A stretch of DNA of 64,000 nucleotides from an uncultured Gammaproteobacteria bacterium (GTDB taxonomy: Bacteria; Patescibacteriota; Microgenomatia; UBA10105; UBA927). The notes beneath the pieces were generated by a model. The model made no database searches. It was not told the DNA's origin and saw nothing but the letters and a program-made list of their open reading frames with translations. Made by a program: the position numbers and the translations under genes. Shown here piece by piece: positions 1-64,000 of this stretch; positions within the stretch are counted from its first letter, which is position 1; every line of letters begins with the position of its first letter. The stretch is from the NCBI GenBank assembly GCA_964515005.1, contig CAZEVT010000002.1:28968-92967 (forward strand), given 5' to 3'.

Positions 1-1
1 G

Positions 2-988
2 TTAGTCACAAGTGATGAAAAAGGAGGAGGAGATATTCTTATTGGAACACACGCATTATTACAATATAATCTCAAAAATCTCGGATTAGTTGTGGTGGAC
101 GAGCAACACAGATTTGGAGTCGAACAACGAGCACAGCTTATCGGAAAAGACAAACTCACTCCACATTTTCTTACCATGACGGCGACTCCCATTCCGCGCA
201 CGATCGCAAAAACGATCCTCGGCAGTATCGATATCTCGGTACTTACCGAAATGCCCAAGGGAAGGCGCATCATCAAAACGTGGGTGGTACCTTCCGAAAA
301 GCGGAAAGGCGCCTACGAGTGGATAGACAAACAAATGAAAGAAACCGGCGGACAAATTTTCGTCATCTGCCCGCTTATTGAAACCTCCGAAACGCTTTTG
401 GATGTTCGGGCGGTGAAGGATGAAGTGGTGCGCATAAAAAAACGCTTTCCGAAGATCGAGGTGGGGCTTTTGCACGGACGCCTTAAGCCAAGTGAAAAAA
501 CAAAAGCGCTAGAGGACTTTCGAAAGAAAAAAACCATGATTCTGGCGGCGACACCGGTCGTTGAGGTCGGGATCGATATACCCAATGCCGCCATTATGGT
601 CGTGGAAGGAGCTGATCGCTTCGGCTTGGGGCAACTGCATCAGCTGCGCGGCCGCGTGGGGCGGGGGAGCCTGCAATCGTACTGCCTGCTTTTCACGGGC
701 AGTACAGACGAAAAAACGGTCAAGCGGCTGAAGGCCCTCGAGACGATCCATAGCGGGCCCGCGCTCGCCGAAGTAGATCTAACGCTCCGCGGGCCAGGGG
801 AAGTCTTTGGCACCCGCCAACACGGCGTGCCGCATTTGAAAATTGCATCGTTTACCGATATGGCAACAATAAACCAAACCCAGCAGGCCCTGGCAGGCCT
901 TACCCACAAGGACCCTGACCTGACCTCGTTCCCCCTCTTGAGGGAACTCGTGAAAAAAGGTACAATACAAGAGGTCAGTAAAGACTGA
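2..988 (+). CDS. recG: ATP-dependent DNA helicase RecG, C-terminal part (5' end lies outside the window)
   Basis: Frame is open from nt 2. Has the DEQH box (VVVDEQHRFGV) and helicase motif VI (QLHQLRGRVGRG). Stop TGA at 986-988. Confidence 0.8.
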   Translation, partial: LVTSDEKGGGDILIGTHALLQYNLKNLGLVVVDEQHRFGVEQRAQLIGKDKLTPHFLTMTATPIPRTIAKTILGSIDISVLTEMPKGRRIIKTWVVPSEKRKGAYEWIDKQMKETGGQIFVICPLIETSETLLDVRAVKDEVVRIKKRFPKIEVGLLHGRLKPSEKTKALEDFRKKKTMILAATPVVEVGIDIPNAAIMVVEGADRFGLGQLHQLRGRVGRGSLQSYCLLFTGSTDEKTVKRLKALETIHSGPALAEVDLTLRGPGEVFGTRQHGVPHLKIASFTDMATINQTQQALAGLTHKDPDLTSFPLLRELVKKGTIQEVSKD

Positions 989-1007
989 TGCGTAGCACTC
1001 AATATCT

Positions 1008-1178
1008 ATGGCTCCACTTCCTAAAAGACGACATTCAACCAGGCGCGGCGGCAAGAGGAAGGCCGCAATCAAACTCGGTCTACCGAAATTTGTCGCGTGT
1101 AAAAACTGCGGCAAACCGTGTCTTTCGCACCGAGCCTGTACATACTGTGGGTATTACGGCGGAAAAAAAGTAGTCTGA
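1008..1178 (+). CDS. rpmF: 50S ribosomal protein L32
   Basis: 56-aa ORF absent from the ORF track (under 60 aa), in a different frame from listed ORF 988..1173. Translates to MAPLPKRRHSTRRGGKRKAAIKLGLPKFVACKNCGKPCLSHRACTYCGYYGGKKVV with the L32 CxxC...CxxC zinc-ribbon pattern. Confidence 0.7.
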   Translation: MAPLPKRRHSTRRGGKRKAAIKLGLPKFVACKNCGKPCLSHRACTYCGYYGGKKVV

Positions 1179-1179
1179 C

Positions 1180-1530
1180 ATGAAGACCCCAACTGACCCC
1201 AGACACATCAGGCGTAAAGCCATCATGGACAAGCTTTTTTCGTATAGCTTCGACCCAAACCAGGTTGACGCGTCGATTCAACCAATGATTGCCCATTTAT
1301 CACAGATTGACCTAAAGATTGAAAAAGCCGCGCCAGACTGGCCGGTTTCCAAAATTGCAAAAATAGATCTTGCGGTTTTGCGGCTCGCCCTGTACGAGCT
1401 CATGATAGAAAAAAAGGAGCCTCCCAAAGTCATCATCGATGAGGCAATTGAGCTATCGAAAGCCTACGGCAATGAACATAGTTCACAGTTTATAAACGGA
1501 GTACTCGGGACCGTCTTAAAATCGCTATGA
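1180..1530 (+). CDS. nusB: NusB-family transcription antitermination protein
   Basis: 116 aa. Has a basic N-terminus (RHIRRKAIMDKLF), NusB-like helical repeats, and the position upstream of rnc and ribosomal genes that is typical for nusB. Confidence 0.55.
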   Translation: MKTPTDPRHIRRKAIMDKLFSYSFDPNQVDASIQPMIAHLSQIDLKIEKAAPDWPVSKIAKIDLAVLRLALYELMIEKKEPPKVIIDEAIELSKAYGNEHSSQFINGVLGTVLKSL

Positions 1531-2213
1531 CCTTCGAAGATTTACAAAAAACACTGGGTATTACTTTCAAGGACCAGGAACTCCTGAAGCAGGCGTTTGT
1601 CCACAGGTCGCACCTCAACGAAGCCAAACACGTGACCGTCAGTAACGAGCGCCTGGAGTTTTTGGGAGACGCCGTTTTGTCGTTTCTTACCAGCCGCTAT
1701 TTATACGAAACCTATCCGAATTACCCCGAGGGAATCCTGACCAACATTCGCTCGTCGCTCGTGAAAACCTCGAGCCTGCGGGATATCGCCACAGAACTTG
1801 ACTTAGGGGAACTCCTCTTTTTAAGCCACGGCGAGGAAGCCTCCGGGGGGCGCACGAACCACTCGCTTCTTGCCGACGTGTTTGAAGCGCTTTTGGGGGC
1901 TATATTTCTTGACCAGGGCATTGAGAAAGCCCGGTCATTTCTTGCCGTCTATCTTTTTCCGAAGGCCAAAGACATTATCGAAAACAAGTCGTATGTCGAT
2001 TTCAAAAGCCTGCTTCAGGAACTGATCCAGCAGGAATCACGCCTAAGCCCGACGTATGAGGTAACCCGCAGCGAAGGGCCAGATCACGCACGAATGTTTT
2101 GGGTGGAAGCGCGGGCCGGATCCCAGGTTCTCGGAGCAGGACAGGGAAAATCCAAGCAGGAAGCAGAGCAAGCTGCTGCCTCAAATGCGCTTGCTGCCAT
2201 GGGCAAAATTTGA
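1527..2213 (+). CDS. rnc: Ribonuclease III
   Basis: RNase III signature ERLEFLGDAVL and a C-terminal dsRBD (GPDHARMF...AAASNALAAM). Its start overlaps the nusB stop by 4 nt. Confidence 0.9.
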   Translation: MTFEDLQKTLGITFKDQELLKQAFVHRSHLNEAKHVTVSNERLEFLGDAVLSFLTSRYLYETYPNYPEGILTNIRSSLVKTSSLRDIATELDLGELLFLSHGEEASGGRTNHSLLADVFEALLGAIFLDQGIEKARSFLAVYLFPKAKDIIENKSYVDFKSLLQELIQQESRLSPTYEVTRSEGPDHARMFWVEARAGSQVLGAGQGKSKQEAEQAAASNALAAMGKI

Positions 2214-2227
2214 TATCATACGGACCT

Positions 2228-2449
2228 ATGTTAAAAATTCGCTTAACACAAACGGGAACCACCAATCGCAAAACCTACCGGATTATCGCCATTGAAGAAG
2301 GCAAGCGTCGTGACGGCAAAGCAGTCGAGACGCTTGGCTACTACAATCCGCTCGTGACTCCCGCGCAGATCGTCATCAAAAAAGACCGCGTTGCCTATTG
2401 GGTGAGTCAGGGAGCTCAGCTGACTCCGGCAGTCGAAAAGCTTCTCTAA
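2228..2449 (+). CDS. rpsP: 30S ribosomal protein S16
   Basis: MLKIRLTQTGTTNRKTYRIIAIEEGKRRDGKAVETLGYYNP is the canonical S16 N-terminus. Track ORF 2099..2449 carries a spurious upstream extension; the true ATG is at 2228. Confidence 0.9.
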   Translation: MLKIRLTQTGTTNRKTYRIIAIEEGKRRDGKAVETLGYYNPLVTPAQIVIKKDRVAYWVSQGAQLTPAVEKLL

Positions 2450-2456
2450 AAGACTT

Positions 2457-2699
2457 ATGAAAGACACGCTATTGTATCTTCTGAAGCGCATTGTTGACCA
2501 TCCCGACGATATCGTCGTTGATGAGGAACAATCAGAAGACAAGACTATCCTCACGATCCACGCCAACCAACAGGATCTCGGGAAGGTGATCGGCAAAAGC
2601 GGAAGAATAATCCGCGCAATCCGGGATATCATCAAACTCATGGCCGCCAAACAAAGCGTGTATGTCGATGTGGTCCTTGCAGAAGAAAACCCAGCATGA
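2457..2699 (+). CDS. KH-domain RNA-binding protein (KhpA/YlqC-like)
   Basis: 80 aa with the KH GxxG loop (VIGKSGRIIRAIRDI). Sits between rpsP and trmD, the usual place for ylqC. Confidence 0.65.
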   Translation: MKDTLLYLLKRIVDHPDDIVVDEEQSEDKTILTIHANQQDLGKVIGKSGRIIRAIRDIIKLMAAKQSVYVDVVLAEENPA

Positions 2700-3370
2700 A
2701 AGTCTCCATTCTGACCCTCTTCCCCGATATGTTCCGGGGACCCTTTGACCAATCCATTGTCCACCGGGCAGTAGAAAAAAGGCTCGTCACGATTGAATAC
2801 GTCGACATCCGCACCTTCGCCTCGGACAAATACAAAACTGTTGATGACCATCCGTATGGCGGAGGGGTAGGAATGATTCTGCGGGTTGATGTTGTCGACC
2901 GCGCACTCCAGATGGTCAAAGGCAAAAACGTCAAAGAGAAAAGTCACACGATTCTCCTGGACGCCGGGGGAACACCATACACGCAGAAAAAAGCGAGAGA
3001 ACTTTCAAATGTTGATCATCTCATTCTTGTCTGCGGCCACTATGAAGGAGTGGACGCACGCGTAAGAACGCTGGTTGATGAAGAGATTTCCATCGGCGAC
3101 TATGTCTTAACCGGTGGGGAAATACCCGCGATGGTCGTCGTCGACAGCGTCGTTCGGCTCGTCCCAGGGGTTCTTGCCAAACCCGAGGCAACCGTAAACG
3201 AGTCGTTTAACGAGTCACTCCTCGAGTATCCGCAGTACACACAACCGCGGGAATATAACGGCGTTGCCGTCCCCGAGGAACTTCTTTCCGGTAACCACGC
3301 CGCTATTGCCGCCTTTCGAAAAAAGGCGGCCATCGTTCGCACGCGAGAGCGTGCCGGCCCTACGGGCTAA
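2696..3370 (+). CDS. trmD: tRNA (guanine37-N1)-methyltransferase
   Basis: N-terminus MKVSILTLFPDMF and the DDHPYGGGVGMIL motif are typical TrmD. No rimM or rplS flank it. Confidence 0.9.
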   Translation: MKVSILTLFPDMFRGPFDQSIVHRAVEKRLVTIEYVDIRTFASDKYKTVDDHPYGGGVGMILRVDVVDRALQMVKGKNVKEKSHTILLDAGGTPYTQKKARELSNVDHLILVCGHYEGVDARVRTLVDEEISIGDYVLTGGEIPAMVVVDSVVRLVPGVLAKPEATVNESFNESLLEYPQYTQPREYNGVAVPEELLSGNHAAIAAFRKKAAIVRTRERAGPTG

Positions 3371-4118
3371 AGAGGTCTGCTTTCCCGGCGCCTTCCGATG
3401 GCGCGACGACCTCGGTTGGCCTGGAAGAAACGAGCTGGATTGCACTGGTTTTGGCAATAGTTTCCGACTCTTGTTCGGTAAGGGTGGTGATCGTCGTACC
3501 GACTGATCCGATGGAGGTCGGCAACGGCGAATAAAAGGTGTCCATATTGACATGCGCGATTACCAACGCGACGTCGTTTATTGATAACTCCACGGATCGA
3601 ATCCTAAAAAAACGGCGAATAGAGACGATCGTGGCAAGAAACTGCCGGACTTGATCAAAGGAACCCTCGACCGTAAGACTAAATGGCAGAATACTTGCTC
3701 CCGCCTCCTTTTCATCTGCAGTGATCTTTTTGGCAGACTCAGTCGCAAGCGATCCGGCGCGGGCAAGGGTAAGACTCGTCACCGAAACGCCGGTCGTTGC
3801 CGTGACCGCATCGATGCCGTCAAAAAGAGTTGCGAGGGATTTTTCGGGAGGAACCGCCGCGGCAAGCGTGAGGAGACTGGTGCGAAGCGTTTCTTCATCG
3901 ACGGACGAAAGAATCTCGTTTTTCGCCCGCAGCGTCGCAATCTCACGCGCGGCCGCTACGTTCTCTTTTTGAAGTTCAAGGGCTTTTTTCCCGAGCGGCA
4001 CAACGCCTATGAGAATGCCCGCGGCAGCAAACAGAACGGTGATGGCGGCGACTATGAGTGACTGGTAAGGCTTCAGCAATGTTTGAATATTTTGCATACG
4101 GTTAGAGTATCGCAACAA
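3360..4118 (-). CDS. pilO: Type IV pilus assembly protein PilO-like
   Basis: N-terminal transmembrane helix (LIVAAITVLFAAAGILIGVV) followed by a coiled coil (KALELQKENVAAAREIATLRAKNEIL). Last gene of the pilM-pilN-pilO operon order. Confidence 0.5.
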   Translation of the reverse strand: MLRYSNRMQNIQTLLKPYQSLIVAAITVLFAAAGILIGVVPLGKKALELQKENVAAAREIATLRAKNEILSSVDEETLRTSLLTLAAAVPPEKSLATLFDGIDAVTATTGVSVTSLTLARAGSLATESAKKITADEKEAGASILPFSLTVEGSFDQVRQFLATIVSIRRFFRIRSVELSINDVALVIAHVNMDTFYSPLPTSIGSVGTTITTLTEQESETIAKTSAIQLVSSRPTEVVAPSEGAGKADLFSP

Positions 4119-4644
4119 AAGAAAATGTTACCTCGATTGTCCCGTCGCGCGAAATGGCGAGTGACATAATTTGCGGATCTTTTATCATTTTTTCGATCGA
4201 TTGCCTGACCATCGCATCCGATACGCCAAGTACATCCTCAATCGTCGCGGCGTGGATGGCCATAACCACACGCTCGTCGGTAAGTGACACCGATGACAGT
4301 TGCGTAAGAGGCGCGGAGGCTACAACCGCGTCAAATATCGGCCCCACCGGCTTCCTCGTTGCGGCAATGGAATCCACGGCTCGCGCTCTCGCCTTTATTG
4401 CCGAAAGAAGCCCTTCTTTTATGGTACTTTGGGAAATAGCAAGGGTAAGTGTCTGACGTGTTGCTTCCAAACCATTTGCCGACGTCCGCAGGTACAGGAA
4501 TATCCCCCCGGCAAGAAGTCCTACCGCAATGAAGACCGTCAGGGCGATCGTACTTGCCTTTTTCCCGTAGGCTTCAACCGCCGCAAGTTCAGAGGGCAGA
4601 TTCGTTTTCGCTTTAATGAGATTGATGTTTTTGAGGACTGCCAT
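4102..4644 (-). CDS. pilN: Type IV pilus assembly protein PilN-like
   Basis: Short cytoplasmic N-terminus with an INLLP-like motif (INLIKAKTNLP), then a transmembrane helix. Lies between pilM and pilO. Confidence 0.5.
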   Translation of the reverse strand: MAVLKNINLIKAKTNLPSELAAVEAYGKKASTIALTVFIAVGLLAGGIFLYLRTSANGLEATRQTLTLAISQSTIKEGLLSAIKARARAVDSIAATRKPVGPIFDAVVASAPLTQLSSVSLTDERVVMAIHAATIEDVLGVSDAMVRQSIEKMIKDPQIMSLAISRDGTIEVTFSFVAIL

Positions 4645-4656
4645 AGAACGCTGCGG

Positions 4657-5679
4657 CTATTTCTTCAGCGCCAAGCCCACGGCGACGCAAAAATTGGGTC
4701 CTTCCGCAGTCAAGACGTTAAACCGGGCGTCACGCGCAATGCCCACCCACGGGTTACCGAGTTGCACTTCTATCCCCAAGGTCTGGGCCAGATAGGTGAC
4801 CATCCCCGGAAGCCTCGCCGTTCCTCCGGAAAGGAGGACTGCCTGGACATGGTCATCTTTGTATTTTTCCTGATAAAAGGCAAGGGCCCTTTTGATCTCA
4901 TTGACCACCGTGTCCATAATGGGCTTCACCGCGGTGACGATCTTCCCCTCGAGTTTATCCGCCTGGAGTCCATACGTTTTTTTGTATTCCTCGGCCTGCG
5001 TTTCGTTAAAGTCCAATCCCTGGGCAAGGGCCCGCGTCAGGGCATCGCCTCCTGCCGAAAGCGACCGGGTAAATGCAAGAATGCCGTTTCGCACAATGGC
5101 CAAATCCGTCGTCTGGGCCCCCAAAGATACGATCATCATGCTTTTTATGCTTGGGGCAGACCGTGCAATTGCCCGCGAGGTTGCGATGATTTCTGTTTCC
5201 GCCGCGGCCGCCGTAAGCTCCGAAAGCTCCAAGATCGCAAGATATTTGTCCAAAAGCGCCTTCGGGGCGCCTACCAAGAGCACCTCCATTTTGTTTGTCC
5301 CGGTTTCGGCAGAGGTGCGAAGAATCGTATAGTCAACATTTACCTGATCCAAAGGGAGAGGAATATACTGTTCGGCCTCCCACTTAATGGCGGAGGCTAA
5401 CTCCCGGTCGGAAAGCGCGGGCACTTCGATAACCCGCGTAAACACTTTGGATTCGGGGAGCGCGATTTGAATATTCCTGCTTTTGGCCCCCGTGTCCTTC
5501 AGAAGTTTTTTTATTGCGGCAGCAACCGCCTGATTGTCCGCAGGCAGTGTGCTCGTTAATGCCTTGGGCGGCGTTGGGGTGCTTCCTGCCGCCATAAGAC
5601 CAACGCGCGGGCCATCCCATGCAAGCTCAATGAGCTTTATGGTGTGCGATCCGATATCCAGGCCAAGTGATAGGTTCAT
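4657..5679 (-). CDS. pilM: Type IV pilus assembly protein PilM (actin-like ATPase fold)
   Basis: N-terminus MNLSLGLDIGSHTIKLIEL and overall FtsA/PilM-like architecture, 340 aa. Confidence 0.85.
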   Translation of the reverse strand: MNLSLGLDIGSHTIKLIELAWDGPRVGLMAAGSTPTPPKALTSTLPADNQAVAAAIKKLLKDTGAKSRNIQIALPESKVFTRVIEVPALSDRELASAIKWEAEQYIPLPLDQVNVDYTILRTSAETGTNKMEVLLVGAPKALLDKYLAILELSELTAAAAETEIIATSRAIARSAPSIKSMMIVSLGAQTTDLAIVRNGILAFTRSLSAGGDALTRALAQGLDFNETQAEEYKKTYGLQADKLEGKIVTAVKPIMDTVVNEIKRALAFYQEKYKDDHVQAVLLSGGTARLPGMVTYLAQTLGIEVQLGNPWVGIARDARFNVLTAEGPNFCVAVGLALKK

Positions 5680-5691
5680 GTGGGCAGAATA

Positions 5692-6549
5692 TTACTCATG
5701 GTTAATTGATCCCTCGCTATATATGGCATTGTCAAAAATCGTTGCGGGCGCCGCATGTTGCTGATACACAAAAATCTTCCTGTTGACGCCGCTTTCTGTA
5801 GTTCCTACTGACTCGATGATCCTTCCCTGTACCGGCAGGGTCGAGAGTGGAATGACGGCAAAAAGCGCCGCGTTATAGACCGGTCTAACCCGCAGTGCAA
5901 TAAGCACATCTACCGCAGGATTGATGGTGGGTTCGAGAGTGGAAAACTGCATCGTCTGTCTATAGGCAGTTCCGGTCCCTGCCCCGCACCCGCCCACCGT
6001 CGCCGTCGGCACCCCAAATTTATTTACCCCCTGGCGCGCCGGGTCCGGATCATACGCTGCTTTGGCCACGCGGTAAGAATTGTCGCTCGTCTCGCGGTAG
6101 AGGACGGTCGCAACAATGGCGGCCATTGGCGACTCCTGGCTCCAGCAAACATCAATGGAGGGCGAAGTATAAAAGGGGGTCGCATCGTCAACCGTTCCGT
6201 CGGCATTGTGAGGAGCAAGCCAAATAGTTTCGGTTTCTTCCCTGGGCGTCTTTTGCTGATACACGAGGGGCTGAGACGCCTCACCGCTTATCGATGCTAC
6301 TGAAACCGCATAGGTAAGACCTAATTTCTCGTCCACCAGCAGGGCGCTTGCAACCCCACTTCGCAGCGCTTCCTCGACGCCTGCTTCAGCCGCTGAAAAG
6401 GCCCTCGCCGATTCTTCAATATTCCGCGTGACGGAAATATTGGTCGTGCCGCGGGAAATAAGCGACAAGCCTACCGTTGTTGCAATCGTAAGAACGAGTA
6501 GTGCAATGAGTGCCGCTTGCCCGGATTGAGAGCTACGAACTCTACGCAT
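5692..6549 (-). CDS. PilX-like minor pilin / pilus-associated protein
   Basis: N-terminus SGQAALIALLVLTIATTVGLSLISRG resembles the PilX_N hydrophobic segment. Lies directly upstream of pilM, and the rest is a secreted domain. Confidence 0.4.
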   Translation of the reverse strand: MRRVRSSQSGQAALIALLVLTIATTVGLSLISRGTTNISVTRNIEESARAFSAAEAGVEEALRSGVASALLVDEKLGLTYAVSVASISGEASQPLVYQQKTPREETETIWLAPHNADGTVDDATPFYTSPSIDVCWSQESPMAAIVATVLYRETSDNSYRVAKAAYDPDPARQGVNKFGVPTATVGGCGAGTGTAYRQTMQFSTLEPTINPAVDVLIALRVRPVYNAALFAVIPLSTLPVQGRIIESVGTTESGVNRKIFVYQQHAAPATIFDNAIYSEGSINHE

Positions 6550-6654
6550 ATATAACCATTGTAGTAAGCGGAAAAATATTTAGCAAGCGCTTCTTCTTTG
6601 AGTCACGGCTCACGGCTCTTTCCGCACTACAAAAGACATGGTATTATAAAATAT

Positions 6655-6885
6655 ATGAAACGAATAGCTTTTACACGTCATGCGAATGAAATGATCGTGC
6701 TTCGCCGTCTCAACAAGAAACTGATTGAGCAGTGCATTCGCCACCCTGCCGAAATCATACCCGCAAAAGAAAATAAATACGCATATGTCAAAGACTTAGG
6801 AAAAAATTATCTGAAAGTGATTATCGCGGATGAAAAACAAGCTCTTATAGTCGTCACAGCCTATTGGTTTGCAAAAAAAAGCTAA
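6655..6885 (+). CDS. DUF4258-family toxin (type II toxin-antitoxin)
   Basis: MKRIAFTRHANEMIVLRRL...LKVIIADEKQALIVVTAYW fits the DUF4258 pattern. Its stop overlaps the partner gene, and the region is low GC. Confidence 0.5.
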   Translation: MKRIAFTRHANEMIVLRRLNKKLIEQCIRHPAEIIPAKENKYAYVKDLGKNYLKVIIADEKQALIVVTAYWFAKKS

Positions 6886-6904
6886 ACAATATACCATACG
6901 AGCT

Positions 6905-7129
6905 ATGAAGGTTACCTATGATCCCGTGGCAGATGCCATGTACATCTATTTTTCTGATAAAAAAGCCAGCACGAAGACTGTAGAGGTTCGTGACGACCTT
7001 TTTGTGGACTATGCTGGGAATGAAATGATTGGTATTGAAATTACTGACGTTTCAGGTAAACTCCCCAAAAAAGACATCATGTCGGTGACCCTCTCCATTC
7101 CTCCCGCCGGTAAAATCTCCACGGTATAG
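6905..7129 (+). CDS. DUF2283-family antitoxin partner
   Basis: MKVTYDPVADAMYIYFSD...EMIGIEI is the DUF2283 signature. Sits immediately downstream of, and overlapping, the DUF4258 gene. Confidence 0.5.
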   Translation: MKVTYDPVADAMYIYFSDKKASTKTVEVRDDLFVDYAGNEMIGIEITDVSGKLPKKDIMSVTLSIPPAGKISTV

Positions 7130-7153
7130 CTTATCCACCAATCTAGAAATTTC

Positions 7154-8743
7154 TTACGGCGCCACCTCCCGCCATACGATGCGGGCGTCTTTGAGTTGGT
7201 CCGGCATGGTAATGAGGAATTGAGGTTCGTAGAGGAAGAGTTCAGCGGAGACCGTGTTGTTTTGCCCCAGGGTATCCAGATCCCGCTGCAGGGAAATGGA
7301 CCCGGCAACGAACATACCCCGTCCGACAAACCGCTCGTGACCTGAGCTAGTCGAGAGGCCGGTTGCAAATACCCCGGTGGGGTTCGTAATATAGACGCCC
7401 TCAACGACCGGCGCGCTGCTCGTGTACGGGACGCCGACGGTGGGGTCAACCGTGATATTGCCGTTGACCAGGAATGCCAGGAACCCGGTACCGGAAACGT
7501 TGAGATTGCCGCTAATTTTCAGGTCTCCGTCAACAAAAAAGATGAGCTTCTCCCCCGAGGGCACGAGCCAGTCTCCCGAGGTTTCCATGTCCCCGGTCAC
7601 GTAGTAGGGAATGGGACTGCCGTCTGCCTTGGTTTTGGGACCGGGCTGGTTAACCGGAGTGGTAGGCTGATCATAGTCAACGGCGATTGGCTCTCCACCA
7701 AACCTGCGGTAGAAATAGAGATAGTTGTCCCGGGGGCGTGCGCGGTCCTTTGCAAGCCACTGGGAGGAAGACACAAGGTTTTCCCCCGTGAGGAACTCAT
7801 CGCTGTCCAGGTCCACGGAGTCTCCGTAGGTGACGACCCCACCCGAAGCGGCGGGGCCATTGAGGACCAAGTGTCGGGGAATCGTCCCCACCGGCACCGA
7901 ATTGGTAATCGTACTCCCCCCGTACACGTCCCCGCCCGTAACTTGGGCCCAGGCCTCGCCCAGGGTGTATCCCAAATCAAACGAAAGCGTTTCTGCGTTG
8001 ACAAACGATGCGGTGAGTCCGGTACCGGTGAGTGGCGACGTACTCGTCCTTCGAAAGCAGGACGCTTGCAGGACCAAGCCTGCCGGAGCCGCCGGGAGAA
8101 TCGTATATGTCCGGGCTTGGGCATTGGGCCAGACGGCATAGGTGGTTCCGCTTTGCGGGTTGGCTCCTCCGAGCGACGGGCTGGTGGTGTAGGAGATGGG
8201 TGACACCGGCGACGTTGCCGCGTACACGGCGTTGCAGGTGGTGTCTCCCGTCCCTATATTCCATGCCCGGGCCCGGAGAGTACCCAAGGGAATGGGGGTG
8301 GGGGTAGGAGTGGGAGGGGTGATGGGGCGGCAGGTAGCATAGGTCACTGAAGACTGTTTACAGGGCCGAACGCCTTCTCCGCAGGAACAATTTGCGCTCC
8401 CTCCTCTGACCACGCCGTTGCCGCACACTTTCCCCCAGTGCCCGCAGCCATAACTCACCACGGACCAGTCAGGATATGTACCCGGCGGACAATCGCGGTA
8501 TACCTCGCAGGCGGGATCTTTCTTCGTAGGACCAGTACATCCGCAACATATTGATGGATTCCCATTAGGGGCAGTACACGCATACATATAACAACTCGTT
8601 CCTATCGGACACACAGATTGTTCGCAACCACATGCATAAACCTGTGACTCTGGAATAAAAAAAACCAAAATAAACGACAATACAATACACCCTTGAATAA
8701 CTTTTCTGAATAGATCGTTTTTAATAATGGTTATTTGACTCAT
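7154..8743 (-). CDS. Cys-rich secreted protein with a Pro/Thr linker and a large C-terminal domain (candidate pilus-associated adhesin)
   Basis: Signal/transmembrane segment CIVLSFILVFFIP, then about 30 Cys within ~110 aa (CGCEQSVCPIGTSC...CCGCTG...CSCGEG), a PTPTPTP linker and a ~380-aa Gly/Thr/Ser-rich domain. Lies between the pilins and the PilX-like gene. Confidence 0.5.
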   Translation of the reverse strand: MSQITIIKNDLFRKVIQGCIVLSFILVFFIPESQVYACGCEQSVCPIGTSCYMYACTAPNGNPSICCGCTGPTKKDPACEVYRDCPPGTYPDWSVVSYGCGHWGKVCGNGVVRGGSANCSCGEGVRPCKQSSVTYATCRPITPPTPTPTPIPLGTLRARAWNIGTGDTTCNAVYAATSPVSPISYTTSPSLGGANPQSGTTYAVWPNAQARTYTILPAAPAGLVLQASCFRRTSTSPLTGTGLTASFVNAETLSFDLGYTLGEAWAQVTGGDVYGGSTITNSVPVGTIPRHLVLNGPAASGGVVTYGDSVDLDSDEFLTGENLVSSSQWLAKDRARPRDNYLYFYRRFGGEPIAVDYDQPTTPVNQPGPKTKADGSPIPYYVTGDMETSGDWLVPSGEKLIFFVDGDLKISGNLNVSGTGFLAFLVNGNITVDPTVGVPYTSSAPVVEGVYITNPTGVFATGLSTSSGHERFVGRGMFVAGSISLQRDLDTLGQNNTVSAELFLYEPQFLITMPDQLKDARIVWREVAP

Positions 8744-8861
8744 CTATACCAAGTTTAAGCGTGACGATAACCAACGTCAAGAAGAGAGTATCACATATCG
8801 CGTTATTCTTTGAAATTAAATAGAAACGCTATGTTTTATCTAAAGAAGAATAGTCATCTGC

Positions 8862-9947
8862 TTAGGGGTTGCCTGTCTCGTAATATAGTTGAGTATTGGG
8901 CGGAGCCGGAAGCAAATCTCCAGTTTTACCATCTATCGTCATACCCGGAGGATATGGGACAAAAATCATTGTCCCTTCCGGAGCTGGTATAAAATAATAT
9001 CCCGCCACGTTTCCGCACATGCGGCAGTCTCCATCAGCATACCAATAGCCTGTTTCTCCCCGCGAAACTAATTGTGTAATAATAAATCCAGTCCCTTTAT
9101 CATTAAGGATCCATTGAGTTTTTGCCACCTCTTCAAATAATTTACCACCCTTCACATATGGTCCAACTGCGTGGGGCATTTGTAAATCTTCCTCTACTGA
9201 ATCTTGAGATAATTCGGGTTGCGGTAAAACATACCGCAAAGGAATTTCTCCTAGTCTTTTAGAATCTTCTATGGATCTATATATCTCTTTTGGTTGAGCT
9301 GATTCATTGTTACTCTTAGATAAGATCGCCACATTGGCTGCTTGAATCGGTTCCGACACCGGAATTTCTATAGTTGCAGGAGTAACTTTTAACCCACACG
9401 CAGCTAAGATAATGAGCGGCGATACGCGAACAGCAACTTTTGCCGTTAAACCGCTTATATCAAGTATTTTTGCGCTTGTTGGATCATCAGGATCTAACTC
9501 TTTTTGCAAGTAGGCACCGTATGCTTCAAACACATTTTGTGCAGTATCTGTTGCCTTTTTGGTTAATTCATGCGTTTCCCCATGAATTTTATGCGTCTGA
9601 GGTATGTTTGCAAGAGAGTCCAGAGCAAAATACTGAAGTGATGTTAAAGCGCTTGTTTGATCTGGTGTAAGCGCCTTGGGATTTGCGTATGCCCAACTCA
9701 GTTGATCCGACATCGTCTCAGGTTTTTTGTCTCCAGCGCGCAAAAGATGCATGTCATCTTCTGTGGCAGATAGGGGTCCAAAAAGTGAAAAAAGGGCTTC
9801 TGATGCGCGGGATCCACGCATTCCCTCCTTTTGGAAAATATTAAGGTGTTCTCGTATTGTCCGATCTCCGAGGCCTTTTGCTAAAGTAAATACAACCAAA
9901 TCTCCTGTGCCCTGGTCTGCTGACGGCATAAGTTCTGGCATATTCAT
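8862..9947 (-). CDS. Hypothetical protein (low-GC island)
   Basis: 361-aa ORF with no recognisable motifs. Local GC is clearly below that of the flanking pilus genes. Confidence 0.4.
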   Translation of the reverse strand: MNMPELMPSADQGTGDLVVFTLAKGLGDRTIREHLNIFQKEGMRGSRASEALFSLFGPLSATEDDMHLLRAGDKKPETMSDQLSWAYANPKALTPDQTSALTSLQYFALDSLANIPQTHKIHGETHELTKKATDTAQNVFEAYGAYLQKELDPDDPTSAKILDISGLTAKVAVRVSPLIILAACGLKVTPATIEIPVSEPIQAANVAILSKSNNESAQPKEIYRSIEDSKRLGEIPLRYVLPQPELSQDSVEEDLQMPHAVGPYVKGGKLFEEVAKTQWILNDKGTGFIITQLVSRGETGYWYADGDCRMCGNVAGYYFIPAPEGTMIFVPYPPGMTIDGKTGDLLPAPPNTQLYYETGNP

Positions 9948-10122
9948 ATGTACCCTATAGTATCATATTTGCACATTACTGTCAATCAACTGTACAGTGT
10001 CTACGGGCTCTTTTGCAACTACAAGGCTTCTTTAGGTATAGTATAGTATCTGTTTCTTGTCAAGCACATTGTATGCTTCAAAAATCTTAGCAAACATGCG
10101 GCCTTAAAATCTATATTACTCC

Positions 10123-10647
10123 TTGAAACTTATCAAAAATAAGAGCTACACTGATTATACAATGAATTGGAGAGTCATGACCTTGTTTGTATTCATTTTT
10201 CTCATCATTATGGCTTTGGGGGCATATTATTTCCGAACTTCAATATTCCCTCAAGGTCCGTTTAATACTATATTAGAATATAAACAGGCAATCGGTTTAA
10301 TTCAGTCAAACTGCAATGAAACAATGTTCAGTGACGACCAAAGTAAAATTGATTATTTTTTAGGACTTTATTCCTCATTTGGAAGTGACATACGTATCGA
10401 CGAAGGGTCAGGCTATTTTGTATCTCCCTCAAATAAACACTTTACATTACAGTTTTTCAATGTGGAAGAAGAGACAGTCATTGCCAAACGGCAACTCATC
10501 CTCTTCCCCTCGCCTACTGAGCAAAAATCCTATTGCTGGATAGCAGAAATTGAAGACACTCCTGGCATTGGCCGCGCAGCATATGAAACCCAATCTGGAG
10601 AAATAAAAGTGATTCGGGTAAAAAATCTACCTGCATTTTCTCCATAA
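10123..10647 (+). CDS. Hypothetical membrane-anchored protein
   Basis: N-terminal transmembrane helix (VMTLFVFIFLIIMALGAYYF); AT-rich; opposite strand to the surrounding pilus operon. Confidence 0.4.
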   Translation: MKLIKNKSYTDYTMNWRVMTLFVFIFLIIMALGAYYFRTSIFPQGPFNTILEYKQAIGLIQSNCNETMFSDDQSKIDYFLGLYSSFGSDIRIDEGSGYFVSPSNKHFTLQFFNVEEETVIAKRQLILFPSPTEQKSYCWIAEIEDTPGIGRAAYETQSGEIKVIRVKNLPAFSP

Positions 10648-10693
10648 AACATTTTTGCTTTTTGGTCACCGTATTGGTATATTTTAAATATAT

Positions 10694-11083
10694 ATGTCTA
10701 CATCGCTCAAAGTTTTTTTTACGATATTTACCGTGTTTATCGTTGGGCTAAGCGCCTATCTTGGATACGTTTATTTTTTCCGTTCGCCAAACCTCAATCC
10801 ATCTTTGAGTCAACCAGCCGCGGGTTCTGAGTCTCAGGGGACGGACTATCAAGGTCAGATACTTTGCATCCATGATACCAAAAAAGGTACATCGCTTTCG
10901 GCGTGTGACAGTTTTGGCATGATGATGAGTGATGACACATACTATGAACTGATATTGGGCAACGGGGTACGCGCAACCGGCTACACGCAGATGGAAAAAG
11001 TAAAGGTTTCAGGAGTACTCACGCCGGGGACCTCGCCGCTGGGGCTTGACGGCACCCTGACCGTCTCCAAAATCAGCAAATAA
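10694..11083 (+). CDS. Hypothetical membrane-anchored protein
   Basis: N-terminal transmembrane helix (VFFTIFTVFIVGLSAYLGYVYFF); AT-rich; paired with the preceding gene. Confidence 0.4.
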   Translation: MSTSLKVFFTIFTVFIVGLSAYLGYVYFFRSPNLNPSLSQPAAGSESQGTDYQGQILCIHDTKKGTSLSACDSFGMMMSDDTYYELILGNGVRATGYTQMEKVKVSGVLTPGTSPLGLDGTLTVSKISK

Positions 11084-11090
11084 CCAAACA

Positions 11091-11645
11091 TTAGTTTCTC
11101 GGAGTTACCAAGCTTTGGAACTGCCACCGCGCTGCTTCAAGCGTGCCCTGGCCTTCTCCCAGCTGTCCCAAATAGAAACTGATGGTCGTTGATGATGCCA
11201 CACCCGCGCTTGTGGGACACGAGAACGTAAGGGAATTATCTGCACAGCTAAAATCTCCCGACGCGCTCAGAGTTACCGAGCCATCGGTTAAATAGGAGAT
11301 TGTGCCTGTTGCCGATACCGAGGCGATACGCGCCGCAGTCCCATCCGATACACACGTGACCGTTGTCGTTGCGTTATCCGCATTACGGAATACCGCAGAC
11401 GGCGTCGTTACCTCCGCTGCATCGCAGACGGTCTCGACTGCCACGGCGTCCCGTATGAGCCGCTCAAGCACTCCCAGGGCAAACTCCCCGCTGCTTTTCA
11501 CGTTCTCAAGGGTACCTACTTTTTTGTTGACCCGGGTCGTCGTAAACAGGACCTGCGTGATAAGCGTACTGACTACGGCCAGTATCCCCACGGAAATAAG
11601 CACCTCAATAAGCGTAAATCCCCGGAACTTGAATATTTTTTTCAT
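11091..11645 (-). CDS. Type IV pilin-like (prepilin) protein
   Basis: Class III signal peptide MKKIFKFRG|FTLIEVLISVGILAVV, with Glu at position +5. Confidence 0.65.
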   Translation of the reverse strand: MKKIFKFRGFTLIEVLISVGILAVVSTLITQVLFTTTRVNKKVGTLENVKSSGEFALGVLERLIRDAVAVETVCDAAEVTTPSAVFRNADNATTTVTCVSDGTAARIASVSATGTISYLTDGSVTLSASGDFSCADNSLTFSCPTSAGVASSTTISFYLGQLGEGQGTLEAARWQFQSLVTPRN

Positions 11646-11646
11646 A

Positions 11647-12108
11647 TCATCTCCACTGAGTCAAATAGGTCTCAAGCTCCACAGAATTTCCCGACGTTCC
11701 GGTCTCTCCCCACGATACGTCAACGCGTACGGACATTTTTTCGACTGGATTAGTTGGGCTCTCCGGGATAAGCCGCAAGGTCACCATGCGGATATACAGG
11801 TCGCCGATATTCTGTGCACTGCAGGTCGTACTCGTTGCCACGAATTCGGCGTTTTCTCCAACACAATACCCCGTTTCTACTGCACCCATTTCCGCAAATT
11901 TATTCCACGAATCATCCCGAAGTTGTCGCGCCAGCTCTATCCCTTCGGCCGCGTACTTGGTGGCAGTGCTGCGCACCTGCGTGTCCTGGGCACTCCCCAA
12001 AACTGCCGTCGTCCCCGCAATGATGCCGACGGCCAGAACAACGACAACGCCGATAACCACGACCATCTCCACCAGTGACTGCCCTTGTTGATACAGGTAT
12101 TTTTTCAT
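11647..12108 (-). CDS. Prepilin-like minor pilin
   Basis: QQG|QSLVEMVVVIGVVVVLAVGII is a degenerate prepilin leader with Glu at +5. Tightly packed with the neighbouring pilin genes. Confidence 0.5.
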   Translation of the reverse strand: MKKYLYQQGQSLVEMVVVIGVVVVLAVGIIAGTTAVLGSAQDTQVRSTATKYAAEGIELARQLRDDSWNKFAEMGAVETGYCVGENAEFVATSTTCSAQNIGDLYIRMVTLRLIPESPTNPVEKMSVRVDVSWGETGTSGNSVELETYLTQWR

Positions 12109-12111
12109 GCG

Positions 12112-12606
12112 TTATGGCACCTCGTCCACAATACCGGACGACAGCACGGAAAGCCTCGCCGTGTTTGTGTTTGCCGAAATTTCGATCACCTGCGCCACCG
12201 ACGCACCCCGGTCAAGCGGCAGGAAAAGAAACATCTGGGGCAGGAGAGTAAACATCACCCCCGGAGGAAGCGTATAGGTTTCTTTTATCCCTACCTCTTC
12301 TTGCACTCCTTGCGCCTCGCAGAGGGCAGTTGCGGTATAGGTGTTCGTCGTTGGAAATTCGACTCTGTACCCCACGAGCGTGTCGCACCCTTCCGGCTTG
12401 ATCCCGGACGCGGCACGTGTACGCGCTGCCCCGAGATTACTCTTGAGCGTGAGCGCGGCTTGAGTGACGGTTTGTTTATCGTTAAATCTACTGTACCCCG
12501 CAATCAGAAGTCCTGATAAAACAAGAAGGAGAGTGACGCTTACCAGTATTTCAATAAAGGTAAAACCGGCGCGCTGGCAGGATGGCTTAGGGGTTCTTAA
12601 TTCCAT
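12112..12606 (-). CDS. Type IV pilin-like protein
   Basis: QRAG|FTFIEILVSVTLLLVL prepilin motif. Start placed at the internal Met (MELRTPKP), giving a short leader. Confidence 0.6.
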   Translation of the reverse strand: MELRTPKPSCQRAGFTFIEILVSVTLLLVLSGLLIAGYSRFNDKQTVTQAALTLKSNLGAARTRAASGIKPEGCDTLVGYRVEFPTTNTYTATALCEAQGVQEEVGIKETYTLPPGVMFTLLPQMFLFLPLDRGASVAQVIEISANTNTARLSVLSSGIVDEVP

Positions 12607-13057
12607 AATTGCACTCTGCAGGAAGCTGGGTAACGCCAAGCGGTGCACATTCGTTTTTCCCGGCCTGCGTTTCTATCCAGCCGCAGAGGCAATAGGAGTA
12701 AAAATTCGTACCCGTTCCGCCTACCACGGGATTATAGAAATACGTCTTGATCGCCAAAGGGACACTTTGGGGATCCATAGGAACAGACGGAAGGTACGTG
12801 GGGACCAAAGGCCCAGTCCCATCCCCGGAATCGAGTCCGGTTAATGCCACAAATCCGGTAACGGTCCCCGGATATACGCCGTTGTCAGCCCGGTAGAGCT
12901 CAAGGGCGCTTCGCACCTGTTCAAGGTCGGAAACGCGCTTGGCGTCGCGGGACCGTTTGTTGACCGATGCATACGATACCATGCCGATTGCAGATAAAAC
13001 AGATACGATGGTTGCGGCAACCAGTATTTCGATAAGGGTAAAGCCTTTATTTCTCAT
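12587..13057 (-). CDS. GspG/PulG-like pseudopilin / type IV pilin
   Basis: MRNKG|FTLIEILVA followed by DAKRVSDLEQVRSALELYRADNGVYP, the GspG-type signature. Confidence 0.7.
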   Translation of the reverse strand: MRNKGFTLIEILVAATIVSVLSAIGMVSYASVNKRSRDAKRVSDLEQVRSALELYRADNGVYPGTVTGFVALTGLDSGDGTGPLVPTYLPSVPMDPQSVPLAIKTYFYNPVVGGTGTNFYSYCLCGWIETQAGKNECAPLGVTQLPAECNYGIKNP

Positions 13058-13467
13058 TGCAGATTGTGCACGCAAAAGAACCCTTTGTATGCGCCCGATG
13101 CCGTGCCGCCGCCACAGTCTACATCTGTGTTGGTTTCACCCTCAAGGCCGGCGCACAAACAATAACTTGCGGCCGCGCATTGACTCCTTCCGGGAGCATC
13201 GGTATAGAGCTCACCTGATTTGGGGTCTTTGGGAATCCCACCGGGCAAATACGCCGCGCTTATGGCACAGCTTAATGGGTAATTACTATTGTTGTCTGCG
13301 TAATACTGCTCCCAGGCGTTTTGCATAGCCTTCATGTCACTCCGTCTTCTGGTGTCGCGGGTTTTCAGTTGCGCGGAGGCATACGATACCGCGCTCACCG
13401 ACACCAAAATACCGATAAGGGCGATGACGATAAGGAGTTCAATAAGGGTAAAGCCTTTTCTTTTCAT
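13054..13467 (-). CDS. Type IV pilin (GspG-like)
   Basis: MKRKG|FTLIELLIVIALIGIL followed by DMKAMQNAWEQYYADNNSNYP, with C-terminal Cys pairs. Confidence 0.7.
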   Translation of the reverse strand: MKRKGFTLIELLIVIALIGILVSVSAVSYASAQLKTRDTRRRSDMKAMQNAWEQYYADNNSNYPLSCAISAAYLPGGIPKDPKSGELYTDAPGRSQCAAASYCLCAGLEGETNTDVDCGGGTASGAYKGFFCVHNLQ

Positions 13468-14180
13468 ACGAATCTATTCCACCAGGTCAGTATATCGTGT
13501 CCCCATAGATAAGCGACAGCGGTACCTAAAACAAGAAACGGGCCAAAGGCGATTTTACTTTTCCATCCCTTTTTCCCAACCAACATCAGTATGACACCGA
13601 CAAAAGCCCCGGTCAAGAATGCGATATAAAAGGCAACAACCACCGCAGGGAAGCCTAAGAGAAGCCCCATAAGAAACGCGAGCTTCACATCACCAAACCC
13701 CATACCCCGGCCGCGGGTGGCGGCCCACAGGATATACAAAAAGGCAAAACTACCGAGGGCAGGAAGGATATGTATTCCCATGGCAAGAGTGGCGAATAGG
13801 CCGACGACAATCATGCTGTCCGGAATAATTTGCTCCTTGAGATCGGAAACGAAAATCACGAGGAACGAAGAAAACAACACATAGAGCGGCAGCGGAGAAT
13901 GAGAGGAGTACAAATATAAAAATCCAAGCGACGTTGCCAGTTCCACGAGGGGATATTGGATAGATAATGGCTTGTGACAACGAAGGCACCTGCCGCCCTG
14001 GAGAACAAACGATAGGACGGGGATAAGTTCAAACCAACGGAGAACTTTTTTACAATGGTCACAGTGGGAGCGTCCCCACAAGACGGATTCTCCGCGCGAG
14101 CCGCGATCGGCAAGCACGTTAAGAAAGGAACCAACGCAGAGGCCGAAGAAAGAAACAAGAGTGGCAGCAATCGCCATCAC
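13464..14180 (-). CDS. pilD: Prepilin peptidase (A24 family)
   Basis: CDHC...CLRC zinc-binding tetracysteine plus multi-transmembrane A24 peptidase core, 238 aa. Confidence 0.85.
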   Translation of the reverse strand: MMAIAATLVSFFGLCVGSFLNVLADRGSRGESVLWGRSHCDHCKKVLRWFELIPVLSFVLQGGRCLRCHKPLSIQYPLVELATSLGFLYLYSSHSPLPLYVLFSSFLVIFVSDLKEQIIPDSMIVVGLFATLAMGIHILPALGSFAFLYILWAATRGRGMGFGDVKLAFLMGLLLGFPAVVVAFYIAFLTGAFVGVILMLVGKKGWKSKIAFGPFLVLGTAVAYLWGHDILTWWNRFV

Positions 14181-14689
14181 TTAATGCACCAATAGCAATC
14201 CTTGGCGCCCGCCGGAGTTTCACTTTTACAGCCGTTATCCAGCACGCCTGCTATATCGTATTTTGTATTGGGGTCGGCCTGAAATGATTTGGATGTGGGC
14301 ATGTAGCAGACGGCGGCCGCACTATCAACCGCGCTTCCCGTCACAAAAACCTTATCAAGCTTCCCGGCCTGAATGGTCATAAAATCACTCCGCAGCTCTC
14401 CCGCTGCGATCATAGCAGTTATTGCCGCAGTCACCGTGCCGCCGCTTAAGGCCTCTTTATTGGGGTCATTGCCGGTCCAGGGCATCTCATTTTTCACCGA
14501 GTAGTACCTGATAATCGCCGTCTGGACCTGGTTGACCAGATCCCGGGTTCCGGTGTCGGTACCTTTTTTGAGCTGTTCAAACGGGTCGATGGCGCCGATG
14601 AGACCAACGGCCAAGGCTCCGAGAAGCGCAATCACGATAAGAAGTTCAATGAGCGTAAATCCTTTACTTCGGGAAAAATAATTTCTCAT
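14177..14689 (-). CDS. pilA: Type IV pilin, candidate major pilin
   Basis: SRSKG|FTLIELLIVIALLGALA leader. First pilin gene after pilC, with a C-terminal disulfide pair (CKSETPAGAKDCYWC). Confidence 0.7.
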   Translation of the reverse strand: MRNYFSRSKGFTLIELLIVIALLGALAVGLIGAIDPFEQLKKGTDTGTRDLVNQVQTAIIRYYSVKNEMPWTGNDPNKEALSGGTVTAAITAMIAAGELRSDFMTIQAGKLDKVFVTGSAVDSAAAVCYMPTSKSFQADPNTKYDIAGVLDNGCKSETPAGAKDCYWCIK

Positions 14690-14706
14690 ATACATTAGGT
14701 GTAGCA

Positions 14707-15918
14707 TCATTTGAACTGTGATGTCAAGTTATAAATCGGGGTGATGACGGAAATGACGATAAATCCAACGCCGACTCCCAAGACTACCATGATAATAGGC
14801 TCGATTGCGGTCGTGAGGCCTTTGACGAGTATTTCCGACTCGCTCTGGAAATAGTGCGACAGCTTCATGAGCGTCTCGTCAAGCTTGCCGGTTTCCTCAC
14901 CGACCTTCATCATCTGGGATACAATCGGCGGAAATACGTCGTGCTGGGCAAATGAGTCGCCCAAAGGCAGCCCTTTCTCAACTTTTTTTGCAATATCGGC
15001 AATCGCGGTCCTAAAAAGGACATTGGCGAGCGAATCTTTGAGAATCTGGAGTCCGTCCAGTATATGAATGCCGGACCCGATGAGCATCCCTAAGGTCCTC
15101 GTAAACTCAACAAGAATGATCTTTTTGGTAAGTTCGCCAAACAAAGGAATCTTGAGAACCAAGCGGTCGATTGTCTGCTGTCCCATGGCCGTTGCCCGCC
15201 ATGTTCTGAATCCCCAGGCGCCCGCGCCCGCGCCAATGATCACGAGCCACCAGAACCGGACAAAGAATCCGGAAACGGACATGAGGAGTCGCGTCGTCCA
15301 GGGAAGCGAAATGTTAAAGTCGCGGTACAAATCCGTCAGCTTGGGGACGACAACCACCATCATGACGCCAACGACCCCCACCATACCGATAAGAATGATG
15401 ATCGGGTAGATCATCGCACCCGACACCTTGCTCCTAAACTCACGCTGGGCCTCCAGGGAATCCGCAAGCCGGGTCAACACCTGATCCAGGGTGCCTGACG
15501 CTTCTCCTGCACGGACAAGGGCGAGAAATGTGCCGGAAAAGTACTTCGGATATTTGGCAAGGGCGTCTCCCAGGTTGCCGCCGCCCACGATTTGATGTTC
15601 CACATCAACCAAGAGCTCGGCAAACACTTTGTTGGTCGCCTGCGTCCGAAGTATGGTGAGCGCTTCCGGAAGTGATAGGCCCGCCGTGACCATGGTAGAG
15701 AGCTGGCGGGTAAAATTGGCAATGTCGCTCGCGCTTACCCTTTTGAACATCTGCTCAAAGCTCGCAAGCGAAAGTCCTTCCTTGGACTCCGCGATCGAAA
15801 CGACAAACAACTGCTTGTCATGAAGCAGGCGGACGGCGACTTGCGAATTTGGCGCTTCAACCAACCCCGAAATAATCTGGGATTGCGCATTTTGTGCTTT
15901 GTACTGAAAAACAGCCAT
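14707..15918 (-). CDS. pilC: Type IV pilus platform protein PilC (GspF family)
   Basis: Two GspF repeats and three transmembrane segments, 403 aa. Directly downstream of pilT. Confidence 0.9.
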   Translation of the reverse strand: MAVFQYKAQNAQSQIISGLVEAPNSQVAVRLLHDKQLFVVSIAESKEGLSLASFEQMFKRVSASDIANFTRQLSTMVTAGLSLPEALTILRTQATNKVFAELLVDVEHQIVGGGNLGDALAKYPKYFSGTFLALVRAGEASGTLDQVLTRLADSLEAQREFRSKVSGAMIYPIIILIGMVGVVGVMMVVVVPKLTDLYRDFNISLPWTTRLLMSVSGFFVRFWWLVIIGAGAGAWGFRTWRATAMGQQTIDRLVLKIPLFGELTKKIILVEFTRTLGMLIGSGIHILDGLQILKDSLANVLFRTAIADIAKKVEKGLPLGDSFAQHDVFPPIVSQMMKVGEETGKLDETLMKLSHYFQSESEILVKGLTTAIEPIIMVVLGVGVGFIVISVITPIYNLTSQFK

Positions 15919-15937
15919 GGTTATCCTTGCTTTAGAT

Positions 15938-16993
15938 TTATCCTTGCTTTATGAGGCGCCCGAGCTCTTCCGGACGGAGGGCATAGCTTTGGGCTACCTC
16001 CAGCGTGATTTTTCCCGCCTTTACGGCTTTGGCAAGGGCGGTTTCCAGGGTCTCCATCCCCAGCTCCGCCGACGTTTGGATGACGTTGTCTATAAGATGC
16101 GACTTGCCGTCGCGGATCGTGGTTTTGATAGCAGGCGTGGCCGTCATGATTTCCGTAACCGGAATGCGACCTCCGGATACGGCGGGAATAAGCCGCTGGG
16201 ACAAAACGCCCTCAATAACCGCCGCAAGCTGGAGGCGAATTTGCACCTGTTGATTTTCCGGAAACACGTCGACGATGCGGTCAATCGTTTGGGCCGCTGA
16301 ATTGGTGTGGAGGGTCGCAAACACCAGGTGGCCGGTTTCCGCAATCGTGAGGGCCGCCGAAATAGTCTCGAGATCGCGCATTTCACCAATGAGGACAACG
16401 TCGGGGTCTTCCCGCAGGACACTTCGGAGGGCAACCGTCCAGGAGTGCGTATCCTGATGCATCTCGCGCTGGGAAATAATGGAGAGTCCCGGCGGATAGA
16501 CGTATTCAATCGGGTCTTCAATCGTCACCACATGGACGGCTTTTGTTTGATTGATGGTCTGGATCATCGACGCCAGCGTCGTTGACTTCCCGTGTCCCGT
16601 GGGCCCGGTCACCAGGATAAACCCCTGCCGCAGTTTGACGAATTCATGACAAATTTGGGGCAAACCCAACTCTTCAAGCGAAAGAATTTTTTCGGGAATG
16701 AGCCGGAAGTCCACAGCCACGGATGCTTTTTGGTAATAGACGTTTGCGCGAAACCGATTTTTGCCAAAGGGGACGGAAAAATCTATTTCCTTATTGGTCA
16801 AAAACAAGTCTTTTTCCTCGGGAGTAAACACCGAAAAAACAAGCTCTTGGGTGTCGGTGGGCGTAAGAGGCGCGGCCCCGGCAAGCGGCGAAAGCTTGCC
16901 CGAAACGCGCACGACCGGCGGGTAGCCGGCGATAAGATGAAGATCAGAGGCGGTGAGCCGCAGCGTTTCTGAAAATAATTGTTTTACATCCAT
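15938..16993 (-). CDS. pilT: Twitching-motility retraction ATPase PilT
   Basis: Walker A GPTGHGKST, Asp box and Walker B (VVLIGEMRD) in a 351-aa protein with no N-terminal GSPII domain, which is PilT-like. Confidence 0.9.
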   Translation of the reverse strand: MDVKQLFSETLRLTASDLHLIAGYPPVVRVSGKLSPLAGAAPLTPTDTQELVFSVFTPEEKDLFLTNKEIDFSVPFGKNRFRANVYYQKASVAVDFRLIPEKILSLEELGLPQICHEFVKLRQGFILVTGPTGHGKSTTLASMIQTINQTKAVHVVTIEDPIEYVYPPGLSIISQREMHQDTHSWTVALRSVLREDPDVVLIGEMRDLETISAALTIAETGHLVFATLHTNSAAQTIDRIVDVFPENQQVQIRLQLAAVIEGVLSQRLIPAVSGGRIPVTEIMTATPAIKTTIRDGKSHLIDNVIQTSAELGMETLETALAKAVKAGKITLEVAQSYALRPEELGRLIKQG

Positions 16994-17027
16994 AGATGAA
17001 TTATATCCATAATTTCATATCCATACG

Positions 17028-18749
17028 TTAGTCCTGCGCAACCCGGAGCACTTCCTCAAGTGACGTTGTCCCTTCCATGGCCTTTATGTATCCGTCCTGT
17101 TTCATGGTCATCATGCCTTCGGCAACTGCCGCGTCTTCGATGTCCTTCATTGAGGCTCGCGCGGCAATGCGTTTGCTGATTTCGCCTGATACCGGCAGGA
17201 CTTCAAAAACACCGATCCGTCCCAAATACCCGGATCCGCCGCATGCCGTACACGGCTGACCGTTTATGGTCCCCTTACCCCGGTATAATACAATGTTTTT
17301 GTCTTTGGGAAGCAAAGGGCCCAGTACGTCGGTAATATCTTTTTTCGTTGCCTCGTCGGGCGCAAACTCTTCCTTACACGTCGAGCAAATTTTTCGGGCG
17401 ATCCGCTGCCCCACGACCGCCGAGAGCGAAGAAACGATAAGAAAGGGTTCAGCGCCTAAATCCAAAAGTCGGGGAATTGCGCCTGACGCATTATTCGTGT
17501 GCAGGGTGGAAAATACTAGGTGTCCGGTAAGGGCCGCTTGGATCGCTAGCTCCGTCGTTTCACGGTCACGAACTTCTCCCACGAGGATAATATTGGGGTC
17601 TTGACGTAAAAAGCTTCGCAGACCCGTGGCAAAGGTGAGGCCTGCCGCGGGATTTATCTGCACCTGATTGACGCCGGTTATTTCATACTCAACCGGATCC
17701 TCAAGCGTCATGATATTGACCCTCGCGTTATTGAGGCGCGACAAAACCGCATACAAAGTCGTGGTTTTTCCGGATCCGGTCGGTCCGGTAACGAGGATGA
17801 TGCCGTGCGGACGCGCGATATTGGCCTCCAGATTCTTGAGGGCCAAGCCACGCAGCCCCAGGTCCTGCAAGGTCGGGATGCCGCCGGACTTTTTCAAGAG
17901 CCGCATCACGATTTTTTCTCCGTGCACGGTCGGCAAAGTGGAGACACGAAGGTCAACTTCGGATTCTGCCATTTTAAAATTAAACCGGCCGTCCTGGGGA
18001 ATACGCCGTTCGTCAATTTTCATATTCCCCAAAATTTTAATGCGTGAAACGACCGCATCATGAAGTCGCTTGGGGAGAACCAGCCGTTCCTGCAAAATGC
18101 CGTCGACGCGGTAGCGGACGCGCGTATCGCCCGTTTGCGGCTCGATATGGACGTCGGAAGCGCGCAGACGAATCGCCTGCTCCAGGGTCGCCGAGACAAT
18201 TTGGGCAATGGGCGCTTCCCGGATAACCTCGCCCAGACGGCCCGCCTCATACGTTTTTACTTCGGGTTGGGTAGATTCCTTCAGCGCCGCCGATACATCT
18301 TCTCCCAAATTTTGCGAATACGTCTCGTCAATGGCAGCCGTGATATCAGCCGCCACTGCCATATACGGACGCACGCGCTTGCCGGATTTCTTTTCAATAA
18401 ATTCAATAACCTGAAAATCCAAGGGGTCCATCATGGCAACCGATAGTTCGTTGGTTGCGGCGTCAAACTGGAACGGCAAGAGGGTATACCGGCGGGCAAC
18501 CGGCTCCGACACAAAATTTACAATTGCCGGGGCTATTGCGCGACCGGCAAGCGTGATGAAGGGGATATTAAGAGACGCGGCTTTGGCATGGGCCAGATCT
18601 ACATCAGACACCAGGCGTTTTTCCCGAAGGATATCTTCGACTCCGGTGCCGCGGGCCAAAGACTCGGTCATCACGGCATCTGCCTGTGCCTGAACGAGCT
18701 TACCGGCGGCGGTGAGTGCGGAAAGAATGGCTTGGGCAGTTGCTGGCAT
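17028..18749 (-). CDS. pilB: Type IV pilus assembly ATPase PilB (GspE family)
   Basis: Walker A GPTGSGKTTT and a C-terminal tetracysteine (CSTCKEEF...CTACGGSG). Start placed at the internal Met (MPATAQAIL) so it does not overlap the divergent holB-like gene; the track ORF runs to 18797. Confidence 0.85.
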   Translation of the reverse strand: MPATAQAILSALTAAGKLVQAQADAVMTESLARGTGVEDILREKRLVSDVDLAHAKAASLNIPFITLAGRAIAPAIVNFVSEPVARRYTLLPFQFDAATNELSVAMMDPLDFQVIEFIEKKSGKRVRPYMAVAADITAAIDETYSQNLGEDVSAALKESTQPEVKTYEAGRLGEVIREAPIAQIVSATLEQAIRLRASDVHIEPQTGDTRVRYRVDGILQERLVLPKRLHDAVVSRIKILGNMKIDERRIPQDGRFNFKMAESEVDLRVSTLPTVHGEKIVMRLLKKSGGIPTLQDLGLRGLALKNLEANIARPHGIILVTGPTGSGKTTTLYAVLSRLNNARVNIMTLEDPVEYEITGVNQVQINPAAGLTFATGLRSFLRQDPNIILVGEVRDRETTELAIQAALTGHLVFSTLHTNNASGAIPRLLDLGAEPFLIVSSLSAVVGQRIARKICSTCKEEFAPDEATKKDITDVLGPLLPKDKNIVLYRGKGTINGQPCTACGGSGYLGRIGVFEVLPVSGEISKRIAARASMKDIEDAAVAEGMMTMKQDGYIKAMEGTTSLEEVLRVAQD

Positions 18750-18791
18750 AGTATTTATTATTGATGCTTTTGGCGTATAATGCAAGGGTTC

Positions 18792-19457
18792 ATGCATGCA
18801 TTTCTTATTCTTGGAAAGAACAAAGAAGATCGAGACCGCGAAATCGCCAGTCGAATCGCAGCCTGGAAAATTTCTTCGTGGGACACGATCCGGCTGACAT
18901 CAGAGTCCCCATCAATCGGAATAGAATCGGTTCGTGATTTTGTCCGCGCCCTTACCCAATCGCCCCTCAACTCTCCTTTTAAAGTCGGCGTTATAGAGGA
19001 AATAGAACGCCTCACAACAGAAGCACAAAACGCACTTTTAAAAACCCTCGAGGAGCCGCCGCCGCATACCTATCTTCTTGCCGAAACAAGTGCAGTGGAG
19101 TCTCTTCTTCCCACCATCCTTTCACGATTCCTTCTCGTCAATCTCGGCGCAGGAGTCGCATCAAATGAAGAAAAAAACACAACAAAGCAAATGCTCATTG
19201 CTATTGCGGGATCGGGGATTGCCAACCGTTTGCAGCGTGTCGACGAACTTGCGCGAAGTCGCGAAGATGGCAGGCGACTCGTTGACGCGATGCTGACGAC
19301 CATCAGTACCATGCTCCATGAAAAAGATCCCGTTATACCAACCCACGCGCTTACCCGCTTCACACGAAAACTCCTTGCCGCCCGATCACAACTGGCCGTC
19401 AACGTCAACCCGCGACTAGTTCTGGACAACGTATTTATTTCGATTTCAGAGTCATAA
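18792..19457 (+). CDS. holB: DNA polymerase III delta-prime-like clamp-loader subunit
   Basis: Has the Walker B/sensor-1 region T(x)n NALLKTLEEPP and SRFLLV. No intact Walker A, as expected for delta-prime. Confidence 0.55.
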   Translation: MHAFLILGKNKEDRDREIASRIAAWKISSWDTIRLTSESPSIGIESVRDFVRALTQSPLNSPFKVGVIEEIERLTTEAQNALLKTLEEPPPHTYLLAETSAVESLLPTILSRFLLVNLGAGVASNEEKNTTKQMLIAIAGSGIANRLQRVDELARSREDGRRLVDAMLTTISTMLHEKDPVIPTHALTRFTRKLLAARSQLAVNVNPRLVLDNVFISISES

Positions 19458-19513
19458 CCCCTACAGAAAAAGCCATTCGTGAAAATATTGTTATCTTATA
19501 GTATAATTCTCCC

Positions 19514-20383
19514 ATGAACCAAGAAGTATTTTCGAGATATTATCATTCCGCGCTAAAACATCCAGAACGGACGGTCATCGCCGCAACAAGTGAGATTACT
19601 CGCATCCCGATATCCGTACAATTCCGGATGTCCGAAGATCCGTTGCCAATTTTTGGCGTACTCCCTGAGTCAATCAGCAGGTATATGTACCTTATGGAAG
19701 GAATACGGCCGTATGAGCCCGAAACTTCGCTCGTCATGCAGAAAATTGTGAAGCCGGGAAGTACGACCTTTGTCATAGGCGCTCACATTGGGGTCCATGC
19801 TATTCTTGCCAAACACTTATCAGGGGGTGAAGGAACCGTGATAGGATTCGAACCCACGCCGGAGACCTATGCGCTGCTGGAGAAAAATTGCCATCCCAGA
19901 AACATACAAACAGAACAAGTAGCAATCACGAGAACGGGTATACCATCAGTTGAAATGACGGTGTTTGATGTTCGACATTCCGCGTGGAATAGCGCAAAGG
20001 CCGCAAGAAAAAGTCCTTCTTTTCATTGGAATCCAAATACCATAACGGTGGAGGCTACATCAATTGACGCGTACTGCGCAGCAAAAAAAGTTCAGCCCGA
20101 TGTCCTCATTCTTGATCTTGAGAATGGGGAAATGGACGCACTCATCGGCGGACAAACAACTATTCTCTCAACAAAGCCCAGCATTATCATAGAATGTGGC
20201 GACTTGGGACGAGACGCCTGCAACAGTACGCATGCATGCCTTGCCTTGTTACAAGAGTGGGGCTATGCGTTATTCGATATCGATCCTACAAACGGCGAAA
20301 CTCATCCTCACCAGATACGTGATAGCTATCCCGATTACTATCCAAATGTAGCCGCCATCGACGAATCAAAACCAATGCATTAA
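19514..20383 (+). CDS. FkbM-family SAM-dependent methyltransferase
   Basis: FVIGAHIGVHAI...GTVIGFEPTPETYALLEKN matches the FkbM-domain pattern. Confidence 0.5.
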   Translation: MNQEVFSRYYHSALKHPERTVIAATSEITRIPISVQFRMSEDPLPIFGVLPESISRYMYLMEGIRPYEPETSLVMQKIVKPGSTTFVIGAHIGVHAILAKHLSGGEGTVIGFEPTPETYALLEKNCHPRNIQTEQVAITRTGIPSVEMTVFDVRHSAWNSAKAARKSPSFHWNPNTITVEATSIDAYCAAKKVQPDVLILDLENGEMDALIGGQTTILSTKPSIIIECGDLGRDACNSTHACLALLQEWGYALFDIDPTNGETHPHQIRDSYPDYYPNVAAIDESKPMH

Positions 20384-20421
20384 TGTCGTGGAATATGAGG
20401 CTGTTTTTCGGTATTCTTCCC

Positions 20422-20450
20422 TAGACAACAATGTGCATATGGTGTAGAAT
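20422..20450 (+). promoter_or_regulatory. Candidate sigma70-type promoter for gyrB
   Basis: TAGACA, a 17-bp spacer, then TAGAAT (with GTG upstream), about 48 nt ahead of the gyrB ATG. Confidence 0.3.
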
Positions 20451-20497
20451 GATTTTAGAGCTACATAGGCTCGTTTTTCTTCTTAACGGTAGCAATA

Positions 20498-23400
20498 ATG
20501 GCCAAAATTTCTGACAAATATTCAGGAAGCGACATCGTTGTTTTGGAAGGACTTGAGCCCGTCCGGAAGCGCCCGGCCATGTACATCGGCACAACCGCCC
20601 TTGCCGGCGTCCACCACTGCTTAAACGAAATTATCGACAACTCCATCGACGAAGCTTTAGCCGGATACGCCAAAAACGTCTGGGTGACGATCCACAAAGA
20701 CGACAGCGTAACCGTTATTGACGACGGCCGCGGCATTCCGATTGATAAAAATCCGAAATATAAGGTCTCGGCTCTCGAGCTCGTCATGACCAAGCTCCAC
20801 GCAGGCGGCAAATTTGAGGGCAAAGCATACAAAGTCTCCGGAGGCTTGCACGGGGTTGGTGCATCAGTCGTCAATGCGCTTTCCAGTGCCCTCAAGGTCG
20901 AAGTGCACCGCGAGGGAGGGGCATTCGTTCAGGAATATAAGAGAGGCAAACCGTTGGGACCCATCAAGAGGGTGGGGAAGGCAAAGGACACCGGCACGAC
21001 CGTTGTCTTTTTGCCCGACACCGAGATATTTAAAGAAGGAATTGCACTCAACTTTGAAATGGTCAAAAAACAGGTCCGCGACCGGGCCTATCTTATTGCC
21101 CGCCTCGCGTTTCATCTTACTGACGAGCGAAGCGGCGAGGCGGCCCACTACTATTTTGAAGGCGGCATCACGTCACTGGTGAAAGCATTAAATAGAAATA
21201 AAGTCGTCGTCCACACTCCCATTTCAATAACGAGATCCGCAGAAGATGGCAGCATGAACGTCGAAGTGGCAATCCAGTACAACGACGGATTTTCCGAAAT
21301 CGTCGAATCGTACGTCAACGTGATTGCAACGGCCGAGGGGGGCACACACCTCACGGGCTTTCGTATGGCCTTGACGCGCGCCGTTAACGACTACGGCAAG
21401 AAAATAGGCGCGTTTAAGGCAGACTCCGACGCCATAACAGGCGAGGATACCCGCGAAGGGTTGACTGCCATCGTCTATGTGAAAATGCCTTCCCAATATC
21501 TGCAATTTGAGGGGCAAACTAAGGGCAAACTCGGTAACGCCGAGGTCCAGCCGTTTGTCCAGTCAGCAGTCAAAGAGGGGCTCGATACCTACTTTGAAGA
21601 AAACCCCGCAGAGGGACGAAAGATTTTAGAAAAAGTCTACCTCGCGGCAAGGGCGAGGCTCGCGGCCAAAGCCGCCAAAGACGCCGTCATTCGAAAAGGC
21701 GCGCTTGAAGGCGCAAGCCTTCCCGGCAAGCTCGCCGACTGTCAGGAAAAAGATCCGAGTGTCTCCGAACTTTTCATCGTCGAGGGAGATTCCGCAGGCG
21801 GATGTTTTTCCGCTGATACAAAAGTTGCGCTCACGGATGGACGAAATTTGGCATTCAAGGATCTGATCAAAGAATACGATTCGGGCAGACAGAATTACTG
21901 CTACACCATCCAAAAAAATGGTGCCGTGGGTGTTGCCCCAATACAAAATCCGAGGATCACCAATAAACATACAACCGTCATCAAAATTATTCTGGATAGC
22001 GACGAAGAAATCACGTGTACTCCTGACCATCTTTTCATGCTTCGGGACGGCTCATATAAAGAAGCACACCATCTGACCCCTGCAGATTCTTTGATGCCTT
22101 TGAGGCGCCAATTGTCTCATGTCGGCAAGTGGATTACCATCGAAGGCTATGAATTGGTGTTTGATCCAGCACTCAACCGATGGCTCTTCACTCATGTACT
22201 GGCAGATGAGTACAATCTCCAGCGCGGCGTATATAAACAAGAGGACGGGAACCACCGCCATCATATCGACTTTAACAAACAAAACAACAATCCCGATAAC
22301 ATTACGAGGATTTCAAAGGATGATCATCTTGCCCTCCACAGGAGTATTCTTGAAAAAACTATTCATAGACCCGATGTCAAACAAAAAGTCGCCGCCCTCC
22401 ATAAAACCGCCGCGTTTCGTCAAAAAATAAGACTGGCAATGACCCAACCCCGTATGCGCAAGCTTTTGAGTGCTCGTGCTAAAAAACAATGGCAAGACCC
22501 TACATATAAAACGTATATGACTCAAAAATTTCTCGATTTCTATTCGAACAATAAAGAATATCAGGAAAAAAACAATGCTCTTTTAGATAAAGAACAAAAG
22601 AAATATTGGGGTGATACACAGCACAGACATCTTCAGGCTGATCGCGTGCAGACATTCTTTGTGAACCATCCGGAACGCAAAGAACAACTTCGCGCATTGG
22701 CCAACAATCAGTGGTCAGACGAATCGCTGCGCACATGGCGCCGTCAAAAGACAAAAGAGCAGTGGACGAACGCATTCCGATTACAACGAAAGGACTCATA
22801 TAATAAGATGTATCTTCGAAAAGCGCTTGCAACACTCCATTCCATCTATGAAGCAAAAGGGGAAATAAGTCCAAGTGAGTATCAACACATACGATTAACT
22901 TCACGGGACAAAAGCCTTATTCGATACGAAACAATCCGCCGGAGATTTTTCAACGATGATGAGCATCTATTTGAGCAGGCCATTATGAACTATAATCACA
23001 AAATTAGAAAAATAATTTCTCTTGAGAAACGAATGGACGTGTATGACATAGAGGTCCCCGGAACACATAATTTTGCCCTGGCTTCCGGAGTGTTTGTCCA
23101 CAACAGCGCCAAACAGGGCCGCGACCGCAAATTCCAGGCTATCTTGCCGCTTCGGGGGAAAATCCTCAATACCGAGCGGGCACGGCTTGATAAGATCATC
23201 GAATTTGAAGAACTCAAGGCGCTCGTTATAGCGCTCGGCATGGGCATTGCCGATAGCTTAAATCCCGAGAAGCTTCGCTATCACCGCGTGATCATCATGA
23301 CGGATGCCGACGTCGACGGCGAACACATCATGACGCTACTTTTGACCTTCTTCTATCGTCATTTACCCTATATCGTTGAGAAAGGGCACCTCTACATCGC

Positions 23401-23722
23401 CCAGCCGCCCCTCTATAAAATCACCTGGGCCAAGGAATCCCATTACGCCTACTCCGATGACGAGCGGGACACGATCACCAAAGAACAGGGCAAATCCATG
23501 AAGACCGCCCCCACCATTCAACGGTACAAAGGCCTCGGAGAAATGAACCCCGACCAGCTCTGGGAAACCACCATGAATCCGGTCAACCGCGTCATGCGGC
23601 AGGTAACGATTGTGGACGCGGCCGCGGCAGACAACGTGTTTGCCATGCTCATGGGGGACGAGGTGCCGCCGAGAAAGAGATTTATTCAGACCCATGCAAA
23701 AAATGCGACATTGGATATATAA
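20498..23722 (+). CDS. gyrB: DNA gyrase subunit B, interrupted in frame by a 434-aa intein
   Basis: GHKL ATPase motifs at the N-terminus. TOPRIM EGDSAGG, then CFSADTKVAL...VFVHN, then SAKQGRDRKF. The exteins total 640 aa, a normal GyrB length. Confidence 0.95.
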   Translation: MAKISDKYSGSDIVVLEGLEPVRKRPAMYIGTTALAGVHHCLNEIIDNSIDEALAGYAKNVWVTIHKDDSVTVIDDGRGIPIDKNPKYKVSALELVMTKLHAGGKFEGKAYKVSGGLHGVGASVVNALSSALKVEVHREGGAFVQEYKRGKPLGPIKRVGKAKDTGTTVVFLPDTEIFKEGIALNFEMVKKQVRDRAYLIARLAFHLTDERSGEAAHYYFEGGITSLVKALNRNKVVVHTPISITRSAEDGSMNVEVAIQYNDGFSEIVESYVNVIATAEGGTHLTGFRMALTRAVNDYGKKIGAFKADSDAITGEDTREGLTAIVYVKMPSQYLQFEGQTKGKLGNAEVQPFVQSAVKEGLDTYFEENPAEGRKILEKVYLAARARLAAKAAKDAVIRKGALEGASLPGKLADCQEKDPSVSELFIVEGDSAGGCFSADTKVALTDGRNLAFKDLIKEYDSGRQNYCYTIQKNGAVGVAPIQNPRITNKHTTVIKIILDSDEEITCTPDHLFMLRDGSYKEAHHLTPADSLMPLRRQLSHVGKWITIEGYELVFDPALNRWLFTHVLADEYNLQRGVYKQEDGNHRHHIDFNKQNNNPDNITRISKDDHLALHRSILEKTIHRPDVKQKVAALHKTAAFRQKIRLAMTQPRMRKLLSARAKKQWQDPTYKTYMTQKFLDFYSNNKEYQEKNNALLDKEQKKYWGDTQHRHLQADRVQTFFVNHPERKEQLRALANNQWSDESLRTWRRQKTKEQWTNAFRLQRKDSYNKMYLRKALATLHSIYEAKGEISPSEYQHIRLTSRDKSLIRYETIRRRFFNDDEHLFEQAIMNYNHKIRKIISLEKRMDVYDIEVPGTHNFALASGVFVHNSAKQGRDRKFQAILPLRGKILNTERARLDKIIEFEELKALVIALGMGIADSLNPEKLRYHRVIIMTDADVDGEHIMTLLLTFFYRHLPYIVEKGHLYIAQPPLYKITWAKESHYAYSDDERDTITKEQGKSMKTAPTIQRYKGLGEMNPDQLWETTMNPVNRVMRQVTIVDAAAADNVFAMLMGDEVPPRKRFIQTHAKNATLDI
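21803..23104 (+). mobile_element. Intein (Hint domain plus HNH-type homing endonuclease) in gyrB
   Basis: Cys1 follows GG. Block B is ITCTPDH, and the C-terminus VFVHN|S gives HN plus Ser+1. Internal HNH motif NHRHHIDFNKQNNNPDNITRISKDDHLALH. In-frame length 1302 nt. Confidence 0.8.
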
Positions 23723-23751
23723 TAGTCGGGTAAGGTAAAGGGGGGAAACAT

Positions 23752-25755
23752 ATGAATGCAGTCACACTATCACTCGCGGCCGGAATCCTTTCGGTTCTCT
23801 ACGGGATATTTTTGTCGGTTCGTATCATGCGGCTTCCCACGGGAACGCCGGATATGAACGCCATTGCCGCCGCTATTGCCGAAGGGGCAAAAGCATTCTT
23901 GGCCCGGCAATATAAAACAATCGGACTTCTGGCGCTCGGCATTGCGGCTCTTCTGTATTACACGCTGGGTCCTGACTCCGCCGTTGCCTTCGGGATCGGC
24001 GCGGTGTGCTCGGCCGTTGCCGGATTTATCGGCATGAATATTTCGGTTAGGGCCAATATCCGCACCGCGCAGGCTGCCAAAACCGGACTTGCCGCGGCCC
24101 TGAACGTCGCGTTTTCCGGAGGAGCCGTAACGGGTCTTATGGTTGCGGGGCTCGCGCTTCTTTCGGTTGCCGCCACATATATGACGCTCGGAAATGAAGT
24201 GGGAGGACAGTTGGATCTCAAACCGCTTATTGCCCTTGGATTCGGAGGGTCTTTGATATCGGTATTTGCCCGCCTCGGCGGCGGAATCTACACGAAGGGT
24301 GCCGACGTGGGAACCGATATGGTCGGCAAAATCGAAAAGGGGATTCCGGAGGATGACCCGAGGAACCCCGGGGTCATTGCGGATCTGGTCGGCGACAACG
24401 TCGGGGACGATGCGGGCATGGCTGCAGACCTATTTGAAACATACGTCGTGACCGCAGTTGCTGCCATTTTACTCGGCCAGCTTCTGCTGCCGGGATTTGC
24501 AAATGCGATCTTCTATCCGATGGTCGTGGGGGCAGGTGGCATTGTTGCATCCATCATCGGCATCGGATTTGTAAAACTCGGGCGGGGCAAAAAGATTATG
24601 CAGGCCCTCTATAAAGGACTTCTGGCCGCGTCTCTTTTGTCGGCCGTCCTCTTTTTTGTCATCACACAGTTTATGATGGCCGGAAACGGTGTCTATGGGG
24701 CAGGAAGCTTGTTTTTGGCAAGTCTCATCGGCATCATCGTAACCCTTGGCATGGTTGCCATCACCGAATTCTATACCTCCAAGTCTTACGGCGCGATCAA
24801 AGCGCTGGCAAAGGCAAGTGAAACCGGACACGGCACCAATATCATCGCAGGGCTTGCCCTTTCGATGAAATCAACCCTTGCCCCCGTGATTCTGATTGCC
24901 GCAGCCATGCTTGGAGCGTACGCCTTGGCCGGCCTCTATGGCATCGCGGTTGCCGCCATGAGTATGATATCCCTCACCGGCATTGTGGTTGCCATTGATG
25001 CGTTTGGCCCGATAACAGACAACGCAGGCGGCATTGCGGAGATGACCAACCAACCGGAAGAGGTGAGAAAAATTACCGATGCCCTGGACTCGGTCGGCAA
25101 TACCACCAAAGCCGTGACCAAGGCCTACGCGATTGCGTCGGCGGGACTTGCCGCACTCGTCCTTTTTGCCTCATATACCCAGGAGCTTGGCGGCAGTCTT
25201 ACCTTTAGTCTGTCGGATCCGAATGTGGTCGTCGGGCTTTTGATTGGCGCCGCCATGCCCTATGTATTTGCAGCCCTTGCGATGGAGGCAGTAGGCAAAG
25301 CCGCCGGAGCCATAGTTATCGAAGTACGGCGGCAGTTTAAAACAATAAAAGGAATCATGACGGGCAAAGCCAAACCCGAATATGGCAAGGCCGTCGACAT
25401 TGTCACCAAGGCGGCGCTCCGAGAAATGACCGTGCCCGCACTCTTACCCGTTGCCGCTCCCATTGTGGTGGGATTTCTCTTGGGGCCATCTGCCCTCGGC
25501 GGACTCCTCATGGGAACGATCGTCACGGGACTGTTTGTCGCTATCTCCATGACAACGGGAGGCGCGGCCTGGGACAATGCCAAAAAGTATATTGAGGAAG
25601 GCCACTTGGGCGGCAAAGGAAGTCCTGCCCATCAGGCGGCAGTCACCGGCGATACCGTGGGCGACCCGTATAAAGATACCGCGGGACCGGCCATAAATCC
25701 CATGATCAAGGTCACGAATATCGTGGCGCTTTTGATCGCCGGATTCCTCCGCTGA
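23752..25755 (+). CDS. hppA: Membrane-bound proton/sodium-translocating pyrophosphatase
   Basis: [29 protein letters not shown] and a C-terminal [14 protein letters not shown] signature. About 16 transmembrane segments. Confidence 0.9.
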
Positions 25756-25770
25756 ACTCAAACGTAACCT

Positions 25771-28287
25771 ATGAATATTGGGAAAGTGAACCAGTCGGAA
25801 ATCGTTGCCGAAATGCAGAAGTCGTACCTCGACTATGCGATGTCGGTTATTGTCGCGCGCGCACTTCCTGATGTCCGGGACGGCCTCAAGCCCGTCCACC
25901 GCAGAATACTTTACGCCATGCACCAGGTGGGTCTGCGGCACACGGCTCGCTACACCAAAAGCGCCAAGGTTGTGGGAGAAGTGCTCGGGAAATACCACCC
26001 GCACGGCGACGCGCCGGTGTATGAGGCCATGGTGCGCCTCGCCCAGGATTTCTCCATGCGCTACCGGCTTATTGATGGCCAAGGTAATTATGGGTCAGTA
26101 GACGGAGATCCGCCGGCTGCCATGCGGTACACCGAGTGCCGGCTTGCGGCGATCGCGGACGAAATGCTTTTGGATATTGAAAAGGAAACGGTAGCATTCA
26201 CCCCAAACTTTGACGGGACGATTGACGAACCCCTGTACCTTCCTGCCAAACTCCCGAATCTTCTTCTCATGGGCTCAGAGGGAATTGCCGTCGGCATGGC
26301 CACCAAAATCCCGCCGCACAATTTGCGGGAAGTAGCTGGAGCCATTGCGGCCATGATCGATACGGTAAAGCTCCAAAAGAAAAAACCAGTCGAAGGTGTC
26401 AGCGAAGTAAAAACAGATACGCAATTTACCTTTGATATCACGACCGACCAGCTCATGGAACACATCCAGGGGCCGGATTTCCCCACAGGCGGGGCCATCT
26501 ACGACATAAGCGAAATCAAGGCGGCATACGCCACGGGCCGCGGCAAGATCGTCATGCGCGGGAAAGCGGAAATTGAGGATATCGGACAGGGAAAGTCCGC
26601 AATCGCCATCACTGAGCTCCCGTACCAGGTAAACAAAGCACATCTGGTTGCCAAAATCGCGGATCTGGTTCACGAGAAAAAACTCGAGGGGATAAGCGAC
26701 CTTCGCGATGAGTCGGACCGCCGGGGCATTCGTGTGTACATAGAGCTTAAGCGTGACGCCCGGCCCAAACAGGTACTTAATAATTTGTTCAAGCACACGG
26801 CACTGCAGACCACATTTCCCGTCAACATGGTCGCCTTGGTCGATAACACGCCGCAAACGTGTTCTTTGAAACTCATTCTTGAAGAATATATAAAACACCG
26901 CCATGATGTCGTCCGCCGTCGGAGCGAATTTGAACTCAAAGAAGCCCGCGCCCGCGAACACATTCTCGAGGGACTTAAAATCGCCGTTGACCACATTGAT
27001 GAGGTTATCGCGATCATCAAAAAGAGCAAAGACGCCGACGATGCTAAGGGGAAGCTCATGACGCGTTTCAAGCTTTCGGATCTCCAGGCCACTGCAATTT
27101 TGGACATGCAGCTGCGGCGCCTCGCCGCCCTAGAGCGCCAAAAAATCGAGGATGAACTCGCGATGATCCGCGAAACGATTGCCTATCTTACCGATCTTCT
27201 TGCCCACCCCGAGAAAATTCTCAAAGTCGTCAAGGAAGAGCTCACCCACCTCAAAGAAAAGTACGGCGACGAGCGGAAAACCCGGGTATTTAAAAGTAAA
27301 GTCGGCGAGTTTTCAGAAGAACAGCTTATTGCCAATGAAGAAGTCATCATCACCATGAGCGAATCGGGCTATATCAAAAGGCTCCCGCGCGGGACGTTTA
27401 AGATGCAGGAGCGGGGTGGCAAAGGCGTCATAGGCATGACGACCAAGGAAGAAGATACGATTGATAAAATAGTTTCTGCCCAAACCCACGACAATATGCT
27501 TTTCTTCACCGACCGCGGGCGCGTCTACCAGGTGCGCGTCTGGGATATCCCCGAGACCTCGCGCCAGGCCAAGGGCCAGGCCGTCGTCAATCTCATCAAT
27601 ATCGAATCCACGGAAAAAGTTACCAGCGTCCTCACCTACAGCCTCAAGCGGGACGAGCAGAAGGAATCAGGCGTCAAGTTTATTTTGATGGCAACAAAGC
27701 GTGGAACCGTCAAAAAATCCAAGCTCACGGAATATGAAAATATCCGCAGAAGCGGCTTGGTTGCCATTAAACTCGAAAAAGACGATGAGCTCACTTGGGC
27801 CCGTCTGACGAGCGGATCCGATGATATTCTCCTCGTTTCCCACGAGGGAAAATCCATCCGGTTTACCGAGGCAGAAGTCCGGCCTACGGCACGCGACACG
27901 ATGGGCGTCCGCGGGATACTCCTGAAAGGCACAGACTTTGTCGTATCGGTCGACGTCATCAACGACGAGACCAAAAAAGCGGACTTCCTGACGATCATGG
28001 AGAAGGGGATTGGCAAAAAAACCGCGATCCGCGATTTCCCCAAGCAAAAGCGCGGCGGGCAGGGAGTGAAAGTAGCGGACATCAAAGACAGAACCGGGAA
28101 GGTCATGGTATCCCAAATCGTCCCAACCGACACCGATAGCGTCATCCTCACCTCAATGAAGGGTCAAGTCGTCAAGCTTCCGATTAACTCCGTCCCGCGC
28201 CTTGGACGTGCTACTTCGGGCGTCATCCTCATGCGTTTCACAAACAAATCCGACACCATCGCCGCCGCAACCTGCCTCACAAAATAG
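25771..28287 (+). CDS. gyrA: DNA gyrase subunit A
   Basis: Active-site region around RYTE, and a GyrA-box ([10 protein letters not shown]) in the C-terminal beta-pinwheel, which points to gyrase rather than topoisomerase IV. Confidence 0.95.
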
Positions 28288-28290
28288 TCT

Positions 28291-28563
28291 ATGACGTCAA
28301 CCATTCTTTTTGCTCAAGGGAAACCAAAAACTGTTCATGTATTCGCCGGTGATGCTCTATATGATAATCGATTGAAAAATACATCTGATGTGTTATATGC
28401 ATTAGTTAATCTTATCGATACAGCGATGTTAGCTCCCGCTGAAAATATTCGAAATCGCGTAACCCCGACCAAGGAAACCACACATTATATTCAAAATCAC
28501 GAAGTTGTATTTCATATTGACGGCTTTGATTGCTTCGATGTTATCAGGCACGAAAAAGAATAA
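28291..28563 (+). CDS. Hypothetical small protein
   Basis: 90-aa low-GC ORF immediately after gyrA; no recognisable motifs. Confidence 0.3.
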   Translation: MTSTILFAQGKPKTVHVFAGDALYDNRLKNTSDVLYALVNLIDTAMLAPAENIRNRVTPTKETTHYIQNHEVVFHIDGFDCFDVIRHEKE

Positions 28564-28587
28564 TTTTCCATGCTATACTTCTAGAAT

Positions 28588-29469
28588 ATGGTAGCAAAAC
28601 CTTCGCCTATGCTCAAAGGGGTGGCGAATCTTCTCACCGCCACATTTCTTTATGGACTGTTTGGGGTACTCTCTCGCACGGTCGGCCTCACGATCCCCAT
28701 TTTTTACCAAAATGTCACACGAAACCTCGTTGCAGTCGTTATTTTGACGATCATCGTCGGCGCTCAACGCGCATGGAAGCCCGTGACGAAGCGTGACCTC
28801 CGGATTATGATTGTGCGGTCACTCGCAGGAGGCGTCGCATTTTTATCATTCTTTTATACGATCATTAACGTTCCGTTCGGCGCGTCGTATTTTCTTTTCT
28901 TCGCCGGATCGGTCCTGTTTGGATACGTCTTCGGGCACTATTGGTTTTCCGAACACCTGACGAAAATTAAAATCGTGTCGCTTGTGTGCGCCATCCTCGG
29001 ACTACTGCTAGTCTATCAGGTCAATATCGCCGTCGTCAGTCCGCTCTATTTCGGACTCGCGATTTTGGCCGGTGCCACGACCGCGGTGTGGGATGTTATT
29101 TCGAAGAAAATCTCCGGCTCCTATGCCGCCAGCTATATTTCTTTTTGGGATGAATCCATTGCCATTGTTTTGTACACCGTGTTGAGCGTCGTCACCCGCG
29201 AACCGTGGTCCCTCCCCGCGCTGACTGCCCCGTGGATGGCGAGCCTCGGCATCGGGGTTCTGTTTGTCGCGACCGGCATTCTCGTTGTCAACGGATTCAA
29301 ATATGTCGAGGCGCAGATAGGCAGCATCATTCTCCTTGCTGAAATTCTTTTTGCCATCTTTTTCGGCTGGCTCATCTACGGCGAAACCATCTCGCTTCTG
29401 ACGCTTGTCGGTGGCGCATTTATCATCACGGCCATAGTGCTTCCAGAACTCTATTCCAAATCCCGCTGA
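28588..29469 (+). CDS. EamA/DMT-family transporter
   Basis: Ten predicted transmembrane segments with an internal duplicated EamA-like organisation. Confidence 0.6.
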   Translation: MVAKPSPMLKGVANLLTATFLYGLFGVLSRTVGLTIPIFYQNVTRNLVAVVILTIIVGAQRAWKPVTKRDLRIMIVRSLAGGVAFLSFFYTIINVPFGASYFLFFAGSVLFGYVFGHYWFSEHLTKIKIVSLVCAILGLLLVYQVNIAVVSPLYFGLAILAGATTAVWDVISKKISGSYAASYISFWDESIAIVLYTVLSVVTREPWSLPALTAPWMASLGIGVLFVATGILVVNGFKYVEAQIGSIILLAEILFAIFFGWLIYGETISLLTLVGGAFIITAIVLPELYSKSR

Positions 29470-29493
29470 CGCTTCCCATGGTATAATGAAGGC

Positions 29494-30288
29494 ATGAAAA
29501 TCGATGGAAAAGGCATTGCGGACGCGATACTTAGCAATCTCACCCAAAAAGTGCTACAGCTCAAAGAATCGGGGATTGTTCCGACGCTTGCCGTAATTTT
29601 AGTGGGAGATGACCCGGAGTCGCTCGCGTACATCCGGCAGAAGCAAAAAGTCACCGAGCGGATTGGCGGCCGCTTTATCTTTGAACACCTTCCAAAAACA
29701 ACGACACAAAAAGAACTCACCGCGCGTGTTGCGATGTATAACCGAGATCCCGAAGCCCACGGACTTATTGTGCAACGCCCTTTACCGACTGGTTTGACTG
29801 CTTCGGTAGATTCCAAAAAAGATGTTGATGGATTTGTACCCAATTCGCCATTCCCGGTACCGATTGTTCAGGCAATATTTGAAATTTTGAAATATTGCGG
29901 GTGCGAGATACTACAAAAAAACGTGGTGATCATTGGCAGGGGAGAAACCGCAGGTAAACCGATAGCCGAGGCTTTCGCAAAACTAAAATGTACGGCGTCT
30001 ATCGTTCATTCCCAAACGCCAAATCCCAAAGAAATAATGAAAAAAGCGGATATCATTATTTCCTGTGTCGGCAAAGAAACAGTAGTGGCTGCCGATGCAA
30101 TCAAGCCCGGAGCTATCCTTATTTCCGTGGGACTTTGGCGGGGGACAGACAACAAACTGCACGGGGACTACAACGAAGAGGAAATACAAGATATCGCGTC
30201 CTACTACACACCGACTCCCGGCGGCGTCGGGCCTTTAAACATCGCTTGCCTCATGCAAAATCTTGTCAAAGCATGTACAATAAAATAA
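29494..30288 (+). CDS. folD: Methylenetetrahydrofolate dehydrogenase/cyclohydrolase
   Basis: YIRQKQKV, the Rossmann motif VVIIGRGETAGKP, and the PGGVGP loop. Confidence 0.85.
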   Translation: MKIDGKGIADAILSNLTQKVLQLKESGIVPTLAVILVGDDPESLAYIRQKQKVTERIGGRFIFEHLPKTTTQKELTARVAMYNRDPEAHGLIVQRPLPTGLTASVDSKKDVDGFVPNSPFPVPIVQAIFEILKYCGCEILQKNVVIIGRGETAGKPIAEAFAKLKCTASIVHSQTPNPKEIMKKADIIISCVGKETVVAADAIKPGAILISVGLWRGTDNKLHGDYNEEEIQDIASYYTPTPGGVGPLNIACLMQNLVKACTIK

Positions 30289-30300
30289 ACAGGAGGCAAT

Positions 30301-31032
30301 ATGGATAAAATCGGCGGCGCAGTTGTACTTTTCTTCATTGCACTTTTTGCCTATACCAAGCTCGTGGGCCCTATCCCTTTTTCTGTAACTAGCACAACGA
30401 CCACCACCGCAGACGTGTTTACCGTCACGGGAGAAGGAAAGGTATCAGCCGCCCCGGATATTGCGATCGTCAATGCCGGCGTGCAGGCACAGGGAGCAAC
30501 AGTCAAACTCGCCCAGGATCAACTCAATAAAGCAATCAACGCCGTTTCCGCAGCAGTCAAATCCGCTGGCGTTGATGCCAAAGACATCCAAACCAGCGGA
30601 TATAACGTCAACCCCAATTATGATTTTCAATCCGGAGGACAGCGAATCACCGGCTACCAAGCCTCCAGTAGTCTGACTATCAAAGTCCGGGATATCGAGA
30701 AGGCAAATGCGGTCATTGATGCCGCAACTGCCGCAGGGGCAAACCAGGTCGGAGGCATTTCCTTTGACATTGATGACAAAACCAAGGTCGAAAATGAGGC
30801 GCGCGAAAAAGCAGTAGCCGAGGCCAAAAAGAAGGCGGAAAATGCCGCCAAGATTGCAGGATTCAAGCTTGGGCGGATCATAAACTACAGCGAAAACTTC
30901 GGTGGCTCTCCGCGGCCGCTCCTGATGATGGAGGCCAAAGCGGTAGGCGCGCTGGACCAGGCGCCAACCCAGGTTGAGCCCGGAACCAATGAAATCGTGG
31001 TCAACGTTACCCTCGCCTTCGAAATCCGGTAA
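30301..31032 (+). CDS. SIMPL/DUF541-domain secreted protein
   Basis: Signal anchor, then TGYQASSSLTIKVRDIEKANAVIDAATAAGANQVGGISFDIDD, which is DUF541-like. Confidence 0.7.
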   Translation: MDKIGGAVVLFFIALFAYTKLVGPIPFSVTSTTTTTADVFTVTGEGKVSAAPDIAIVNAGVQAQGATVKLAQDQLNKAINAVSAAVKSAGVDAKDIQTSGYNVNPNYDFQSGGQRITGYQASSSLTIKVRDIEKANAVIDAATAAGANQVGGISFDIDDKTKVENEAREKAVAEAKKKAENAAKIAGFKLGRIINYSENFGGSPRPLLMMEAKAVGALDQAPTQVEPGTNEIVVNVTLAFEIR

Positions 31033-31100
31033 ACGGGTTTCTTGACCCGGAACGGGTTTCTTGACCCGGAACGGGTTTCTTGACCCGGAACGGGTTTCTT
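31032..31100. repeat. Tandem 19-bp direct repeat (3.6 copies); each unit is a 6-bp-stem hairpin containing TTGACC
   Basis: aacgggtttcttgacccgg occurs three times plus a partial copy. CCGGGT and ACCCGG are self-complementary around a TTCTTG loop. Confidence 0.8.
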
Positions 31101-31147
31101 ATAGGTCTTGATGCTCCCCCCGGAGGCGAGTAGAATAGCCCATACTC

Positions 31148-31756
31148 ATGGGCAGAAGTCACATTAAACCACTCCAGCAGCCAAACGGAACCACTTGCGG
31201 CCCGACGGCGTTAAAGCATGCGCTCAAAGTATTCGGGAAGCGTAAGTCTTTGGATGCGCTCATGGCCCTTTGTGGCACCAACAGAAACGGCACATCCACC
31301 AAAAACATGATCCGCGCAGCAACCAAGCTTGGGCTTTCGGTTTTGGTCGTTGAATACGCGACTCTCCATCATCTCCAGAGCGCACTCAAATACAACCCCA
31401 ATCAGGTACGAGCTGCCCTCGTTTCCTATCTTTACGATTTGGACAAACAGGATCGCCCGCATCCTGAAAGCGGCCACTGGGCAATGGTGTCTTCCTATAG
31501 ACCAAGTAAAAGCAGAATCGTTCTTTTGGACAGCGCCAGCGCCAAGAAAAAATCCTACGACTGGTCGGATTTCCGCGCGCGCTGGATGGATTATGACCTT
31601 AAAAGAAGGAAAATTTCCGGCCGCGGTAACCGCTTTAAACTCGTTCGCCGCTGGCAGCAGCAGCTCATGTGTGTGATTGCCGAGGACCCGTCTCATTTGC
31701 CGAAATTCAGGACAACGACGAGCCACCTCTTTACGCCTTCGCGGCTCTCCGCATAG
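31148..31756 (+). CDS. C39-like (papain-fold) cysteine peptidase domain protein
   Basis: QQPNGTTCGPTALKHALKVFG (Gln plus nucleophilic Cys) and a downstream ESGHWAMV His motif. The 3' end overlaps the convergent ddl. Confidence 0.4.
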   Translation: MGRSHIKPLQQPNGTTCGPTALKHALKVFGKRKSLDALMALCGTNRNGTSTKNMIRAATKLGLSVLVVEYATLHHLQSALKYNPNQVRAALVSYLYDLDKQDRPHPESGHWAMVSSYRPSKSRIVLLDSASAKKKSYDWSDFRARWMDYDLKRRKISGRGNRFKLVRRWQQQLMCVIAEDPSHLPKFRTTTSHLFTPSRLSA

Positions 31757-32726
31757 CGGAATCAACAATCAGAGAAACAAAATCGGCAAACGTCAGTCCG
31801 ACGGCGCGGTACGAAAGCGTCATGCCATACTCCACATCATCAGAGAGTCCCGGATTGCTATTTGCTTCAAGAATATACACTGTCCCACCCCGCATTCGTA
31901 CGTCCAGACGCATATAGTCTTGAAATGAAAGCTCGACAAATGCGCGAGTTGCGATATCAACAAGAGCCTCCGCAAGCTCCGGCGAAAGGACGGCCAAGGC
32001 CATATCGGACGACTGGTAATCCGCGGCAGATGCGTCCCAGCGGCTTTCGTAGGTCAGAAGTGCATCTGTCCCTTTCGTCTTGTAGACGACTTCGGCCGCA
32101 GGCAGCACCCATGGAGAGCCGTTTTTTTCAATGACCGTCACCTGAAACTCACGCCCGTCCAAAAATTCCTCAGCAATCATGGGCTCGCGAAGCGTCTCAA
32201 TCCGCTCTTTGATCCGGGCTGTCAGTTCCTCTTTGTTTTTTACCACTGCATCATGGGTTAAGCCCACGCTGCTGTGCTCAAGCGGGGGCTTGACGATGAC
32301 TGGATATACAAAATCATCGCGAATATCCTCATCTCCTGTCGTAAATTCCTGCCAAAGGGCAATCGGCAACCCCCGAAGGTCAAGCGCTTTTTTCATGCTG
32401 CGCTTGTCTGAAGTTTCCATAAAATTTTCCCGCGTGGCACCGGTCACCGGAATGCCGATTTTTCCCATGGCCGTAAGGGCGCGGTCCGAAAGGGGTAAAT
32501 CCGGACCGGTCCATTCGATAATGTTGAAGATGCAATCGGCCTGAATATTTTCAATCGTCGGCGCGATTTTGTCCTCGGCAACAGGAACGAGAGTCACCGT
32601 GTGACCATGAGACTCTAGGGCGTTTTGCACTTCGCGGGCTGATTCGGCGGTATCATCCTCCGACTCCATATATTTGGTGCCTGAAGCTCTCTTGGTTGGC
32701 AGATTATAGACGACAGCGACGTTCAT
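31731..32726 (-). CDS. ddl: D-alanine--D-alanine ligase (ATP-grasp)
   Basis: ATP-grasp motifs and a C-terminal MRLDVRM...VYILEANSNPGLS, which is Ddl-like. Confidence 0.7.
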   Translation of the reverse strand: MNVAVVYNLPTKRASGTKYMESEDDTAESAREVQNALESHGHTVTLVPVAEDKIAPTIENIQADCIFNIIEWTGPDLPLSDRALTAMGKIGIPVTGATRENFMETSDKRSMKKALDLRGLPIALWQEFTTGDEDIRDDFVYPVIVKPPLEHSSVGLTHDAVVKNKEELTARIKERIETLREPMIAEEFLDGREFQVTVIEKNGSPWVLPAAEVVYKTKGTDALLTYESRWDASAADYQSSDMALAVLSPELAEALVDIATRAFVELSFQDYMRLDVRMRGGTVYILEANSNPGLSDDVEYGMTLSYRAVGLTFADFVSLIVDSAMRRAAKA

Positions 32727-33670
32727 TTTTTGTGGTGGTATTTGGCGTGAATTTCCTTCAGCTGGGGATTGGTAATATGGGTATAAATCTGCGTGGTTGA
32801 GACGTTTTTGTACCCCAGCATCTCCTGGATTGCCCGAAGGTCCGCGCCACCTGAAAGGAGGTCGGTGGCGAAGCTATGCCGCAGGCCATGGGGCGTAATT
32901 TTTATAGGCAAACGCGCTTTCTTGGCATATTTCTCAACCAATCGCTGGACGCTTCTGGGGGTGAGGCGAAACGATTCACCGTTTTTGTCATCCGCGTCTG
33001 GCTTGCGGCCGGCATAGCGGATAAACATGGCAACCGAGGTATCATCGCGATTTTTGAGATACCGCTCAATCCAGGTAACGGCGCTGTCTGATAAAAAGAC
33101 CACCCGGGCGCGCCTGCCTTTCCCTATAACGCCAAATTCTTTCCGCTCAAAATTAATCTGATCGCGGTTTAATTTCGTCAACTCCGACACGCGAAGGCCG
33201 GTTGAGAAAAGCATCTCCAATATCGCTTTATCCCGAAGTCCCTCGGGGCGGCTTATCTCCGGCATGTTGAGGAGCCGGTCTATCTGTTCGCGCTCCAGAA
33301 ATTTAATCGACCGGCTTTCTGCCTTCGGCAGATCAATTTTTTCCGGTGCAATCACTGCTATGTCCCGCTTGAGAAGATATTTAAGAAAGCTTCGGAGCGC
33401 AATAAGATGGTAATTCTGGGTCACGCGCTTCAGGCTGATTCCTTGCGGGTCAACGTACCGCGAAAGAAAGAGCCGGTATTCGCGTATAGATTCTGCTGTA
33501 ATATCTTTTGGAGATTTCACACCTTTCACGGCAGGGGAGGGGGGGGAGCCCGACAGGAAGCCCAAAAATCGATGCAAATAGTGTTCGTAGTTCCTGATGG
33601 TCAGTTGCGAAACATTTCGTTCAATTTCAAGGTATTCTAAGAACTCTTTTAAAAGTGTATTCAGGTCCAT
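32723..33670 (-). CDS. xerC: Tyrosine recombinase XerC/XerD-like
   Basis: Catalytic region HGLRHSFATDLL...LGYKNVSTTQIYTHI with the catalytic Tyr. N-terminal core-binding domain present. Confidence 0.8.
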   Translation of the reverse strand: MDLNTLLKEFLEYLEIERNVSQLTIRNYEHYLHRFLGFLSGSPPSPAVKGVKSPKDITAESIREYRLFLSRYVDPQGISLKRVTQNYHLIALRSFLKYLLKRDIAVIAPEKIDLPKAESRSIKFLEREQIDRLLNMPEISRPEGLRDKAILEMLFSTGLRVSELTKLNRDQINFERKEFGVIGKGRRARVVFLSDSAVTWIERYLKNRDDTSVAMFIRYAGRKPDADDKNGESFRLTPRSVQRLVEKYAKKARLPIKITPHGLRHSFATDLLSGGADLRAIQEMLGYKNVSTTQIYTHITNPQLKEIHAKYHHKK

Positions 33671-33681
33671 AATCTAAGAAT

Positions 33682-34650
33682 GTGCGACATCCCATGAAAA
33701 GTCAAGTATCTGCTATACTTAACTCCATGAAGCTCGGCATCAAGGTGGCCCCAGGGAACGCGTGGAAACGCGATATTGAATCCACCCACCCGTCCATGGT
33801 CGAAATTTGGTATAACGCAAGTAAACCAGCCCTCTATGACGAGCTATTTGCGCATCTTGCCGGAAAACCCATCGACGTCAGTTTGCACTATTGGGGCGCC
33901 CTTCCAAGCAATTTGTTAACGAACATCTCATTCCCGGACCCACAGATTTCAAAGCCGTCTCTTGCGCTTATGCACGGGACAATCGATGTAGCCTCCCAGC
34001 ACGGCTGCGCATACGTCAATGTCCACCCGGATTTATATTCCTTGCTCCACGTCAACTTTGATACCCTGGACATCCGCGTCGCATCAGAACCTTCTGATTT
34101 CGCATTGGCGCGTAAGACCTACATAAGTGAAATACAAAAGCTTGACGCGTACGCCAAATCAAAAAGCGTTCTTTTGACGGTTGAGACGGTCCCAATGCGA
34201 GATTCGCTGACCTGGAGTCCCGACCGCGACCGAACCCGGGTCATAGACATCCACCAGATGCCGATTGACGTTCAGATTGATCTGGCGGCCCAAGGGATAT
34301 CCATTGCCAACGACTTCTGTCACACCGCCTGCAACCTAATCTCCGAAGACCGTGCGAAGATTTGGGAATTCCTTAAACGAACAACGGAGACTCTGGCGCC
34401 TCAAACCCGCCTTATCCATCTTGGATATCTCGTCCCGCCGTATAACGGCATGGATTTCCATGACTCCTTGGATAATCCGGTTTTGGATACCGATCGCGCA
34501 ATTCCAAACACCAATGAAATGATTGAACTATTAAAACTATTTGGCAATCGCGATGATGTCTGGGTACTGGTTGAACCAAAAGAAGACCACATGAAAAATT
34601 ATGTTTTGGCAAGGGGAATCCTTCAAAAAGCCCGCGTTTTGACCAAATAA
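33682..34650 (+). CDS. Hypothetical protein (possibly TIM-barrel sugar-phosphate isomerase/epimerase-like)
   Basis: 322 aa with alternating beta-strand and helix hydrophobic pattern (VEIWYNA, VSLHYWG, VNVHP, LLTVETVP, IHLGYL). Weak resemblance only. Confidence 0.3.
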   Translation: MRHPMKSQVSAILNSMKLGIKVAPGNAWKRDIESTHPSMVEIWYNASKPALYDELFAHLAGKPIDVSLHYWGALPSNLLTNISFPDPQISKPSLALMHGTIDVASQHGCAYVNVHPDLYSLLHVNFDTLDIRVASEPSDFALARKTYISEIQKLDAYAKSKSVLLTVETVPMRDSLTWSPDRDRTRVIDIHQMPIDVQIDLAAQGISIANDFCHTACNLISEDRAKIWEFLKRTTETLAPQTRLIHLGYLVPPYNGMDFHDSLDNPVLDTDRAIPNTNEMIELLKLFGNRDDVWVLVEPKEDHMKNYVLARGILQKARVLTK

Positions 34651-34741
34651 CATTACCCACAACTTAGCCTCGGATGGGAGCCCCTGTATTGACCTAGGAC
34701 GGCTTACATATTTTTAGATGATACTTTGGTCGTCTGGAAAA

Positions 34742-35278
34742 CTACTTACGATGAAATCTTTGGAAAGTATCCCGCGAAAATCGAAGTTTTTCCTCCTGCC
34801 ATGAGTTGTATCCGGTGCCGCGCAAAAACATGTGAAGCATTAAATTTTTCTCCTCGTAAAATGGATATGGAACATTGCCAATCCAAATAACACGGTCGTC
34901 ATTGAGAAAAATTCTTACACACGAAGGATCCGTTGTGCCGCATTCTATGATGAAACGCCCATCCCGTGTGCGGATATCAGGATGTAATCCATCAAACTCA
35001 GATTCAAAAAGAACGTAGGATTGTCCTTGGTGTATCAACCACCGTTTTCCAAGCTTTTTGAGCGCCATATGGCCTTTTTCCTGCGGTCCTAAGCCTTCGG
35101 TGACAGCGATCGTATCCTGAATCTCGTGATAGGCTTCGACCGAAGCGATTACGGATTTTTCATAACGTACTGCGCCGTTGTCTATGGCAATCGCAAGCTC
35201 ATCAAGCACATCCCACGACGTGGCCGCCGGAAATCCGGAATAAAAAATATTTTTGAGTTCTTCGGAAGTCGGATTCAT
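34742..35278 (-). CDS. Hypothetical protein
   Basis: 178 aa, no recognisable motifs. Overlaps the stop of the downstream integrase by 4 nt. Confidence 0.35.
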   Translation of the reverse strand: MNPTSEELKNIFYSGFPAATSWDVLDELAIAIDNGAVRYEKSVIASVEAYHEIQDTIAVTEGLGPQEKGHMALKKLGKRWLIHQGQSYVLFESEFDGLHPDIRTRDGRFIIECGTTDPSCVRIFLNDDRVIWIGNVPYPFYEEKNLMLHMFLRGTGYNSWQEEKLRFSRDTFQRFHRK

Positions 35279-36291
35279 CGCACATCCTTTAGCGGGTGGA
35301 ACTTATGATGCGTTTCCTCTGCATATTGGTCTGATGTATGGACATATCGCGTCGTCGTATCCAGCGATTCATGACCCAAAAGAATCTGAATCGCCGCGGG
35401 ATTGGCGCCTCCTTCCGCCAAATACGTCGCAAATCCATGGCGCAATGTATGGGCGCTTATAGGTATATTGATATGGAGGTCCTGCCGGTATTTTTTGATG
35501 CGCTCCTGTAAATAGTTTGTTGATATGTGCTGTTTTATTGACGATAACCCGCGACCCCTGTACGGGATAAACAATGCAGGAATATGATCATGTCGAATGC
35601 GTATATATGCGCTCAGATGGTATTTGGCGCGTTCAGTTAGATACACAAAGCGTTCTTTTTTTCCTTTGCCCAAAATAAAAATTCTTCCCGTATCATCGAT
35701 CTGATCGCGTTTCAGATTGACAAGCTCGGAAATACGCATACCCGTCGCGATTAACAGTTCAAGCATGGCACGATTTCGCAGTCCCGCCCGCGAATCCTTT
35801 TCTAACCGACTCGGCGCTTCGATAATTCGTACTAATTCTTTGAGTTCTGCAATTTTCGGATGCGTGCGAATCGTTTTAACCAATTTGACCGCCTCAGGCG
35901 CCACCGGTACCTGAAAATCCATATCTATAAGGTACTTCAAATACGTTCGGACCACCGAAAGCATACGGTTCACGCTTGTAGATGCTAGCTCTTCGGAGTG
36001 CTTAAGCCGTTCTAGGGGCGTTACACGGTCTTGCGATACAAGATATGCTTTGTAATATGCAAGTTTTTTTTTGTCTAGCTGATCGAAAGGAAATCGGGAT
36101 TCAGATAAAAATTGCGCGAAGGTTAGCAGGTCGCGTTCATAGTTATAAACCGTTTCCTGTGAATACCGATTGGTTTGAAGAAAGAGGAGAAAGTCATCGA
36201 ATAATGGTAAGGAGGCTGAAACATCGATGGAACGAGATGAACCCGTCAGGGGAGTTGGAGAAATTGGTTCAGGCTTGTTAGTCGTGTTCAT
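35275..36291 (-). CDS. Tyrosine recombinase / phage-type integrase (second copy)
   Basis: HTLRHGFATYLAEGG...LLGHESLDTTTRYVHT with the R..HxxR..Y catalytic residues. About 25% of positions appear to match the first recombinase. Confidence 0.8.
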   Translation of the reverse strand: MNTTNKPEPISPTPLTGSSRSIDVSASLPLFDDFLLFLQTNRYSQETVYNYERDLLTFAQFLSESRFPFDQLDKKKLAYYKAYLVSQDRVTPLERLKHSEELASTSVNRMLSVVRTYLKYLIDMDFQVPVAPEAVKLVKTIRTHPKIAELKELVRIIEAPSRLEKDSRAGLRNRAMLELLIATGMRISELVNLKRDQIDDTGRIFILGKGKKERFVYLTERAKYHLSAYIRIRHDHIPALFIPYRGRGLSSIKQHISTNYLQERIKKYRQDLHINIPISAHTLRHGFATYLAEGGANPAAIQILLGHESLDTTTRYVHTSDQYAEETHHKFHPLKDVR

Positions 36292-36589
36292 ATCGAGTAT
36301 AAGGGATATTATACTCGATATTATATGAGACTATACCTGCTTGTCAATGCTCAACTACACCTCTACACAGCGATTAAAAATTAAGAGTGGCCCAAAAGAG
36401 AGGAAAACAGCCTCGGATAGCCACTCCCCGAGAATAGCGTGTTTTTCCGTTATATGTTATGTAGACGGTAAAGCGGGGCAAAACGAGGACAACGCTTACC
36501 CCCAAGACTCTTATCCTCTGCCGTCCTGGAAGACGTCGCATTTAGAGCATATCAATGCTCCAAACCATGAAAACTAGCCTCATCAGCAC

Positions 36590-36900
36590 TCTGCTTCATG
36601 GAGTAATAAAACGGCCTTTCGGGTTTCTTTAGCGCCTTGTTATGGTCCAAACCTCTATTTTCGACCTGCCCGCAACGCTTCGCGTAGCGAGGCGGGCGGG
36701 GGCTTTAGCGCGTACAAACAATCCAAACCACTAAAAATACGCACACATTGTGTACTCAAGCGAGTGGACCAGTGGCCCACGAGCGCAGGGGTGCACCGAG
36801 CTCCGCTCTGGTGCGCCCCAAGGGTGTGAAATGAGCCTAAGCGATTCCGTGAAAGAAATTATCCACACTGTTATAGGCTTATAAGACTTAAATGCATCAA
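36590..36900. other. GC-rich, highly structured non-coding region (candidate ncRNA or gene remnant)
   Basis: 670-bp gap without a convincing ORF. Contains long dyads such as cctgcccgc...gcgggcggg and ggtgcaccgagctccgctctggtgcgcc. Not matched to tmRNA, RNase P or SRP RNA by eye. Confidence 0.2.
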
Positions 36901-36958
36901 ACTATATCACCCTCTCCTACCTATTCACCCTACCCCACTCCTCTTCCCCGCCTCTACC

Positions 36959-37846
36959 TCACATATTTCCGCGCCAGTGCGTTGCGAGCATGGTAATTGC
37001 AAATACAATTGCAGACACCGAAACAAATTCAATGACTGTTTTTTTATAGAGCTTTTCCACCAGGTACTGCTGGCCCATGCCGACGGCGCTATAGAAAGAC
37101 GTCGTAAAAAGAAGCGCCTGCAGGGTCGTTTTGGTCGGCAAAAAGGAAAACACCCACGCAAGCTCAACTAAAAGAAGCGTAATTGCGATACTAATGCGGC
37201 GCGTGCGGACGGTCACGATAGGAGTAAGCTCCACCGCCCAGAGGGACTGGAATGCCAGGAAAAAACTCATCGCGCCAATGGCGAGAGTCGAAACGAGTGG
37301 ATTAAAGCGAAACGCAAGAATCGTCTGCGCGAGTAAAAAATACGTAACGAGCGTCAACAAAAACCCGACGGAATGGGCCGCGCGAAGAAGTGCAATCGTC
37401 CGGTCCGCCGCCACGTTATATATGTTTTCGGTAAGAATGAGGGCATACATGCCCACGCCGTAGAGGGCCGCGACCGGCAGTCTCGTGAGCCACCGGACCG
37501 GCAGAAGAAAATAAAAAAGCGCGACGGCTGCGGTAAACAGGGTCGGCAACGTCAGAAGGGTCACCCACTCTGCGCCGTGCAAATCCTCCCGAAGGACAAC
37601 CGCCGAGAGTCCGTAGGCAACCAGAGACAAGAAAAAGACCAGTGGATACCGAAGTTCCTGCGACACCAGCTGGGTCAAAAGAAGCCCAATGGTCAGGATA
37701 ATCGTCACGGCGACAAATTGTTGACGCTTCGTGAAGGTCACTCGCCTATCCCAGCGGATAAGCCTTTTTTTGATATTCCCGAACATACCGCTTATTGTAC
37801 GCCGTACTTCCTCCCTTGACAATTCTTGCCAATCCACTACACTCAT
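36959..37846 (-). CDS. Polytopic membrane protein of unknown function
   Basis: At least 8 hydrophobic helices in 295 aa. Confidence 0.45.
   Translation of the reverse strand: MSVVDWQELSREEVRRTISGMFGNIKKRLIRWDRRVTFTKRQQFVAVTIILTIGLLLTQLVSQELRYPLVFFLSLVAYGLSAVVLREDLHGAEWVTLLTLPTLFTAAVALFYFLLPVRWLTRLPVAALYGVGMYALILTENIYNVAADRTIALLRAAHSVGFLLTLVTYFLLAQTILAFRFNPLVSTLAIGAMSFFLAFQSLWAVELTPIVTVRTRRISIAITLLLVELAWVFSFLPTKTTLQALLFTTSFYSAVGMGQQYLVEKLYKKTVIEFVSVSAIVFAITMLATHWRGNM
37816..37843 (+). promoter_or_regulatory. Candidate sigma70 promoter giving a near-leaderless transcript
   Basis: TTGACA, a 16-nt spacer, then TACACT. The -10 element ends about 8 nt before the ATG at 37852. Confidence 0.3.
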
Positions 37847-37851
37847 GCCTT

Positions 37852-38583
37852 ATGACGTCCACAGTTTTTGCGGCCGATGATGCCATCGCCGCCGCACTTG
37901 TCCAGGACTGGAAGAAGGCAATCAGCATCAATTCCGCGATCCTGAAATCCAACAAAACCGACATTGACGCCATGTGCAGGCTTGGATTTGCTTACCTCAA
38001 AAACGGTCAATTTACCTCCGCCCGCCGCATGTATCAAACCGTTTTGACCTTTGACCAGTACAATCAGATTGCCACCAAAAATCTCAAGAAACTAAGCTCA
38101 ATCAAGAAAAAAGACGTCATAGAAAACCCCGGGTCGATCATGTCCCCGATGATTTTTCTGGAAGAACCGGGAAAAACGAAAATCATCGAGTGTGTACACA
38201 TCGGACCGTCTCATGTGTTGTCCACTCTCTCTGCCGGTCAGGAAGTCGCACTGAAGGTTAAAAATCACACCGTGGAAGTGCGGAGCCCCAATCAGATATA
38301 TCTGGCAGCGCTTCCCGATGATATGTCATATAAACTCAACAAAATGATTGCCGGCGGCAACACCTACCAGGTCATTGTCAAAAGCGTCGACAAGAAGTCC
38401 CTTCGCGTCCTTGTCCGGGAACTGACGCGGGGCAAACGGTTTGCCAAACAGCCGTCATTTACTTCAACAACCAGCTACGTCTCGTTTGCCAAGGGCGGCG
38501 GTCGTGAGTCGCTCGACATGACCCCAACGGGCGAAGACGAAGGCGATGAAGCCGCGCCTAGTGAAGAGGCTGAAACCGTTTAA
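37852..38583 (+). CDS. Hypothetical protein with a TPR-like N-terminus and an acidic C-terminus
   Basis: Start reassigned to MTSTVFAADD; the track ORF 37795 start precedes the promoter. Helical repeat region ahead of a beta-rich domain. Confidence 0.45.
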   Translation: MTSTVFAADDAIAAALVQDWKKAISINSAILKSNKTDIDAMCRLGFAYLKNGQFTSARRMYQTVLTFDQYNQIATKNLKKLSSIKKKDVIENPGSIMSPMIFLEEPGKTKIIECVHIGPSHVLSTLSAGQEVALKVKNHTVEVRSPNQIYLAALPDDMSYKLNKMIAGGNTYQVIVKSVDKKSLRVLVRELTRGKRFAKQPSFTSTTSYVSFAKGGGRESLDMTPTGEDEGDEAAPSEEAETV

Positions 38584-39475
38584 CCGCACTATCCCCCATC
38601 CGGACGATGAGATCTGCACGTCCCGACTCGGTTGCTACTAATTCTTTGCACCCGAGTATAGCGGTCGTCACCTTCGCGCTCACGCTTTTGAGCGTTTCTT
38701 CAGATCCCGCAATTTCACACGCATCTATATCCGCGTTTTCATTTCCCACTGCCACGACGGAAACGCCTACATGCGAAAGCAGGCGTGCGGTGCGCTCACC
38801 CAAAGAGGGCATATCCGTCGTATTGTACAGCGCTACCGTCACCCCCTCACGGCGAACCCGCGCGTCTTCAAAGATTCCTTTGAGTTGTAAGTCTATGGCA
38901 GGCATATCAATCACCCACTGCTTGGTCCCGTCCGGAAGGATAGTGTCACGCGCGACCGATTGTGGCTGACGGGAGAAATCATAGGTATTGACCCGGTCGG
39001 GTTTCGTTACTTGCAGGAGCCAGGTAAATCCAAGAAATGTACGAAGAGATATATTCGTCCGGTACTGTCTTCCAATGTAAGAAAAGATATTTCGCAGTGA
39101 AAAAATCTCTTTTGCCAACGACGGTGCATCGGACGAGCCCGTAAATACTCCGGAGACCGGTCCTATATACCACTCAACCGGTATCCCTATGGCCTCGGTG
39201 AGACTTTCCGAGAGTACTGTACCGTCTTTTTTATCAATCTCGCCCAGGCGCCAAAATGCATCGAGCGAATACTCCCCGTACCCGTGCGTCCCCTCGGCAA
39301 CGACGTCAGAAGGCAAACTCACGAGCGTAAGCGTCCGGTCCGTGGGATCCCAGGAAAAAATGATCATGGGAGAACCTGCCAAAACTACCGATTGTCTGGC
39401 ATATGGACCCTGCCGTGGAAAAAAGATCCATGTGGCCAGGATTGCCAAAAGAAGGATGAGCGCGAACTTTCCCAT
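38558..39475 (-). CDS. LCP-family (LytR-CpsA-Psr) protein with a LytR_C domain
   Basis: Transmembrane anchor, an LCP core (RTLTLVSLPSDVVAEGTHGYGEYSLDAFWRLG), and a C-terminal TVALYNTTDMPSLGERTARLL...VAVGN that is LytR_C-like. Confidence 0.5.
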   Translation of the reverse strand: MGKFALILLLAILATWIFFPRQGPYARQSVVLAGSPMIIFSWDPTDRTLTLVSLPSDVVAEGTHGYGEYSLDAFWRLGEIDKKDGTVLSESLTEAIGIPVEWYIGPVSGVFTGSSDAPSLAKEIFSLRNIFSYIGRQYRTNISLRTFLGFTWLLQVTKPDRVNTYDFSRQPQSVARDTILPDGTKQWVIDMPAIDLQLKGIFEDARVRREGVTVALYNTTDMPSLGERTARLLSHVGVSVVAVGNENADIDACEIAGSEETLKSVSAKVTTAILGCKELVATESGRADLIVRMGDSAVKRFQPLH

Positions 39476-39477
39476 TT

Positions 39478-39627
39478 ACCAATCTTTTTTGCCCTTTTTG
39501 ATAATCGTAACCTGCGGCAGCTGCCAGCCCATACCGCTGCCCATTTGTTTCTGCGCTTTTTTTTCAAGCTCGGTCTTTTTGAATTTTTTCTTTTCGCCTT
39601 TGTAAAACCCGCTGTTTGATGCCATAA
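39478..39627 (-). CDS. Small basic protein (49 aa), absent from the ORF track
   Basis: MASNSGFYKGEKKKFKKTELEKKAQKQMGSGMGWQLPQVTIIKKGKKDW. A perfect Shine-Dalgarno AAGGAGGTG sits 6 nt upstream, and the stop abuts the LCP gene start. Confidence 0.4.
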
Positions 39628-39646
39628 TTCCACCTCCTTTTCTATT

Positions 39647-40728
39647 CTATAGCCACGAGCGCTTAAGTTCAAGGAACCGGTTTTTCTTAATGGACGTACG
39701 AATATCTTCCATGAGGCGCTCCATAACATGGAGATTGTGGATCGTGGCTAAGCGGTACGAAAGGAGCTCTTTCACGCGAAACAGATGGTGGACGTAGGCC
39801 CGGGTGAAATGCACGCATGTGTAACAAGCGCATCCCCTTTCTATTGGCCCGAAATCCTTTGCAAACTTCGATTTAGTAATATCTATCTGCTTGTTTTTCA
39901 CATACAGCATCCCAACGCGTGCGAGTCTCGTAGGCTGTACGCAGTCAAACGTATCCATGCCGGCTTCAACGAGCGTGAAAATATCATCAATCTCCCCACT
40001 CCCAAAAGATGACGGGGTTTGTTTTGAGGAAGAAACGGTACGACCCACTCCAAAACTTTTGCCATTTCTTTTTTGCTTTCTCCCACTGACACGCCGCCAA
40101 TTGCCAATCCATCAAAATCCATGGAACCAATAAACTTGGCCGACTCCTGCCGTAAATCTTTGTACACACTCCCTTGAATTGAACCATACAGCGCCCCCTT
40201 TTTATGAGCTGCCAAACTGCGTTTTGCCCATCTATGGGTTCTGTCTAAAGATTGTCGTGCTTTTTCGTGCGTCACCGGATACGGTGTGCAATCGTCAAAT
40301 GCAATGTGGATATCCGCGCCTAACTCTTCCTGCCATTGCATACTTTTTTCCGGGGTAAACACATGCTTACTGCCATCCCAGTGGGATTTAAATTCCACTC
40401 CCTCATCCGTAATTTTTGCGCCCAAAGAAAATATCTGGAATCCTCCACTGTCGGTCATGAGCGGCCCGTTCCAGTTCATAAATTTGTGGAGTCCTCCTGC
40501 TTTCTTCACCACCGCGATCCCCGGCCGCAAATACATGTGATACGTGTTGACGAAATACAATTGAACACCAATGATGTTCAACTCTTCAGGTATGAGGCTT
40601 TTGACCGTCGCCTGCGTGCCGCACGGCACAAACGCCGGGGTCCCAATTGTGCCATGCGCCGTCCTTATCTTCCCTACTCGAGCGCGGGTATTTTTATCTT
40701 GATGAAGAACTTTAAATGCAAATGGCAT
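39647..40728 (-). pseudogene. tgt: Queuine tRNA-ribosyltransferase (tgt) split by a +/-1 frameshift
   Basis: ORF 39898..40728 carries the TGT N-terminus and core up to LPQNKPRHLLGVG. ORF 39647..40048, in another frame, carries DIFTLVEAGMDTFDCVQPTRLARVG and the CxCxxC zinc site. The frames switch near homopolymers at about 39990. Confidence 0.75.
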
Positions 40729-40730
40729 TG

Positions 40731-42284
40731 CTATATTTTATACGGTTGGGCAGAATATAGCCACGTGCGTAAATTTGCCAAAGGCCCATCTATTTCCTTT
40801 TTTTGGTTTTTCCTATACGCTCCCAGCAAACGCAAAAGCTGTTGGCTTCCTAACTGTTCTGGTTTTTGTATGCTATAAAAGTCATGCGAATTCCTCGCAT
40901 GCCATGATGGAAATTGTAAACAAAACATCGTTATTGCGGTATCTACTTGATCCGGTTTAGAAAATGAAAAGGCCGGTCCGTATACCATATATCCGTATCC
41001 ATAGATGAGTCGTCGTAATCCCGGTTCAAGCGCATCCATAATTCCCATCGGAATTGCCATACGAAGAAATAGCTCTGAATCGTAATCATTCAATCTCATA
41101 AAAAGCCGTATTATTTCGGAATTTAAAAAATTATTTTTCCGTCCAAATACTGCTACTTCTGTTTTTTTATCACGCAAAAGAACAAGCAATTCTTTCCGAT
41201 AGCGCACCCACCAATCGCCATATAATAGATTGTCACTATATCTCCCGAGATGTTGCGTTTTTTCCGCAATCGCACGGAGTCCGGCATGAAGCGCTTCTTC
41301 AATAGTGCGATAATTTGGCTCCTCAATTACTTCCGGATGTTCAAAAGCAGCACGCATATCGATATATTTTTTGCTTGGCAACACCATCCATTGTTGGGAA
41401 CGGATTGATGTACCATCAAAAAGCCTACTATACCCTTCCTCAGCTTCTGAGTAGATATATAGTGGTACAAGCGTATTCATTGATCTAGGCATCTGTGGAC
41501 CAATGCGCAAATCCCGTTCATAGTTAGTTACGTGAATCGTAATATCCGGCAATTTAGGATCCGCTTTCTCACGTACATCGCTTAATCGCACTTCCAAAGC
41601 GGTAAGGTGCGCATAGCGCACAAATCGTACCGTCACCACGCTGACGGGTTTACCCCATTTCGTTTTTTGTTCCATCACCCCTTTAAACACCACATCTTTT
41701 TCATCCGGTTTAATACGCATTCGCCTAAACGTATCTCCTTTTAATAAGTGCAGAAAGTTTGGCAGTAATCGATCTTCAACAAATTTATCGAATGGTTCAC
41801 CGAGTGGAAATTTTCTGTCAATATCCATCATATCGGGTAAATCTCCGTACATGCGCTTATGAAGCGCCGCAACTGCTGCATAATTATCCGGTCGAGAAAT
41901 GGCACTTCGAAAACTACCACCAAATCCAAACCCTAAAAAACTTAAGTGTTTCGCATCAAGTAGCGGCGTCTCAAAACGCTTAAGAAGGTCGGCGTCCCAT
42001 ATAGGATTAGATTGCAGTAGTGCAATATCAAGAAGCGTATTCAGAAACAACGCATCGTCGACCATGTGATGGAACTCTTGAGTGCCATATCGCCAATCAA
42101 CGGCACTTGCTGTATCTATCAGAAACCCTTTTAGTCCATTCTCAAGTGGAGCATAAACATAGCCGTCGTCGATTTCAGAAAATGGGAGTTTGTCACCGGA
42201 CAAAATTGACTGAGCAGCTACCTCGCTACCCAACCATTGAGCGACGGGCTCATTTGCACTGATGCCAATTTCAGGAGTTGTCAT
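40731..42284 (-). CDS. Large hypothetical protein (517 aa from the internal start)
   Basis: No recognisable motifs; AT-rich. Start moved to MTTPEIGIS (42284) to avoid a 166-nt overlap with the upstream regulator. Confidence 0.45.
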   Translation of the reverse strand: MTTPEIGISANEPVAQWLGSEVAAQSILSGDKLPFSEIDDGYVYAPLENGLKGFLIDTASAVDWRYGTQEFHHMVDDALFLNTLLDIALLQSNPIWDADLLKRFETPLLDAKHLSFLGFGFGGSFRSAISRPDNYAAVAALHKRMYGDLPDMMDIDRKFPLGEPFDKFVEDRLLPNFLHLLKGDTFRRMRIKPDEKDVVFKGVMEQKTKWGKPVSVVTVRFVRYAHLTALEVRLSDVREKADPKLPDITIHVTNYERDLRIGPQMPRSMNTLVPLYIYSEAEEGYSRLFDGTSIRSQQWMVLPSKKYIDMRAAFEHPEVIEEPNYRTIEEALHAGLRAIAEKTQHLGRYSDNLLYGDWWVRYRKELLVLLRDKKTEVAVFGRKNNFLNSEIIRLFMRLNDYDSELFLRMAIPMGIMDALEPGLRRLIYGYGYMVYGPAFSFSKPDQVDTAITMFCLQFPSWHARNSHDFYSIQKPEQLGSQQLLRLLGAYRKNQKKEIDGPLANLRTWLYSAQPYKI

Positions 42285-43452
42285 ACCGAAATCCCTTTCC
42301 CTTGACGGCTTGAATAATCGATTTATTGAAATTGAGCTCGACACATTTTTTGCGAACGCGGGAAATAAGCTGATCGATCGCCCAATCTGAATAGGAATTC
42401 TCCCAATTATCTTTCCAAACGGCTTTTGCAATTTCATCGCGGGTCACAATGTGGCCCGCCCGCTGGACAAAAAGCCGCAAAACGTACTGTTCCTGCGAAG
42501 ACAGAATTGTATCTATTGGGACATCTCCGAGGACCAACCTATCCCCTGATATTTCTATACGTTTATTTGGTTTTCGAAGCGATTCTACATATTCTGCAAG
42601 AAGAGGTATCGTGAGGTATAATCGATGACCTCGAGCTTCCAGCCATCTAGTCTGTTTCAAAAACTCGATACTGATTGCTTCGTCCGGCGTAAAATCGTTC
42701 GCGCCCACGACAACTTTCAGTATCGCTGTTTGTTCCGACCGCAACAATCCATCATATATGCTTTTTAGCTTTATCTGCATCATCGGGTGATGTAATATAT
42801 CTTGAACATTCGTAGATCCGGTATCCCGAACAAAACGCACCGCTTGCTTAAGGGGCGTAAAATGGCATGTTGCCGTTCGCACGACTTCTCTCAGAATTTT
42901 TTCGCTCATGGATACCTTCCACGCGCGGGTCCAATGGTACAAAAAATACGCGCTCGAGGCTTTGTCGTGAAGGGGCATTATAACGGTATTTTGAATAAAA
43001 GTAGAGGTATAGGTAAGTATGGAACTTACCGTCGGGTGAAGAAAATTTATATTGAAAAATAAAACGTATGAAATGGTCGGATTTTTCGCCTGACGTTTCC
43101 GTAAGTAATGGAAAAACGATTCAGACTTGCCCACAAGCAAACGGTCTATGCCACAAATCCAGTAAATAGGCGCGTTTGTGTTCTCTTCATGTTTTTGAAA
43201 TTCTTTTTCAAGAACATCGGGGTCTTCCAGGTTTCCTGTATCGATATCGATAATAATGGGGACATTTCCGCGAAAATGCGTCGTAATAAGATCGGGTCGT
43301 TTACAAAGCGCTTCATGACGCCGAAGCACTTCTCCTTTATGGTAGATATACACACTTCCCGATTCCTGAAACTTGGAAATATGACTCCATGAAAAAAGCA
43401 AATCCCGAAACTCTTCTTCTGAATACGCGTCTGCATATAACGCTTGTTTCAT
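42271..43452 (-). CDS. Transcriptional regulator with a C-terminal OmpR/PhoB-type winged helix and an unknown ~290-aa N-terminal domain
   Basis: C-terminus SQEQYVLRLFVQRAGHIVTRDEIAKAVWKDNWENSYSDWAIDQLISRVRKK...GKGFRY fits the trans_reg_C pattern. No receiver-domain motifs (no Asp pocket) upstream. Confidence 0.55.
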   Translation of the reverse strand: MKQALYADAYSEEEFRDLLFSWSHISKFQESGSVYIYHKGEVLRRHEALCKRPDLITTHFRGNVPIIIDIDTGNLEDPDVLEKEFQKHEENTNAPIYWICGIDRLLVGKSESFFHYLRKRQAKNPTISYVLFFNINFLHPTVSSILTYTSTFIQNTVIMPLHDKASSAYFLYHWTRAWKVSMSEKILREVVRTATCHFTPLKQAVRFVRDTGSTNVQDILHHPMMQIKLKSIYDGLLRSEQTAILKVVVGANDFTPDEAISIEFLKQTRWLEARGHRLYLTIPLLAEYVESLRKPNKRIEISGDRLVLGDVPIDTILSSQEQYVLRLFVQRAGHIVTRDEIAKAVWKDNWENSYSDWAIDQLISRVRKKCVELNFNKSIIQAVKGKGFRYDNS

Positions 43453-43488
43453 ACGGATATTGGGCAGGAACGGAAGTATATCATATTG

Positions 43489-43503
43489 TTGTCAAATTGA
43501 CAA
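43489..43503. promoter_or_regulatory. Perfect 7-1-7 palindrome TTGTCAAATTGACAA in the divergent intergenic region (candidate operator)
   Basis: Lies between the regulator start (43452) and the plus-strand gene at 43584. Confidence 0.4.
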
Positions 43504-43583
43504 TATTTCATCAGAATCCCCCATCAAGCATCGAAAGGATACAAAGTATATAAAACAACAACAAATTATCGAAGGAGGCAATT

Positions 43584-43967
43584 ATGACAAGAGATACCGA
43601 GCCAAAGTCAATAAGTCCGGAAAAAGCAATTATAGAAGTTGTCGTACAAGGGGCTATGCGATATGGAATTGGGCCAACTCAGGCAGGCGAATACCTGCAG
43701 GAACTAGCAGGAATTCTGACACCAATTTCAGAAAATCAAAGAATCGACGAGTTAACAAAACTGATAGACCCTAACATTCCGAACAGAAGTTTAATCAAAA
43801 AAATTGCTGAGAGTGGATGGCGGCTTCATATTGACCCTATCAAGCTATTTCAATTTAATATGGATTTCGTCACTGTTGTTCTTGCGTTACCCGAAGAAAT
43901 GCGATCGCAAGCCATTGATCCGGATTTTCTAAACGGCATTGCCGGACATCTCAAAGGCAAGATGTAA
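43584..43967 (+). CDS. Hypothetical protein
   Basis: 127 aa, no recognisable motifs. Its stop abuts the following sigma region-4 gene. Confidence 0.35.
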   Translation: MTRDTEPKSISPEKAIIEVVVQGAMRYGIGPTQAGEYLQELAGILTPISENQRIDELTKLIDPNIPNRSLIKKIAESGWRLHIDPIKLFQFNMDFVTVVLALPEEMRSQAIDPDFLNGIAGHLKGKM

Positions 43968-43968
43968 T

Positions 43969-44241
43969 ATGGCAAAAGTTTCCCCGGAAGACACGGAGGC
44001 AATGGCATTACGAAATGTGATGACGCCGAAGTTGCGCGAAGACTTGGACCGGGCATTAAGCACATTATCCGAAAGGCGAAGAGAAATATTTCTGGCGCAT
44101 TTTTTGGATGGTGCTACCTATGCTGATTTGAGCCTGCACTATGGAGTAACAGAAAAAAGAATTGGTGCAATTATCAACAATACTCGCAATAATTTACGAG
44201 GCGTCACTAGTCTCAGGCAATATTTGGATATGATTCCGTGA
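43969..44241 (+). CDS. Sigma-70 region-4-like helix-turn-helix protein (stand-alone)
   Basis: LSERRREIFLAHFLDGATYADLSLHYGVTEKRIGAIINNTRNNLR is the sigma70_r4_2 pattern. Start placed at MAKVSPED. Confidence 0.45.
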   Translation: MAKVSPEDTEAMALRNVMTPKLREDLDRALSTLSERRREIFLAHFLDGATYADLSLHYGVTEKRIGAIINNTRNNLRGVTSLRQYLDMIP

Positions 44242-44279
44242 CTCTCTTAAGGTGCCTTCAAGGACTCTCCTCGTAGGCC

Positions 44280-44711
44280 TTACCCGGCCCCGTGTTCGAT
44301 CCGCTCAATCAGTTCCTTTGGCGAAACAATGCGAAACATGCGGATTTTGCCCCGAAGAGCTAACAGGTGTTTCTTATCCAGGGTCACGAGGAAATCTGCG
44401 CGATATTCTTTCGCCGATGCGAGTACATGCGCATCGCCGACATCAACGACCACTGCTTCAAATCCTCGTACAATACTGACCGGCGGTGCGGGAACAACGG
44501 TAAACAATTTTGTGAGTGTGCGGATAGATGTAGCGGGAATACTCAACTTCGCGCGGTGGCGCATAATTTCATCCAGAATGATTTCACTCACGAATCCCTG
44601 TACATTCCCTTTCCGGATCCATCCCAGCAGTTTCCCTGAACCTCCGGACGGTGATGCAAAACCCGAAAGAACAACGGAAGCATTAAACAGTATTCGTGGT
44701 TTTGCGCGCAT
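44280..44711 (-). CDS. PIN-domain toxin (VapC-like)
   Basis: MRAKPRILFNASVVLSG at the N-terminus (an Asn takes the place of the usual first acidic residue; LDEIMRH and VVDVGDAHV follow), the conserved acidic positions, and C-terminal ADFLVTLDKKHLL. C-terminal tail IERIEHGAG. Confidence 0.55.
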   Translation of the reverse strand: MRAKPRILFNASVVLSGFASPSGGSGKLLGWIRKGNVQGFVSEIILDEIMRHRAKLSIPATSIRTLTKLFTVVPAPPVSIVRGFEAVVVDVGDAHVLASAKEYRADFLVTLDKKHLLALRGKIRMFRIVSPKELIERIEHGAG

Positions 44712-44916
44712 GCAACTCCTTGCTTTCTTTTTTATCCAGCTCAATGAACTCACGGAGCTCCGCATCTGTATACGATCGGACGGGATATGCCAGAGTCCGC
44801 ACCGGCTCGATCGTCAGTCTCCCACGATCAGTACGCACGCGCACCAGATCATTTTCCGAAATACCGACACGCTCGCGGAGTTTTTTTGGAATAGTAACCA
44901 GCCCCTTCGGCTGCAT
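44683..44916 (-). CDS. AbrB/MazE/SpoVT-type antitoxin
   Basis: KGLVTIPKKLRERVGISENDLVRVRTDRGRLTIEPV is the swapped-hairpin barrel motif. Overlaps the PIN gene start. Confidence 0.5.
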   Translation of the reverse strand: MQPKGLVTIPKKLRERVGISENDLVRVRTDRGRLTIEPVRTLAYPVRSYTDAELREFIELDKKESKELHARKTTNTV

Positions 44917-45008
44917 TTTTACAATATCTTCAAGTGGAAGTAGTTGCATAAGTTGGAATTTCTACCTTTCTATATTTCCATATTATACTATTTTTAACAA
45001 CGTGTCAA

Positions 45009-45056
45009 CTATCCCGCGCCGTGTTCGATTTTGAGCCGTGAGATTTTGCCGGCAAT
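45009..45056 (-). repeat. Orphan copy of the C-terminal tail cassette (IAGKISRLKIEHGAG*), in frame after the TAA stop of the upstream gene
   Basis: The sequence cccgcgccgtgttcgattttgagccgtgagattttgccggc is about 93% identical to 45794..45835, which is the coding 3' end of the kefB-like gene. Confidence 0.6.
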
Positions 45057-45674
45057 TTAATATTCTTTTGTTGCAATAACCTGCGAGAGAAGGTTTGCTA
45101 CATCAAGCTTCTTTGCCTGACCCAAAAGATATTTCTCATCCAGTTTACCTTTTTGCACCAGCCACATTCCCACACAGTCACGCATATGACGTTCGCTGGG
45201 CACTTCTTTACACCATGACAGTTTCGTAAGAATCAAGTCTTCCGGGGATAACAGAGGAATTGTTGTGTCTATGATGCGAATAGCACGGCGGCGTTGCCAT
45301 TTCCTGTCAAACTCCGTACTTGTCACTAACCATAAATCTATTTTTACCCCGACATATGTGTGATACAGACTATAGAAGCTGATATTTGGATCGTGAAGCT
45401 GAATTGTATCCTGCAGATATATACGAGGAAGTGCAGTAAGCGCTCGCATAAGCCTTTCTTTTGCATTCCTCGAAATTTCCAACACAAAATCAATGTCATG
45501 CGTAGCCCGGGGATATCCGTAAAACGCAACGGCAAGACTCCCAGTGAGAAGATAAGGAATGGTAAATGTCTGGAAAAGACGCGCAAAGGTAACAAGAATG
45601 TCTTGCTGGCCGTGTTCAATTTTGTTTTGGAGATTTTTTTTGCCCATGATATGTTTCCCTATCCTGCTTCCCAA
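45057..45674 (-). CDS. AbiEii/DUF1814-like nucleotidyltransferase-fold protein
   Basis: LLTGSLAVAFYGYPRATHDIDFVLE matches the NTase G[ST]x9-13[DE]h[DE]h motif. About 200 aa; the start may be the internal Met at 45647. Confidence 0.4.
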   Translation of the reverse strand: MGSRIGKHIMGKKNLQNKIEHGQQDILVTFARLFQTFTIPYLLTGSLAVAFYGYPRATHDIDFVLEISRNAKERLMRALTALPRIYLQDTIQLHDPNISFYSLYHTYVGVKIDLWLVTSTEFDRKWQRRRAIRIIDTTIPLLSPEDLILTKLSWCKEVPSERHMRDCVGMWLVQKGKLDEKYLLGQAKKLDVANLLSQVIATKEY

Positions 45675-45768
45675 GTCGGGCTAGTTCTCGTACAAAATCA
45701 GACAGTTTGAGAGCCTGTATCAGCCGTTTTTCGCCGGAAAGTTTACGAAGCACCGTCGTTTGATCCAT
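45616..45768 (-). CDS. Small ORF (50 aa) overlapping the start of the nucleotidyltransferase-like gene; possible truncated antitoxin partner
   Basis: MDQTTVLRKLSGEKRLIQALKLSDFVRELARLGKQ... A TATAAT box sits 7 nt upstream of the ATG, suggesting a leaderless transcript. Confidence 0.3.
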   Translation of the reverse strand: MDQTTVLRKLSGEKRLIQALKLSDFVRELARLGKQDRETYHGQKKSPKQN

Positions 45769-45790
45769 GAAAAGTATTATACCACGACAA

Positions 45791-47521
45791 CTACCCCGCC
45801 CCGTGTTCGATTTTGAGCCGTGAGATTTTGCCTGCGATTTCTTCTTCATTGACTCCAAATGATGGAAGCAAGCGTTCGACGATTGAGATTGCCGCTTCAA
45901 ACTCCGGCTGAACGACCGCATCAACGCCTAAAGATTTAAGGTGCTTCTGATCTTCTTCATGATGCGTCCGGCAGATGATTTTAATCTTGCGGTTTAAGGT
46001 TTGGGCGTGTCCAATGACCATCTCCTGCGTATGCCGGTCCGGTATAGCAATAATCAGCGCCTTCGCATGGTCTACCTGCGCAAAATCCAAGACGTCCTTG
46101 TCCGCGGGGTCGCCGTAGATGACCGGTATCCCTTTTTCCTTCAGCGATGCCACGGCGGCACTATTGTAATCAACAACGACAAACGGGAGCCCAGACAACT
46201 CAAGCGCCCTTCCTATATACTTCCCCACCCTGCCGTAGCCGCAGAGAACCACGTGATCCCGGTACGGCAACTCTTCTTTCATATCCGCAAGTTCTTTTTT
46301 AGTGTGAAAAATCGTCGGCGTATACTTCCCAAGCCATTCGTGGAACGCGTAATACAGTCCGTGGCCCCGGGCCATAAGCGGAGTAGAGACTAAGATCGTG
46401 AGAAACGTAAGGGCGACAATAAAAATTGCATGCTCCCCGCCTATGGCGCCAAGGGCAAGACTTTGGGACGCGATGATAAATCCAAACTCGCTCATCTGGG
46501 TCAGGCCAACGGCGACCAAAAATGACGTTTTTCGGTGATAGCCTAAAAACCGCATGAGCCCCATGACGACAAACCATTTAAGCGCAAGAATGACGGCGGT
46601 CATGATCGCAAGCGTGCCTGCCATCTGCCACAAATACGCAACTGGAATTCCCATCCCGATCGATACAAAAAACACCACGGCAAACAGATCCCGAAGCGGC
46701 CGGATTTCAGCAAATATCGCATGATTTTGACTGGTCTCGGCAATAAGAAGGCCGGCGATGAACGCACCCAAGCCCGCGGAAAGTCCTAGAACATACGTGG
46801 TAATTGCGGAAAGAAACACCAAGGCAACGGTCGCCAAGACAAAGATTTCGCGGCTCCCCATGGAGGCGATTTTCCCCAACACCCGCGGCACCACGCGTTT
46901 GCCTATAAGGACAATAAGCCCCAAGGCAAGAGCCGCCTTCAGAACGCTGATGCCAAGCGTCGTCACGAGACCCGTAATACTCGCGTCACCCGAGGCGGAA
47001 CTGGATACCACGGACGGCAAAAGAATCATGATGGGGATGACCGCAATATCCTGAACAACGAGCCACCCGGTCATCACCTCGCCCGGCAAGGTATCCAGCT
47101 CTCCCCGTTCCGAAAGCACCTTGACGACAACCGCGGTTGAGGAAAGGGCGGCGGCAACGGCAATCACAAGGGCAGGCAAGAACCCAAACCCCAGATACAT
47201 GGCACCAAGAAGAAACAGGAATATGCAAATGAGTATCTGAAACGATGCCGCCCAGGTGACCGCGCCAAGAACACGTTTCAACCTGTGAAATGAAAACTCC
47301 ACCCCAAGGGTAAAAAGGAGAAGGGTGACGCCGGTATCGGCGATAATTTTCAAAAATACGTGATCCGTAATTCTCGGAAACAGATTGCCAAAAAGTACAC
47401 CTGCCGCGATATACCCGAGAAGAAGCGGTTGCTTGAGCAGTTTCGCTATCGCCCCGCCAAACATGGCGGCCCCAAAAACAAGAAGCAGCGTTGTGATGAG
47501 GGATAAGCTATGCGTGTCCAT
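45791..47521 (-). CDS. kefB: CPA2-family monovalent cation/H+ antiporter with a C-terminal TrkA-N (RCK) domain
   Basis: About 12 transmembrane segments, then VVLCGYGRVGKYIGRALE...VVVDYN, a Rossmann-type RCK domain. The C-terminal tail AGKISRLKIEHGAG is encoded by the repeat cassette. Confidence 0.75.
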   Translation of the reverse strand: MDTHSLSLITTLLLVFGAAMFGGAIAKLLKQPLLLGYIAAGVLFGNLFPRITDHVFLKIIADTGVTLLLFTLGVEFSFHRLKRVLGAVTWAASFQILICIFLFLLGAMYLGFGFLPALVIAVAAALSSTAVVVKVLSERGELDTLPGEVMTGWLVVQDIAVIPIMILLPSVVSSSASGDASITGLVTTLGISVLKAALALGLIVLIGKRVVPRVLGKIASMGSREIFVLATVALVFLSAITTYVLGLSAGLGAFIAGLLIAETSQNHAIFAEIRPLRDLFAVVFFVSIGMGIPVAYLWQMAGTLAIMTAVILALKWFVVMGLMRFLGYHRKTSFLVAVGLTQMSEFGFIIASQSLALGAIGGEHAIFIVALTFLTILVSTPLMARGHGLYYAFHEWLGKYTPTIFHTKKELADMKEELPYRDHVVLCGYGRVGKYIGRALELSGLPFVVVDYNSAAVASLKEKGIPVIYGDPADKDVLDFAQVDHAKALIIAIPDRHTQEMVIGHAQTLNRKIKIICRTHHEEDQKHLKSLGVDAVVQPEFEAAISIVERLLPSFGVNEEEIAGKISRLKIEHGAG

Positions 47522-48200
47522 GGATAATTCTATCCATATCATCTGGTATCGGGGCGTCGAATGCAAGTTCTTTTGCGCTCACCGGGTGGAGACATCCGAG
47601 CTTCCATGCGTGCAACATAACTCGAGGTGCCCATGTACGGTCGTCCCTGGCGGTTTTCCTACCCGCATACAAATAATCACCGAGGATCGGATGATTGATA
47701 TATTTAAGATGGACTCTAATTTGATGAGTACGGCCAGTCTCTGGATACAGTTCTACTACGCTAAATTCTTTCAAGTGTTGTAGTACCTTATATTTCGTTA
47801 TTGCTTCTTTTCCCCCTGGAACAATTCCAAATCGCTCTCTATTCCATGGTAAACGACCAACCGGCGCGCGTATTTCGCCTTCGTCGGGCACGAGCTTCCC
47901 GTGCACGATTGCAAGGTACGTTTTTTTAATGAGGCGCTCCTTAAACTGCCGCTGAAGTTCAACAAATGCATCGGGTGTTTTGGCAATAAGAAGTATGCCC
48001 GAGGTTTCCTTATCTATCCGATGTATGATGCCTCCTCTATCCTCAATAAATATGTGATGCGTCTTTTCGACCCAATCTTGGAGCGTTTCCACCTTCACCG
48101 AATTCGCACGATTGACAACAAGTCCCGACGGCTTATTGACCACAAGCATGACCTCATCTTCAAAAAGTACGGGAATGTTCATTTGCTGTGCGTCAGACAT
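47508..48200 (-). CDS. rluA: RluA-family 23S rRNA/tRNA pseudouridine synthase
   Basis: HRIDKETSGILLIAKT catalytic-Asp motif and LAIVHG. Confidence 0.8.
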   Translation of the reverse strand: MSDAQQMNIPVLFEDEVMLVVNKPSGLVVNRANSVKVETLQDWVEKTHHIFIEDRGGIIHRIDKETSGILLIAKTPDAFVELQRQFKERLIKKTYLAIVHGKLVPDEGEIRAPVGRLPWNRERFGIVPGGKEAITKYKVLQHLKEFSVVELYPETGRTHQIRVHLKYINHPILGDYLYAGRKTARDDRTWAPRVMLHAWKLGCLHPVSAKELAFDAPIPDDMDRIIHGHA

Positions 48201-48529
48201 ACCGTTGCCGCGGGAAGTATTGCAAGCCGATCCGTATCAATCATGTCGCCACAAACCGAACAATATCCGTAGGTGCCATCGCCAATACGCATGAGTGCCC
48301 CGTCAATATCCGCACGTTTCGCTTTCAGCTCGTCCAAAATTGCGGCAAACCGGTCGTGGCTGGATTCCTCGCTCGCTTCTGAGTCGGAGGCTGCATTGTT
48401 ATGGGCGCGCTCGGGATCCGAAAAAGGATCCTGAAGAGAAACTTCTGCCATGCGGCTGGCGAGTTGTTTTTTCTCTTCTTCAAGATGGAGTCGAATCTGT
48501 TCAAGGACTTCGCTTGGAAAACTTACCAT
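48179..48529 (-). CDS. DksA/TraR-family C4 zinc-finger protein
   Basis: C-terminus CSVCGDMIDTDRLAILPAATVCLTHSK. Acidic coiled-coil N-terminus. Confidence 0.55.
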   Translation of the reverse strand: MVSFPSEVLEQIRLHLEEEKKQLASRMAEVSLQDPFSDPERAHNNAASDSEASEESSHDRFAAILDELKAKRADIDGALMRIGDGTYGYCSVCGDMIDTDRLAILPAATVCLTHSK

Positions 48530-49316
48530 GGATGCCTCCTAATAATTTGTTGACCATCGGCCGGACCCATTCCCGGCCTCCCCCGCGAACATAAAACGCG
48601 CCTATCGTTTCTGCAAATATTGCGATCAATATCCACTGATTGGCGCGAAGTACTCCCCAGTATACACGAGAGTCCTTCAAAAATTCAAGGATAAACATGA
48701 AGACGGCAAAAAGAGAAAAAAACCAAAGCCCCAGAAGTCCATACGGCCACTTGTTTTTCCGGCCGCGACGGGTAAGAAAAACAAGGAGGATGAGAATAAT
48801 AACGATCGCGATGGCCTCATATAACTGTACCGGGTGACGCGTTCCCACGTGCCCGACGTACCGGACCGCCCACGGAAGATTAGAAAGAGCCCCCACGTAT
48901 GACCCGTCCAAAAATGCCCCAAGGACCCCGACAAAAAAAGACGCGCCAAATGCGTACCCGACCGCATCCAACACGTACCCCAGGCGAACCTTATACTGTC
49001 GCGAAAGATAGATAAGGGTCATGAGGCCACCCAAGAGAGCCCCGTAGAGGGACAATCCCGGGGCGACCCACATAGCCACAATCTTTAGATAACTCTCGGC
49101 AAACGTATTCCAGTCAAACAACACGAACCCTGCACGCGAAAAGACAAATGCGGCAATGGTCGCGTAAAACGTGAGGTCAAAAATGCGGTCTTCCGGGACG
49201 CCTTCGTTTCGGAGTCCCCGCCAAAACACAAATGAAAATATAAGCCACGCCAAAAGAAGCACAATGCTTATGCTATAGACATGCATCCCACCGATCGTAA
49301 AAAGTACAGGAAACAT
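48501..49316 (-). CDS. lgt: Prolipoprotein diacylglyceryl transferase
   Basis: Lgt signature HPVQLYE and a polytopic membrane topology, 271 aa. Confidence 0.8.
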   Translation of the reverse strand: MFPVLFTIGGMHVYSISIVLLLAWLIFSFVFWRGLRNEGVPEDRIFDLTFYATIAAFVFSRAGFVLFDWNTFAESYLKIVAMWVAPGLSLYGALLGGLMTLIYLSRQYKVRLGYVLDAVGYAFGASFFVGVLGAFLDGSYVGALSNLPWAVRYVGHVGTRHPVQLYEAIAIVIILILLVFLTRRGRKNKWPYGLLGLWFFSLFAVFMFILEFLKDSRVYWGVLRANQWILIAIFAETIGAFYVRGGGREWVRPMVNKLLGGIHGKFSKRSP

Positions 49317-49400
49317 ATTATCGATTATACACCCATCTTACTCAGATTTGCAGCCCGAAGGGCGAAAAAACTGATTAGATGGGTGGATACCCGGACTTAC

Positions 49401-50696
49401 CTACTTATAAAGGGTATACTTCATTCGCCAGAGTCCGTACGCAGTAATCAAAAGTCCCAATGCAAAGATAACTTTGCCGACTCCGACCGCATCGGCAAGG
49501 ATCCCGCCTACAACCACGGGGAGTACGCCGACGCCGCCGACGGCGGCCGTCAGCATACCGTACACTCTCCCCCGCATGGATCCTTTTGCTTCGTCCTGAA
49601 GGACGCTATTGGCCGGCACATCCAAGAAACTATTGGCAACACCCAAAAGAAAAAAGAGGATAAACACGAGTGGCAGCCGCACGCTGTCGCCAAACAGCCA
49701 GGAAACCTGCGGGACGCGGTGCAGGCGCACAATCAGCGATATACAAATGAGGATGGTTCCCGCGCCCAAAACACCGGTCCGAATCAACCTCTCTTTGGGT
49801 ATCCGGAACCCGACTGCCCCCACCCAGACCGCCCCGGCAATCACCCCCAACACCGTAGGGCCGACTATAAGAAGCGACGCATCGCGGAAGTCCACCTGAA
49901 GCACCCGGTCGGCAAACCCCGGCCCCAGGGTCCCCAGCATGACGAGAATTATCTGGGTGCCGGTAAGAAGGAGGAGACTATCGGAAAGCACCCGGGACTT
50001 CCGTACATAGTTAATCCCTTTGACGAGTTCTCCCCAAACCCTTCGGGTAATATCGGATACGGAATGGCGAAATATCGCGTGGAATGCCCAGGTACCGGCC
50101 GACTGCGGCGGGAGCTGAGACTCGTTCCATGCGGCAAGGGCAAAGACGAAGCTGATGAGGACAAAAATCCCGTGTGCCCCAAATACGCGCAGAAGCGGTC
50201 CGGCAAGCACCGACCCCAGAGCAAGGCTCGAGTAAAAGGTGAATGAAAACAGACTATTTGCCGAGACAATTCGATCTTCAGGCGCAAGCTTAGGTATCAA
50301 GGGAGCCTCAGCCGGCACAAATAACTGGGTAATGATGGCATTTAGGAATGTGACGGCATATATCAAAAAAACATTTCCCGATAGAAAAAGAAGAACAAGC
50401 GTGAGGACCGCCCGCGCAATGTCGCAGTAAATGAGCACCCGCCGTTTGTCAAGATGATCAACGACCGCCCCAGCTACCATGCCAAAGACAACTGCAGGCA
50501 GACCATAAGAGAGAAAGAGCGCGGACACGGCGGTGTTGCTACCTGTTGCTTGATACACGTGGAGAGCAAGGACGAAAAGAAGCGTATTGCCGGCAAGCTG
50601 TGAACAAATCTGTCCGAACCAAAGGGAGCGAAAAGATGGGACGGCAAGTACTTTGGCGAATGATGATTGTTCCCCGTTATTTGCACCGTTTGTCAT
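49401..50696 (-). CDS. MFS transporter
   Basis: Twelve transmembrane segments with 6+6 MFS organisation. Confidence 0.6.
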   Translation of the reverse strand: MTNGANNGEQSSFAKVLAVPSFRSLWFGQICSQLAGNTLLFVLALHVYQATGSNTAVSALFLSYGLPAVVFGMVAGAVVDHLDKRRVLIYCDIARAVLTLVLLFLSGNVFLIYAVTFLNAIITQLFVPAEAPLIPKLAPEDRIVSANSLFSFTFYSSLALGSVLAGPLLRVFGAHGIFVLISFVFALAAWNESQLPPQSAGTWAFHAIFRHSVSDITRRVWGELVKGINYVRKSRVLSDSLLLLTGTQIILVMLGTLGPGFADRVLQVDFRDASLLIVGPTVLGVIAGAVWVGAVGFRIPKERLIRTGVLGAGTILICISLIVRLHRVPQVSWLFGDSVRLPLVFILFFLLGVANSFLDVPANSVLQDEAKGSMRGRVYGMLTAAVGGVGVLPVVVGGILADAVGVGKVIFALGLLITAYGLWRMKYTLYK

Positions 50697-50716
50697 AGAT
50701 TTGCTACAATAGATAC

Positions 50717-51190
50717 ATGACTGCTACCGCGCATGCATTGATTGCCGGCGCCATCGCCACAAGCATCCCCAATCCGTATATTTCGGTACCTCTTGCGATA
50801 GGCTCTCATTTTCTCATAGACAGTGTCCCCCACTGGGATTTCGGCACCAACTGGCGCGGCCGCACCAAACAAAGAACCGGGCTTTTCGCAATCTTGGAAA
50901 CCGCCCTTGGTATAACGCTAGCATATTTTGTATTTGCGGGAAAGGTGGAGACCCCGGTACTCATGCTGACGATCATCGCCTCGGAACTTCCGGATTGGCT
51001 GGAAGCCCCGTGGTATATATTTTTTTCCGGGCATACCAAACACGCGCCCGACAGCCGCGCCGGTTTTTGGGAAAAGCTCACCTACGGCATATACCGCACG
51101 GAAAATGTATTTCACGCCAAAGCGCACTTTCCACTCGGGGTCCTGACGCAAATTCTGACGGTAGCATTTTTCCTACTGCTCTTGCGTTAA
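50717..51190 (+). CDS. Membrane-bound metal-dependent hydrolase-like protein (DUF457/YdjM-like)
   Basis: HFLIDSVPHW His/Asp motif within transmembrane segments. Confidence 0.4.
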   Translation: MTATAHALIAGAIATSIPNPYISVPLAIGSHFLIDSVPHWDFGTNWRGRTKQRTGLFAILETALGITLAYFVFAGKVETPVLMLTIIASELPDWLEAPWYIFFSGHTKHAPDSRAGFWEKLTYGIYRTENVFHAKAHFPLGVLTQILTVAFFLLLLR

Positions 51191-52137
51191 CGGCGGATGC
51201 GGATAAGTCCGGAACACGGGGTAATCTTTACACCTTTCTTCTCAAATTCATCCAGAAGTAGATTCATACCCAAACTATCCGAGCTCATATGCCCCGCAAC
51301 AACAAGATTTATGTGGTGCTTGAGGCATTCTTTACGATGCTCTTCTCCCGCGTGCATGCCAACAATGGTCCCAACTCCAGCATTGGCAAGTTTTTCATAC
51401 ACAAGATGAGAAGGCTCTGTCCCGCCGGTCATATCAACAACAATTTTCCCGATACGGTTTCCCTGGTTTCCCGCAAAAATCATAGGTCCAGCTTTGACCT
51501 TCGTCGCTTCTTTATACTCTGGAATGTCCCGAAGAATATCCACTACATCCCCTACTGTCTCAGGCGATTTTTTTTCGATCAATCGATCTAAAAAGGTTGA
51601 TACAAGATTGTCGGTAATTGTATGCGTACACATAAGGGCCAACCCTAAAAGTCGTGCGGCATCGACAGGCTGATTATGATTGCGAGGAGCAAATCTCCTT
51701 TGAATTTCACTTAAACGGTCATTAGTGAGGGCTTCGGCAATATTAATTGGTACGCCATATTTTGCCATCCAGTCTGCCTGAACTCCCATCACCTCATGCA
51801 TAGCAGCAAGAGGCGCGCCAATGGGATGATGCCCAACAAGAAGATCAATGCTTTTGCCTTTCTCATTCAAGCGATCCGCAAGCAGTACCTCGGCGGCTGT
51901 AATATCTATGCCAGCCAGAATTGAATTAACTTCGAGATTGGGATTCCCAATGAGAACGCGAGAATCTGTGTAGGGATTCTTGAAATCCTCCATGTCAAAC
52001 TCTTCTTTTTTTGATTTAGGAAGATCTTCGTATTCAGCTTTCCGACGGGCAAGAAATTTTCTCACTCCTTCTACCCCGCGTGGATCGGCTGCGATTCCCA
52101 TTTTGACTGCCAGCGTATATATATCTCCAAGTTTCAT
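51187..52137 (-). CDS. Nif3-family (YqfO/YbgI-like) dinuclear metal-centre protein
   Basis: DLLVGHHP and C-terminal VVAGHMSSDSLG motifs. Start taken at ATG 52137; the track ORF begins with TTG at 52164 inside the upstream repeat. Confidence 0.6.
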   Translation of the reverse strand: MKLGDIYTLAVKMGIAADPRGVEGVRKFLARRKAEYEDLPKSKKEEFDMEDFKNPYTDSRVLIGNPNLEVNSILAGIDITAAEVLLADRLNEKGKSIDLLVGHHPIGAPLAAMHEVMGVQADWMAKYGVPINIAEALTNDRLSEIQRRFAPRNHNQPVDAARLLGLALMCTHTITDNLVSTFLDRLIEKKSPETVGDVVDILRDIPEYKEATKVKAGPMIFAGNQGNRIGKIVVDMTGGTEPSHLVYEKLANAGVGTIVGMHAGEEHRKECLKHHINLVVAGHMSSDSLGMNLLLDEFEKKGVKITPCSGLIRIRR

Positions 52138-52150
52138 ATGGGTTGTATTT

Positions 52151-52184
52151 CTCCGAAGGAGCAATACGTCTTCGTATTATATCA
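52151..52184. repeat. 34-nt module, copy A (minus-strand sense: TGATATAAT plus a small hairpin), upstream of the Nif3-family gene
   Basis: ctccgaaggagcaatacgtcttcgtattatatca; AATACG and CGTATT form a dyad. Copies B and C flank the other side of the tRNA. Confidence 0.6.
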
Positions 52185-52189
52185 AACTC

Positions 52190-52278
52190 TGGTGCCTAGG
52201 GAGAGACTCGAACTCTCATGGAGTGTTAGCCCCACAGGTTTTTGAGACCTGCGCGTCTACCGGTTCCGCCACCCAGGC
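52190..52278 (-). tRNA. tRNA-Leu (anticodon CAA), type II with a long variable arm and encoded CCA
   Basis: GCCTGGGTGGCGGAACCGGTAGACGCGCAGGTCTCAAAAACCTGTGGGGCTAACACTCCATGAGAGTTCGAGTCTCTCCCTAGGCACCA. Has a 7-bp acceptor stem (one G-U), T-loop TTCGAGT, and anticodon loop CUCAAAA. Confidence 0.85.
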
Positions 52279-52284
52279 GCGATT

Positions 52285-52348
52285 ACTGCGAAGCAGCAAT
52301 ACGTCTTCGTAATTACTCCGAAGGAGCAATGCTTCTTAGCATTATATC
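52285..52348. repeat. 34-nt module, copies B and C in tandem, between the dnaB stop and the tRNA
   Basis: ctgcgaagcagcaatacgtcttcgtaatta followed by ctccgaaggagcaatgcttcttagcattatatca. Copy C overlaps the dnaB stop codon. Confidence 0.6.
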
Positions 52349-53690
52349 ATTTAGCCGCGGCCTCTTCGCGTTTCCGCTCTACGCCGTAAAAACGGATCCT
52401 ATCGCCCCGGAAGATAAGGTCGACCTCCCCCAAGGGTCCGTTTCTGTGTTTGGCCACGCGGAGCTTCGTCGGGATCTGAGTCCCCCACTGCGTCTGGTCG
52501 CCTTGTTCCCGGTACAAAAACATAACGACATCGGCGTCCTGCTCGATCGATCCTGACTCGCGAAGATCAGATAGCTCCGGAACCCGGGTGCCGCGCGATT
52601 CAACGGCACGCGACAGCTGTGAACAGGCAAGTACCGGAAGCCGGAGTTCGCGCGCGAGATTCTTGAGGCTCTGGGAAATGACGGACACCTCCTGGACGCG
52701 GTTGTCGAATTTCCGACCCGAATCGGCAAGTTGAAGGTAGTCGACGATGATAAGTTTCACGTCATGCTCCACCTGAAGGCGGCGTGCCTTCGTGCGCATT
52801 TCCAGTATGTTTAACCCAGGTGTGTCATCAATGTATAGGGGGGCCTCCGCAAGCTCGCCCATCGCCTCGGAAAGCTTAGTAAAATCATCGTCCGTCAGCT
52901 TGCCGGTCTTGAGCTTCCACGCGTCGATATCCGCCTGGGAAACGAGGAGCCTATCCACGACCTCTTCTTTACTCATTTCCAAAGAAAATATGCCAACCGG
53001 AATTTTTTCCTTCACCGCCACATACTGGGCGATATTGAGAATCATCGCGGTTTTCCCGGTTCCCGGACGGGCTGCAAGAATAAGAAGGTTAGCGTCCTGC
53101 ATGCCTGCGAGCCGGAAGTCTATATCGGGAAACCCCGTTGGCACACCCCGGAGTCCCCCGGCTCTCTTATGAAGCTCGTCTAAACGGTCAAACGAGGAGG
53201 CAAGCGCATCTTTAATCGGGATAAAGTCGCGCTTGGTTGCCGCCTGGGAGATGGCAAATATTTCCTGTTCTGCCTGGTCCAGTATTTCCTTGGCATCCCC
53301 TTCTTCCTTAAACGCCAGTTCGGTAACCCGCGCCCCAAGTTCAACCAAGCGGCGCTTGGTATAATTTTCCTGGATGATACGGGCATACTTGGCCGCGTGG
53401 GCTGAGGTCGGCACCACATTCAAAAGATCGGAAACTGCAGACGCTCCGCCTGCCACTTTCAGTGACCCGTCTTTTTTCAGCTGGGCGGTCACCGACACCA
53501 CGTCTAAGGGCTCATGCGCCTCGTAAAGCGCTATCATTGCCGTAAATATGGCGGCGTGGGCGTCGCGGTAAAAGTGGGCGGGACGCAAAAATTCCGCAAC
53601 CTCAATCATCGCGTCTTTGTCGATTAAAATCGCACCCAGTACCGATTGTTCGGCCACCGAGTCATGCGGGGGGACCTTGGGATCGGCCAT
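52347..53690 (-). CDS. dnaB: Replicative DNA helicase DnaB
   Basis: N-terminal domain (EQSVLGAILID), Walker A ARPGTGKTA and the RecA-like core. Start at the internal Met MADPKVPP (53690) is assumed; the track ORF runs to 53747. Confidence 0.9.
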   Translation of the reverse strand: MADPKVPPHDSVAEQSVLGAILIDKDAMIEVAEFLRPAHFYRDAHAAIFTAMIALYEAHEPLDVVSVTAQLKKDGSLKVAGGASAVSDLLNVVPTSAHAAKYARIIQENYTKRRLVELGARVTELAFKEEGDAKEILDQAEQEIFAISQAATKRDFIPIKDALASSFDRLDELHKRAGGLRGVPTGFPDIDFRLAGMQDANLLILAARPGTGKTAMILNIAQYVAVKEKIPVGIFSLEMSKEEVVDRLLVSQADIDAWKLKTGKLTDDDFTKLSEAMGELAEAPLYIDDTPGLNILEMRTKARRLQVEHDVKLIIVDYLQLADSGRKFDNRVQEVSVISQSLKNLARELRLPVLACSQLSRAVESRGTRVPELSDLRESGSIEQDADVVMFLYREQGDQTQWGTQIPTKLRVAKHRNGPLGEVDLIFRGDRIRFYGVERKREEAAAK

Positions 53691-53691
53691 A

Positions 53692-54249
53692 TTATTCAAG
53701 GACGACAACCTGCATTTGTTCGGGTAGTTTGCCGGCGGACGCGACAAGTTTTGCCTGCGGCGCCGTGTCTTCTTTTCCTATTTCCTTCAAAAATGCTGCT
53801 AGCTCGTCTTTTTCATAGCGCATAGGTATGACGATTGACGGTTCTATCTCATGGATCACGGGTATGGCAGTTGCGACGGGAACTAAAAGAATATCCACAC
53901 CATCCAACGCTTCCACCTCGGTAGTCGACAATGGATCCGTAAGATCTCCAAGATGCACAATAGATATGCCGTCTACTTCAATTCGATACACCGTGTTGAT
54001 ACCGATGGAACGACCGATAATGCCCACTCCTTTTATTTCATATTCCCCGGGACCACGCACAATATACGGATCGCCTTCGATCTGCCCTTCTGCCGAATGA
54101 TCGCCGTGCCCATGGGAGATCGTGACGATATCTGCCGCCACGTGTTTGGGAAATTTGAGGCCAGAATCCCCCCCATAGGGATCCGTGACAATTGTTGCGG
54201 TTTTTCCTTTGATGCGAAACGATGAATGACCCAAGTAGGTGATGTCCAT
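53692..54249 (-). CDS. MBL-fold metallo-hydrolase
   Basis: HGHGDHS metal-binding motif, 185 aa. Confidence 0.6.
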   Translation of the reverse strand: MDITYLGHSSFRIKGKTATIVTDPYGGDSGLKFPKHVAADIVTISHGHGDHSAEGQIEGDPYIVRGPGEYEIKGVGIIGRSIGINTVYRIEVDGISIVHLGDLTDPLSTTEVEALDGVDILLVPVATAIPVIHEIEPSIVIPMRYEKDELAAFLKEIGKEDTAPQAKLVASAGKLPEQMQVVVLE

Positions 54250-54303
54250 AGCGGCACTTGCAATTTATAACAGATTTGGCTATCCTTAGCAACACCTTTC
54301 TTT

Positions 54304-54741
54304 ATGAACAAAGACGCACTACTGGCGACATTAATCGGTTTTGGCATAGGACTGCTCATCACGGGACTCCTCCTTTTGGGACCAAACCTCCTGAAGTCTT
54401 TCCCCAAAATTCGGCTTCCAAATTTTTCATTCGCTCAAAAAAAGACAGACGTTACGCCGACACCGACGCCTACCAGTCTCACGCCAACGATCGATAGTCC
54501 CCTGGCTGATGCCATAGAAGAAAATGATGAAGTGTTGGTATCGGGATCAACCAGCCCGGGGGCAATCGTGGTGATTGCCGGATCCATAGATGAAATCGTT
54601 GTTGTTGCAAGTGGTGATGGTAAATTCGCCGGGAAAGTGGCGCTTGCGGAGGGAAAAAATGATTTGACGATTACCGCCTACGCAGACACCGAGCAGGCGG
54701 CATCCGCCGTCACCGTATTTTATACACCAGAAAAACTATGA
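54304..54741 (+). CDS. Hypothetical membrane-anchored secreted protein
   Basis: Transmembrane anchor, a TPTPTPT linker and a beta-rich domain. Confidence 0.4.
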   Translation: MNKDALLATLIGFGIGLLITGLLLLGPNLLKSFPKIRLPNFSFAQKKTDVTPTPTPTSLTPTIDSPLADAIEENDEVLVSGSTSPGAIVVIAGSIDEIVVVASGDGKFAGKVALAEGKNDLTITAYADTEQAASAVTVFYTPEKL

Positions 54742-55508
54742 AAAAACTACTCCTTATTCTACTAGCCTTATTCCTAACCACTGGCGTTGCTGCCCAAACT
54801 GCAAGCCCATCGGCGACTCCCTCGGAATCCAAACAAAAACTGGATGATCTGAAGGACCGGCTCGCGACCAAAGTCGCGCAGCTTCGCCAAACCCAGAAAC
54901 GGGCAATCTTTGGTACGGTGAAGGCAACCTCTGTTTCCACCATCACCGTGGAAACCAAAACGAGCGATGTCAAAATAGAACTCACGGACGAGATCAAAGT
55001 CGGACAGATCCTTAAAGGAAAGCGCACCGAGCTGACGACCGAAGATCTTGCCAAGGGTGACACCGTCGTTGTTTTTGGTGACTACGACGAGAATCTGGAT
55101 CTTCTGAAGGCGCAGGTCATCTTTATTCAAGCTACCCTCCCCATGCGTATATCCGGCACCATAACGAAGACATCAAAAGATGACTTTACCCTGACGGTCG
55201 CCACACCGGAAGGCCCCACCTATACCGTGGATTTCGAAACTTCGACCAAAACATCTCTCTGGACGCAAGAAAAGGGCTCTGCCAAAGGCAGTTTCTCCAA
55301 ACTCCTCGTCGGGGACACGGTCCATATATTGGGAAATCCCGTCGCCAAAAAAGAAAACCGCGTGAGTGCGCTGCGGATTCTGGATATCGGAAACCTTACG
55401 GGCGCTCCCACGACCCCTACCACGACAGAAGCGTCGCCATCGGCGACTGCCAAAACAACGCCAAAACCAACTGCAACCCCGAAGGCTACGCCTACTCCCA
55501 CCCCATAG
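54738..55508 (+). CDS. Secreted hypothetical protein with repeated beta modules and a Pro/Thr-rich tail
   Basis: Signal peptide MKKLLLILLALFLTTGVAA. Internal repeats (GTVKATSVSTITVETKT..., ISGTITKTSKDDFTLTVATPEG...) that are DUF5666-like. Ends in a ...TPKPTATPKATPTPTP tail. Confidence 0.45.
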   Translation: MKKLLLILLALFLTTGVAAQTASPSATPSESKQKLDDLKDRLATKVAQLRQTQKRAIFGTVKATSVSTITVETKTSDVKIELTDEIKVGQILKGKRTELTTEDLAKGDTVVVFGDYDENLDLLKAQVIFIQATLPMRISGTITKTSKDDFTLTVATPEGPTYTVDFETSTKTSLWTQEKGSAKGSFSKLLVGDTVHILGNPVAKKENRVSALRILDIGNLTGAPTTPTTTEASPSATAKTTPKPTATPKATPTPTP

Positions 55509-55527
55509 GACGTGTTACCATGGAACT

Positions 55528-55854
55528 ATGAAAAAATTCCGGACTGACCCGTTCCCTACTGCCACGCCAAGTAACTACCCGACTCCGGAAGTGAAAGAAC
55601 TGTTTCAAGCAATCCTTGCGCTCAAGAACGAAACAGAGGCAAAAAGCTTTTTCCGCGACTTACTCACGATGGCGGAAATAAAAGAGTTTTCCAACCGCTG
55701 GCAGATGGTAAAGTTGATCTCCCAAGGAGCCTCCTACGCCACCATTGCAAAAAAACTAAACGTGTCAACCGCCACCGTCACTCGGGTCGCTCATTGGTTC
55801 AAAAAAGGTTTCGGCGGATATAAGGCAATTGCCGACCGCCAATTCTCCCCTTGA
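55528..55854 (+). CDS. TrpR/YerC-YecD-like helix-turn-helix protein
   Basis: ELFQAILALKNETEAKSFFRDLLTMAEIKEFSNRWQMVKLISQGASYATIAKKLNVSTATVTRV is the Trp-repressor-like fold pattern. Confidence 0.5.
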   Translation: MKKFRTDPFPTATPSNYPTPEVKELFQAILALKNETEAKSFFRDLLTMAEIKEFSNRWQMVKLISQGASYATIAKKLNVSTATVTRVAHWFKKGFGGYKAIADRQFSP

Positions 55855-55892
55855 CAATGACATATTAGCGTGTTAATATATTAACGCGTTAA
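55851..55892 (+). promoter_or_regulatory. Candidate promoter (TTGACA, 17-bp spacer, TAATAT) overlapped by two palindromes
   Basis: Dyad GTTAATATATTAAC (55872-55885) and perfect 12-bp TTAACGCGTTAA (55881-55892). Lies immediately after the TrpR-like gene and about 200 bp upstream of the ammonia-lyase gene. Confidence 0.35.
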
Positions 55893-56097
55893 TACGCATG
55901 ATCTGTCTATGAATCTTTTTCGATCACTCATTATCACTTCGTATCAAGCCGATTCTGTCGGCTTTTCCTCGTTGCATCATCGCCTTATCTAAACCTACGC
56001 ATGGTCGAGGCGAGACCAATTCCTCAAACTAGCTTTCTTCATTTTCTCTCTCCTCTCCCATTCGCAGGTTTTATTATTCTGCGAAGAAGGAGGTTCT

Positions 56098-57627
56098 ATG
56101 AAAAATGTTGTTACCCTGACGGGTGATTCGCTCACCATTGAAAACGTAGTTGCTGTGGCACGAAACAATGCCAAAGTTGTCGTACCCAAAAAGGTTATTA
56201 AACAGATACAGGATAATTGGGAGGCAATCGCAGAAATGCTTGAGCGCGGCGACACGATGTATGGCCTCAACACCGGCATCGGTGGATTCGGTAATGTCAA
56301 AATATCCAAAGACAAAGCCGGTGAGCTATCAACACGCATGCTCCGGGCCCATTCTTCAGGGTATGGCAATCCTGTTGATGTGGAAACGGCGAGGGCCACG
56401 CTCCTTTTGCGGCTCAACGTATTTGCCAAGGGGTATAGCGGACTCCGGCCAAAATTGTTTTTGACCTTCGTTGAGATGCTCAACCGTGGTGTGACTCCTC
56501 TCTTCTATGAAAAGGGCTCTGTCGGAACAAGCGGCGACTTGGCCCCGCTATCCCAAATGGGGTTGGTCATCATCGGTGAAGGCAAAGCGTATTACAAAGG
56601 ACAGGTATATCCGGGCGATGTTGCTATGAAACGCGCAGACATACCTATCGTTCCCCTTGCCTATCGCGAGGGACTCGCAATTATGAACGGCAGTCAATTT
56701 ATGACAGCGATTGCCGCGCTAAATATTTATGACGCAGAGCGACTCATCAAACAAACAGAAATTGTTTGCAGTATGACGATTGACGTCCTCAATTGTGTCG
56801 AGAGTGCGTATAGCAAAGAATATAACGGCGTGCGGCCGTTTAAGGGGCAAAACATCACCGCGGCAAACATTCGAACCATCACGCGCGGCAGCGAGCTGAT
56901 GAAACAGCCAAAGAAAAACGTCCAGAATGCATATTCGCTCCGCAGCGTCCCGCAGGTGGTTGGCGCGATCCGGGATGCGCTCGATTATATACGACCTATT
57001 ACAGAAATAGAGATGAACGCAGTTGCCGATAATCCTATTTTCTTTACGAAAGAAAAGGTATGTCGGACAGGAGCTAATTTTCACGGTGCACCGATTGGAT
57101 ATACGCAGGATTTACTCGGCATTGTCATCACCGATATGGGAAACATATCAGAGAGGCAAACCAACAATCTCATGGACCCTGCCTGTTCCAAAGACTTACC
57201 AGCGTTCTTGGTTGAGAGCGCCGGGCTTGATTCTGGCCTCATGATCTCGCAGTACACGCAGGCCGCTCTTGTGTCTGAGAATAAAATCCTTGCAAGTCCA
57301 GCAAGCGTTGATTCGATCCCTGTTTCGGGCAACCAAGAGGATCACGTTTCGTTCGGAACGATTGCTGCACGCAAAGCAAGGGAGATTATCAGAAATACAG
57401 AAGCGGTCGTTGCCATACAACTTTTGGCAACGTGCCAAGCTTATGAATTTCGTAAGCCGCTGGCGCCATCGCCGACTTTTCAGGCGGTGTACAAACTCGT
57501 GCGAAGAGTAAGTTCGGCCATTACCGAGGACCGGGCCTTTTACAGGGATATTGAAGTAATGGTTCCGCTTATTCGCGAATATAAAGTATTGTCTGCAGCT
57601 GAAAAAACCATAGGCAAGCTTTTATGA
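56098..57627 (+). CDS. Aromatic amino acid / histidine ammonia-lyase family protein with an MIO cofactor
   Basis: GSVGTSGDLAPLSQM holds a TSG triad at the MIO-forming position, where ASG is usual. Shine-Dalgarno AAGGAGGT precedes the ATG. 509 aa. Confidence 0.85.
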   Translation: MKNVVTLTGDSLTIENVVAVARNNAKVVVPKKVIKQIQDNWEAIAEMLERGDTMYGLNTGIGGFGNVKISKDKAGELSTRMLRAHSSGYGNPVDVETARATLLLRLNVFAKGYSGLRPKLFLTFVEMLNRGVTPLFYEKGSVGTSGDLAPLSQMGLVIIGEGKAYYKGQVYPGDVAMKRADIPIVPLAYREGLAIMNGSQFMTAIAALNIYDAERLIKQTEIVCSMTIDVLNCVESAYSKEYNGVRPFKGQNITAANIRTITRGSELMKQPKKNVQNAYSLRSVPQVVGAIRDALDYIRPITEIEMNAVADNPIFFTKEKVCRTGANFHGAPIGYTQDLLGIVITDMGNISERQTNNLMDPACSKDLPAFLVESAGLDSGLMISQYTQAALVSENKILASPASVDSIPVSGNQEDHVSFGTIAARKAREIIRNTEAVVAIQLLATCQAYEFRKPLAPSPTFQAVYKLVRRVSSAITEDRAFYRDIEVMVPLIREYKVLSAAEKTIGKLL

Positions 57628-57642
57628 AAGAGGCGATGCATT

Positions 57643-57858
57643 ATGTCAAAAATAGAAATATTAGAAGGACTAATCGAAAAAATATACAGGAACAACCCGA
57701 TATATCTTCCCAAGAAATCTTGGCTTAGAACCGTAAACGGTCCTATCGTTGAGGGTGTGGGCGCTCCTGAACCTGGGGAGTATGAAGCATGGATTAGCAC
57801 ATGTCGGAGTTGGTTGGAAAACGATATCGAGGTAGCAAACGATTCCCCCATTCCATAA
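57643..57858 (+). CDS. Hypothetical small protein
   Basis: 71 aa immediately downstream of the ammonia-lyase gene; no recognisable motifs. Confidence 0.3.
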   Translation: MSKIEILEGLIEKIYRNNPIYLPKKSWLRTVNGPIVEGVGAPEPGEYEAWISTCRSWLENDIEVANDSPIP

Positions 57859-57885
57859 TACCCATGATATATAATGCAATGAACT

Positions 57886-58902
57886 ATGTTTTCACCGTTA
57901 AAAAATATTGACGCATTACTCATAACGGACCCGACAAATATTCGGTATCTGACGGGGTTTGTCAGCGTCGAAGATAGAGACGCATATGTGCTACTGACAA
58001 AAGACAACACCTACTTTTTTACTTCTTCCCTGTATATGGAACAAGCCAAAAAATTATCACCCATCCAAATCTCCAGAGACGATCCGATTGCAAAAGAAGT
58101 AGAAAAACTCTGCGAAAAGTTACACATTAAAAAACTTGGGTTTGAGGAGTCGGATCTGACGGTTTCCGAATATAACAAGTTAAAAAGTCTACCCCTTGTT
58201 CCGACAGCCAATAGAATTGAAGAGCTGCGTATGATCAAACGCGCTGATGAAATTGCGAATATACGCTTGGCGACCAGTCTTACGGATCAATGTTTCAAAT
58301 TCATCGCCCGCCGCATACGACCCGGCGTCACAGAATCCCGCCTTGCACAGGAAATCGAGGGGTTCCTGCGGTACCATGGGGCTGAAAACGCATTCCCCCC
58401 GATCGTTGCTTTTAACGAACACAGTTCCCAACCTCATTATCAGACGCGGAGTCATGATCCGCTGCGGCGCGGCTCACTCGTGCTTCTCGATTTTGGCGCA
58501 AAAATAAACGGGTACTGTGCCGATATGACGCGTGTTGTGTTTTTGGGCACGCCGAACCCTGAATGGAAACGGGCCTACGATACCGTTTTGCAGGCACAAA
58601 GCAAGGCGCTTGAGCTCTTGGCTAGCGGCACAAGAAGCGGGAGGACACTGGACGCCGCTGCAAAAGAAGTGATTGCCAAAGCACATCTGCCGCCCTACTC
58701 TCATAGCTTGGGGCACAACGTGGGCCTGGATGTTCACGAAGGACCGCGCCTGACGGTCAAAAAAGACAAAACACTTCTGCCCGGTATGGTGTTTTCCGTC
58801 GAGCCGGGAATGTACATCGAGGGCCGGTATGGCATACGCATCGAAGACTTGGTACTATTGAAAGAGGACGGTATCGACATACTATCCAAATCAAACAAAT
58901 AA
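57886..58902 (+). CDS. pepP: M24-family Xaa-Pro aminopeptidase
   Basis: Metal ligands HSLGHNVGLDVHE and SVEPGMY...RIED. Confidence 0.8.
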   Translation: MFSPLKNIDALLITDPTNIRYLTGFVSVEDRDAYVLLTKDNTYFFTSSLYMEQAKKLSPIQISRDDPIAKEVEKLCEKLHIKKLGFEESDLTVSEYNKLKSLPLVPTANRIEELRMIKRADEIANIRLATSLTDQCFKFIARRIRPGVTESRLAQEIEGFLRYHGAENAFPPIVAFNEHSSQPHYQTRSHDPLRRGSLVLLDFGAKINGYCADMTRVVFLGTPNPEWKRAYDTVLQAQSKALELLASGTRSGRTLDAAAKEVIAKAHLPPYSHSLGHNVGLDVHEGPRLTVKKDKTLLPGMVFSVEPGMYIEGRYGIRIEDLVLLKEDGIDILSKSNK

Positions 58903-58903
58903 T

Positions 58904-60118
58904 ATGATCAAAGCACAAACGCTCAAAGGATTTCGAGATTTTTTACCGGAAGAGGCAGCGAAGCGTAAATGGCTACGAGATAAACTCGCGGCAATTTGCG
59001 AGTCGTGGGGTTTTGCGCCTCTTGAAACACCTACTCTGGAACCGCTTGAGATATTTACCGGAGCCATAGGAGAAGACGAAAAACTCTTCTTTAAATTCAA
59101 GGACCAGGGCGATCGCGAAGTGGCACTTCGGTACGACCAAACCGTCCCCACGTGCAGACTTATTGCGCAGTACCAAAACACGCTCACGTTTCCATTCAAA
59201 CGGTACCAAATCCAACCCGCGTTCCGCTCAGAAAAACCGCAGAAAGGCCGCTACCGTGAATTTACCCAAGTGGACGCAGATATTTTTGGTGTCAAAACTC
59301 CAGATGCAGATGCGGAGGTTATCGCATTATCACTTGATATTTACCGCCAACTTGGCTTCAAACGCGCGCTAGTTCGTATTAATTCGCGTGCTTTATTTAA
59401 AGATATGCCATATGAGGCAATTGTCTCGATAGATAAGATAAAAAAGATCGGCGATGAAGGCGTCATCCGCGAAATGGGAAAGAAGGGAATTTCTCTGGCA
59501 AAAGCGAAAGAGTATCTTGCATATGTCAAAGGTCTCCAACCAAACGAGGAGATTCGTTTTATCTTGCAATATCTCAAAAACTACGGATTTCCGGATGATT
59601 GGTACCAATTTGATCCGACCATAGCCCGATCGTTTTCTTACTCTATGGGACCGATTTGGGAAATCGAGATTCCTGATGCAGGGTATGATATGTCGGTTCT
59701 TGGTGGCGAACGCTTTGACGGACTAGTCGAGAAGTTATCGGGGAAAGATATCGGGGGAACGGGATTTGGACTCGGGTTTGACCGAACGCTGGAGGCGGCC
59801 GACTTGCTCGGTCTGACGCCCACGCTGACGACCGCAGGCCAGATACTGGTTACCGTTTTTTCGGGTGACCTTCTTCCGGAGTCGCAACGAGTGACAAGAC
59901 AACTGCGAGACCGCGGCCTATCGGTCGACCTCTACCCGACAACCGATAAGCTTGAAAAACAGCTCAAATACGCCGACCGCAAAGGCATCCCGTATGTCCT
60001 CATCCAGGGGCCGGAAGAAGTGAAAAAGGGATTGGTGAAACTCAAAAATATGGCAACGAAAGAACAGGAAGATCTGACGATTGACGCGGTCATAAACAAA
60101 TTAACCTCGGCATCATAA
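58904..60118 (+). CDS. hisS: Histidine--tRNA ligase
   Basis: Class II motifs (QTLKGFRDFLPEEA; RYQIQPAFRSEKPQKGRYREFTQ) and a C-terminal anticodon-binding domain. Confidence 0.9.
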   Translation: MIKAQTLKGFRDFLPEEAAKRKWLRDKLAAICESWGFAPLETPTLEPLEIFTGAIGEDEKLFFKFKDQGDREVALRYDQTVPTCRLIAQYQNTLTFPFKRYQIQPAFRSEKPQKGRYREFTQVDADIFGVKTPDADAEVIALSLDIYRQLGFKRALVRINSRALFKDMPYEAIVSIDKIKKIGDEGVIREMGKKGISLAKAKEYLAYVKGLQPNEEIRFILQYLKNYGFPDDWYQFDPTIARSFSYSMGPIWEIEIPDAGYDMSVLGGERFDGLVEKLSGKDIGGTGFGLGFDRTLEAADLLGLTPTLTTAGQILVTVFSGDLLPESQRVTRQLRDRGLSVDLYPTTDKLEKQLKYADRKGIPYVLIQGPEEVKKGLVKLKNMATKEQEDLTIDAVINKLTSAS

Positions 60119-60119
60119 C

Positions 60120-61028
60120 ATGAAACGCCATACTGCCTACCTGTACCTCCTTCTGGTTTCAATCATCTGGGGAGCCGCATCTCCGGTCGTCAAAAATACC
60201 CTCACCTGGTTTGATCCGTGGATATTCCTCACCTATCGGTTTGGGATAAGCGCCGCAATCGCCATTCCGTACCTTTGGCTCACGCGGGCCAAGATTCCCA
60301 AAAAGTCTTCGAGTCTGGGGCTCGTACTTCTTACCGGACTCATATCTACTCCCCTTTCGCTCTGGCTGTTTTTTGAGGCGCTAAGTAAAACCACCGCGCT
60401 TTCCGGAAGTTTGTTGACTGCTGTGGGGCCGCTTCTTATGATCCTTGGGGGAGCCATATTTTTCCATGACCGGGTCACGCACCACGAACGGATCGGCATT
60501 GCCGTCACCATCGTGGGTGCGCTCGTCGCCGCAGTTGGCCCGCTCATTCTCAACGGCCAACCCGATACGCTCGGAAAATTTGAAGGAAACATGATTATGC
60601 TCGCTGCAGTAGTCACGGATCTTATAGGCGCACTGCTGACCAAGCAGGCCATGGAAAGAAAAATAAATGCGGCGTTCCTGGCCCAATCACAGTTTATCCT
60701 CGGGTTTGCTATTTTTCTTCCGATTGTCCTTCTTCAGAGGTCAGCCGGTGACATCGTGAGCGTCATAACCCGCGCGCCGCTTGAGGCGCATCTGGGAGTC
60801 CTTTTTATGGCCGTGTTTTCCGGAACCATCGCCTATACGTTGCGGAATATCGCCATCAAAACTGTTGAGATATCCGAGTCTGCACTTTTCATCTATCTCC
60901 AACCTTTGTGGGCGGCGATTCTTGCTGTTCTCTGGCTTGGGGAGCCGATAACCAAATCATACATTCTCGGAGGCGTCATTATTGCAGTCGGAGTACTCGT
61001 TGCGCAGCAGCGTCGACACCGAAGCTAA
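60120..61028 (+). CDS. EamA/DMT-family transporter
   Basis: Ten transmembrane segments with EamA duplication. Confidence 0.6.
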   Translation: MKRHTAYLYLLLVSIIWGAASPVVKNTLTWFDPWIFLTYRFGISAAIAIPYLWLTRAKIPKKSSSLGLVLLTGLISTPLSLWLFFEALSKTTALSGSLLTAVGPLLMILGGAIFFHDRVTHHERIGIAVTIVGALVAAVGPLILNGQPDTLGKFEGNMIMLAAVVTDLIGALLTKQAMERKINAAFLAQSQFILGFAIFLPIVLLQRSAGDIVSVITRAPLEAHLGVLFMAVFSGTIAYTLRNIAIKTVEISESALFIYLQPLWAAILAVLWLGEPITKSYILGGVIIAVGVLVAQQRRHRS

Positions 61029-61047
61029 ACCGTGATATAATTCTTCT

Positions 61048-61356
61048 ATGAAATCCGATATTCACCCGAAATGGTACCCGGCTGCAGTTGTTTCCTGCGC
61101 GTGCGGCAACAAGTTTGTCGTGGGCGCAACCAAGCCCGAGCTTCGTGCGGAAATCTGCTACAAATGCCACCCGTTTTTCACGGGCGAAATGAAGTTTGTC
61201 GATACCATGGGGCGCGTTGACCGCTTCCAGCAAAAACAGAAAGCAGCCGAAGCCCAGGCGACCGTCCTTGCTGCAAAAAAGAAAAAGAAAACAGAACGCG
61301 AACAGCAGCTTCGCAATCCCAAGTCGCTGAAGGACATGTTGATGGGACTGACGTAA
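61048..61356 (+). CDS. rpmE: 50S ribosomal protein L31 (zinc-ribbon type, with a C-terminal extension)
   Basis: [10 protein letters not shown]...CACGNKF...[10 protein letters not shown]. Its TAA stop overlaps the next ATG by 1 nt. Confidence 0.9.
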
Positions 61357-62060
61357 TGAACTCCGATATAGCAATCCTCGAATTTCGACCCGGTCCGGGG
61401 GGCGAAGAAGCAAAAAATTGGGCCGCGGACCTCATGCGCATGTACACTCGCTACGCAAACCTTTCGGGCTGGAAAGTAGAGCAAATAGCCGATATGGCGA
61501 TTCGCATCCGAGGCGCGCAGGCATTCACGAAGCTCCAGTATGAGGCAGGCACCCACCGCGTCCAGCGCGTGCCCTCGACGGAACGCTCGGGGCGCATTCA
61601 CACCTCTACCGCCACGGTGGCGGTGCTTCCGGAGATTCCTGAAACCGAAGTGACGATCCGCCCCGAAGATATTGAATGGGATTTTTTCCGCAGCGGCGGC
61701 GCAGGTGGACAAAATGTAAATAAGGTCTCATCTGCCGCGCGCATTCGCCATAAACCGTCGGGCATAGTTGTATCTGCGCAAACAGAACGCGACCAGTACC
61801 AAAACCGACAAGTTGCCCTCTCCATGCTGCGGGCAAAGCTCTGGGAACTGGAAGAAATAAAAGCAGCGGCAACGATGGGGGCGGCCAGAAGTGTGATCGG
61901 CCGCGGCATGCGGGCGGAAAAAATCCGTACGTACAACTTTCCCCAAAACCGCGTCACCGACCACCGCATCGGCAAAAGCTGGCACAATCTGGACGACATT
62001 ATCGAAGGAAAACTTACGAAGATTACCGAAGCGATGACTGCAACAGGCGCTACAATCTAA
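61356..62060 (+). CDS. prfA: Class-I peptide chain release factor (RF1-like PxT) lacking the N-terminal domain 1
   Basis: 234 aa. Aligns from RF1 domain 2 (DIAILEFRPGPGGEEA) onward. Codon-recognition motif PST (RVQRVPSTERSGRIHTS) and GGQ motif (SGGAGGQNVNK). Confidence 0.7.
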   Translation: MNSDIAILEFRPGPGGEEAKNWAADLMRMYTRYANLSGWKVEQIADMAIRIRGAQAFTKLQYEAGTHRVQRVPSTERSGRIHTSTATVAVLPEIPETEVTIRPEDIEWDFFRSGGAGGQNVNKVSSAARIRHKPSGIVVSAQTERDQYQNRQVALSMLRAKLWELEEIKAAATMGAARSVIGRGMRAEKIRTYNFPQNRVTDHRIGKSWHNLDDIIEGKLTKITEAMTATGATI

Positions 62061-62464
62061 TATCTATTCCTACCGAAGAACTCTTGATAGGGGCCATTCT
62101 TCTTTCGAAGTTCTTCTTCTTGCTCTCTTTTTTCAAGTGCAAGCACTTCTCTGGCGGCATCTTGATACACGCTTTGCTCTTTAGGATTCCATAAATCTGG
62201 AACCTCCTCTTTTGGGAACTTCTTTTTGTATCGTGTAATAACTTCTCTCGCTTCAGGCTCAACCCATTTGCGAGTCTTCTCTGGTAAGGCTTGGAAAAAA
62301 TTTACCGGCCTCTCTGACGTTGTATGATTGTGAGCGTTGAGTAATCGATTTCCCAATTCGTCTCTTTCTTCTTTGTTCGGAGCACGAAGCATCAAAAATT
62401 TGGCTAGCATTGCAAATACCGGAAAATGTTTGTGTTGTCTGCCACTCATAGGATGCACTACCAA
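62057..62464 (-). CDS. Hypothetical protein
   Basis: 135 aa, charged and helical. Convergent with prfA, overlapping by 4 nt. Confidence 0.35.
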   Translation of the reverse strand: MVVHPMSGRQHKHFPVFAMLAKFLMLRAPNKEERDELGNRLLNAHNHTTSERPVNFFQALPEKTRKWVEPEAREVITRYKKKFPKEEVPDLWNPKEQSVYQDAAREVLALEKREQEEELRKKNGPYQEFFGRNRY

Positions 62465-62470
62465 ACAAAA

Positions 62471-63727
62471 TTATTTTAGTAACAATTCAATCGCCTTGGC
62501 AAGCTGGGCGTCGCGGGTCGCGTCGAATTCTTCCATGGGGACCAACACATCCGGAGTGATGCCTTTTTGACTGATCGAATCGCCTTTTGGAAGAAGCCAT
62601 CTTCCGGTCGTGATATGAATGCTTGACCCGTCCGGCAAGTCCTCCGGCGTCTGCACCGTGCCTTTGCCAAACGACGTCTCGCCGACCAAGGTCGCCCGCT
62701 GGTAGTCCCTGAGGGCTCCGGCGACGATCTCCGAGGCAGAGGCGCTTCCTTTATTGATAAGGACAATCAAAGGAATATCAAGAAGTTTCCCTTTTCGCAA
62801 AACTGGATAATCCTGCTTTGTGCCGTCGCTATTGACTTGTGATACCACAATGCCGTTTTTCAAAAATTCACTCGCGATAAATACCGAGCCGTCCAGATAC
62901 CCGCCCGGGTTATTCCGAAGATCAACGATAAGTCCTTTGGCTCCAGACGCCGCCACCTGCGACACTGCTTTCCCCCAGTCTTCATTGCTATGGTCGCCGA
63001 AGCGGGAGAGACGAATATAGGCGACGCGTTCGGGCATAACCCGCAGGTCCAGTCCGGAAACTTCCGTAATCTCCCCGGGTACTTTAATCCAGGATTCCAC
63101 CGACGGCACGGTGATCGTGTTCCTCACAATGGATACGTCAACGGGCTTACTGTCTCCGTCATGAAGAATCGAAAGCTTGACCGTGGTGCCCCGGGGACCT
63201 CGAATTTTGTTTACCGCCTCGTTTACTGACCAGCCGGTGGTATCGACTTCGTCGACTTTCAGAATATAGTCACCGGCGCGAATGCCGGCTTTTTCTGCAG
63301 GATTTCCCTTCAGGGGCGCAATCACCATCACACGGTTGTCGCGGGTACCGAGCTGCGCGCCGATGCCTTCAAATTGACCTCCCAAATCGTCTTTGAAATC
63401 TTTGTTGTCTTTGGGAGGCAAGTAGGTCGTATACGGATCCCCCAGGGCGTTAACCATTCCTGAGATTGCGCCCCAGACCATCTTTTGCGGATCGATAGTT
63501 GCGCGGTCGATGAATGATCTTGTGAGCCGCTGCCAGACATCCCAAAAAAGAGAAAAGTCTATATCCACCTCGGGCGGAGCCGTCTGATTAACGACAATCC
63601 GCTTGTCAGGCGAAAAGGTGACGGTTGCGCGGCGCTCTCCCAATCGGTAGCCGATCCCGGAGGAAAAAATTACAAGGGCGAGAATGAGAATGAAGGAACG
63701 GATTTTAGAAAACGGCAGTATTTTCAT
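62471..63727 (-). CDS. ctpA: Carboxyl-terminal processing protease (S41) with a PDZ domain
   Basis: PDZ segment (GNPAEKAGIRAGDYILKVDEV), catalytic Ser region (LVGETSFGKGTVQT) and the Lys region. Confidence 0.85.
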   Translation of the reverse strand: MKILPFSKIRSFILILALVIFSSGIGYRLGERRATVTFSPDKRIVVNQTAPPEVDIDFSLFWDVWQRLTRSFIDRATIDPQKMVWGAISGMVNALGDPYTTYLPPKDNKDFKDDLGGQFEGIGAQLGTRDNRVMVIAPLKGNPAEKAGIRAGDYILKVDEVDTTGWSVNEAVNKIRGPRGTTVKLSILHDGDSKPVDVSIVRNTITVPSVESWIKVPGEITEVSGLDLRVMPERVAYIRLSRFGDHSNEDWGKAVSQVAASGAKGLIVDLRNNPGGYLDGSVFIASEFLKNGIVVSQVNSDGTKQDYPVLRKGKLLDIPLIVLINKGSASASEIVAGALRDYQRATLVGETSFGKGTVQTPEDLPDGSSIHITTGRWLLPKGDSISQKGITPDVLVPMEEFDATRDAQLAKAIELLLK

Positions 63728-63729
63728 TG

Positions 63730-63972
63730 TTATGCGCGGACGACAAATGGCAACAGTGCCACATGGCGAGCTCTTTTTATGGCGACCGTTATCCCCCTTT
63801 GGTGCGTGGCACAGACTCCGGTCCGGGCGCGGCCCAAAATCTTCCCGCGTTCGGTCATGTATTTGCCGATCGTTCCGACGTCTTTGTAGTCAGGCTCTGT
63901 TTTGCCGGCACAAAACGGACAGTTTTTGGCAACCGGCCGCTCACGCCTCTTATCAAATCTTCGCTTCATCAT
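63730..63972 (-). CDS. rpsR: 30S ribosomal protein S18
   Basis: [52 protein letters not shown] is the canonical S18 sequence. Confidence 0.9.
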
Positions 63973-64000
63973 ATTTAAAATGGTATATCATCCGGGTTCA

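Follow-up and report, generated by a model that had tools for sequence, protein, structure and literature searches.

A candidate non-pilin tip-adhesin analogue encoded among type IV pilus genes of ultrasmall (CPR) bacteria

A gene located among type IV pilus (T4P) genes encodes a 529-aa protein that is a good but unproven candidate for a pilus part with which ultrasmall (CPR) bacteria grip a host or a surface. In the reading we prefer, whose chances we judge to be evenly balanced, it would be an accessory, non-pilin, PilY1-analogous protein of the T4P tip, with a conserved C-terminus that docks and a variable head that binds a ligand. This reading builds on observed features: the domain anatomy, the predicted fold, the conservation pattern, and the adjacency of family genes to tip-pilin genes, with overlapping stop and start codons. 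Host recognition and attachment by CPR bacteria (Patescibacteria) is a central open question in which T4P are the main suspects, and candidate CPR adhesins have so far come mainly from Saccharibacteria (pilins with accessory domains). What we propose as new is a tip-adhesin analogue of CPR bacteria that is not a pilin and has a different fold.

Domain anatomy and predicted fold

The gene is found on the minus strand of the window (the whole stretch of 64,000 nt that was analysed) at 7154..8743, with an ATG start, exactly where the first-pass annotation had placed a 529-aa ORF. The protein consists of a signal peptide, a Cys-rich module, a PT linker, an Ig-like sandwich, a beta-solenoid and a conserved C-terminal tail (all coordinates of its parts are on the minus strand). 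Residues 1–37 (8633..8743) read as a Sec-type signal peptide or anchor, as had been noticed before, with a basic n-region, a hydrophobic core and the junction V-Y-A|C. The prepilin motif G-F-T-L-I-E was not found when the N-terminus was read, and unlike the adjoining pilins the protein has no N_methyl or TIGR02532 match (Pfam, NCBIfam); given these absences and the Sec signal in their place, we rejected its assignment as a type IV pilin. The N-termini of its homologues carry classic AxA signals. With a view to possible lipoprotein anchoring, a Cys at position +1 after the signal is seen in several family members (it is not universal) and Lgt is encoded in the window; the N-termini of the target and of the homologues P0002 and L004 do not fit a PROSITE-type lipobox, as judged by eye.

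The signal is followed by the Cys-rich module (aa 38–138; 8330..8632), which has 16 Cys, an even number, in 101 aa and is the variable part of the family; the Cys density reported earlier stands, and the length reported with it (about 110 aa) was too high. Next are a Pro/Thr linker, RPITPPTPTPTPIP (aa 139–152; 8288..8329), an Ig-like (CnaB/transthyretin-type) beta-sandwich (aa 153–262; 7958..8287), a predicted triangular beta-solenoid of the ice-binding-protein/ComZ-type fold (aa 263–520; 7184..7957) and a C-terminal tail ending in ...IVWREVAP-COOH (aa 521–529; 7157..7183), which is the most conserved motif of the family. The 377 residues from aa 153 to aa 529 contain 11% Gly, 19% Ser+Thr and just two Cys (C170 and C229, both in the sandwich and both in family-conserved alignment columns), in agreement with the earlier description of a PT hinge followed by a Gly/Ser/Thr-rich domain of about 380 aa.

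That this domain is of beta type, as first suggested, is borne out by an AlphaFold model based on the family alignment, with pLDDT of 85–98 across aa 150–520: a beta-sandwich (about aa 153–262) and then a beta-solenoid. The Cys-rich head (covered by one homologue only) and aa 523–529 (the tail is unplaced in the monomer) both have pLDDT <50. The annotation had likened the Cys pattern of the head to a small disulfide-rich binding module, a likeness that was not confirmed: the head is the hypervariable part of the family, not a conserved one, and is modelled at this low pLDDT. In fold comparisons the Ig domain resembles the stalks of Gram-positive wall-anchored adhesins. For the solenoid, FfIBP ranked first in Foldseek with a weak score (E 0.013), ComZ is not among the best 50 matches listed, its similarity to the target is no stronger than that of ice-binding proteins, and the ice-binding fold far outscores helices of the pectate-lyase type. 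As modelled, the solenoid belongs to the ice-binding/ComZ class. The likeness to ice-binding proteins (DUF3494, IBP-1 fold) is one of fold only, as the Pfam match is absent and the domain context is different, and no hint of ice binding by the target was seen. Taken as a whole, the protein is supported as a secreted surface protein that does not look enzymatic.

A large family with variable heads and an invariant C-terminus

Relatives were sought in 5.8 billion proteins and 35 were found; a HMMER scan with a profile of these 35 proteins matched the representatives of ~3600 clusters (50% identity) at E ≤1e-3, of which 936 reached E ≤1e-30. Where source names are given they read ‘hypothetical protein’, and the organisms, where named, are mostly Gottesmanbacteria, Woesebacteria, Pacebacteria, Shapirobacteria and other Microgenomates-type Patescibacteria. 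The first-pass annotation recognised no family, and this holds for named families: searches of Pfam, NCBIfam, PHROGs and PDB sequences with the target gave nothing beyond a match to DUF7305 (aa 380–455) that is below threshold (E 5.5e-4; 20.3 bits versus a gathering cut-off of 27). The same Pfam family is matched by 22 of the 35 homologues at E ≤0.01 (best 7e-9), over regular solenoid rungs; no function is assigned to DUF7305, and belonging to it would explain nothing. The family profile matched in PDB only a Notch LNR, for compositional reasons (E 2.8), and detected no sequence-level similarity to ComZ. With a profile of the solenoid alone, all matches in the protein-database search were ‘hypothetical proteins’ of this family, none of them a pilin-fused relative. 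A phage origin was rejected (the family is absent from IMG/VR and has no PHROG match).

The family, large and unannotated, is clearly modular, joining a variable head to a conserved body. Conservation is confined to the C-terminal ~375 residues, and the N-terminal regions vary both in length (the proteins range from ~450 to 1300 aa) and in content. Most N-termini are Cys-rich (median 8% Cys, versus 0.8% in the body), and PT linkers are present in many members. The gradient is also seen between the target and its closest homologue P0002: identity is 21% in the first half of the Cys-rich module (aa 38–75), 59% in its second half (aa 76–138), 65% in the Ig-like domain and 74% in the solenoid. Other N-terminal modules include GBS_Bsp-like repeats in some members and Hint or PT-HINT in two of the 35.

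These Hint modules, together with the fact that beta-solenoids are common in glycan-degrading enzymes, would suit a secreted enzyme (the beta-helix acting as a polysaccharide lyase or hydrolase) or a polymorphic-toxin-like effector (Hint relatives releasing a toxic fragment). We consider both very improbable: no enzyme or toxin family was matched (Pfam, NCBIfam, PADLOC-independent scans and PHROGs), the low scores of the pectate-lyase-type helices point the other way, and Hint is in the variable N-terminus of these two members and not ahead of a C-terminal toxin. In pretoxin-HINT polymorphic toxins HINT is directly upstream of such a toxin; the target itself has no Hint.

Of 167 family sequences retrieved, 146 end in exactly W-[Q/E]-E-V-A-P-COOH, a motif whose W, E and P do not vary, and a second clade ends in W-Q-E-T-N-COOH. 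A segment that is conserved and yet unplaced in a model is typical of a stretch that folds on a partner, and this free, invariant peptide suggests that the family has a protein partner. The invariance is also one of the reasons why we rejected the family as a target of diversity-generating retroelements (DGR), a reading prompted by bAvd-like genes found downstream in several loci: the C-terminus of a family member is invariant, not variable, and no reverse-transcriptase Pfam match was seen among the called genes of two loci (L005 and L006).

The solenoid raises the question of a ComZ-like DNA receptor, in which it would bind extracellular DNA for uptake by competence-type pili, a function that would suit nucleotide-auxotrophic CPR bacteria. 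The target is like ComZ (Thermus thermophilus) and the cyanobacterial PilX/HpsA-type proteins in its predicted triangular, ice-binding-like beta-solenoid; in those proteins, however, the solenoid is inserted in a GspK-like pilin fold (between the last two strands), whereas the target, secreted by Sec as a protein in its own right, has the solenoid and no pilin domain. Lacking both this domain and a sequence-level link, the target was rejected as a ComZ homologue. A DNA receptor is improbable in our view: the fold match is a generic one, no better than that to ice-binding proteins; the two lysines implicated in DNA binding by ComZ are found between its pilin domain and its solenoid (PMC6561018), and a pilin domain is what the target lacks; and a hypervariable head suits diverse ligands better than DNA.

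Genomic contexts of the target and its relatives

The window holds a complete Gram-positive-style T4P cluster, in the order PilB, PilT, PilC, pilin, PilD, five further pilins, a PilX_N/GspK-like gene, PilM, PilN and PilO. The minor pilins form a run at 11091–13467 (minus strand), which includes pilin D (12112–12648; GspH-like, with N_methyl and gspH matches), pilin E (11647–12108; from the N_methyl/gsp searches) and pilin F (11091–11645; GspJ-like, with N_methyl and gspJ matches), the gspH and gspJ matches in NCBIfam being weak. The PilX-like (PilK/GspK-type) minor pilin (5692..6549, minus strand) has no Glu5; it is complete, and its model combines a pilin fold and a jelly-roll domain, with no solenoid. 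Downstream of it, on the same strand, are PilM (4657–5679), PilN (4102–4644) and PilO (3360–4118). Pilins D, E and F and PilX complete an H-I-J-K minor-pilin set, and the target sits between J and K.

The first-pass annotation had put the gene between the minor pilins and the PilX-like gene on the same strand; order and strand are right, but the genes are not contiguous. Three ORFs without family matches (8862–11083) separate the target from pilin F: orf361 (361 aa; 8862–9947, minus strand), which is upstream of the target, and orf174 (10123–10647) and orf129 (10694–11083), both on the plus strand. On the other side, a DUF4258/DUF2283 toxin-antitoxin-like pair (6598–7129, plus strand) is convergent with the target and separates it from PilX, so that the two are unlikely to share a transcript. 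The inserted block has a GC content of 0.37–0.48, versus 0.53–0.55 for the pilus genes, and promoter-like sites (consensus matches only) are found ahead of orf361 and of the target. Because of these low-GC flanking ORFs, the toxin-antitoxin-like pair and promoter-like sites of its own, the position of the target could reflect an insertion hotspot. No second family copy was found in the window.

Relatives of the target are found away from pilus loci. The gene for P0002 (65% identity) adjoins uvrC, a transglutaminase gene and uvrA, ~100 kb from the pilus locus of that genome. A still closer fragment, P0288, which is 84% identical to the target in the C-terminal 270 aa, is likewise encoded beside uvrC. 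P0002 (locus L001) is accompanied by homologues of orf174 and orf129, and L010 by one of orf174. In the nearest relative genome the T4P locus (PilX 78% identical) has no family member, and a HepT/MNT pair occupies the slot of the target. In a complete Gottesmanbacteria chromosome, PilD is followed by five further small ORFs, of which two have N_methyl matches, and these lead directly into PilX; the family member is near the origin. Absence from the pilus loci of close relatives with presence elsewhere had been named in advance as evidence against a pilus role, and it is found in part, in P0002 and P0288 beside uvrC and in the nearest T4P locus. The window's own copy looks recently placed, with its nearest orthologues elsewhere.

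Across the family the genomic context is mixed. About 20 of roughly 55 fetched family loci have the gene near the origin, upstream of (bAvd-like)-murL-murD2-rnpA-yidC-jag and often just after dnaA and dnaN. No conserved upstream partner gene is common to the context classes; the upstream genes differ (for example, hhalign between small TM proteins upstream of family genes gives a probability of 13%). In sampling from the family side, nine of 47 species-level loci have T4P genes within 10 kb, in two configurations. In the first, which is that of the window, the family gene is followed by PilX and then by PilM/PilN/PilO (L010, L024 and L027). In the second, a small TM protein, the family member and a GspJ-like pilin are encoded in this order, convergent with the main pilin operon; it is clearest in L033, L034, L039, L044 and L045 (the contig of L052 ends before the pilin). 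In a rough NJ tree, pilus-linked members fall in both deep clades of the family.

A PilX-centred sample (80 metagenome loci and two genomes, 74 loci being informative) was used against ascertainment bias. A family member is immediately upstream of PilX (PilK-type minor pilin) in 14 of the 74 loci (in one of these a bAvd-like gene intervenes), and is convergent, just past PilMNO, in four more; pilin F is directly upstream of PilX in ~50. Against a null of 1–3 copies per ~1000 genes, the binomial probability of 14 out of 74 is <1e-20, with shared ancestry ignored; in our estimate no fewer than four or five separate lineages stand behind the adjacency. The stop codon of the family gene overlaps the start of PilX (CC-ATG-A) in L101, L110 and L131, and in another clade the GspJ-like pilin starts 19 nt inside the family ORF (L033 and L045). 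Overlapping stop and start codons are a classic signature of translational coupling, and this signature suggests that the products are made in fixed proportion. In the lineage of L101–L113 and L131, the order of family gene and then PilX is fixed. The C-terminal tail of PilX (P..IFD..Y-S) shows no co-variation with an adjacent family member, being equally conserved with or without one.

The link of the family to pilus-tip genes is real and strong, in a minority of its members. The co-occurrence with T4P loci that the annotation had proposed as a check is found in the 14 PilX loci and in the stop/start overlaps, and is not found in most members, the closest homologues (beside uvrC) among them. 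About three quarters of the related PilX loci have no family member in cis, which makes the protein accessory rather than core. Alternatively, it may act in trans, by analogy with the pilC genes of Neisseria, which are unlinked.

The mixed contexts also bear on a reading that we consider doubtful, though of real weight: the protein would be a pilus-independent surface or secreted adhesin or an envelope protein, whose Ig-solenoid body anchors to the wall or S-layer or itself acts, and whose gene lands repeatedly in an insertion-prone slot. Its closest homologues adjoin uvrC; the commonest context of the family is origin-proximal, beside envelope genes (murL, murD2, yidC and wzy); the same slot holds toxin-antitoxin pairs (the window and L055) or a bAvd-like gene (L024 and L123); the GC content of the target block is lower than that of the pilus genes; the Ig domain is like the stalks of wall-anchored adhesins; and proteins unrelated to pili also have solenoids of the ice-binding fold, among them the ice-binding proteins, which here match as well as ComZ does. 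But a hotspot alone leaves unexplained why three loci show the ATGA overlap with PilX, why members of a different clade overlap a GspJ-like pilin gene by 19 nt, and why gene order is fixed in the lineage of L101–L113 and L131. Moreover, the target has no LPXTG, SLH, LysM or other known wall-anchor motif (Pfam, NCBIfam), and its free C-terminal peptide suggests a protein partner instead. Sortase-anchored Gram-positive pilins and MSCRAMMs share CnaB-type Ig domains with the target, but have a C-terminal LPXTG and TM segment, and the target does not belong with them.

A proposed role at the pilus tip

In the tip-adhesin model that we prefer, the target would be secreted by Sec as a non-pilin accessory of the pilus tip. 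The body of Ig-like sandwich and solenoid would dock onto the minor-pilin tip complex (the PilK-like PilX and the GspJ-like pilin), the PilX-like minor pilin of the window (5692..6549) being the proposed docking partner, and the W-x-E-V-A-P-COOH peptide may be added as a strand to the beta-sheet of the partner. The PT linker would extend outward together with the hypervariable, disulfide-rich head, which would be the ligand- or host-binding part. What we infer in this model is that the body physically docks, that the C-terminal peptide has the role described, that disulfide bonds form and that the protein is adhesive.

The model has precedents. A beta-strand formed by the last ~10 residues of PilC/PilY1 enters the sheet of a PilK-type minor pilin, MshQ is predicted to strand-complement likewise, and GspK of the T2SS carries the strand in cis; according to the authors, other tip subunits still to be identified might come to light by way of the C-terminal strand (bioRxiv 10.64898/2026.02.14.705861; PMC13533445). 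In addition, pilY1 and mshQ are placed beside pilIJK genes (PMC13533445), and a ComZ-type solenoid has been proposed as a ‘tip plug’ in bacteria without PilY1 (bioRxiv 10.64898/2026.02.12.705559). It is for this logic, shared with PilY1 and the proposed tip plug, that we propose docking of the Ig-solenoid body on the tip complex. The even number of Cys in the head (16) was counted in favour of the model, alongside the enrichment of MdbA/VKOR-type extracytoplasmic disulfide machinery in CPR bacteria (bioRxiv 10.1101/335083). Counted against it is the jelly-roll accessory domain that the PilX-like protein already bears, where ComZ carries its solenoid. The completeness of this protein also weakens a ‘split ComZ’, i.e. 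a PilX pilin domain with a separately encoded solenoid, which we rejected.

In the proposed model the target is analogous to PilC/PilY1 and MshQ in function and is not homologous to them. Like them it has a Sec rather than a prepilin signal; the family has a variable N-terminus and a conserved C-terminal region, with a strictly conserved extreme C-terminus; its genes are beside those of PilJ/PilK-type minor pilins (in a minority of members); and several unlinked paralogues are possible. Unlike PilC/PilY1, the target has neither a vWA domain nor the PilY1 beta-propeller (no Pfam match; the predicted fold is Ig plus beta-solenoid), and for the latter reason it was rejected as a PilY1 homologue. 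As most related PilX loci have no family member in cis, the family is also probably not required for priming, in contrast to PilC/PilY1.

It is possible, although we hold it only tentatively, that Microgenomates-type CPR bacteria have their own family of non-pilin tip adhesins, unrelated to PilC/PilY1 in sequence and fold: a ComZ-type solenoid supplied in trans would dock on PilK/PilJ-type pilins via WxEVAP-COOH, and interchangeable heads, hypervariable and disulfide-rich, from several paralogues dispersed over the genome would set host or surface specificity. The association of the family with tip minor pilins is measurable, and the model predicts that the invariant C-terminal hexapeptide is needed for association with PilX or the GspJ-like pilin. 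If so, the principle of a strand supplied in trans by a tip adhesin would extend to a lineage without PilY1, and would give a handle on host-range determinants.

Among CPR bacteria the target compares with PilX1 and PilX2 of Saccharibacteria (TM7x), which are likewise candidates for pilus-tip adhesins. These are minor pilins with bulky, lectin-like accessory domains (PMC11623550); they are pilin-like and carry the accessory domain in cis, whereas the target stands on its own, is not a pilin and belongs to another CPR class. It is the neighbouring PilX-like protein of the window that resembles TM7x PilX1, as both combine a pilin with a jelly-roll (PMC11623550).

Overlaps between family members and tip-pilin genes

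We observed two forms of overlap between genes of this family (homologues of the 529-aa Cys-rich protein of the window) and genes for proposed tip pilins. In three of the loci fetched from other genomes and metagenomes, the ATG start of the PilX-like (PilK/GspK-type) minor pilin gene is embedded in the family's conserved last codons (…GCx CCA TGA): at about 3293 in L101, about 7983 in L110 and about 1710 in L131. In another clade, the start of a GspJ-like pilin (MAR…) lies within the codons around the family's conserved Trp (…A TGG CAA GAA…; 4684-4702 in L033 and 587-605 in L045). In this GspJ-like-pilin-coupled clade, the gene directly 5' of the family member encodes a small, conserved protein of 160-200 aa with a membrane anchor (L033, 1277-1828; L042, 8287-8772; L044, 8109-8717; L052, 8169-8759; the last two overlap the family member). 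This protein showed no kinship with orf174, one of the three ORFs between the 529-aa gene and the minor pilins in the window (hhalign probability 13%).

In the model of the window's PilX-like minor pilin (5692-6549, minus strand), a pilin fold is joined by a jelly-roll domain of CBM/lectin-like type. The C-terminal tail of this pilin (…P..IFD..IYS.GS) is conserved, yet unplaced in the model, and may itself be a partner-binding strand.

Variable genes next to the family and PilX

What lies directly upstream of PilX varies from locus to locus: a DUF4258/DUF2283 pair in the window (6598-7129, plus strand), an MNT/HepT pair in the type IV pilus locus of the nearest relative (L055, 8857-9922), and a 23S_rRNA_IVP/bAvd-like gene in L024 (8496-8852) and in L123. 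Such four-helix-bundle genes recur directly 3' of family members (L005, 12241-12597; L006, 11735-12124; L019, about 10485; L021, about 6980; and L024). With no reverse-transcriptase Pfam match seen in the genes called for L005 and L006, and with an invariant C-terminus in the family, the arrangement does not resemble a DGR cassette.

N-terminal regions and possible lipidation

Two homologues carry Hint/PT-HINT (intein-like) modules within their variable N-terminal region (P0012, aa about 94-235; P0028, aa about 42-195). In one of them the module directly follows the signal anchor, and the protein might cleave itself from its anchor. W..CS.SCG.G...C-type motifs directly precede the conserved body in P0007, P0012 and P0016 and, judged by eye, resemble thrombospondin type-1 repeats; no Pfam TSP_1 match was reported at E <= 0.01 for these variable regions.

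In the 529-aa protein (7154-8743, minus strand), as in several homologues, the +1 residue of the predicted signal cleavage site (aa 37-38 in the former) is Cys, the forms being VYA/C, VMA/C, SAA/C and KAA/C (slash, cleavage), and Lgt is encoded in the window (48501-49316, minus strand). N-terminal lipidation is conceivable; the topology proposed for the protein would then be reversed.

Other features of the window

The gyrB gene (20498-23722, plus strand; 1,074 aa) contains an intein (Intein_splicing, aa 451-869) preceding the Toprim domain, and an H+-pyrophosphatase gene (23752-25755) separates gyrB from gyrA (25771-28287). Two tyrosine recombinase (XerC/D-type) genes (32723-33670 and 35275-36291, both minus strand) lie <3 kb apart. 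The stretch 40000-46000 is low in GC (0.43-0.46) and includes a 568-aa ORF (40731-42437) without a Pfam match, adjoined by a gene whose 393-aa product contains a Trans_reg_C domain.

What the first reader, a model, noticed from the sequence alone, without database searches (positions are those of the whole stretch)
8760..11090. Low-GC island of three uncharacterised proteins interrupting the pilus operon
The stretch from about 8.76 to 11.09 kb is visibly more AT-rich than the flanking pilin genes. It encodes a 361-aa minus-strand protein with no signal peptide and two plus-strand membrane-anchored proteins of 174 and 129 aa that face the opposite way to the operon. None has a recognisable family. 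The composition and strand inversion suggest recent horizontal insertion. The small anchored proteins resemble immunity or effector pairs or phage-exclusion factors.
Basis: seen in the sequence. Interest (0 to 1): 0.5.

Follow-up and report, generated by a model that had tools for sequence, protein, structure and literature searches.

The report
Variable accessory module inside pilus operon
The AT-rich stretch is real, but it is an old, lineage-restricted accessory gene set sitting in a variable slot of a type IV pilus operon, built around an undescribed family of probable surface proteins with swappable outer domains, and not a freshly acquired foreign island.

Summary
Window 8744-11090 has 41.2% GC against 50.1% for the window and is the window's strongest tetranucleotide outlier. 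The three ORFs are real genes with homologues and match no Pfam, NCBIfam, PADLOC or PHROGs family.

The pilus operon runs on the minus strand, so the 361-aa gene (X361) is co-oriented with it. X361 recurs, always just upstream of a Cys-rich 529-aa-type gene (Y529), in the same slot (last minor pilin | PilX) of related operons (L001, L103). About 24 other related operons have that slot empty. Low GC3 is gene-specific and shared by orthologues, and no repeats, tRNA or integrase flank the region. Recent horizontal insertion is therefore not supported.

X361 belongs to a small family of about 25 representatives. It has a conserved cytoplasmic N-domain with no fold relative, an internal hydrophobic segment ending in a lipobox-like Cys, a Pro/Thr-rich linker and hypervariable exported C-domains. 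It is expressed from a conserved leaderless-type promoter.

X174 and X129 are small membrane-anchored proteins that travel with X361/Y529 in several relatives.

The most likely role is a pilus-associated surface or host-recognition module. This is inferred, not shown.

A DUF4258/DUF2283 toxin-antitoxin pair is inserted next door.

The parts
11091..11645 (-). pil184: last minor pilin of the operon. It forms the upstream edge of the variable slot.
   Evidence: Pfam N_methyl 28.3 bits, above the 21.2-bit cut-off, and TIGR02532. In about 24 related operons its orthologue is followed within 250 bp by PilX.
10694..11083 (+). X129: 129-aa protein with an N-terminal membrane anchor and a C-terminal domain of about 85 aa that is probably outside the cytoplasm. 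It is inverted relative to the operon and has ordinary composition (GC3 0.52).
   Evidence: Homologues at 59-75% identity in L003, L004, L005 and L006. The family aligns with the two small proteins flanking the X361-family gene P0011 in L094 (hhalign probability 95%, E = 2e-8; hmmsearch E = 1e-4). Hydrophobic segment at aa 5-23.
10123..10647 (+). X174: 174-aa ORF whose likely true start is the ATG at 10162 or 10177. It has an N-terminal membrane anchor and a domain of about 130 aa. It is inverted relative to the operon and has low GC3 (0.35).
   Evidence: Homologues at 28-42% identity in L003, L004, L005, L006 and L007, always beside X129 and Y529 and/or X361. JGI calls a 156-aa product. Orthologue GC3 is 0.29-0.35.
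9948..10122 (.). Divergent AT-rich promoter region (GC 0.36) between X361 and X174.
   Evidence: Plus-strand candidates lie at 10013-10042 and 10057-10085. The minus-strand promoter is listed as the next part.
9957..9985 (-). Conserved sigma-70-like promoter with an extended -10 element: TTGACA-N17-(TG)ATACTAT. It ends 9 nt before the X361 ATG, which implies a leaderless or near-leaderless mRNA.
   Evidence: 10 of 12 consensus matches plus TG. It occurs once in the 64-kb window, with 0.02 expected by chance. The same element at the same distance precedes X361-family genes in L001, L005, L093, L094, L097, L102 and L103, and non-homologous partner genes in L022, L006 and L010.
8862..9947 (-). 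X361: 361-aa protein co-oriented with the pilus operon. It is a member of an undescribed family with a conserved N-domain, an internal lipobox-like anchor, a linker and a variable C-domain.
   Evidence: 26 representatives among 1.84 billion proteins (24 match the N-domain). No Pfam hit in 27 members.
9498..9890 (-). X361 N-terminal domain (about aa 20-150): helical with one beta-hairpin, probably cytoplasmic.
9396..9452 (-). X361 aa 166-184: hydrophobic segment ending in the lipobox-like motif L-A-A-C, followed by G.
   Evidence: C184 and G185 are invariant among close homologues. A lipobox-like Cys lies at aa 174-192 in about 19 of 27 members, followed by a Pro/Thr/Ser/Ala-rich stretch. The family profile's only PDB match is the signal peptide and lipobox region of LpqN, E = 0.016.
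8865..9167 (-). X361 C-terminal domain core (about aa 261-361): an orphan domain, probably exported, that is shuffled between proteins.
   Evidence: It recurs in P0009, P0011 and P0013 (45-55% identity to the window in alignment A8). P0013 carries it directly behind a classical N-terminal RR/lipobox signal. L001, L002 and others have unrelated C-domains. No Pfam or PDB hit.
7154..8743 (-). Y529: secreted protein with a Cys-rich region, a Pro/Thr linker and a large C-terminal domain. It is GC-rich and is the constant partner encoded immediately downstream of X361-family genes.
   Evidence: Homologues at 37-65% identity lie next to X361-family genes in L001, L002 and L103, and Cys-rich Y529-type N-termini follow X361-family genes in L093 and L096. 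Only a sub-threshold DUF7305 hit, 20.3 bits against a 27-bit cut-off. GC3 is 0.63-0.76 in the window, L003 and L094.
6655..6885 (+). DUF4258-family toxin (RelE/barnase-like fold class), inverted relative to the operon and low in GC.
   Evidence: Pfam DUF4258, 30 bits against a 25-bit cut-off.
6905..7129 (+). DUF2283-family antitoxin partner.
   Evidence: Pfam DUF2283, 53.9 bits against a 23-bit cut-off.
6558..6586 (-). Promoter-like site upstream of PilX. It is the possible restart point for the PilX-PilM-PilN-PilO unit.
   Evidence: TTGCTA-17-TACAAT, 9 of 12 matches. This is a consensus match only.
5692..6549 (-). PilX285: PilX-like non-canonical minor pilin. It forms the downstream edge of the variable slot.
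   Evidence: Weak PilX_N and GspK N-terminal matches. Orthologues at 31-53% identity lie directly upstream of PilM in most of the related loci long enough to show it.

Best explanation
The low-GC stretch is part of a lineage-restricted accessory module of the type IV pilus locus. It occupies a variable slot between the last minor pilin (pil184) and PilX. The whole filled slot spans 6550-11090, wider than the reported island.

The core of the module is a two-gene unit transcribed in the operon's direction from its own conserved, leaderless-type promoter: X361 followed by Y529.

X361 is read as a bitopic, lipoprotein-like envelope protein. Its conserved helical N-domain of about 150 aa stays in the cytoplasm. 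A hydrophobic segment ending in a lipobox-like Cys crosses the membrane. A Pro/Thr-rich linker then presents a small C-terminal domain on the cell surface, and that domain is swapped between family members.

Y529 is a secreted Cys-rich protein. It sits where PilY1-type non-pilin tip or adhesin proteins are encoded in other pilus systems.

X174 and X129 are small membrane-anchored proteins that probably face outward. They are transcribed divergently from the same AT-rich promoter region and travel with X361/Y529 in several relatives.

The most likely function is surface or host recognition working with the pilus, with X361's variable domain as a specificity element.

Shown: the gene structures, synteny, patchy distribution, family architecture, promoter conservation and shared compositional signature.

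Inferred: the membrane topology, any lipidation or cleavage, transcription-unit boundaries, and the adhesion or recognition role.

My confidence is about 0.8 that this is an old pilus-associated accessory module and not a recent foreign island. It is about 0.35 for the specific recognition or adhesion function.
For: Operon and orientation. PilB, PilT, PilC, the major pilin, PilD, five minor pilins, then X361, Y529, PilX, PilM, PilN and PilO are all on the minus strand.

Synteny.
- L001: pilins, X361 homologue, a 238-aa gene, Y529 homologue, PilX, PilM.
- L103: pilins, toxin-antitoxin genes, X361-family P0017, Y529 homologue at 44% identity, then PilX and PilM.
- X361-family genes are followed by a Y529-type gene in L002 and by Cys-rich Y529-type N-termini in L093 and L096.

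Variable slot. The pil184-to-PilX gap is under 250 bp in about 24 related operons. It is 4.2-6.5 kb with a Y529-like gene in L001, L022 and L066, and about 9.5 kb in L103.

Age. The window, L001 and L016 form a PilM clade in which all three carry the module. The GC3 signature is shared by orthologues.

Architecture. The N-domain occurs in 24 representatives 200-676 aa long with unrelated C-termini. A lipobox-like Cys lies at aa 174-192 in about 19 of 27 members, followed by a Pro/Thr/Ser/Ala-rich linker. There is a weak profile hit to the LpqN signal and lipobox region. P0013 carries the window-type C-domain behind a classical signal peptide. The N-domain is modelled at pLDDT above 90.

Promoter. 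It is conserved at the same distance from the ATG in at least 8 loci and occurs once in the window.

Small genes. X174 and X129 lie next to Y529 and/or X361 in L003/L004, L005, L006 and the window. X129-like paralogues flank the X361-family gene in the distant L094.

Parallel design. The non-homologous partners upstream of Y529-like genes in L010 and L022 also have a hydrophobic segment, a lipobox-like Cys and a Pro/Thr-rich linker, and the same promoter type.

Experimental context. In Saccharibacteria, large non-canonical PilX-type proteins are the candidate pilus adhesins for host binding (PMC11623550).
Against: - No experimental or homology-based functional annotation exists for X361, X174, X129 or Y529.
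- The N-domain has no fold relative, and the C-domain model is unusable (pLDDT below 50).
- The lipobox lies about 180 residues into the protein. That is not where Lgt/Lsp substrates normally carry it, and no Lgt or LspA gene is in the window.
- In L003/L004 the Y529-X174-X129 cluster is not next to PilX/PilM at all; UvrC lies on one side and holin_4_2/CofD/SecG on the other. Linkage to the pilus is therefore not obligatory.
- In L003/L004 and L005, X129 is followed, co-oriented, by holin_4_2, CofD and SecG. It could belong functionally to that operon instead.
- Why low GC3 persists in X361 and X174 is unexplained. The L103 X361 homologue has normal GC3 of 0.50.
- The PilM tree is a quick neighbour-joining tree without support values.
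Confidence: 0.55

Rival explanations
1. One reading: a recently acquired horizontal island that interrupts the pilus operon and encodes a defence, phage-exclusion or effector/immunity function.
For: - Strong compositional deviation.
- Very narrow taxonomic distribution.
- The slot is a hotspot. It holds a DUF4258/DUF2283 toxin-antitoxin pair in the window, AbiEii in L022, and HepT/MntA plus AbiEii in L103.
- The two small genes are inverted and are absent at this position in L001.
Against: - X361 and Y529 are syntenic in L001 and L103, and all members of the window's PilM clade carry the module.
- The low GC3 is shared by orthologues 28-60% identical, so it cannot be an unameliorated recent import.
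- X129 has normal composition.
- No flanking repeats, tRNA, integrase or transposase.
- No PADLOC or PHROG hits.
Confidence: 0.1
2. X174 and X129 have nothing to do with the pilus. They are envelope genes of the neighbouring housekeeping operon (X174-X129-holin_4_2-CofD-SecG in relatives) and ended up beside the pilins through a chromosomal rearrangement. This rival concerns the two small genes only and can hold alongside the main reading of X361/Y529.
For: In L003/L004 and L005, X129 is followed, co-oriented, by holin_4_2 (11-108 bp away), CofD, SecG, a substrate-binding protein and a MacAB-like transporter. X129 has host-like composition. In the window X129 ends 7 bp from the convergent pil184 stop codon, which looks like a breakpoint.
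Against: - X174 and X129 stay next to Y529 and/or X361 in every locus where they are seen.
- In the distant L094 locus, two X129-like paralogues flank the X361-family gene with no holin operon nearby.
- X174 shares the low-GC3 signature of X361 and not that of the housekeeping genes.
Confidence: 0.25
3. The X361 family is a polymorphic-toxin-like or contact-dependent effector system. The conserved N-domain handles trafficking, the variable C-domain is the toxin, and X129-type small anchored proteins are the matching immunity factors.
For: The design of a conserved N-terminus with a hypervariable C-terminus fits. The window-type C-domain co-occurs with X129-type genes in three lineages (window, L005 with a partial and only loosely similar C-domain, and L094). 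L001, which has a different C-domain, has a different small anchored gene of 238 aa instead.
Against: - No known toxin domain in any of 27 members.
- The gene immediately downstream is always the conserved Y529, not a variable immunity gene.
- X129 and X174 also occur without X361 in L003 and L006.
- The context of P0013 shows no X129-like neighbour, though that contig is short.
Confidence: 0.08
4. X361 is a transmembrane regulator of the anti-sigma or one-component sensor type. Its outer domain senses a signal and its cytoplasmic N-domain controls pilus gene expression or pilus activity.
For: The bitopic layout has a conserved cytoplasmic domain and a variable outer domain. The gene sits inside a pilus operon.
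Against: - The N-domain resembles no known anti-sigma, DNA-binding or signalling fold.
- No sigma factor or regulator gene is adjacent.
- The strict pairing is with a secreted Cys-rich protein, not with a regulator.
Confidence: 0.07

Closest known systems
Minor-pilin/PilY1-type accessory genes of type IV pilus operons (for example P. aeruginosa fimU-pilVWXY1E; PilX1/PilX2 of Saccharibacteria TM7x, PMC11623550)
   Same: These are non-pilin or non-canonical proteins encoded among the minor pilins. They are secreted or surface-located, variable between lineages, and proposed to give the pilus its binding specificity. Y529 and PilX285 occupy the equivalent position.
   Different: X361 and Y529 have no detectable sequence or fold similarity to PilY1, PilC or the TM7x PilX C-domains. 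X361 has a large cytoplasmic domain and a lipobox-type anchor, which is not a feature of PilY1-type proteins. The module has its own promoter and is absent from many sister operons.
Gram-positive and mycobacterial surface lipoproteins with Pro/Thr-rich linkers (for example LpqN, 6e5d/6e5f)
   Same: A hydrophobic segment ends in L-x-[AG]-C and is followed by a Pro/Thr-rich linker and a globular exported domain. The only PDB sequence match of the family profile is to this region of LpqN, E = 0.016.
   Different: In X361 the signal-like segment starts about 165 residues from the N-terminus, behind a conserved folded domain. It is not within the first 40 residues or so. Lipidation and cleavage are untested.
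Polymorphic toxin and hypervariable surface-protein modules (conserved N-terminus, swapped C-termini; for example the Thermococcales hypervariable module, PMC8416519)
   Same: The N-terminal part is conserved, the C-terminal domains are unrelated and shuffled, and small variable neighbouring genes are present.
   Different: There are no toxin domains and no immunity gene immediately downstream. The invariable downstream partner is Y529.
Genomic islands and integration hotspots
   Same: Composition is atypical, distribution among related operons is patchy, and toxin-antitoxin or Abi genes accumulate in the same slot.
   Different: There is no integrase, tRNA, or direct or inverted terminal repeats. 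The core genes are syntenic and compositionally similar in diverged relatives.

Membership tests
Type IV pilins / pseudopilins | N-terminal class III signal (G|F/M-x-x-x-E) with a hydrophobic helix; Pfam N_methyl / TIGR02532 | tested here: not met
   X361, X174 and X129 give no N_methyl or TIGR02532 hit, whereas the flanking pilins do. None of the three has a GFxxxE motif in its N-terminus.
Bacterial lipoproteins (Lgt/LspA substrates) | Lipobox [LVI][ASTVI][GAS]C at the end of a hydrophobic segment | tested here: met
   L-A-A-C at aa 181-184 of X361. An analogous motif is present in about 19 of 27 family members. C184 and G185 are invariant among close homologues.
Bacterial lipoproteins (Lgt/LspA substrates) | The signal peptide is N-terminal, with the Cys within roughly the first 15-40 residues | tested here: not met
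   The Cys lies at residue 184, behind a folded domain of about 150 aa. P0013, which carries the same C-domain, does have a classical N-terminal signal.
Bacterial lipoproteins (Lgt/LspA substrates) | Diacylglyceryl modification and signal peptidase II cleavage; Lgt and LspA present in the genome | not testable with these tools
   No Lgt or LspA signature was found in the 64-kb window. The rest of the genome was not available.
Recently acquired genomic island | Atypical base composition and codon usage | tested here: met
   GC 0.412 against 0.501. Tetranucleotide z = 4.1. GC3 is 0.33 and 0.35 for X361 and X174, but 0.52 for X129.
Recently acquired genomic island | Mobility hallmarks: flanking direct repeats, tRNA target, integrase or transposase | tested here: not met
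   No convincing flanking repeats. The only tRNA is at 52.2 kb. The nearest recombinase is at 35.3 kb.
Recently acquired genomic island | Absent from close relatives at the same position | tested here: not met
   X361 and Y529 are present in the same slot in L001 and L103, and Y529 is present in L016. This feature is met only for X174/X129, which are absent from that position in L001.
Known anti-phage defence systems (PADLOC) / phage proteins (PHROGs) | HMM match to a defence or phage family | tested here: not met
   Zero hits at E <= 0.1 for all three proteins.
Polymorphic toxin systems | Conserved N-terminal region with variable C-terminal domains | tested here: met
   The N-domain is shared by 24 representatives whose C-termini are unrelated.
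Polymorphic toxin systems | The C-terminal domains belong to toxin families, and the cognate immunity gene lies immediately downstream | tested here: not met
   No Pfam toxin domain in 27 members. The downstream gene is the conserved Y529.
PilY1/PilC-type pilus tip adhesins (considered for Y529) | Non-pilin secreted protein encoded with the minor pilins | tested here: met
   Y529 has an N-terminal hydrophobic signal and lies between the minor pilins and PilX.
PilY1/PilC-type pilus tip adhesins (considered for Y529) | Sequence membership (PilY1/PilC C-terminal beta-propeller family) | tested here: not met
   Only sub-threshold DUF7305 hits, 19.5-20.3 bits against a 27-bit cut-off, and no PilY1/PilC family hit in 11 homologues. 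There is no PDB sequence match.
Diversity-generating retroelement targets | Template/variable repeat pair and a reverse transcriptase nearby | tested here: not met
   No repeat pair of 40 nt or more involves X361 or Y529 anywhere in the window.
DUF4258/DUF2283 toxin-antitoxin pair (neighbouring insertion at 6655-7129) | Adjacent small genes matching both Pfam families above the gathering score | tested here: met
   DUF4258 scores 30 bits against a cut-off of 25. DUF2283 scores 53.9 bits against a cut-off of 23.

The most novel reading that the evidence does not exclude
The X361 family would be a new class of pilus-coupled surface proteins in uncultivated ultrasmall bacteria. A conserved cytoplasmic domain precedes an internal lipoprotein-type signal and would dock the protein at the pilus machinery, or be split off by signal peptidase II. 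The outer domain is exchanged like a cassette. Together with the Cys-rich partner Y529 it would set which host or surface the cell recognises. X129-type small anchored proteins would be domain-specific partners.
Probability: 0.22. Interest if true: 0.7.

Novelty: new variant of a known kind. Interest (0 to 1): 0.45.

Why it matters
The relatives come from groundwater and sediment metagenomes and look like members of the candidate phyla radiation. That placement is inferred from the sources of the related contigs and was not tested. In the cultivated members of that group, type IV pili are central to finding and binding host bacteria (PMC11623550), yet the molecules that give specificity are mostly unknown.

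This analysis marks a defined variable slot in one family of pilus operons. It also marks a recurrent two-gene unit with its own conserved promoter, whose first protein has exchangeable outer domains. That makes it a concrete candidate specificity determinant that could be tested by deletion or domain swapping.

The layout 'folded cytoplasmic domain, then lipoprotein-type signal' is also unusual for protein export. If the Cys really is lipidated, it would widen the known substrate range of the lipoprotein pathway.

More generally, the case shows that a sharp GC dip with strand inversion is not enough to call a recent horizontal transfer.

Tried and rejected
1. Pfam, NCBIfam, PADLOC and PHROGs scans of the three proteins found nothing. 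Pfam on 27 X361-family members and on the C-domain alignment also found nothing.

2. AlphaFold2 with a three-sequence alignment was unusable (pLDDT 31). With 27 sequences only the N-domain was resolved.

4. A metagenome scan with the X361 alignment found nothing. The GTDB scan with Y529 found only 3 loci.

5. No flanking direct or inverted repeats stood out from chance-level short matches. No DGR-type repeats were found.

6. I tested whether the non-homologous partner proteins upstream of Y529-like genes in distant loci are remote X361 relatives. BLAST and an N-domain HMM say no.

7. I tested whether X174, X129, the 238-aa family (L001/L022) and the 138/164/183-aa family (L003/L006) are related to each other. 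Only the link between X129 and the L094 small proteins is supported.

8. Cluster look-ups returned no names or organism labels.

9. The window has no Lgt or LspA gene.

10. Literature searches for DUF7305, and for a lipobox placed behind a long N-terminal domain, returned nothing relevant.


Full report
OBSERVATION

The reported AT-rich stretch is real. Window 8744-11090 has 41.2% GC against 50.1% for the whole 64-kb window (1-kb windows: mean 0.501, SD 0.040). The 2.3-kb segment 8501-10800 is the strongest tetranucleotide outlier in the window, z = 4.1.

At gene level the deviation is synonymous. GC3 is 0.33 for the 361-aa gene (X361, 8862-9947, minus strand) and 0.35 for the 174-aa gene (X174, 10123-10647, plus strand). 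The mean over 64 genes is 0.529 with SD 0.086. GC1 and GC2 are normal. The 129-aa gene (X129, 10694-11083, plus strand) is compositionally ordinary (GC3 0.52).

All three ORFs have homologues in other assemblies, so they are genes and not chance ORFs. The identical arrangement was assembled independently in a JGI metagenome and in an SRA run (L008, L009). None of the three matches Pfam, NCBIfam, PADLOC or PHROGs.

CONTEXT

The surrounding genes form a type IV pilus operon on the minus strand:
- PilB 17028-18797
- PilT 15938-16993
- PilC 14707-15918
- a major-pilin-like gene 14177-14710
- prepilin peptidase 13464-14180
- five minor pilins, 11091-13467
- then X129 and X174 on the opposite strand
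- X361
- a 529-aa Cys-rich protein (Y529, 7154-8743)
- a second low-GC gap
- a PilX-like protein 5692-6549
- PilM 4657-5679
- PilN-like and PilO-like genes

X361 is therefore co-oriented with the operon. Only the two small genes are inverted.

RELATED LOCI

The closest X361 homologues share only the N-terminal 200 residues or so (51-60% identity).

L001 is a syntenic pilus operon. It runs minor pilins, X361 homologue, a 238-aa anchored protein, Y529 homologue, PilX, PilM (75% identical), PilN, PilO, then convergent TrmD. It has no X174 or X129.

L103 shows the same operon. Its slot between the last minor pilin and PilX is about 9.5 kb. It holds HepT/MntA and AbiEii toxin-antitoxin genes, the X361-family member P0017 (N-domain HMM E = 3e-65), a Y529 homologue (44% identity, E = 1e-100) and a few other genes.

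A scan anchored on PilM returned 80 related operons.
- In about 24 of them the orthologue of the last minor pilin is followed within 250 bp by PilX.
- In L001, L022 and L066 the gap is 4.2-6.5 kb and contains a Y529-like gene.
- None of the 80 carries a detectable X361, X174 or X129.

On a quick PilM neighbour-joining tree the window groups with L001 and L016, and all three carry the module. That clade is sister to an empty-slot clade, and elsewhere filled and empty states are interleaved.

The position is thus a variable slot. The real filled segment in the window is 6550-11090, and GC-rich Y529 is part of it.

THE SMALL GENES

X174 and X129 homologues occur in only a few relatives, and always beside Y529 and/or X361.
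- L005 has X361(-), X174(+), X129(+), as in the window, but followed by holin_4_2, CofD and SecG.
- L003/L004 have UvrC, Y529(-), 138 aa(-), X174(+), 164 aa(-), X129(+), holin_4_2, CofD, SecG.
- L006 has Y529(-), X174(+), 183 aa(-), X129(+).

In the distant L094-L096 loci the X361-family gene P0011 is flanked by two small anchored paralogues. They match the X129 family by profile comparison (hhalign probability 95%, E = 2e-8; hmmsearch E = 1e-4).

The linkage of X129-type genes to X361/Y529 therefore recurs across considerable divergence. The outer flanks differ from locus to locus, which shows repeated rearrangement around the block.

COMPOSITION IN RELATIVES

The signature is gene-specific and conserved.
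- X361 homologues have GC3 of 0.33-0.39 in the window, L001, L002 and L005.
- X174 homologues have GC3 of 0.29-0.35 in the window, L003, L005 and L006.
- Y529 is GC-rich, with GC3 of 0.63-0.76 in the window, L003 and L094.

These orthologues are only 28-60% identical at protein level. Their synonymous sites should be saturated, so the low GC3 cannot be the unameliorated trace of a recent import into this genome.

No flanking repeats beyond chance-level short matches, no tRNA and no recombinase adjoin the region. The L103 homologue has normal GC3 (0.50). Why the window's subclade keeps these genes AT-rich at third positions remains unexplained.

WHAT X361 IS

An exhaustive HMMER search of 1.84 billion representatives found 26 proteins.
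- 24 share the N-terminal region (about aa 3-200) and range from 200 to 676 aa, with unrelated C-terminal parts.
- The window's C-terminal domain (aa 211-359) recurs in P0009, P0011 and P0013.

The family layout has four parts.
- A conserved N-domain of about 170 aa.
- A hydrophobic segment ending in a lipobox-like L-x-[AG]-C, usually followed by G or S. This is LAAC-G at aa 181-185 in the window. The Cys lies at aa 174-192 in about 19 of 27 members.
- A stretch rich in Pro, Thr, Ser and Ala.
- A hypervariable C-terminal region.

The family profile's only match among PDB sequences is the signal peptide, lipobox and linker of the mycobacterial lipoprotein LpqN. It is weak, E = 0.016.

P0013 carries the window-type C-domain directly behind a classical N-terminal twin-arginine/lipobox signal (…TRREFLGLMGTGFLAVFC). 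This argues that the C-domain works outside the cytoplasm.

No template/variable repeat pair exists in the window, so a diversity-generating retroelement is not involved.

PROMOTER

Just upstream of X361 lies TTGACA-N17-(TG)ATACTAT on the minus strand (9985-9957). It matches 10 of 12 consensus positions and has an extended -10 element. It ends 9 nt before the ATG. The motif occurs once in the window, against 0.02 expected by chance.

Essentially the same element, at the same distance from the start codon, precedes several other genes:
- X361-family genes in L001, L005, L093, L094, L097, L102 and L103
- P0013
- the non-homologous genes occupying the X361 position upstream of Y529-like genes in L022, L006 and L010

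The L010 and L022 partners also have a hydrophobic segment with a lipobox-like Cys followed by a Pro/Thr-rich stretch.

I infer that 'lipoprotein-like partner followed by Y529-like' is an autonomous transcription unit with a leaderless or near-leaderless mRNA.

A weaker promoter-like site precedes PilX (6586-6558). The pilus operon is therefore probably split into three units by the two antisense insertions. This is inferred and was not measured.

SECOND INSERTION

The low-GC gap 6550-7153 between Y529 and PilX holds a plus-strand DUF4258 toxin (6655-6885, 30 bits against a 25-bit cut-off) and a DUF2283 antitoxin (6905-7129, 53.9 bits against a 23-bit cut-off). Together with the AbiEii, HepT/MntA and 23S-IVP-type genes in the slots of L022 and L103, this shows that the slot collects small selfish modules.

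INTERPRETATION

The best-supported reading is that the reported 'island' is part of an old, patchily distributed accessory module of the pilus locus.
- X361 is read as an N-in, C-out bitopic or lipoprotein-like protein that presents an exchangeable outer domain.
- Y529 is a secreted Cys-rich protein in the genomic position of PilY1-type tip proteins.
- X174 and X129 are small outward-facing anchored proteins that are divergently transcribed.

In Saccharibacteria, large non-canonical PilX-type proteins are the candidate adhesins of the host-binding pilus (PMC11623550). By analogy, I think surface or host recognition is the most likely role. This is inference only (about 0.35).

Several alternatives remain.
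- A defence, immunity or effector module lacks any positive evidence but is not excluded.
- The 'polymorphic toxin with X129 as immunity' variant is attractive in form. It is contradicted by the absence of toxin domains and by the invariant downstream partner.
- X174 and X129 may belong functionally to the holin_4_2-CofD-SecG operon that follows them in L003 and L005. In that case their position here would be a rearrangement scar (about 0.25).

VERDICT

The 'recent horizontal insertion' reading is not supported. 'Uncharacterised' stands. The finding is moderately interesting for three reasons: the variable slot, an undescribed protein family with an unusually placed lipoprotein-type signal, and a conserved dedicated promoter. 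All three are testable leads for pilus specificity in uncultivated bacteria.

Noticed in passing
window 6655-7129 (+): A DUF4258 toxin and DUF2283 antitoxin pair, both above Pfam cut-offs, is inserted antisense between Y529 and PilX in a second low-GC gap (GC 0.40).
   Followed up: yes
window 20498-23722 (+): GyrB is interrupted by an intein (Intein_splicing domain, aa 451-869). This coincides with the low-GC dip at about 22.0-23.0 kb.
   Followed up: partly
window 45006-45068 and 45788-45850: 63-nt direct repeats, 87% identical, bracket a 205-aa AbiEii-type toxin gene (45057-45674, minus strand). This may be a duplication created by insertion of that module.
   Followed up: no
window 40731-42437 (-): A 568-aa protein with low GC3 (0.37) and no Pfam family lies next to a TGT (queuine tRNA-ribosyltransferase) gene at 39898-40728. 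It is part of a wider low-GC tract at about 40.2-43.5 kb containing several orphan ORFs.
   Followed up: partly
window 35275-36291 (-): A tyrosine recombinase (Phage_integrase, 116 bits, with an N-terminal SAM-like domain). It could be XerC/D-type or belong to a mobile element.
   Followed up: no
window 9954-9965 (-), and the same element in L001, L005, L093, L094, L097 and L103: The conserved -10 region reads GATACTATAGG(G). Its 'ACTATAGGG' core happens to equal the initiation region of the phage T7 promoter. A properly spaced TTGACA -35 element makes a sigma-70-type promoter the simpler reading.
   Followed up: partly
L022 8533-8892 and 3988-4668; L103 3096-6072: The same operon slot in relatives carries a 23S-rRNA-IVP/bAvd-like four-helix protein, AbiEii toxins and a HepT/MntA pair. 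The slot is a collecting point for small selfish or defence-type modules.
   Followed up: partly
L003 6551-10384 (GCA_040960765.1, 440-kb contig): The Y529-X174-X129 cluster sits between UvrC and holin_4_2/CofD/SecG, with no PilX or PilM nearby. In some genomes the block is therefore detached from the pilus assembly genes.
   Followed up: partly
L006 1746-2187: The X129 homologue is split into two overlapping ORF pieces. It is either a frameshifted pseudogene or an assembly error.
   Followed up: no
L094 31-783 (-): A 250-aa product combines a GIY-YIG nuclease domain with a pilin N-terminal methylation motif and T2SSG. It may be a fusion or a gene-calling artefact.
   Followed up: no

Follow-up and report, generated by a model that had tools for sequence, protein, structure and literature searches.

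The stretch of 64,000 nt analyzed here (hereafter the window) probably harbors two separate Xer-type recombination systems in a terminus-like region of a Patescibacteria genome resembling Gottesmanbacteria, in which the recombinase Int2 and a palindrome in front of its gene (site-2) would form a module of the XerS/difSL type and the full site belonging to a second recombinase, Int1 (site-1), would have been replaced. Site-2 is conserved together with Int2 across two phyla, and the pair most likely constitutes an undescribed one-recombinase system for chromosome separation.

Few systems that resolve chromosome dimers are understood in detail, namely XerCD, XerS, XerH, XerA and XerL. Our literature search yielded no description of site-2 and no dif site described for the candidate phyla radiation, and what is available for Dehalococcoides are weak computational predictions. 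For three genomes of this genus, Kono et al. (2011) predicted AT-rich dif sites, which differ from site-2 and count against its role as dif. A near-invariant 28-bp site in two phyla could serve as a replication-terminus marker for thousands of metagenome-assembled genomes and as a character informative about the kinship proposed between Patescibacteria and Chloroflexota. Moreover, Int2 and site-2 represent a small, testable recombinase-site pair, for which probably no second recombinase is needed. The features of the locus are compiled in Table 1; taxon labels of metagenome-assembled genomes are used as they stand in the database records, some of which are clearly wrong.

Table 1. Features of the recombinase locus (positions within the window).
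Feature	Position	Strand	Description and basis
Int1	32723..33670	-	Second Xer-family recombinase, 315 aa; core in clade
Left half of site-1, ATGTCGCACATT	33679..33690	-	Overlaps -10 region of Int1 promoter
TIM-barrel-like protein, 322 aa	33682..34650	+	Weak AP_endonuc_2 match (Pfam, E = 2e-5, below cut-off)
Conserved non-coding block containing CCGAGGCT	34660..34703	-	Right edge of variable segment; 82–90% identity to Int2-less relatives
Variable segment	~34712..36394	-	Promoter, site-2, Int2 and nuclease-fold gene; blastn homology break-points
Nuclease-fold protein, 178 aa	34742..35278	-	Restriction-endonuclease-like (PD-(D/E)xK) fold
Int2	35275..36291	-	Xer-family tyrosine recombinase, 338 aa; Pfam and NCBIfam matches
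Site-2, ATCGAGTATAA-TATCCC-TTATACTCGAT	36292..36319	-	dif-like core site, 28 bp; perfect 11-6-11 palindrome
Sigma-70-type promoter, TTGACA-16-TATAAT	36320..36347	-	12/12 consensus positions; immediately upstream of site-2
Terminator-like hairpin and T-run (..CCGAGGCTGTTTTCC TCTCTTTTGG)	36392..36429	-	Terminator scan; left edge of variable segment
Three hairpin units, GTTTGGA-N10-GCKCTAAA	36703-36729, 36627-36653, 36540-36566	-	Direct-repeat family D1
GNRA-like AACCCGAAAGG	36613-36625	-	Among the hairpin units (36540..36729)
Non-coding element core	36738..36911	-	Alignments; single-copy, clade-specific
Invariant CTTGAGTACACAATGTGTGCGTA	36738-36760	-	In element core
Covarying hairpins	36788-36819 and 36764-36780	-	In element core
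CATTTCAC	36824-36833	-	In element core
Perfect DnaA box, TGTGGATAA	36859-36867	-	In element core
Extended -10-like GGTGATATAGTTTGAT	36896-36911	-	In element core
DUF5656 membrane protein gene	36959..37846	-	Pfam; synteny; constant upstream neighbor of non-coding element

Two families of Xer-type recombinases

Int1 and Int2 both match the Pfam family Phage_integrase (PF00589) and an N-terminal SAM-like domain (PF02899 for Int2). Their mutual identity amounts to 34% (BLASTP, E = 2e-45) and not to the approximately 25% estimated in a preliminary description of this DNA, which had also credited both proteins with the full R..HxxR..Y catalytic set. The R, HxxR and Y residues are indeed present in Int1 as well as in Int2, but the second histidine of the catalytic pocket is a tyrosine in Int1 of the source organism, which reads LGYKN where all other orthologs examined have LGHKN or LGHES. 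In Int2, R186, K209/K212, H281, R284, H307 and Y316 are invariant among 22 orthologs. The closest PDB match of Int2 is XerD (E = 6e-26), while Int1 best matches the XerA-type structure 4a8e from Pyrococcus (E = 1e-39), with XerD at 5e-38. Both proteins score below the NCBIfam equivalog cut-offs for XerC and XerD (TIGR02224 and TIGR02225; 335 and 330 bits), with 243 and 242 bits for Int1 and 189 for Int2 on either model.

Orthologs of Int2 sharing 60–100% identity occur in Patescibacteria and Dehalococcoidia (60–67% across the two groups). At ≥75% identity they fall into about 20 clusters compared with more than 100 for Int1, so that Int2 is far rarer in the clade; at ≥70% identity more than 120 clusters of Int1 were counted. 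Int1 is present in relatives both with and without Int2. On these matches and distributions, Int1 and Int2 are members of two separate conserved Xer-type families, which speaks against the decayed integrative element considered at the outset.

As described earlier, two ORFs lie between the recombinase genes. The start of the nuclease-fold gene overlaps the stop of Int2 by 4 bases; this gene is limited to part of the Microgenomates, and its occurrence follows that of Int2 instead of that of the TIM-barrel gene. The latter, which does not belong to the recombinase module, is divergent from Int1, present in loci L085, L195, L198 and L201-L203, and absent from L086, L187 and L204. Its variable presence, together with the proximity of two recombinase genes within 3.6 kb, could be taken to mean that the recombinases invert or excise the 1.6-kb two-gene segment, or that the region is a decayed integrated element, but we regard this as highly improbable. 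No inverted or direct repeats above chance surround the segment, and none of either kind link 32.7 and 36.9 kb, where direct repeats had been envisaged; tRNA and att features are absent as well. The source organism is represented by two independent assemblies, which are collinear and 99.95–100% identical. All relatives share one gene order and orientation, and the association of the nuclease-fold gene with Int2 rather than with the TIM-barrel gene also argues against this model. Comparison with Fim, Hin or shufflon-type invertible segments led to rejection of these identities, given the lack of quality flanking inverted repeats and the single orientation in all assemblies and relatives.

A dif-like palindrome at the Int2 promoter

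The inverted repeat ATCGAGTATA-n8-TATACTCGAT noticed previously next to Int2 was recovered and extends to perfect 11-bp arms around a 6-bp spacer. In the window, site-2 directly adjoins the Int2 ATG and is the sole palindrome of its kind within 64 kb (0.02 expected from shuffles). Of 80 loci with Int2 orthologs, drawn from two phyla, 74 have it 5' of the gene, with the same orientation in 71 of the 74 and mostly at a distance of 15–200 bp; in six loci it lies 0.5–1.2 kb upstream, and in five of these six another ORF intervenes. The core GAGTATAAT shows no variation, the asymmetric spacer TAWYYC and the right arm are also conserved, and the inner part, ATAA-N6-TTA, matches Xer core sites. The near-identical arms within each site suggest that one recombinase per site suffices.

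Besides the consensus promoter immediately upstream, a second TATAAT is located inside the left arm of site-2. Many orthologous loci are arranged as TTGACA-N17-(-10)-site or as TTGACA-17 followed by the TATAAT of site-2 itself, i.e., site-2 lies at or within the Int2 promoter. The former suggestion of an att or regulatory region is supported insofar as the repeat resembles a recombinase site that also occupies a regulatory position. The invariant TATAAT could also be kept purely as a promoter element, which counts against the reading as dif.

Site-2 might even be an operator or promoter element only, used for Int2 autorepression or by another regulator, with Int2 acting elsewhere. We consider this rather unlikely, although in each lineage there is an overlap of site-2 with the promoter or the start of transcription, the 100% invariant part is exactly the core holding the -10 box, and there is a single copy per locus (within 64 kb in the window and ~13 kb per relative). 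The geometry with its inner motif fits Xer core sites, however, and the right arm is conserved as well, as is the asymmetric spacer; furthermore, gene orientation converges on site-2, and a free-standing site-1 occupies the same locus in relatives. Since that site-1 lies alone in non-coding DNA, ~1 kb from any gene start, such palindromes are here not simply operators. Regulatory and recombination roles are, in addition, mutually compatible.

Alternation of the two sites among relatives

At least 16 close relatives are devoid of Int2, the nuclease-fold gene and site-2 and instead feature ~290 bp with site-1, the 28-bp palindrome GTCGCACAA-TAATAC-TTTTGCGAC with an invariant spacer, at the same spot. 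Consequently, the variable segment is the one from promoter to nuclease-fold gene (~34712-36394) rather than the pair of genes flanked by the recombinases, and the presence/absence polymorphism anticipated among relatives was confirmed for this segment. Besides the window, at least five relatives (L083, L085, L086, L003 and L004) carry it. A free-standing site-1, never site-2, was present in every Int2-less relative whose contig covers the spot (≥16 loci), and a full site-1 was not found in any locus bearing site-2, including the window. The two locus types are interleaved in the Int1 and DUF5656 trees. In three loci with an Int1-Int2 operon, a site-1-like palindrome, GTTTCGCAAAC-TGTCAC-TTTTGCGAAAT, takes the place of site-2; judging from these loci, site and recombinase change together.

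What the window does contain is the left half of site-1 at the Int1 promoter, whose -35-like CTTGAC lies within 33691-33706. This half-site, GTCG(C/T)ACA(A/T)T, or a close variant is located upstream of Int1 in all relatives examined, with or without Int2. Int1 is probably the resident Xer of the clade, with site-1 as its cognate site, the full copy of which would have been replaced in the source lineage by the cassette of site-2, Int2 and nuclease-fold gene, leaving only the half in the Int1 promoter. The persistence of an intact Int1 in genomes that lost the full site-1 is left unexplained by this replacement model. Because close relatives have either site-1 or the Int2 cassette, the long-standing idea of Xer/dif module replacement becomes directly testable.

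An alternative option is that site-2, Int2 and the nuclease-fold gene form a small selfish or mobile module that spread horizontally and landed in, or displaced, the host dif (site-1), host chromosome maintenance not being its primary role. The patchy occurrence among close relatives with interleaved locus types, the exact replacement of site-1, the rarity of Int2 relative to Int1 and the attached nuclease-fold partner would all suit such a module, as would the 60–67% identity across phyla, which is unusually high for a recombinase, and the homing-endonuclease-like and other ORFs inserted beside site-2 in some loci. We nevertheless judge it unlikely: the variable segment showed no flanking att repeats, second site copy, or transfer, replication or mobility genes, 74 loci from widely differing lineages have the module where gene orientation switches, and only part of the Microgenomates has the nuclease-fold gene. 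The sharing between two phyla could also reflect common descent, as Patescibacteria have been placed next to Chloroflexota. A mobile element integrated at site-2, which might have demonstrated recombination in vivo, was not found in the loci examined.

Terminus-like position and proposed mechanism

Across 74 loci, ORFs to the left of site-2 are predominantly on the plus strand (269, against 48 on minus) and those to the right on the minus strand (223, against 79 on plus), and this convergent gene orientation resembles a replication terminus. GC skew changes from positive to negative across site-2 in 29 of 51 loci and in the reverse direction in 2 of 51. Two observations argue against the terminus reading: in the window and its clade the skew drops (from values of +0.06 to +0.10 down to about +0.03) while keeping its sign, and the switch in gene orientation in the window occurs at 31.7 kb, ~4.6 kb from site-2.

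The anatomy of the locus, its conservation, the mutually exclusive distribution of the two sites and the convergent gene orientation are seen directly in the sequences; binding, recombination, dimer resolution and autoregulation by Int2 are what we infer. Two Int2 dimers would bind the near-identical 11-bp arms, bring together the two site-2 copies of a dimeric chromosome and, by strand exchange over the asymmetric 6-bp spacer, resolve the dimer. Bound Int2 could at the same time repress its own gene, because the Int2 promoter has its transcription start or its -10 box within site-2.

Comparison with known Xer systems

The closest parallel to Int2 and site-2 is found in streptococci and lactococci, where difSL immediately upstream of xerS forms one module at the terminus, for which autoregulation as well as replacement of XerCD by the module has been proposed (Le Bourgeois et al., 2007, PMC1914069). 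Likewise, Int2 is a single Xer-group recombinase with a complete catalytic set, whose two-arm site is linked to its gene in 74 of 80 loci. Differences are that difSL has 31 bp and is atypical, whereas site-2 has 28 bp (11-6-11) with almost identical arms, and that Int2 reaches 84 bits on the XerS NCBIfam model (cut-off 267). Furthermore, replaced and replacing states coexist here in close relatives and the older Int1 is kept.

The dif sites of XerC/XerD in E. coli and B. subtilis also have 28 bp with 11-bp arms, a 6-bp center and the inner ATAA-N6-TTA, and share the terminus-like position, and XerD is the closest solved structure to Int2. The XerC arm in E. coli reads GGTGCGCATAA, which the arms of site-1 resemble (L016 variant, GGTTCGCATAA). 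Canonical xerC, xerD and dif are, however, dispersed, while site-2 adjoins its gene and has near-identical arms. Archaeal XerA likewise uses one recombinase on a palindromic 28-bp dif, and on the NCBIfam model for XerA, which has a cut-off of 220 bits, Int1 reaches 216, but the genomes considered here are bacterial; XerA is not known to be linked to its site. XerH/difH of Helicobacter and Campylobacter and XerL/dif of Legionella are single-recombinase dimer-resolution systems found by genome comparison. While difH lies near xerH, Int2 matches XerH weakly (E = 5e-12). In Legionella, the inverted repeats of dif are long and uninterrupted, and xerL is >400 kb away from this site (PMC9765430), unlike Int2, which adjoins its site. 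By description only, Int1 and Int2 can further be likened to the “Cand” subgroup, Xer-related simple recombinases of candidate phyla proposed as Xer stand-ins (Smyshlyaev et al., 2021, PMC8138268); in that study, proteins were classified without a cognate site.

A conserved non-coding element upstream of site-2

The region from 36392 to 36911 constitutes a conserved element in its own right that is specific to the clade, is either an RNA or cis-acting DNA, and occurs with or without Int2. The terminator-like hairpin at its border is kept in relatives of both types. In agreement with the preliminary description, 36320-36958 contains no conserved ORF, but the stretch is not GC-rich overall, with 0.43–0.51 GC in 500-base windows compared with 0.39–0.56 in the surrounding 18 kb; it just includes a few GC-rich hairpins.

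The length of the non-coding gap (0.65–1.5 kb), unusual for a compact genome, and the conserved perfect TTATCCACA box raise the question of a replication origin or DnaA-controlled element, to which the recombinase site would be incidental. DnaA boxes are enriched just upstream of site-2, with 18 perfect boxes within 250 bp in 78 loci as opposed to ~0–1 per bin elsewhere, and gyrB and gyrA are located 8–16 kb away. Each locus has, however, one perfect box and no cluster, neither dnaA nor dnaN is among the neighboring genes scanned, and gene orientation and skew converge on site-2, the opposite of an origin, which makes an origin very unlikely.

Returning to the dif-like reading, a wider version of it can be offered tentatively: Patescibacteria and Dehalococcoidia may share an undescribed single-recombinase system, Int2/site-2, with dif in the promoter of the recombinase gene itself, which in Gottesmanbacteria would compete with a second one-recombinase system, Int1/site-1, for the terminus locus by exchange of cassettes, with replacement in progress. 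The dif locus would then be embedded in a conserved non-coding element of 0.6–1.5 kb with DnaA box and repeated hairpins, perhaps a new large RNA or a terminus organizer.

The earlier suspicion of a structured RNA gains support insofar as conserved hairpins matching no Rfam family are present. Rfam returned no family at gathering score for 36320-36958, and up to E = 10 one chance microRNA match; 11 related loci likewise gave nothing at gathering score. The folding energy of the whole region is only weakly better than that of shuffles (z = -1.8 and -2.2). The main hairpin, by contrast, is conserved with compensatory changes in 6 of 13 pairs, and its covariation score exceeds all 500 shuffles and all slid controls. 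The 27-nt hairpin units number 0–5 per relative, most relatives having one or more; their offsets are fixed, and all lie on the minus strand. An integron was rejected as an identity, as IntI models gave 44–121 bits against cut-offs of 265–435 and the units, being present in Int2-less relatives too, are not cassette boundaries. On the minus strand, but not on the plus strand, the stems of these units contain G.U pairs.

Site-2 and the recombinase Int2

Directly upstream of Int2, one of the two Xer-type recombinases of the window, lies a 28-bp palindrome, site-2, wedged between the Int2 ATG and a promoter of consensus type, TTGACA-16-TATAAT. The organism is a Gottesmanbacteria-like member of the Patescibacteria, a label borne by the nearest named proteins. 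The inverted repeat noted here in the preliminary description, with 10-bp arms and an 8-nt spacer, is real, but its arms are longer and form a perfect 11-6-11 palindrome, the sole one of its kind in the 64 kb (shuffled sequences give 0.02). The site was found upstream of the Int2 orthologue in 74 of 80 loci, nearly always in the same orientation, with GAGTATAAT invariant, the right arm TTACACTC almost invariant and an asymmetric spacer conserved as TAWYYC. Across loci it either directly follows a promoter of the form TTGACA-N17-(-10) or supplies the -10 box itself through its internal TATAAT. Judged by sequence, this anatomy is that of a Xer core site, and Int2 with site-2 represents a candidate single-module Xer/dif system of putative function. 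The arrangement is shared with XerS/difSL, where the site also lies immediately upstream of the recombinase gene and autoregulation has been proposed (PMC1914069; PMC9765430). The dif sequences predicted for Dehalococcoides (Kono et al., 2011) are different and were rejected as an equivalent of site-2, and the 'Cand' Xer subgroup was defined with no site given (Smyshlyaev et al., 2021). Neither site-2 itself nor any dif site of Patescibacteria was found described in the literature searched.

Features of the recombinase locus in the window
Feature	Position	Strand	Remarks
DUF5656 membrane protein gene	36959-37846	-	upstream of the gap in gene order
Non-coding gap	between DUF5656 gene and Int2	-	667 bp
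Extended -10-like GGTGATATAGTTTGAT	non-coding element (36392-36911)	-	also in more distant Microgenomates
Perfect DnaA box	non-coding element	-	in invariant block
Two hairpins	non-coding element	-	covariation; compensatory changes in 7 pairs in total
Invariant 23-mer	non-coding element	-
Three hairpin units GTTTGGA-N10-GCKCTAAA	non-coding element	-
Terminator-like end	non-coding element	-
Site-2	36292-36319	-	ATCGAGTATAA-TATCCC-TTATACTCGAT
Int2 recombinase	35275-36291	-	Pfam Phage_integrase and SAM-like N-terminal domain
178-aa ORF	34742-35278	-	start overlaps Int2 stop
TIM-barrel-like ORF	33682-34650	+
Site-1 left half	33679-33690		upstream of Int1
Int1 recombinase	32723-33670	-	Pfam Phage_integrase and SAM-like N-terminal domain
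D-Ala-D-Ala-ligase-like gene		-	after Int1 in minus-strand order

Int1 and Int2 share 34% identity (E = 2e-45). Both score as resembling XerC, XerD and XerA, yet under all curated cut-offs, and their best solved-structure matches are XerD and a Pyrococcus XerA-type protein; an integron was ruled out by the recombinase model scores. Orthologues of Int2 are unusually conserved, with 60–67% identity both in many Patescibacteria lineages and in genomes that bear the label Dehalococcoidia or Chloroflexota, and form about 20 clusters at ≥75% identity, against more than 100 for Int1.

Several Int2 loci carry additional sequence. The orthologues of L060 and L079 have 457–459 aa instead of the usual ~312–340 aa, which could reflect an insertion or an intein. 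Extra ORFs are found between site-2 and Int2 in L052 (~5382-6001), L059 and L061; one such ORF resembles LAGLIDADG proteins (LAGFIDGEGY), and two other loci each have a related ORF of 162 aa. In L025 (4916-6001) and L066 (4814-6001), the full site-2 is followed by ~1.1 kb containing one ORF each, different between the two loci, and then by a left half-site, ACTGAGTATAAT, abutting the Int2 ATG. An element integrated at site-2 was considered here, and the arm arrangement is unlike a simple attP x attB integration; the two loci therefore look like cargo inserted next to site-2 with duplication of the promoter half.

A scan of viral contigs with site-2 gave 95 stretches, and none of the 80 loci returned carries an Int1 or Int2 homologue. 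The scan gives no evidence for elements exploiting site-2, and the inspected matches are a coding coincidence and an intergenic hairpin. The former, L162, is an RNA phage-like genome with ORFs of 508, 139 and 625 aa, the last with a YGDD polymerase motif; its match to the site-2 arms, ATTGAGTATAATTATAATTATACTCAAT, lies inside the 508-aa ORF, where it encodes IEYNYNYTQ. About 20 similar IMG/VR contigs have 4.3–4.9 kb, and site and flanks recur in many such contigs of ~4.5 kb. The latter, L099, is a tailed phage with the hairpin between probable terminase-like ORFs.

Alternation of site-2 and site-1 among relatives

The two-gene segment between the two recombinases had initially been considered as possibly invertible or excisable. 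Repeats were sought on either side of the recombinases and of the variable segment, with only short, chance-level matches, and L001 and L002, two further assemblies from this organism, show the same gene order and are 99.95–100% identical, so that this reading was abandoned. Variation of the locus among relatives, in turn, was borne out. In relatives gathered by a metagenome scan with a conserved gap motif and by Int1 homologues on long contigs, many close ones have DUF5656, the non-coding element, (the TIM-barrel gene) and Int1, and are devoid of Int2, the 178-aa gene and site-2. Homology to the window breaks at ~36394 and resumes at ~34712, and ~290 bp in place of this variable segment bear another 28-bp palindrome, site-1: (T/A)(A/T)GTCG(C/T)ACAA-TAATAC-TTTTGCGACGT, with the spacer invariant in at least 16 loci.

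Site-1 appears to pair with Int1 and site-2 with Int2. No locus was found with both full sites, the window itself being without a full site-1; all relatives examined, and the window too, have a site-1 left half or something close to it in front of Int1, in most cases overlapping the -10 region; and three loci with an Int1-Int2 operon have a site-1-like palindrome before the operon and no site-2. In two of them (L015 4485, L026 4485) it reads GTTTCGCAAAC-TGTCAC-TTTTGCGAAAT, in the third (L016 935) GGTTCGCATAA-CGGCAC-TTTTGCGAAAC, the left arm of which is one base off the E. coli XerC arm.

In neighbour-joining trees of Int1 and DUF5656, the two locus types are interleaved, and the exchange was therefore repeated or proceeded via allelic recombination. 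None of the best 120 Int2 clusters came from megabase contigs of the site-1 type, which suggests, without proving, that these genomes are without Int2 altogether. A 10-nt sequence, ATCCGAGGCT, borders the variable segment on either side; since it also flanks site-1 in relatives, it was rejected as a product of the segment's insertion.

Two further observations concern Int1. In the window's organism alone, a Tyr replaces the catalytic-pocket His (EMLGYKN), all other orthologues examined having LGHKN or LGHES, and relaxed selection once the full site-1 was lost could be a possible cause. In the site-1-type loci L204 (10994-11677) and L205 (14443-15120), IS200/IS605-type Y1 transposase genes are located beside or near Int1.

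Terminus-like position of site-2

For ORF counts, 74 loci were oriented with Int2 on the plus strand, and Int2 was left out on the right side. Left of site-2, 269 ORFs lie on plus and 48 on minus; to the right, 79 lie on plus and 223 on minus. With loci oriented in this way, GC skew turns from positive to negative across site-2 in 29 of 51 loci, with the reverse in two. In the window's clade it only decreases, the values of +0.06 to +0.10 giving way to roughly +0.03 with the sign unchanged, and gene orientation in the window switches at ~31.7 kb, 4.6 kb off site-2. A terminus position of site-2, as predicted from gene orientation and skew, is consequently good for the loci taken together and no more than suggestive in the window's genome.

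The non-coding element

Besides the cassette alternation, the part most worth following is the non-coding element at 36392-36911 within the gap. The widely conserved part of the gap is its last 30 bp only, i.e., site-2; the element itself is single-copy, specific to the Gottesmanbacteria-like clade and occurs with or without Int2. In site-1-type relatives, this non-coding stretch measures 1.0–1.5 kb and has site-1 within it. The covariation score of the hairpins is higher than in any of the 500 shuffles or the slid controls, and relatives have 0–5 of the GTTTGGA-N10-GCKCTAAA units, most of them at least one. Whole-region folding energy of the gap is no more than marginally better than that of shuffles. 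The structured RNA suspected earlier found no counterpart in Rfam, where nothing relevant was returned when the window was searched with gathering scores, the gap with E values up to 10, and 11 related loci as well. Over 78 loci, the 250 bp preceding site-2 show a strong enrichment of perfect DnaA boxes; both oriC and parS were ruled out for the element by box count and gene orientation. It could be an RNA or, alternatively, an element of the terminus that acts as DNA; if it is an RNA, a discrete minus-strand transcript would be expected from ~7 nt past TGATATAGT.

Neighboring genes

The gyrB gene (20498-23722, plus strand) codes for a protein of 1074 aa in which a Pfam intein-splicing domain separates GyrB from Toprim, GyrB of relatives having ~640 aa. 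The tRNA-guanine transglycosylase gene (39647-40728, minus strand) consists of two overlapping ORFs of 276 and 133 aa in different frames, a split also seen in the gene calls of two independent assemblies; in relatives it is a single gene of 388–431 aa. Further genes, placed from the L001/L002 gene calls at ~43.1–45.7 kb, ~7–9 kb off site-2, encode a MazE/PIN toxin-antitoxin pair, an AbiEii-like protein and a small sigma-70 region-4 protein.
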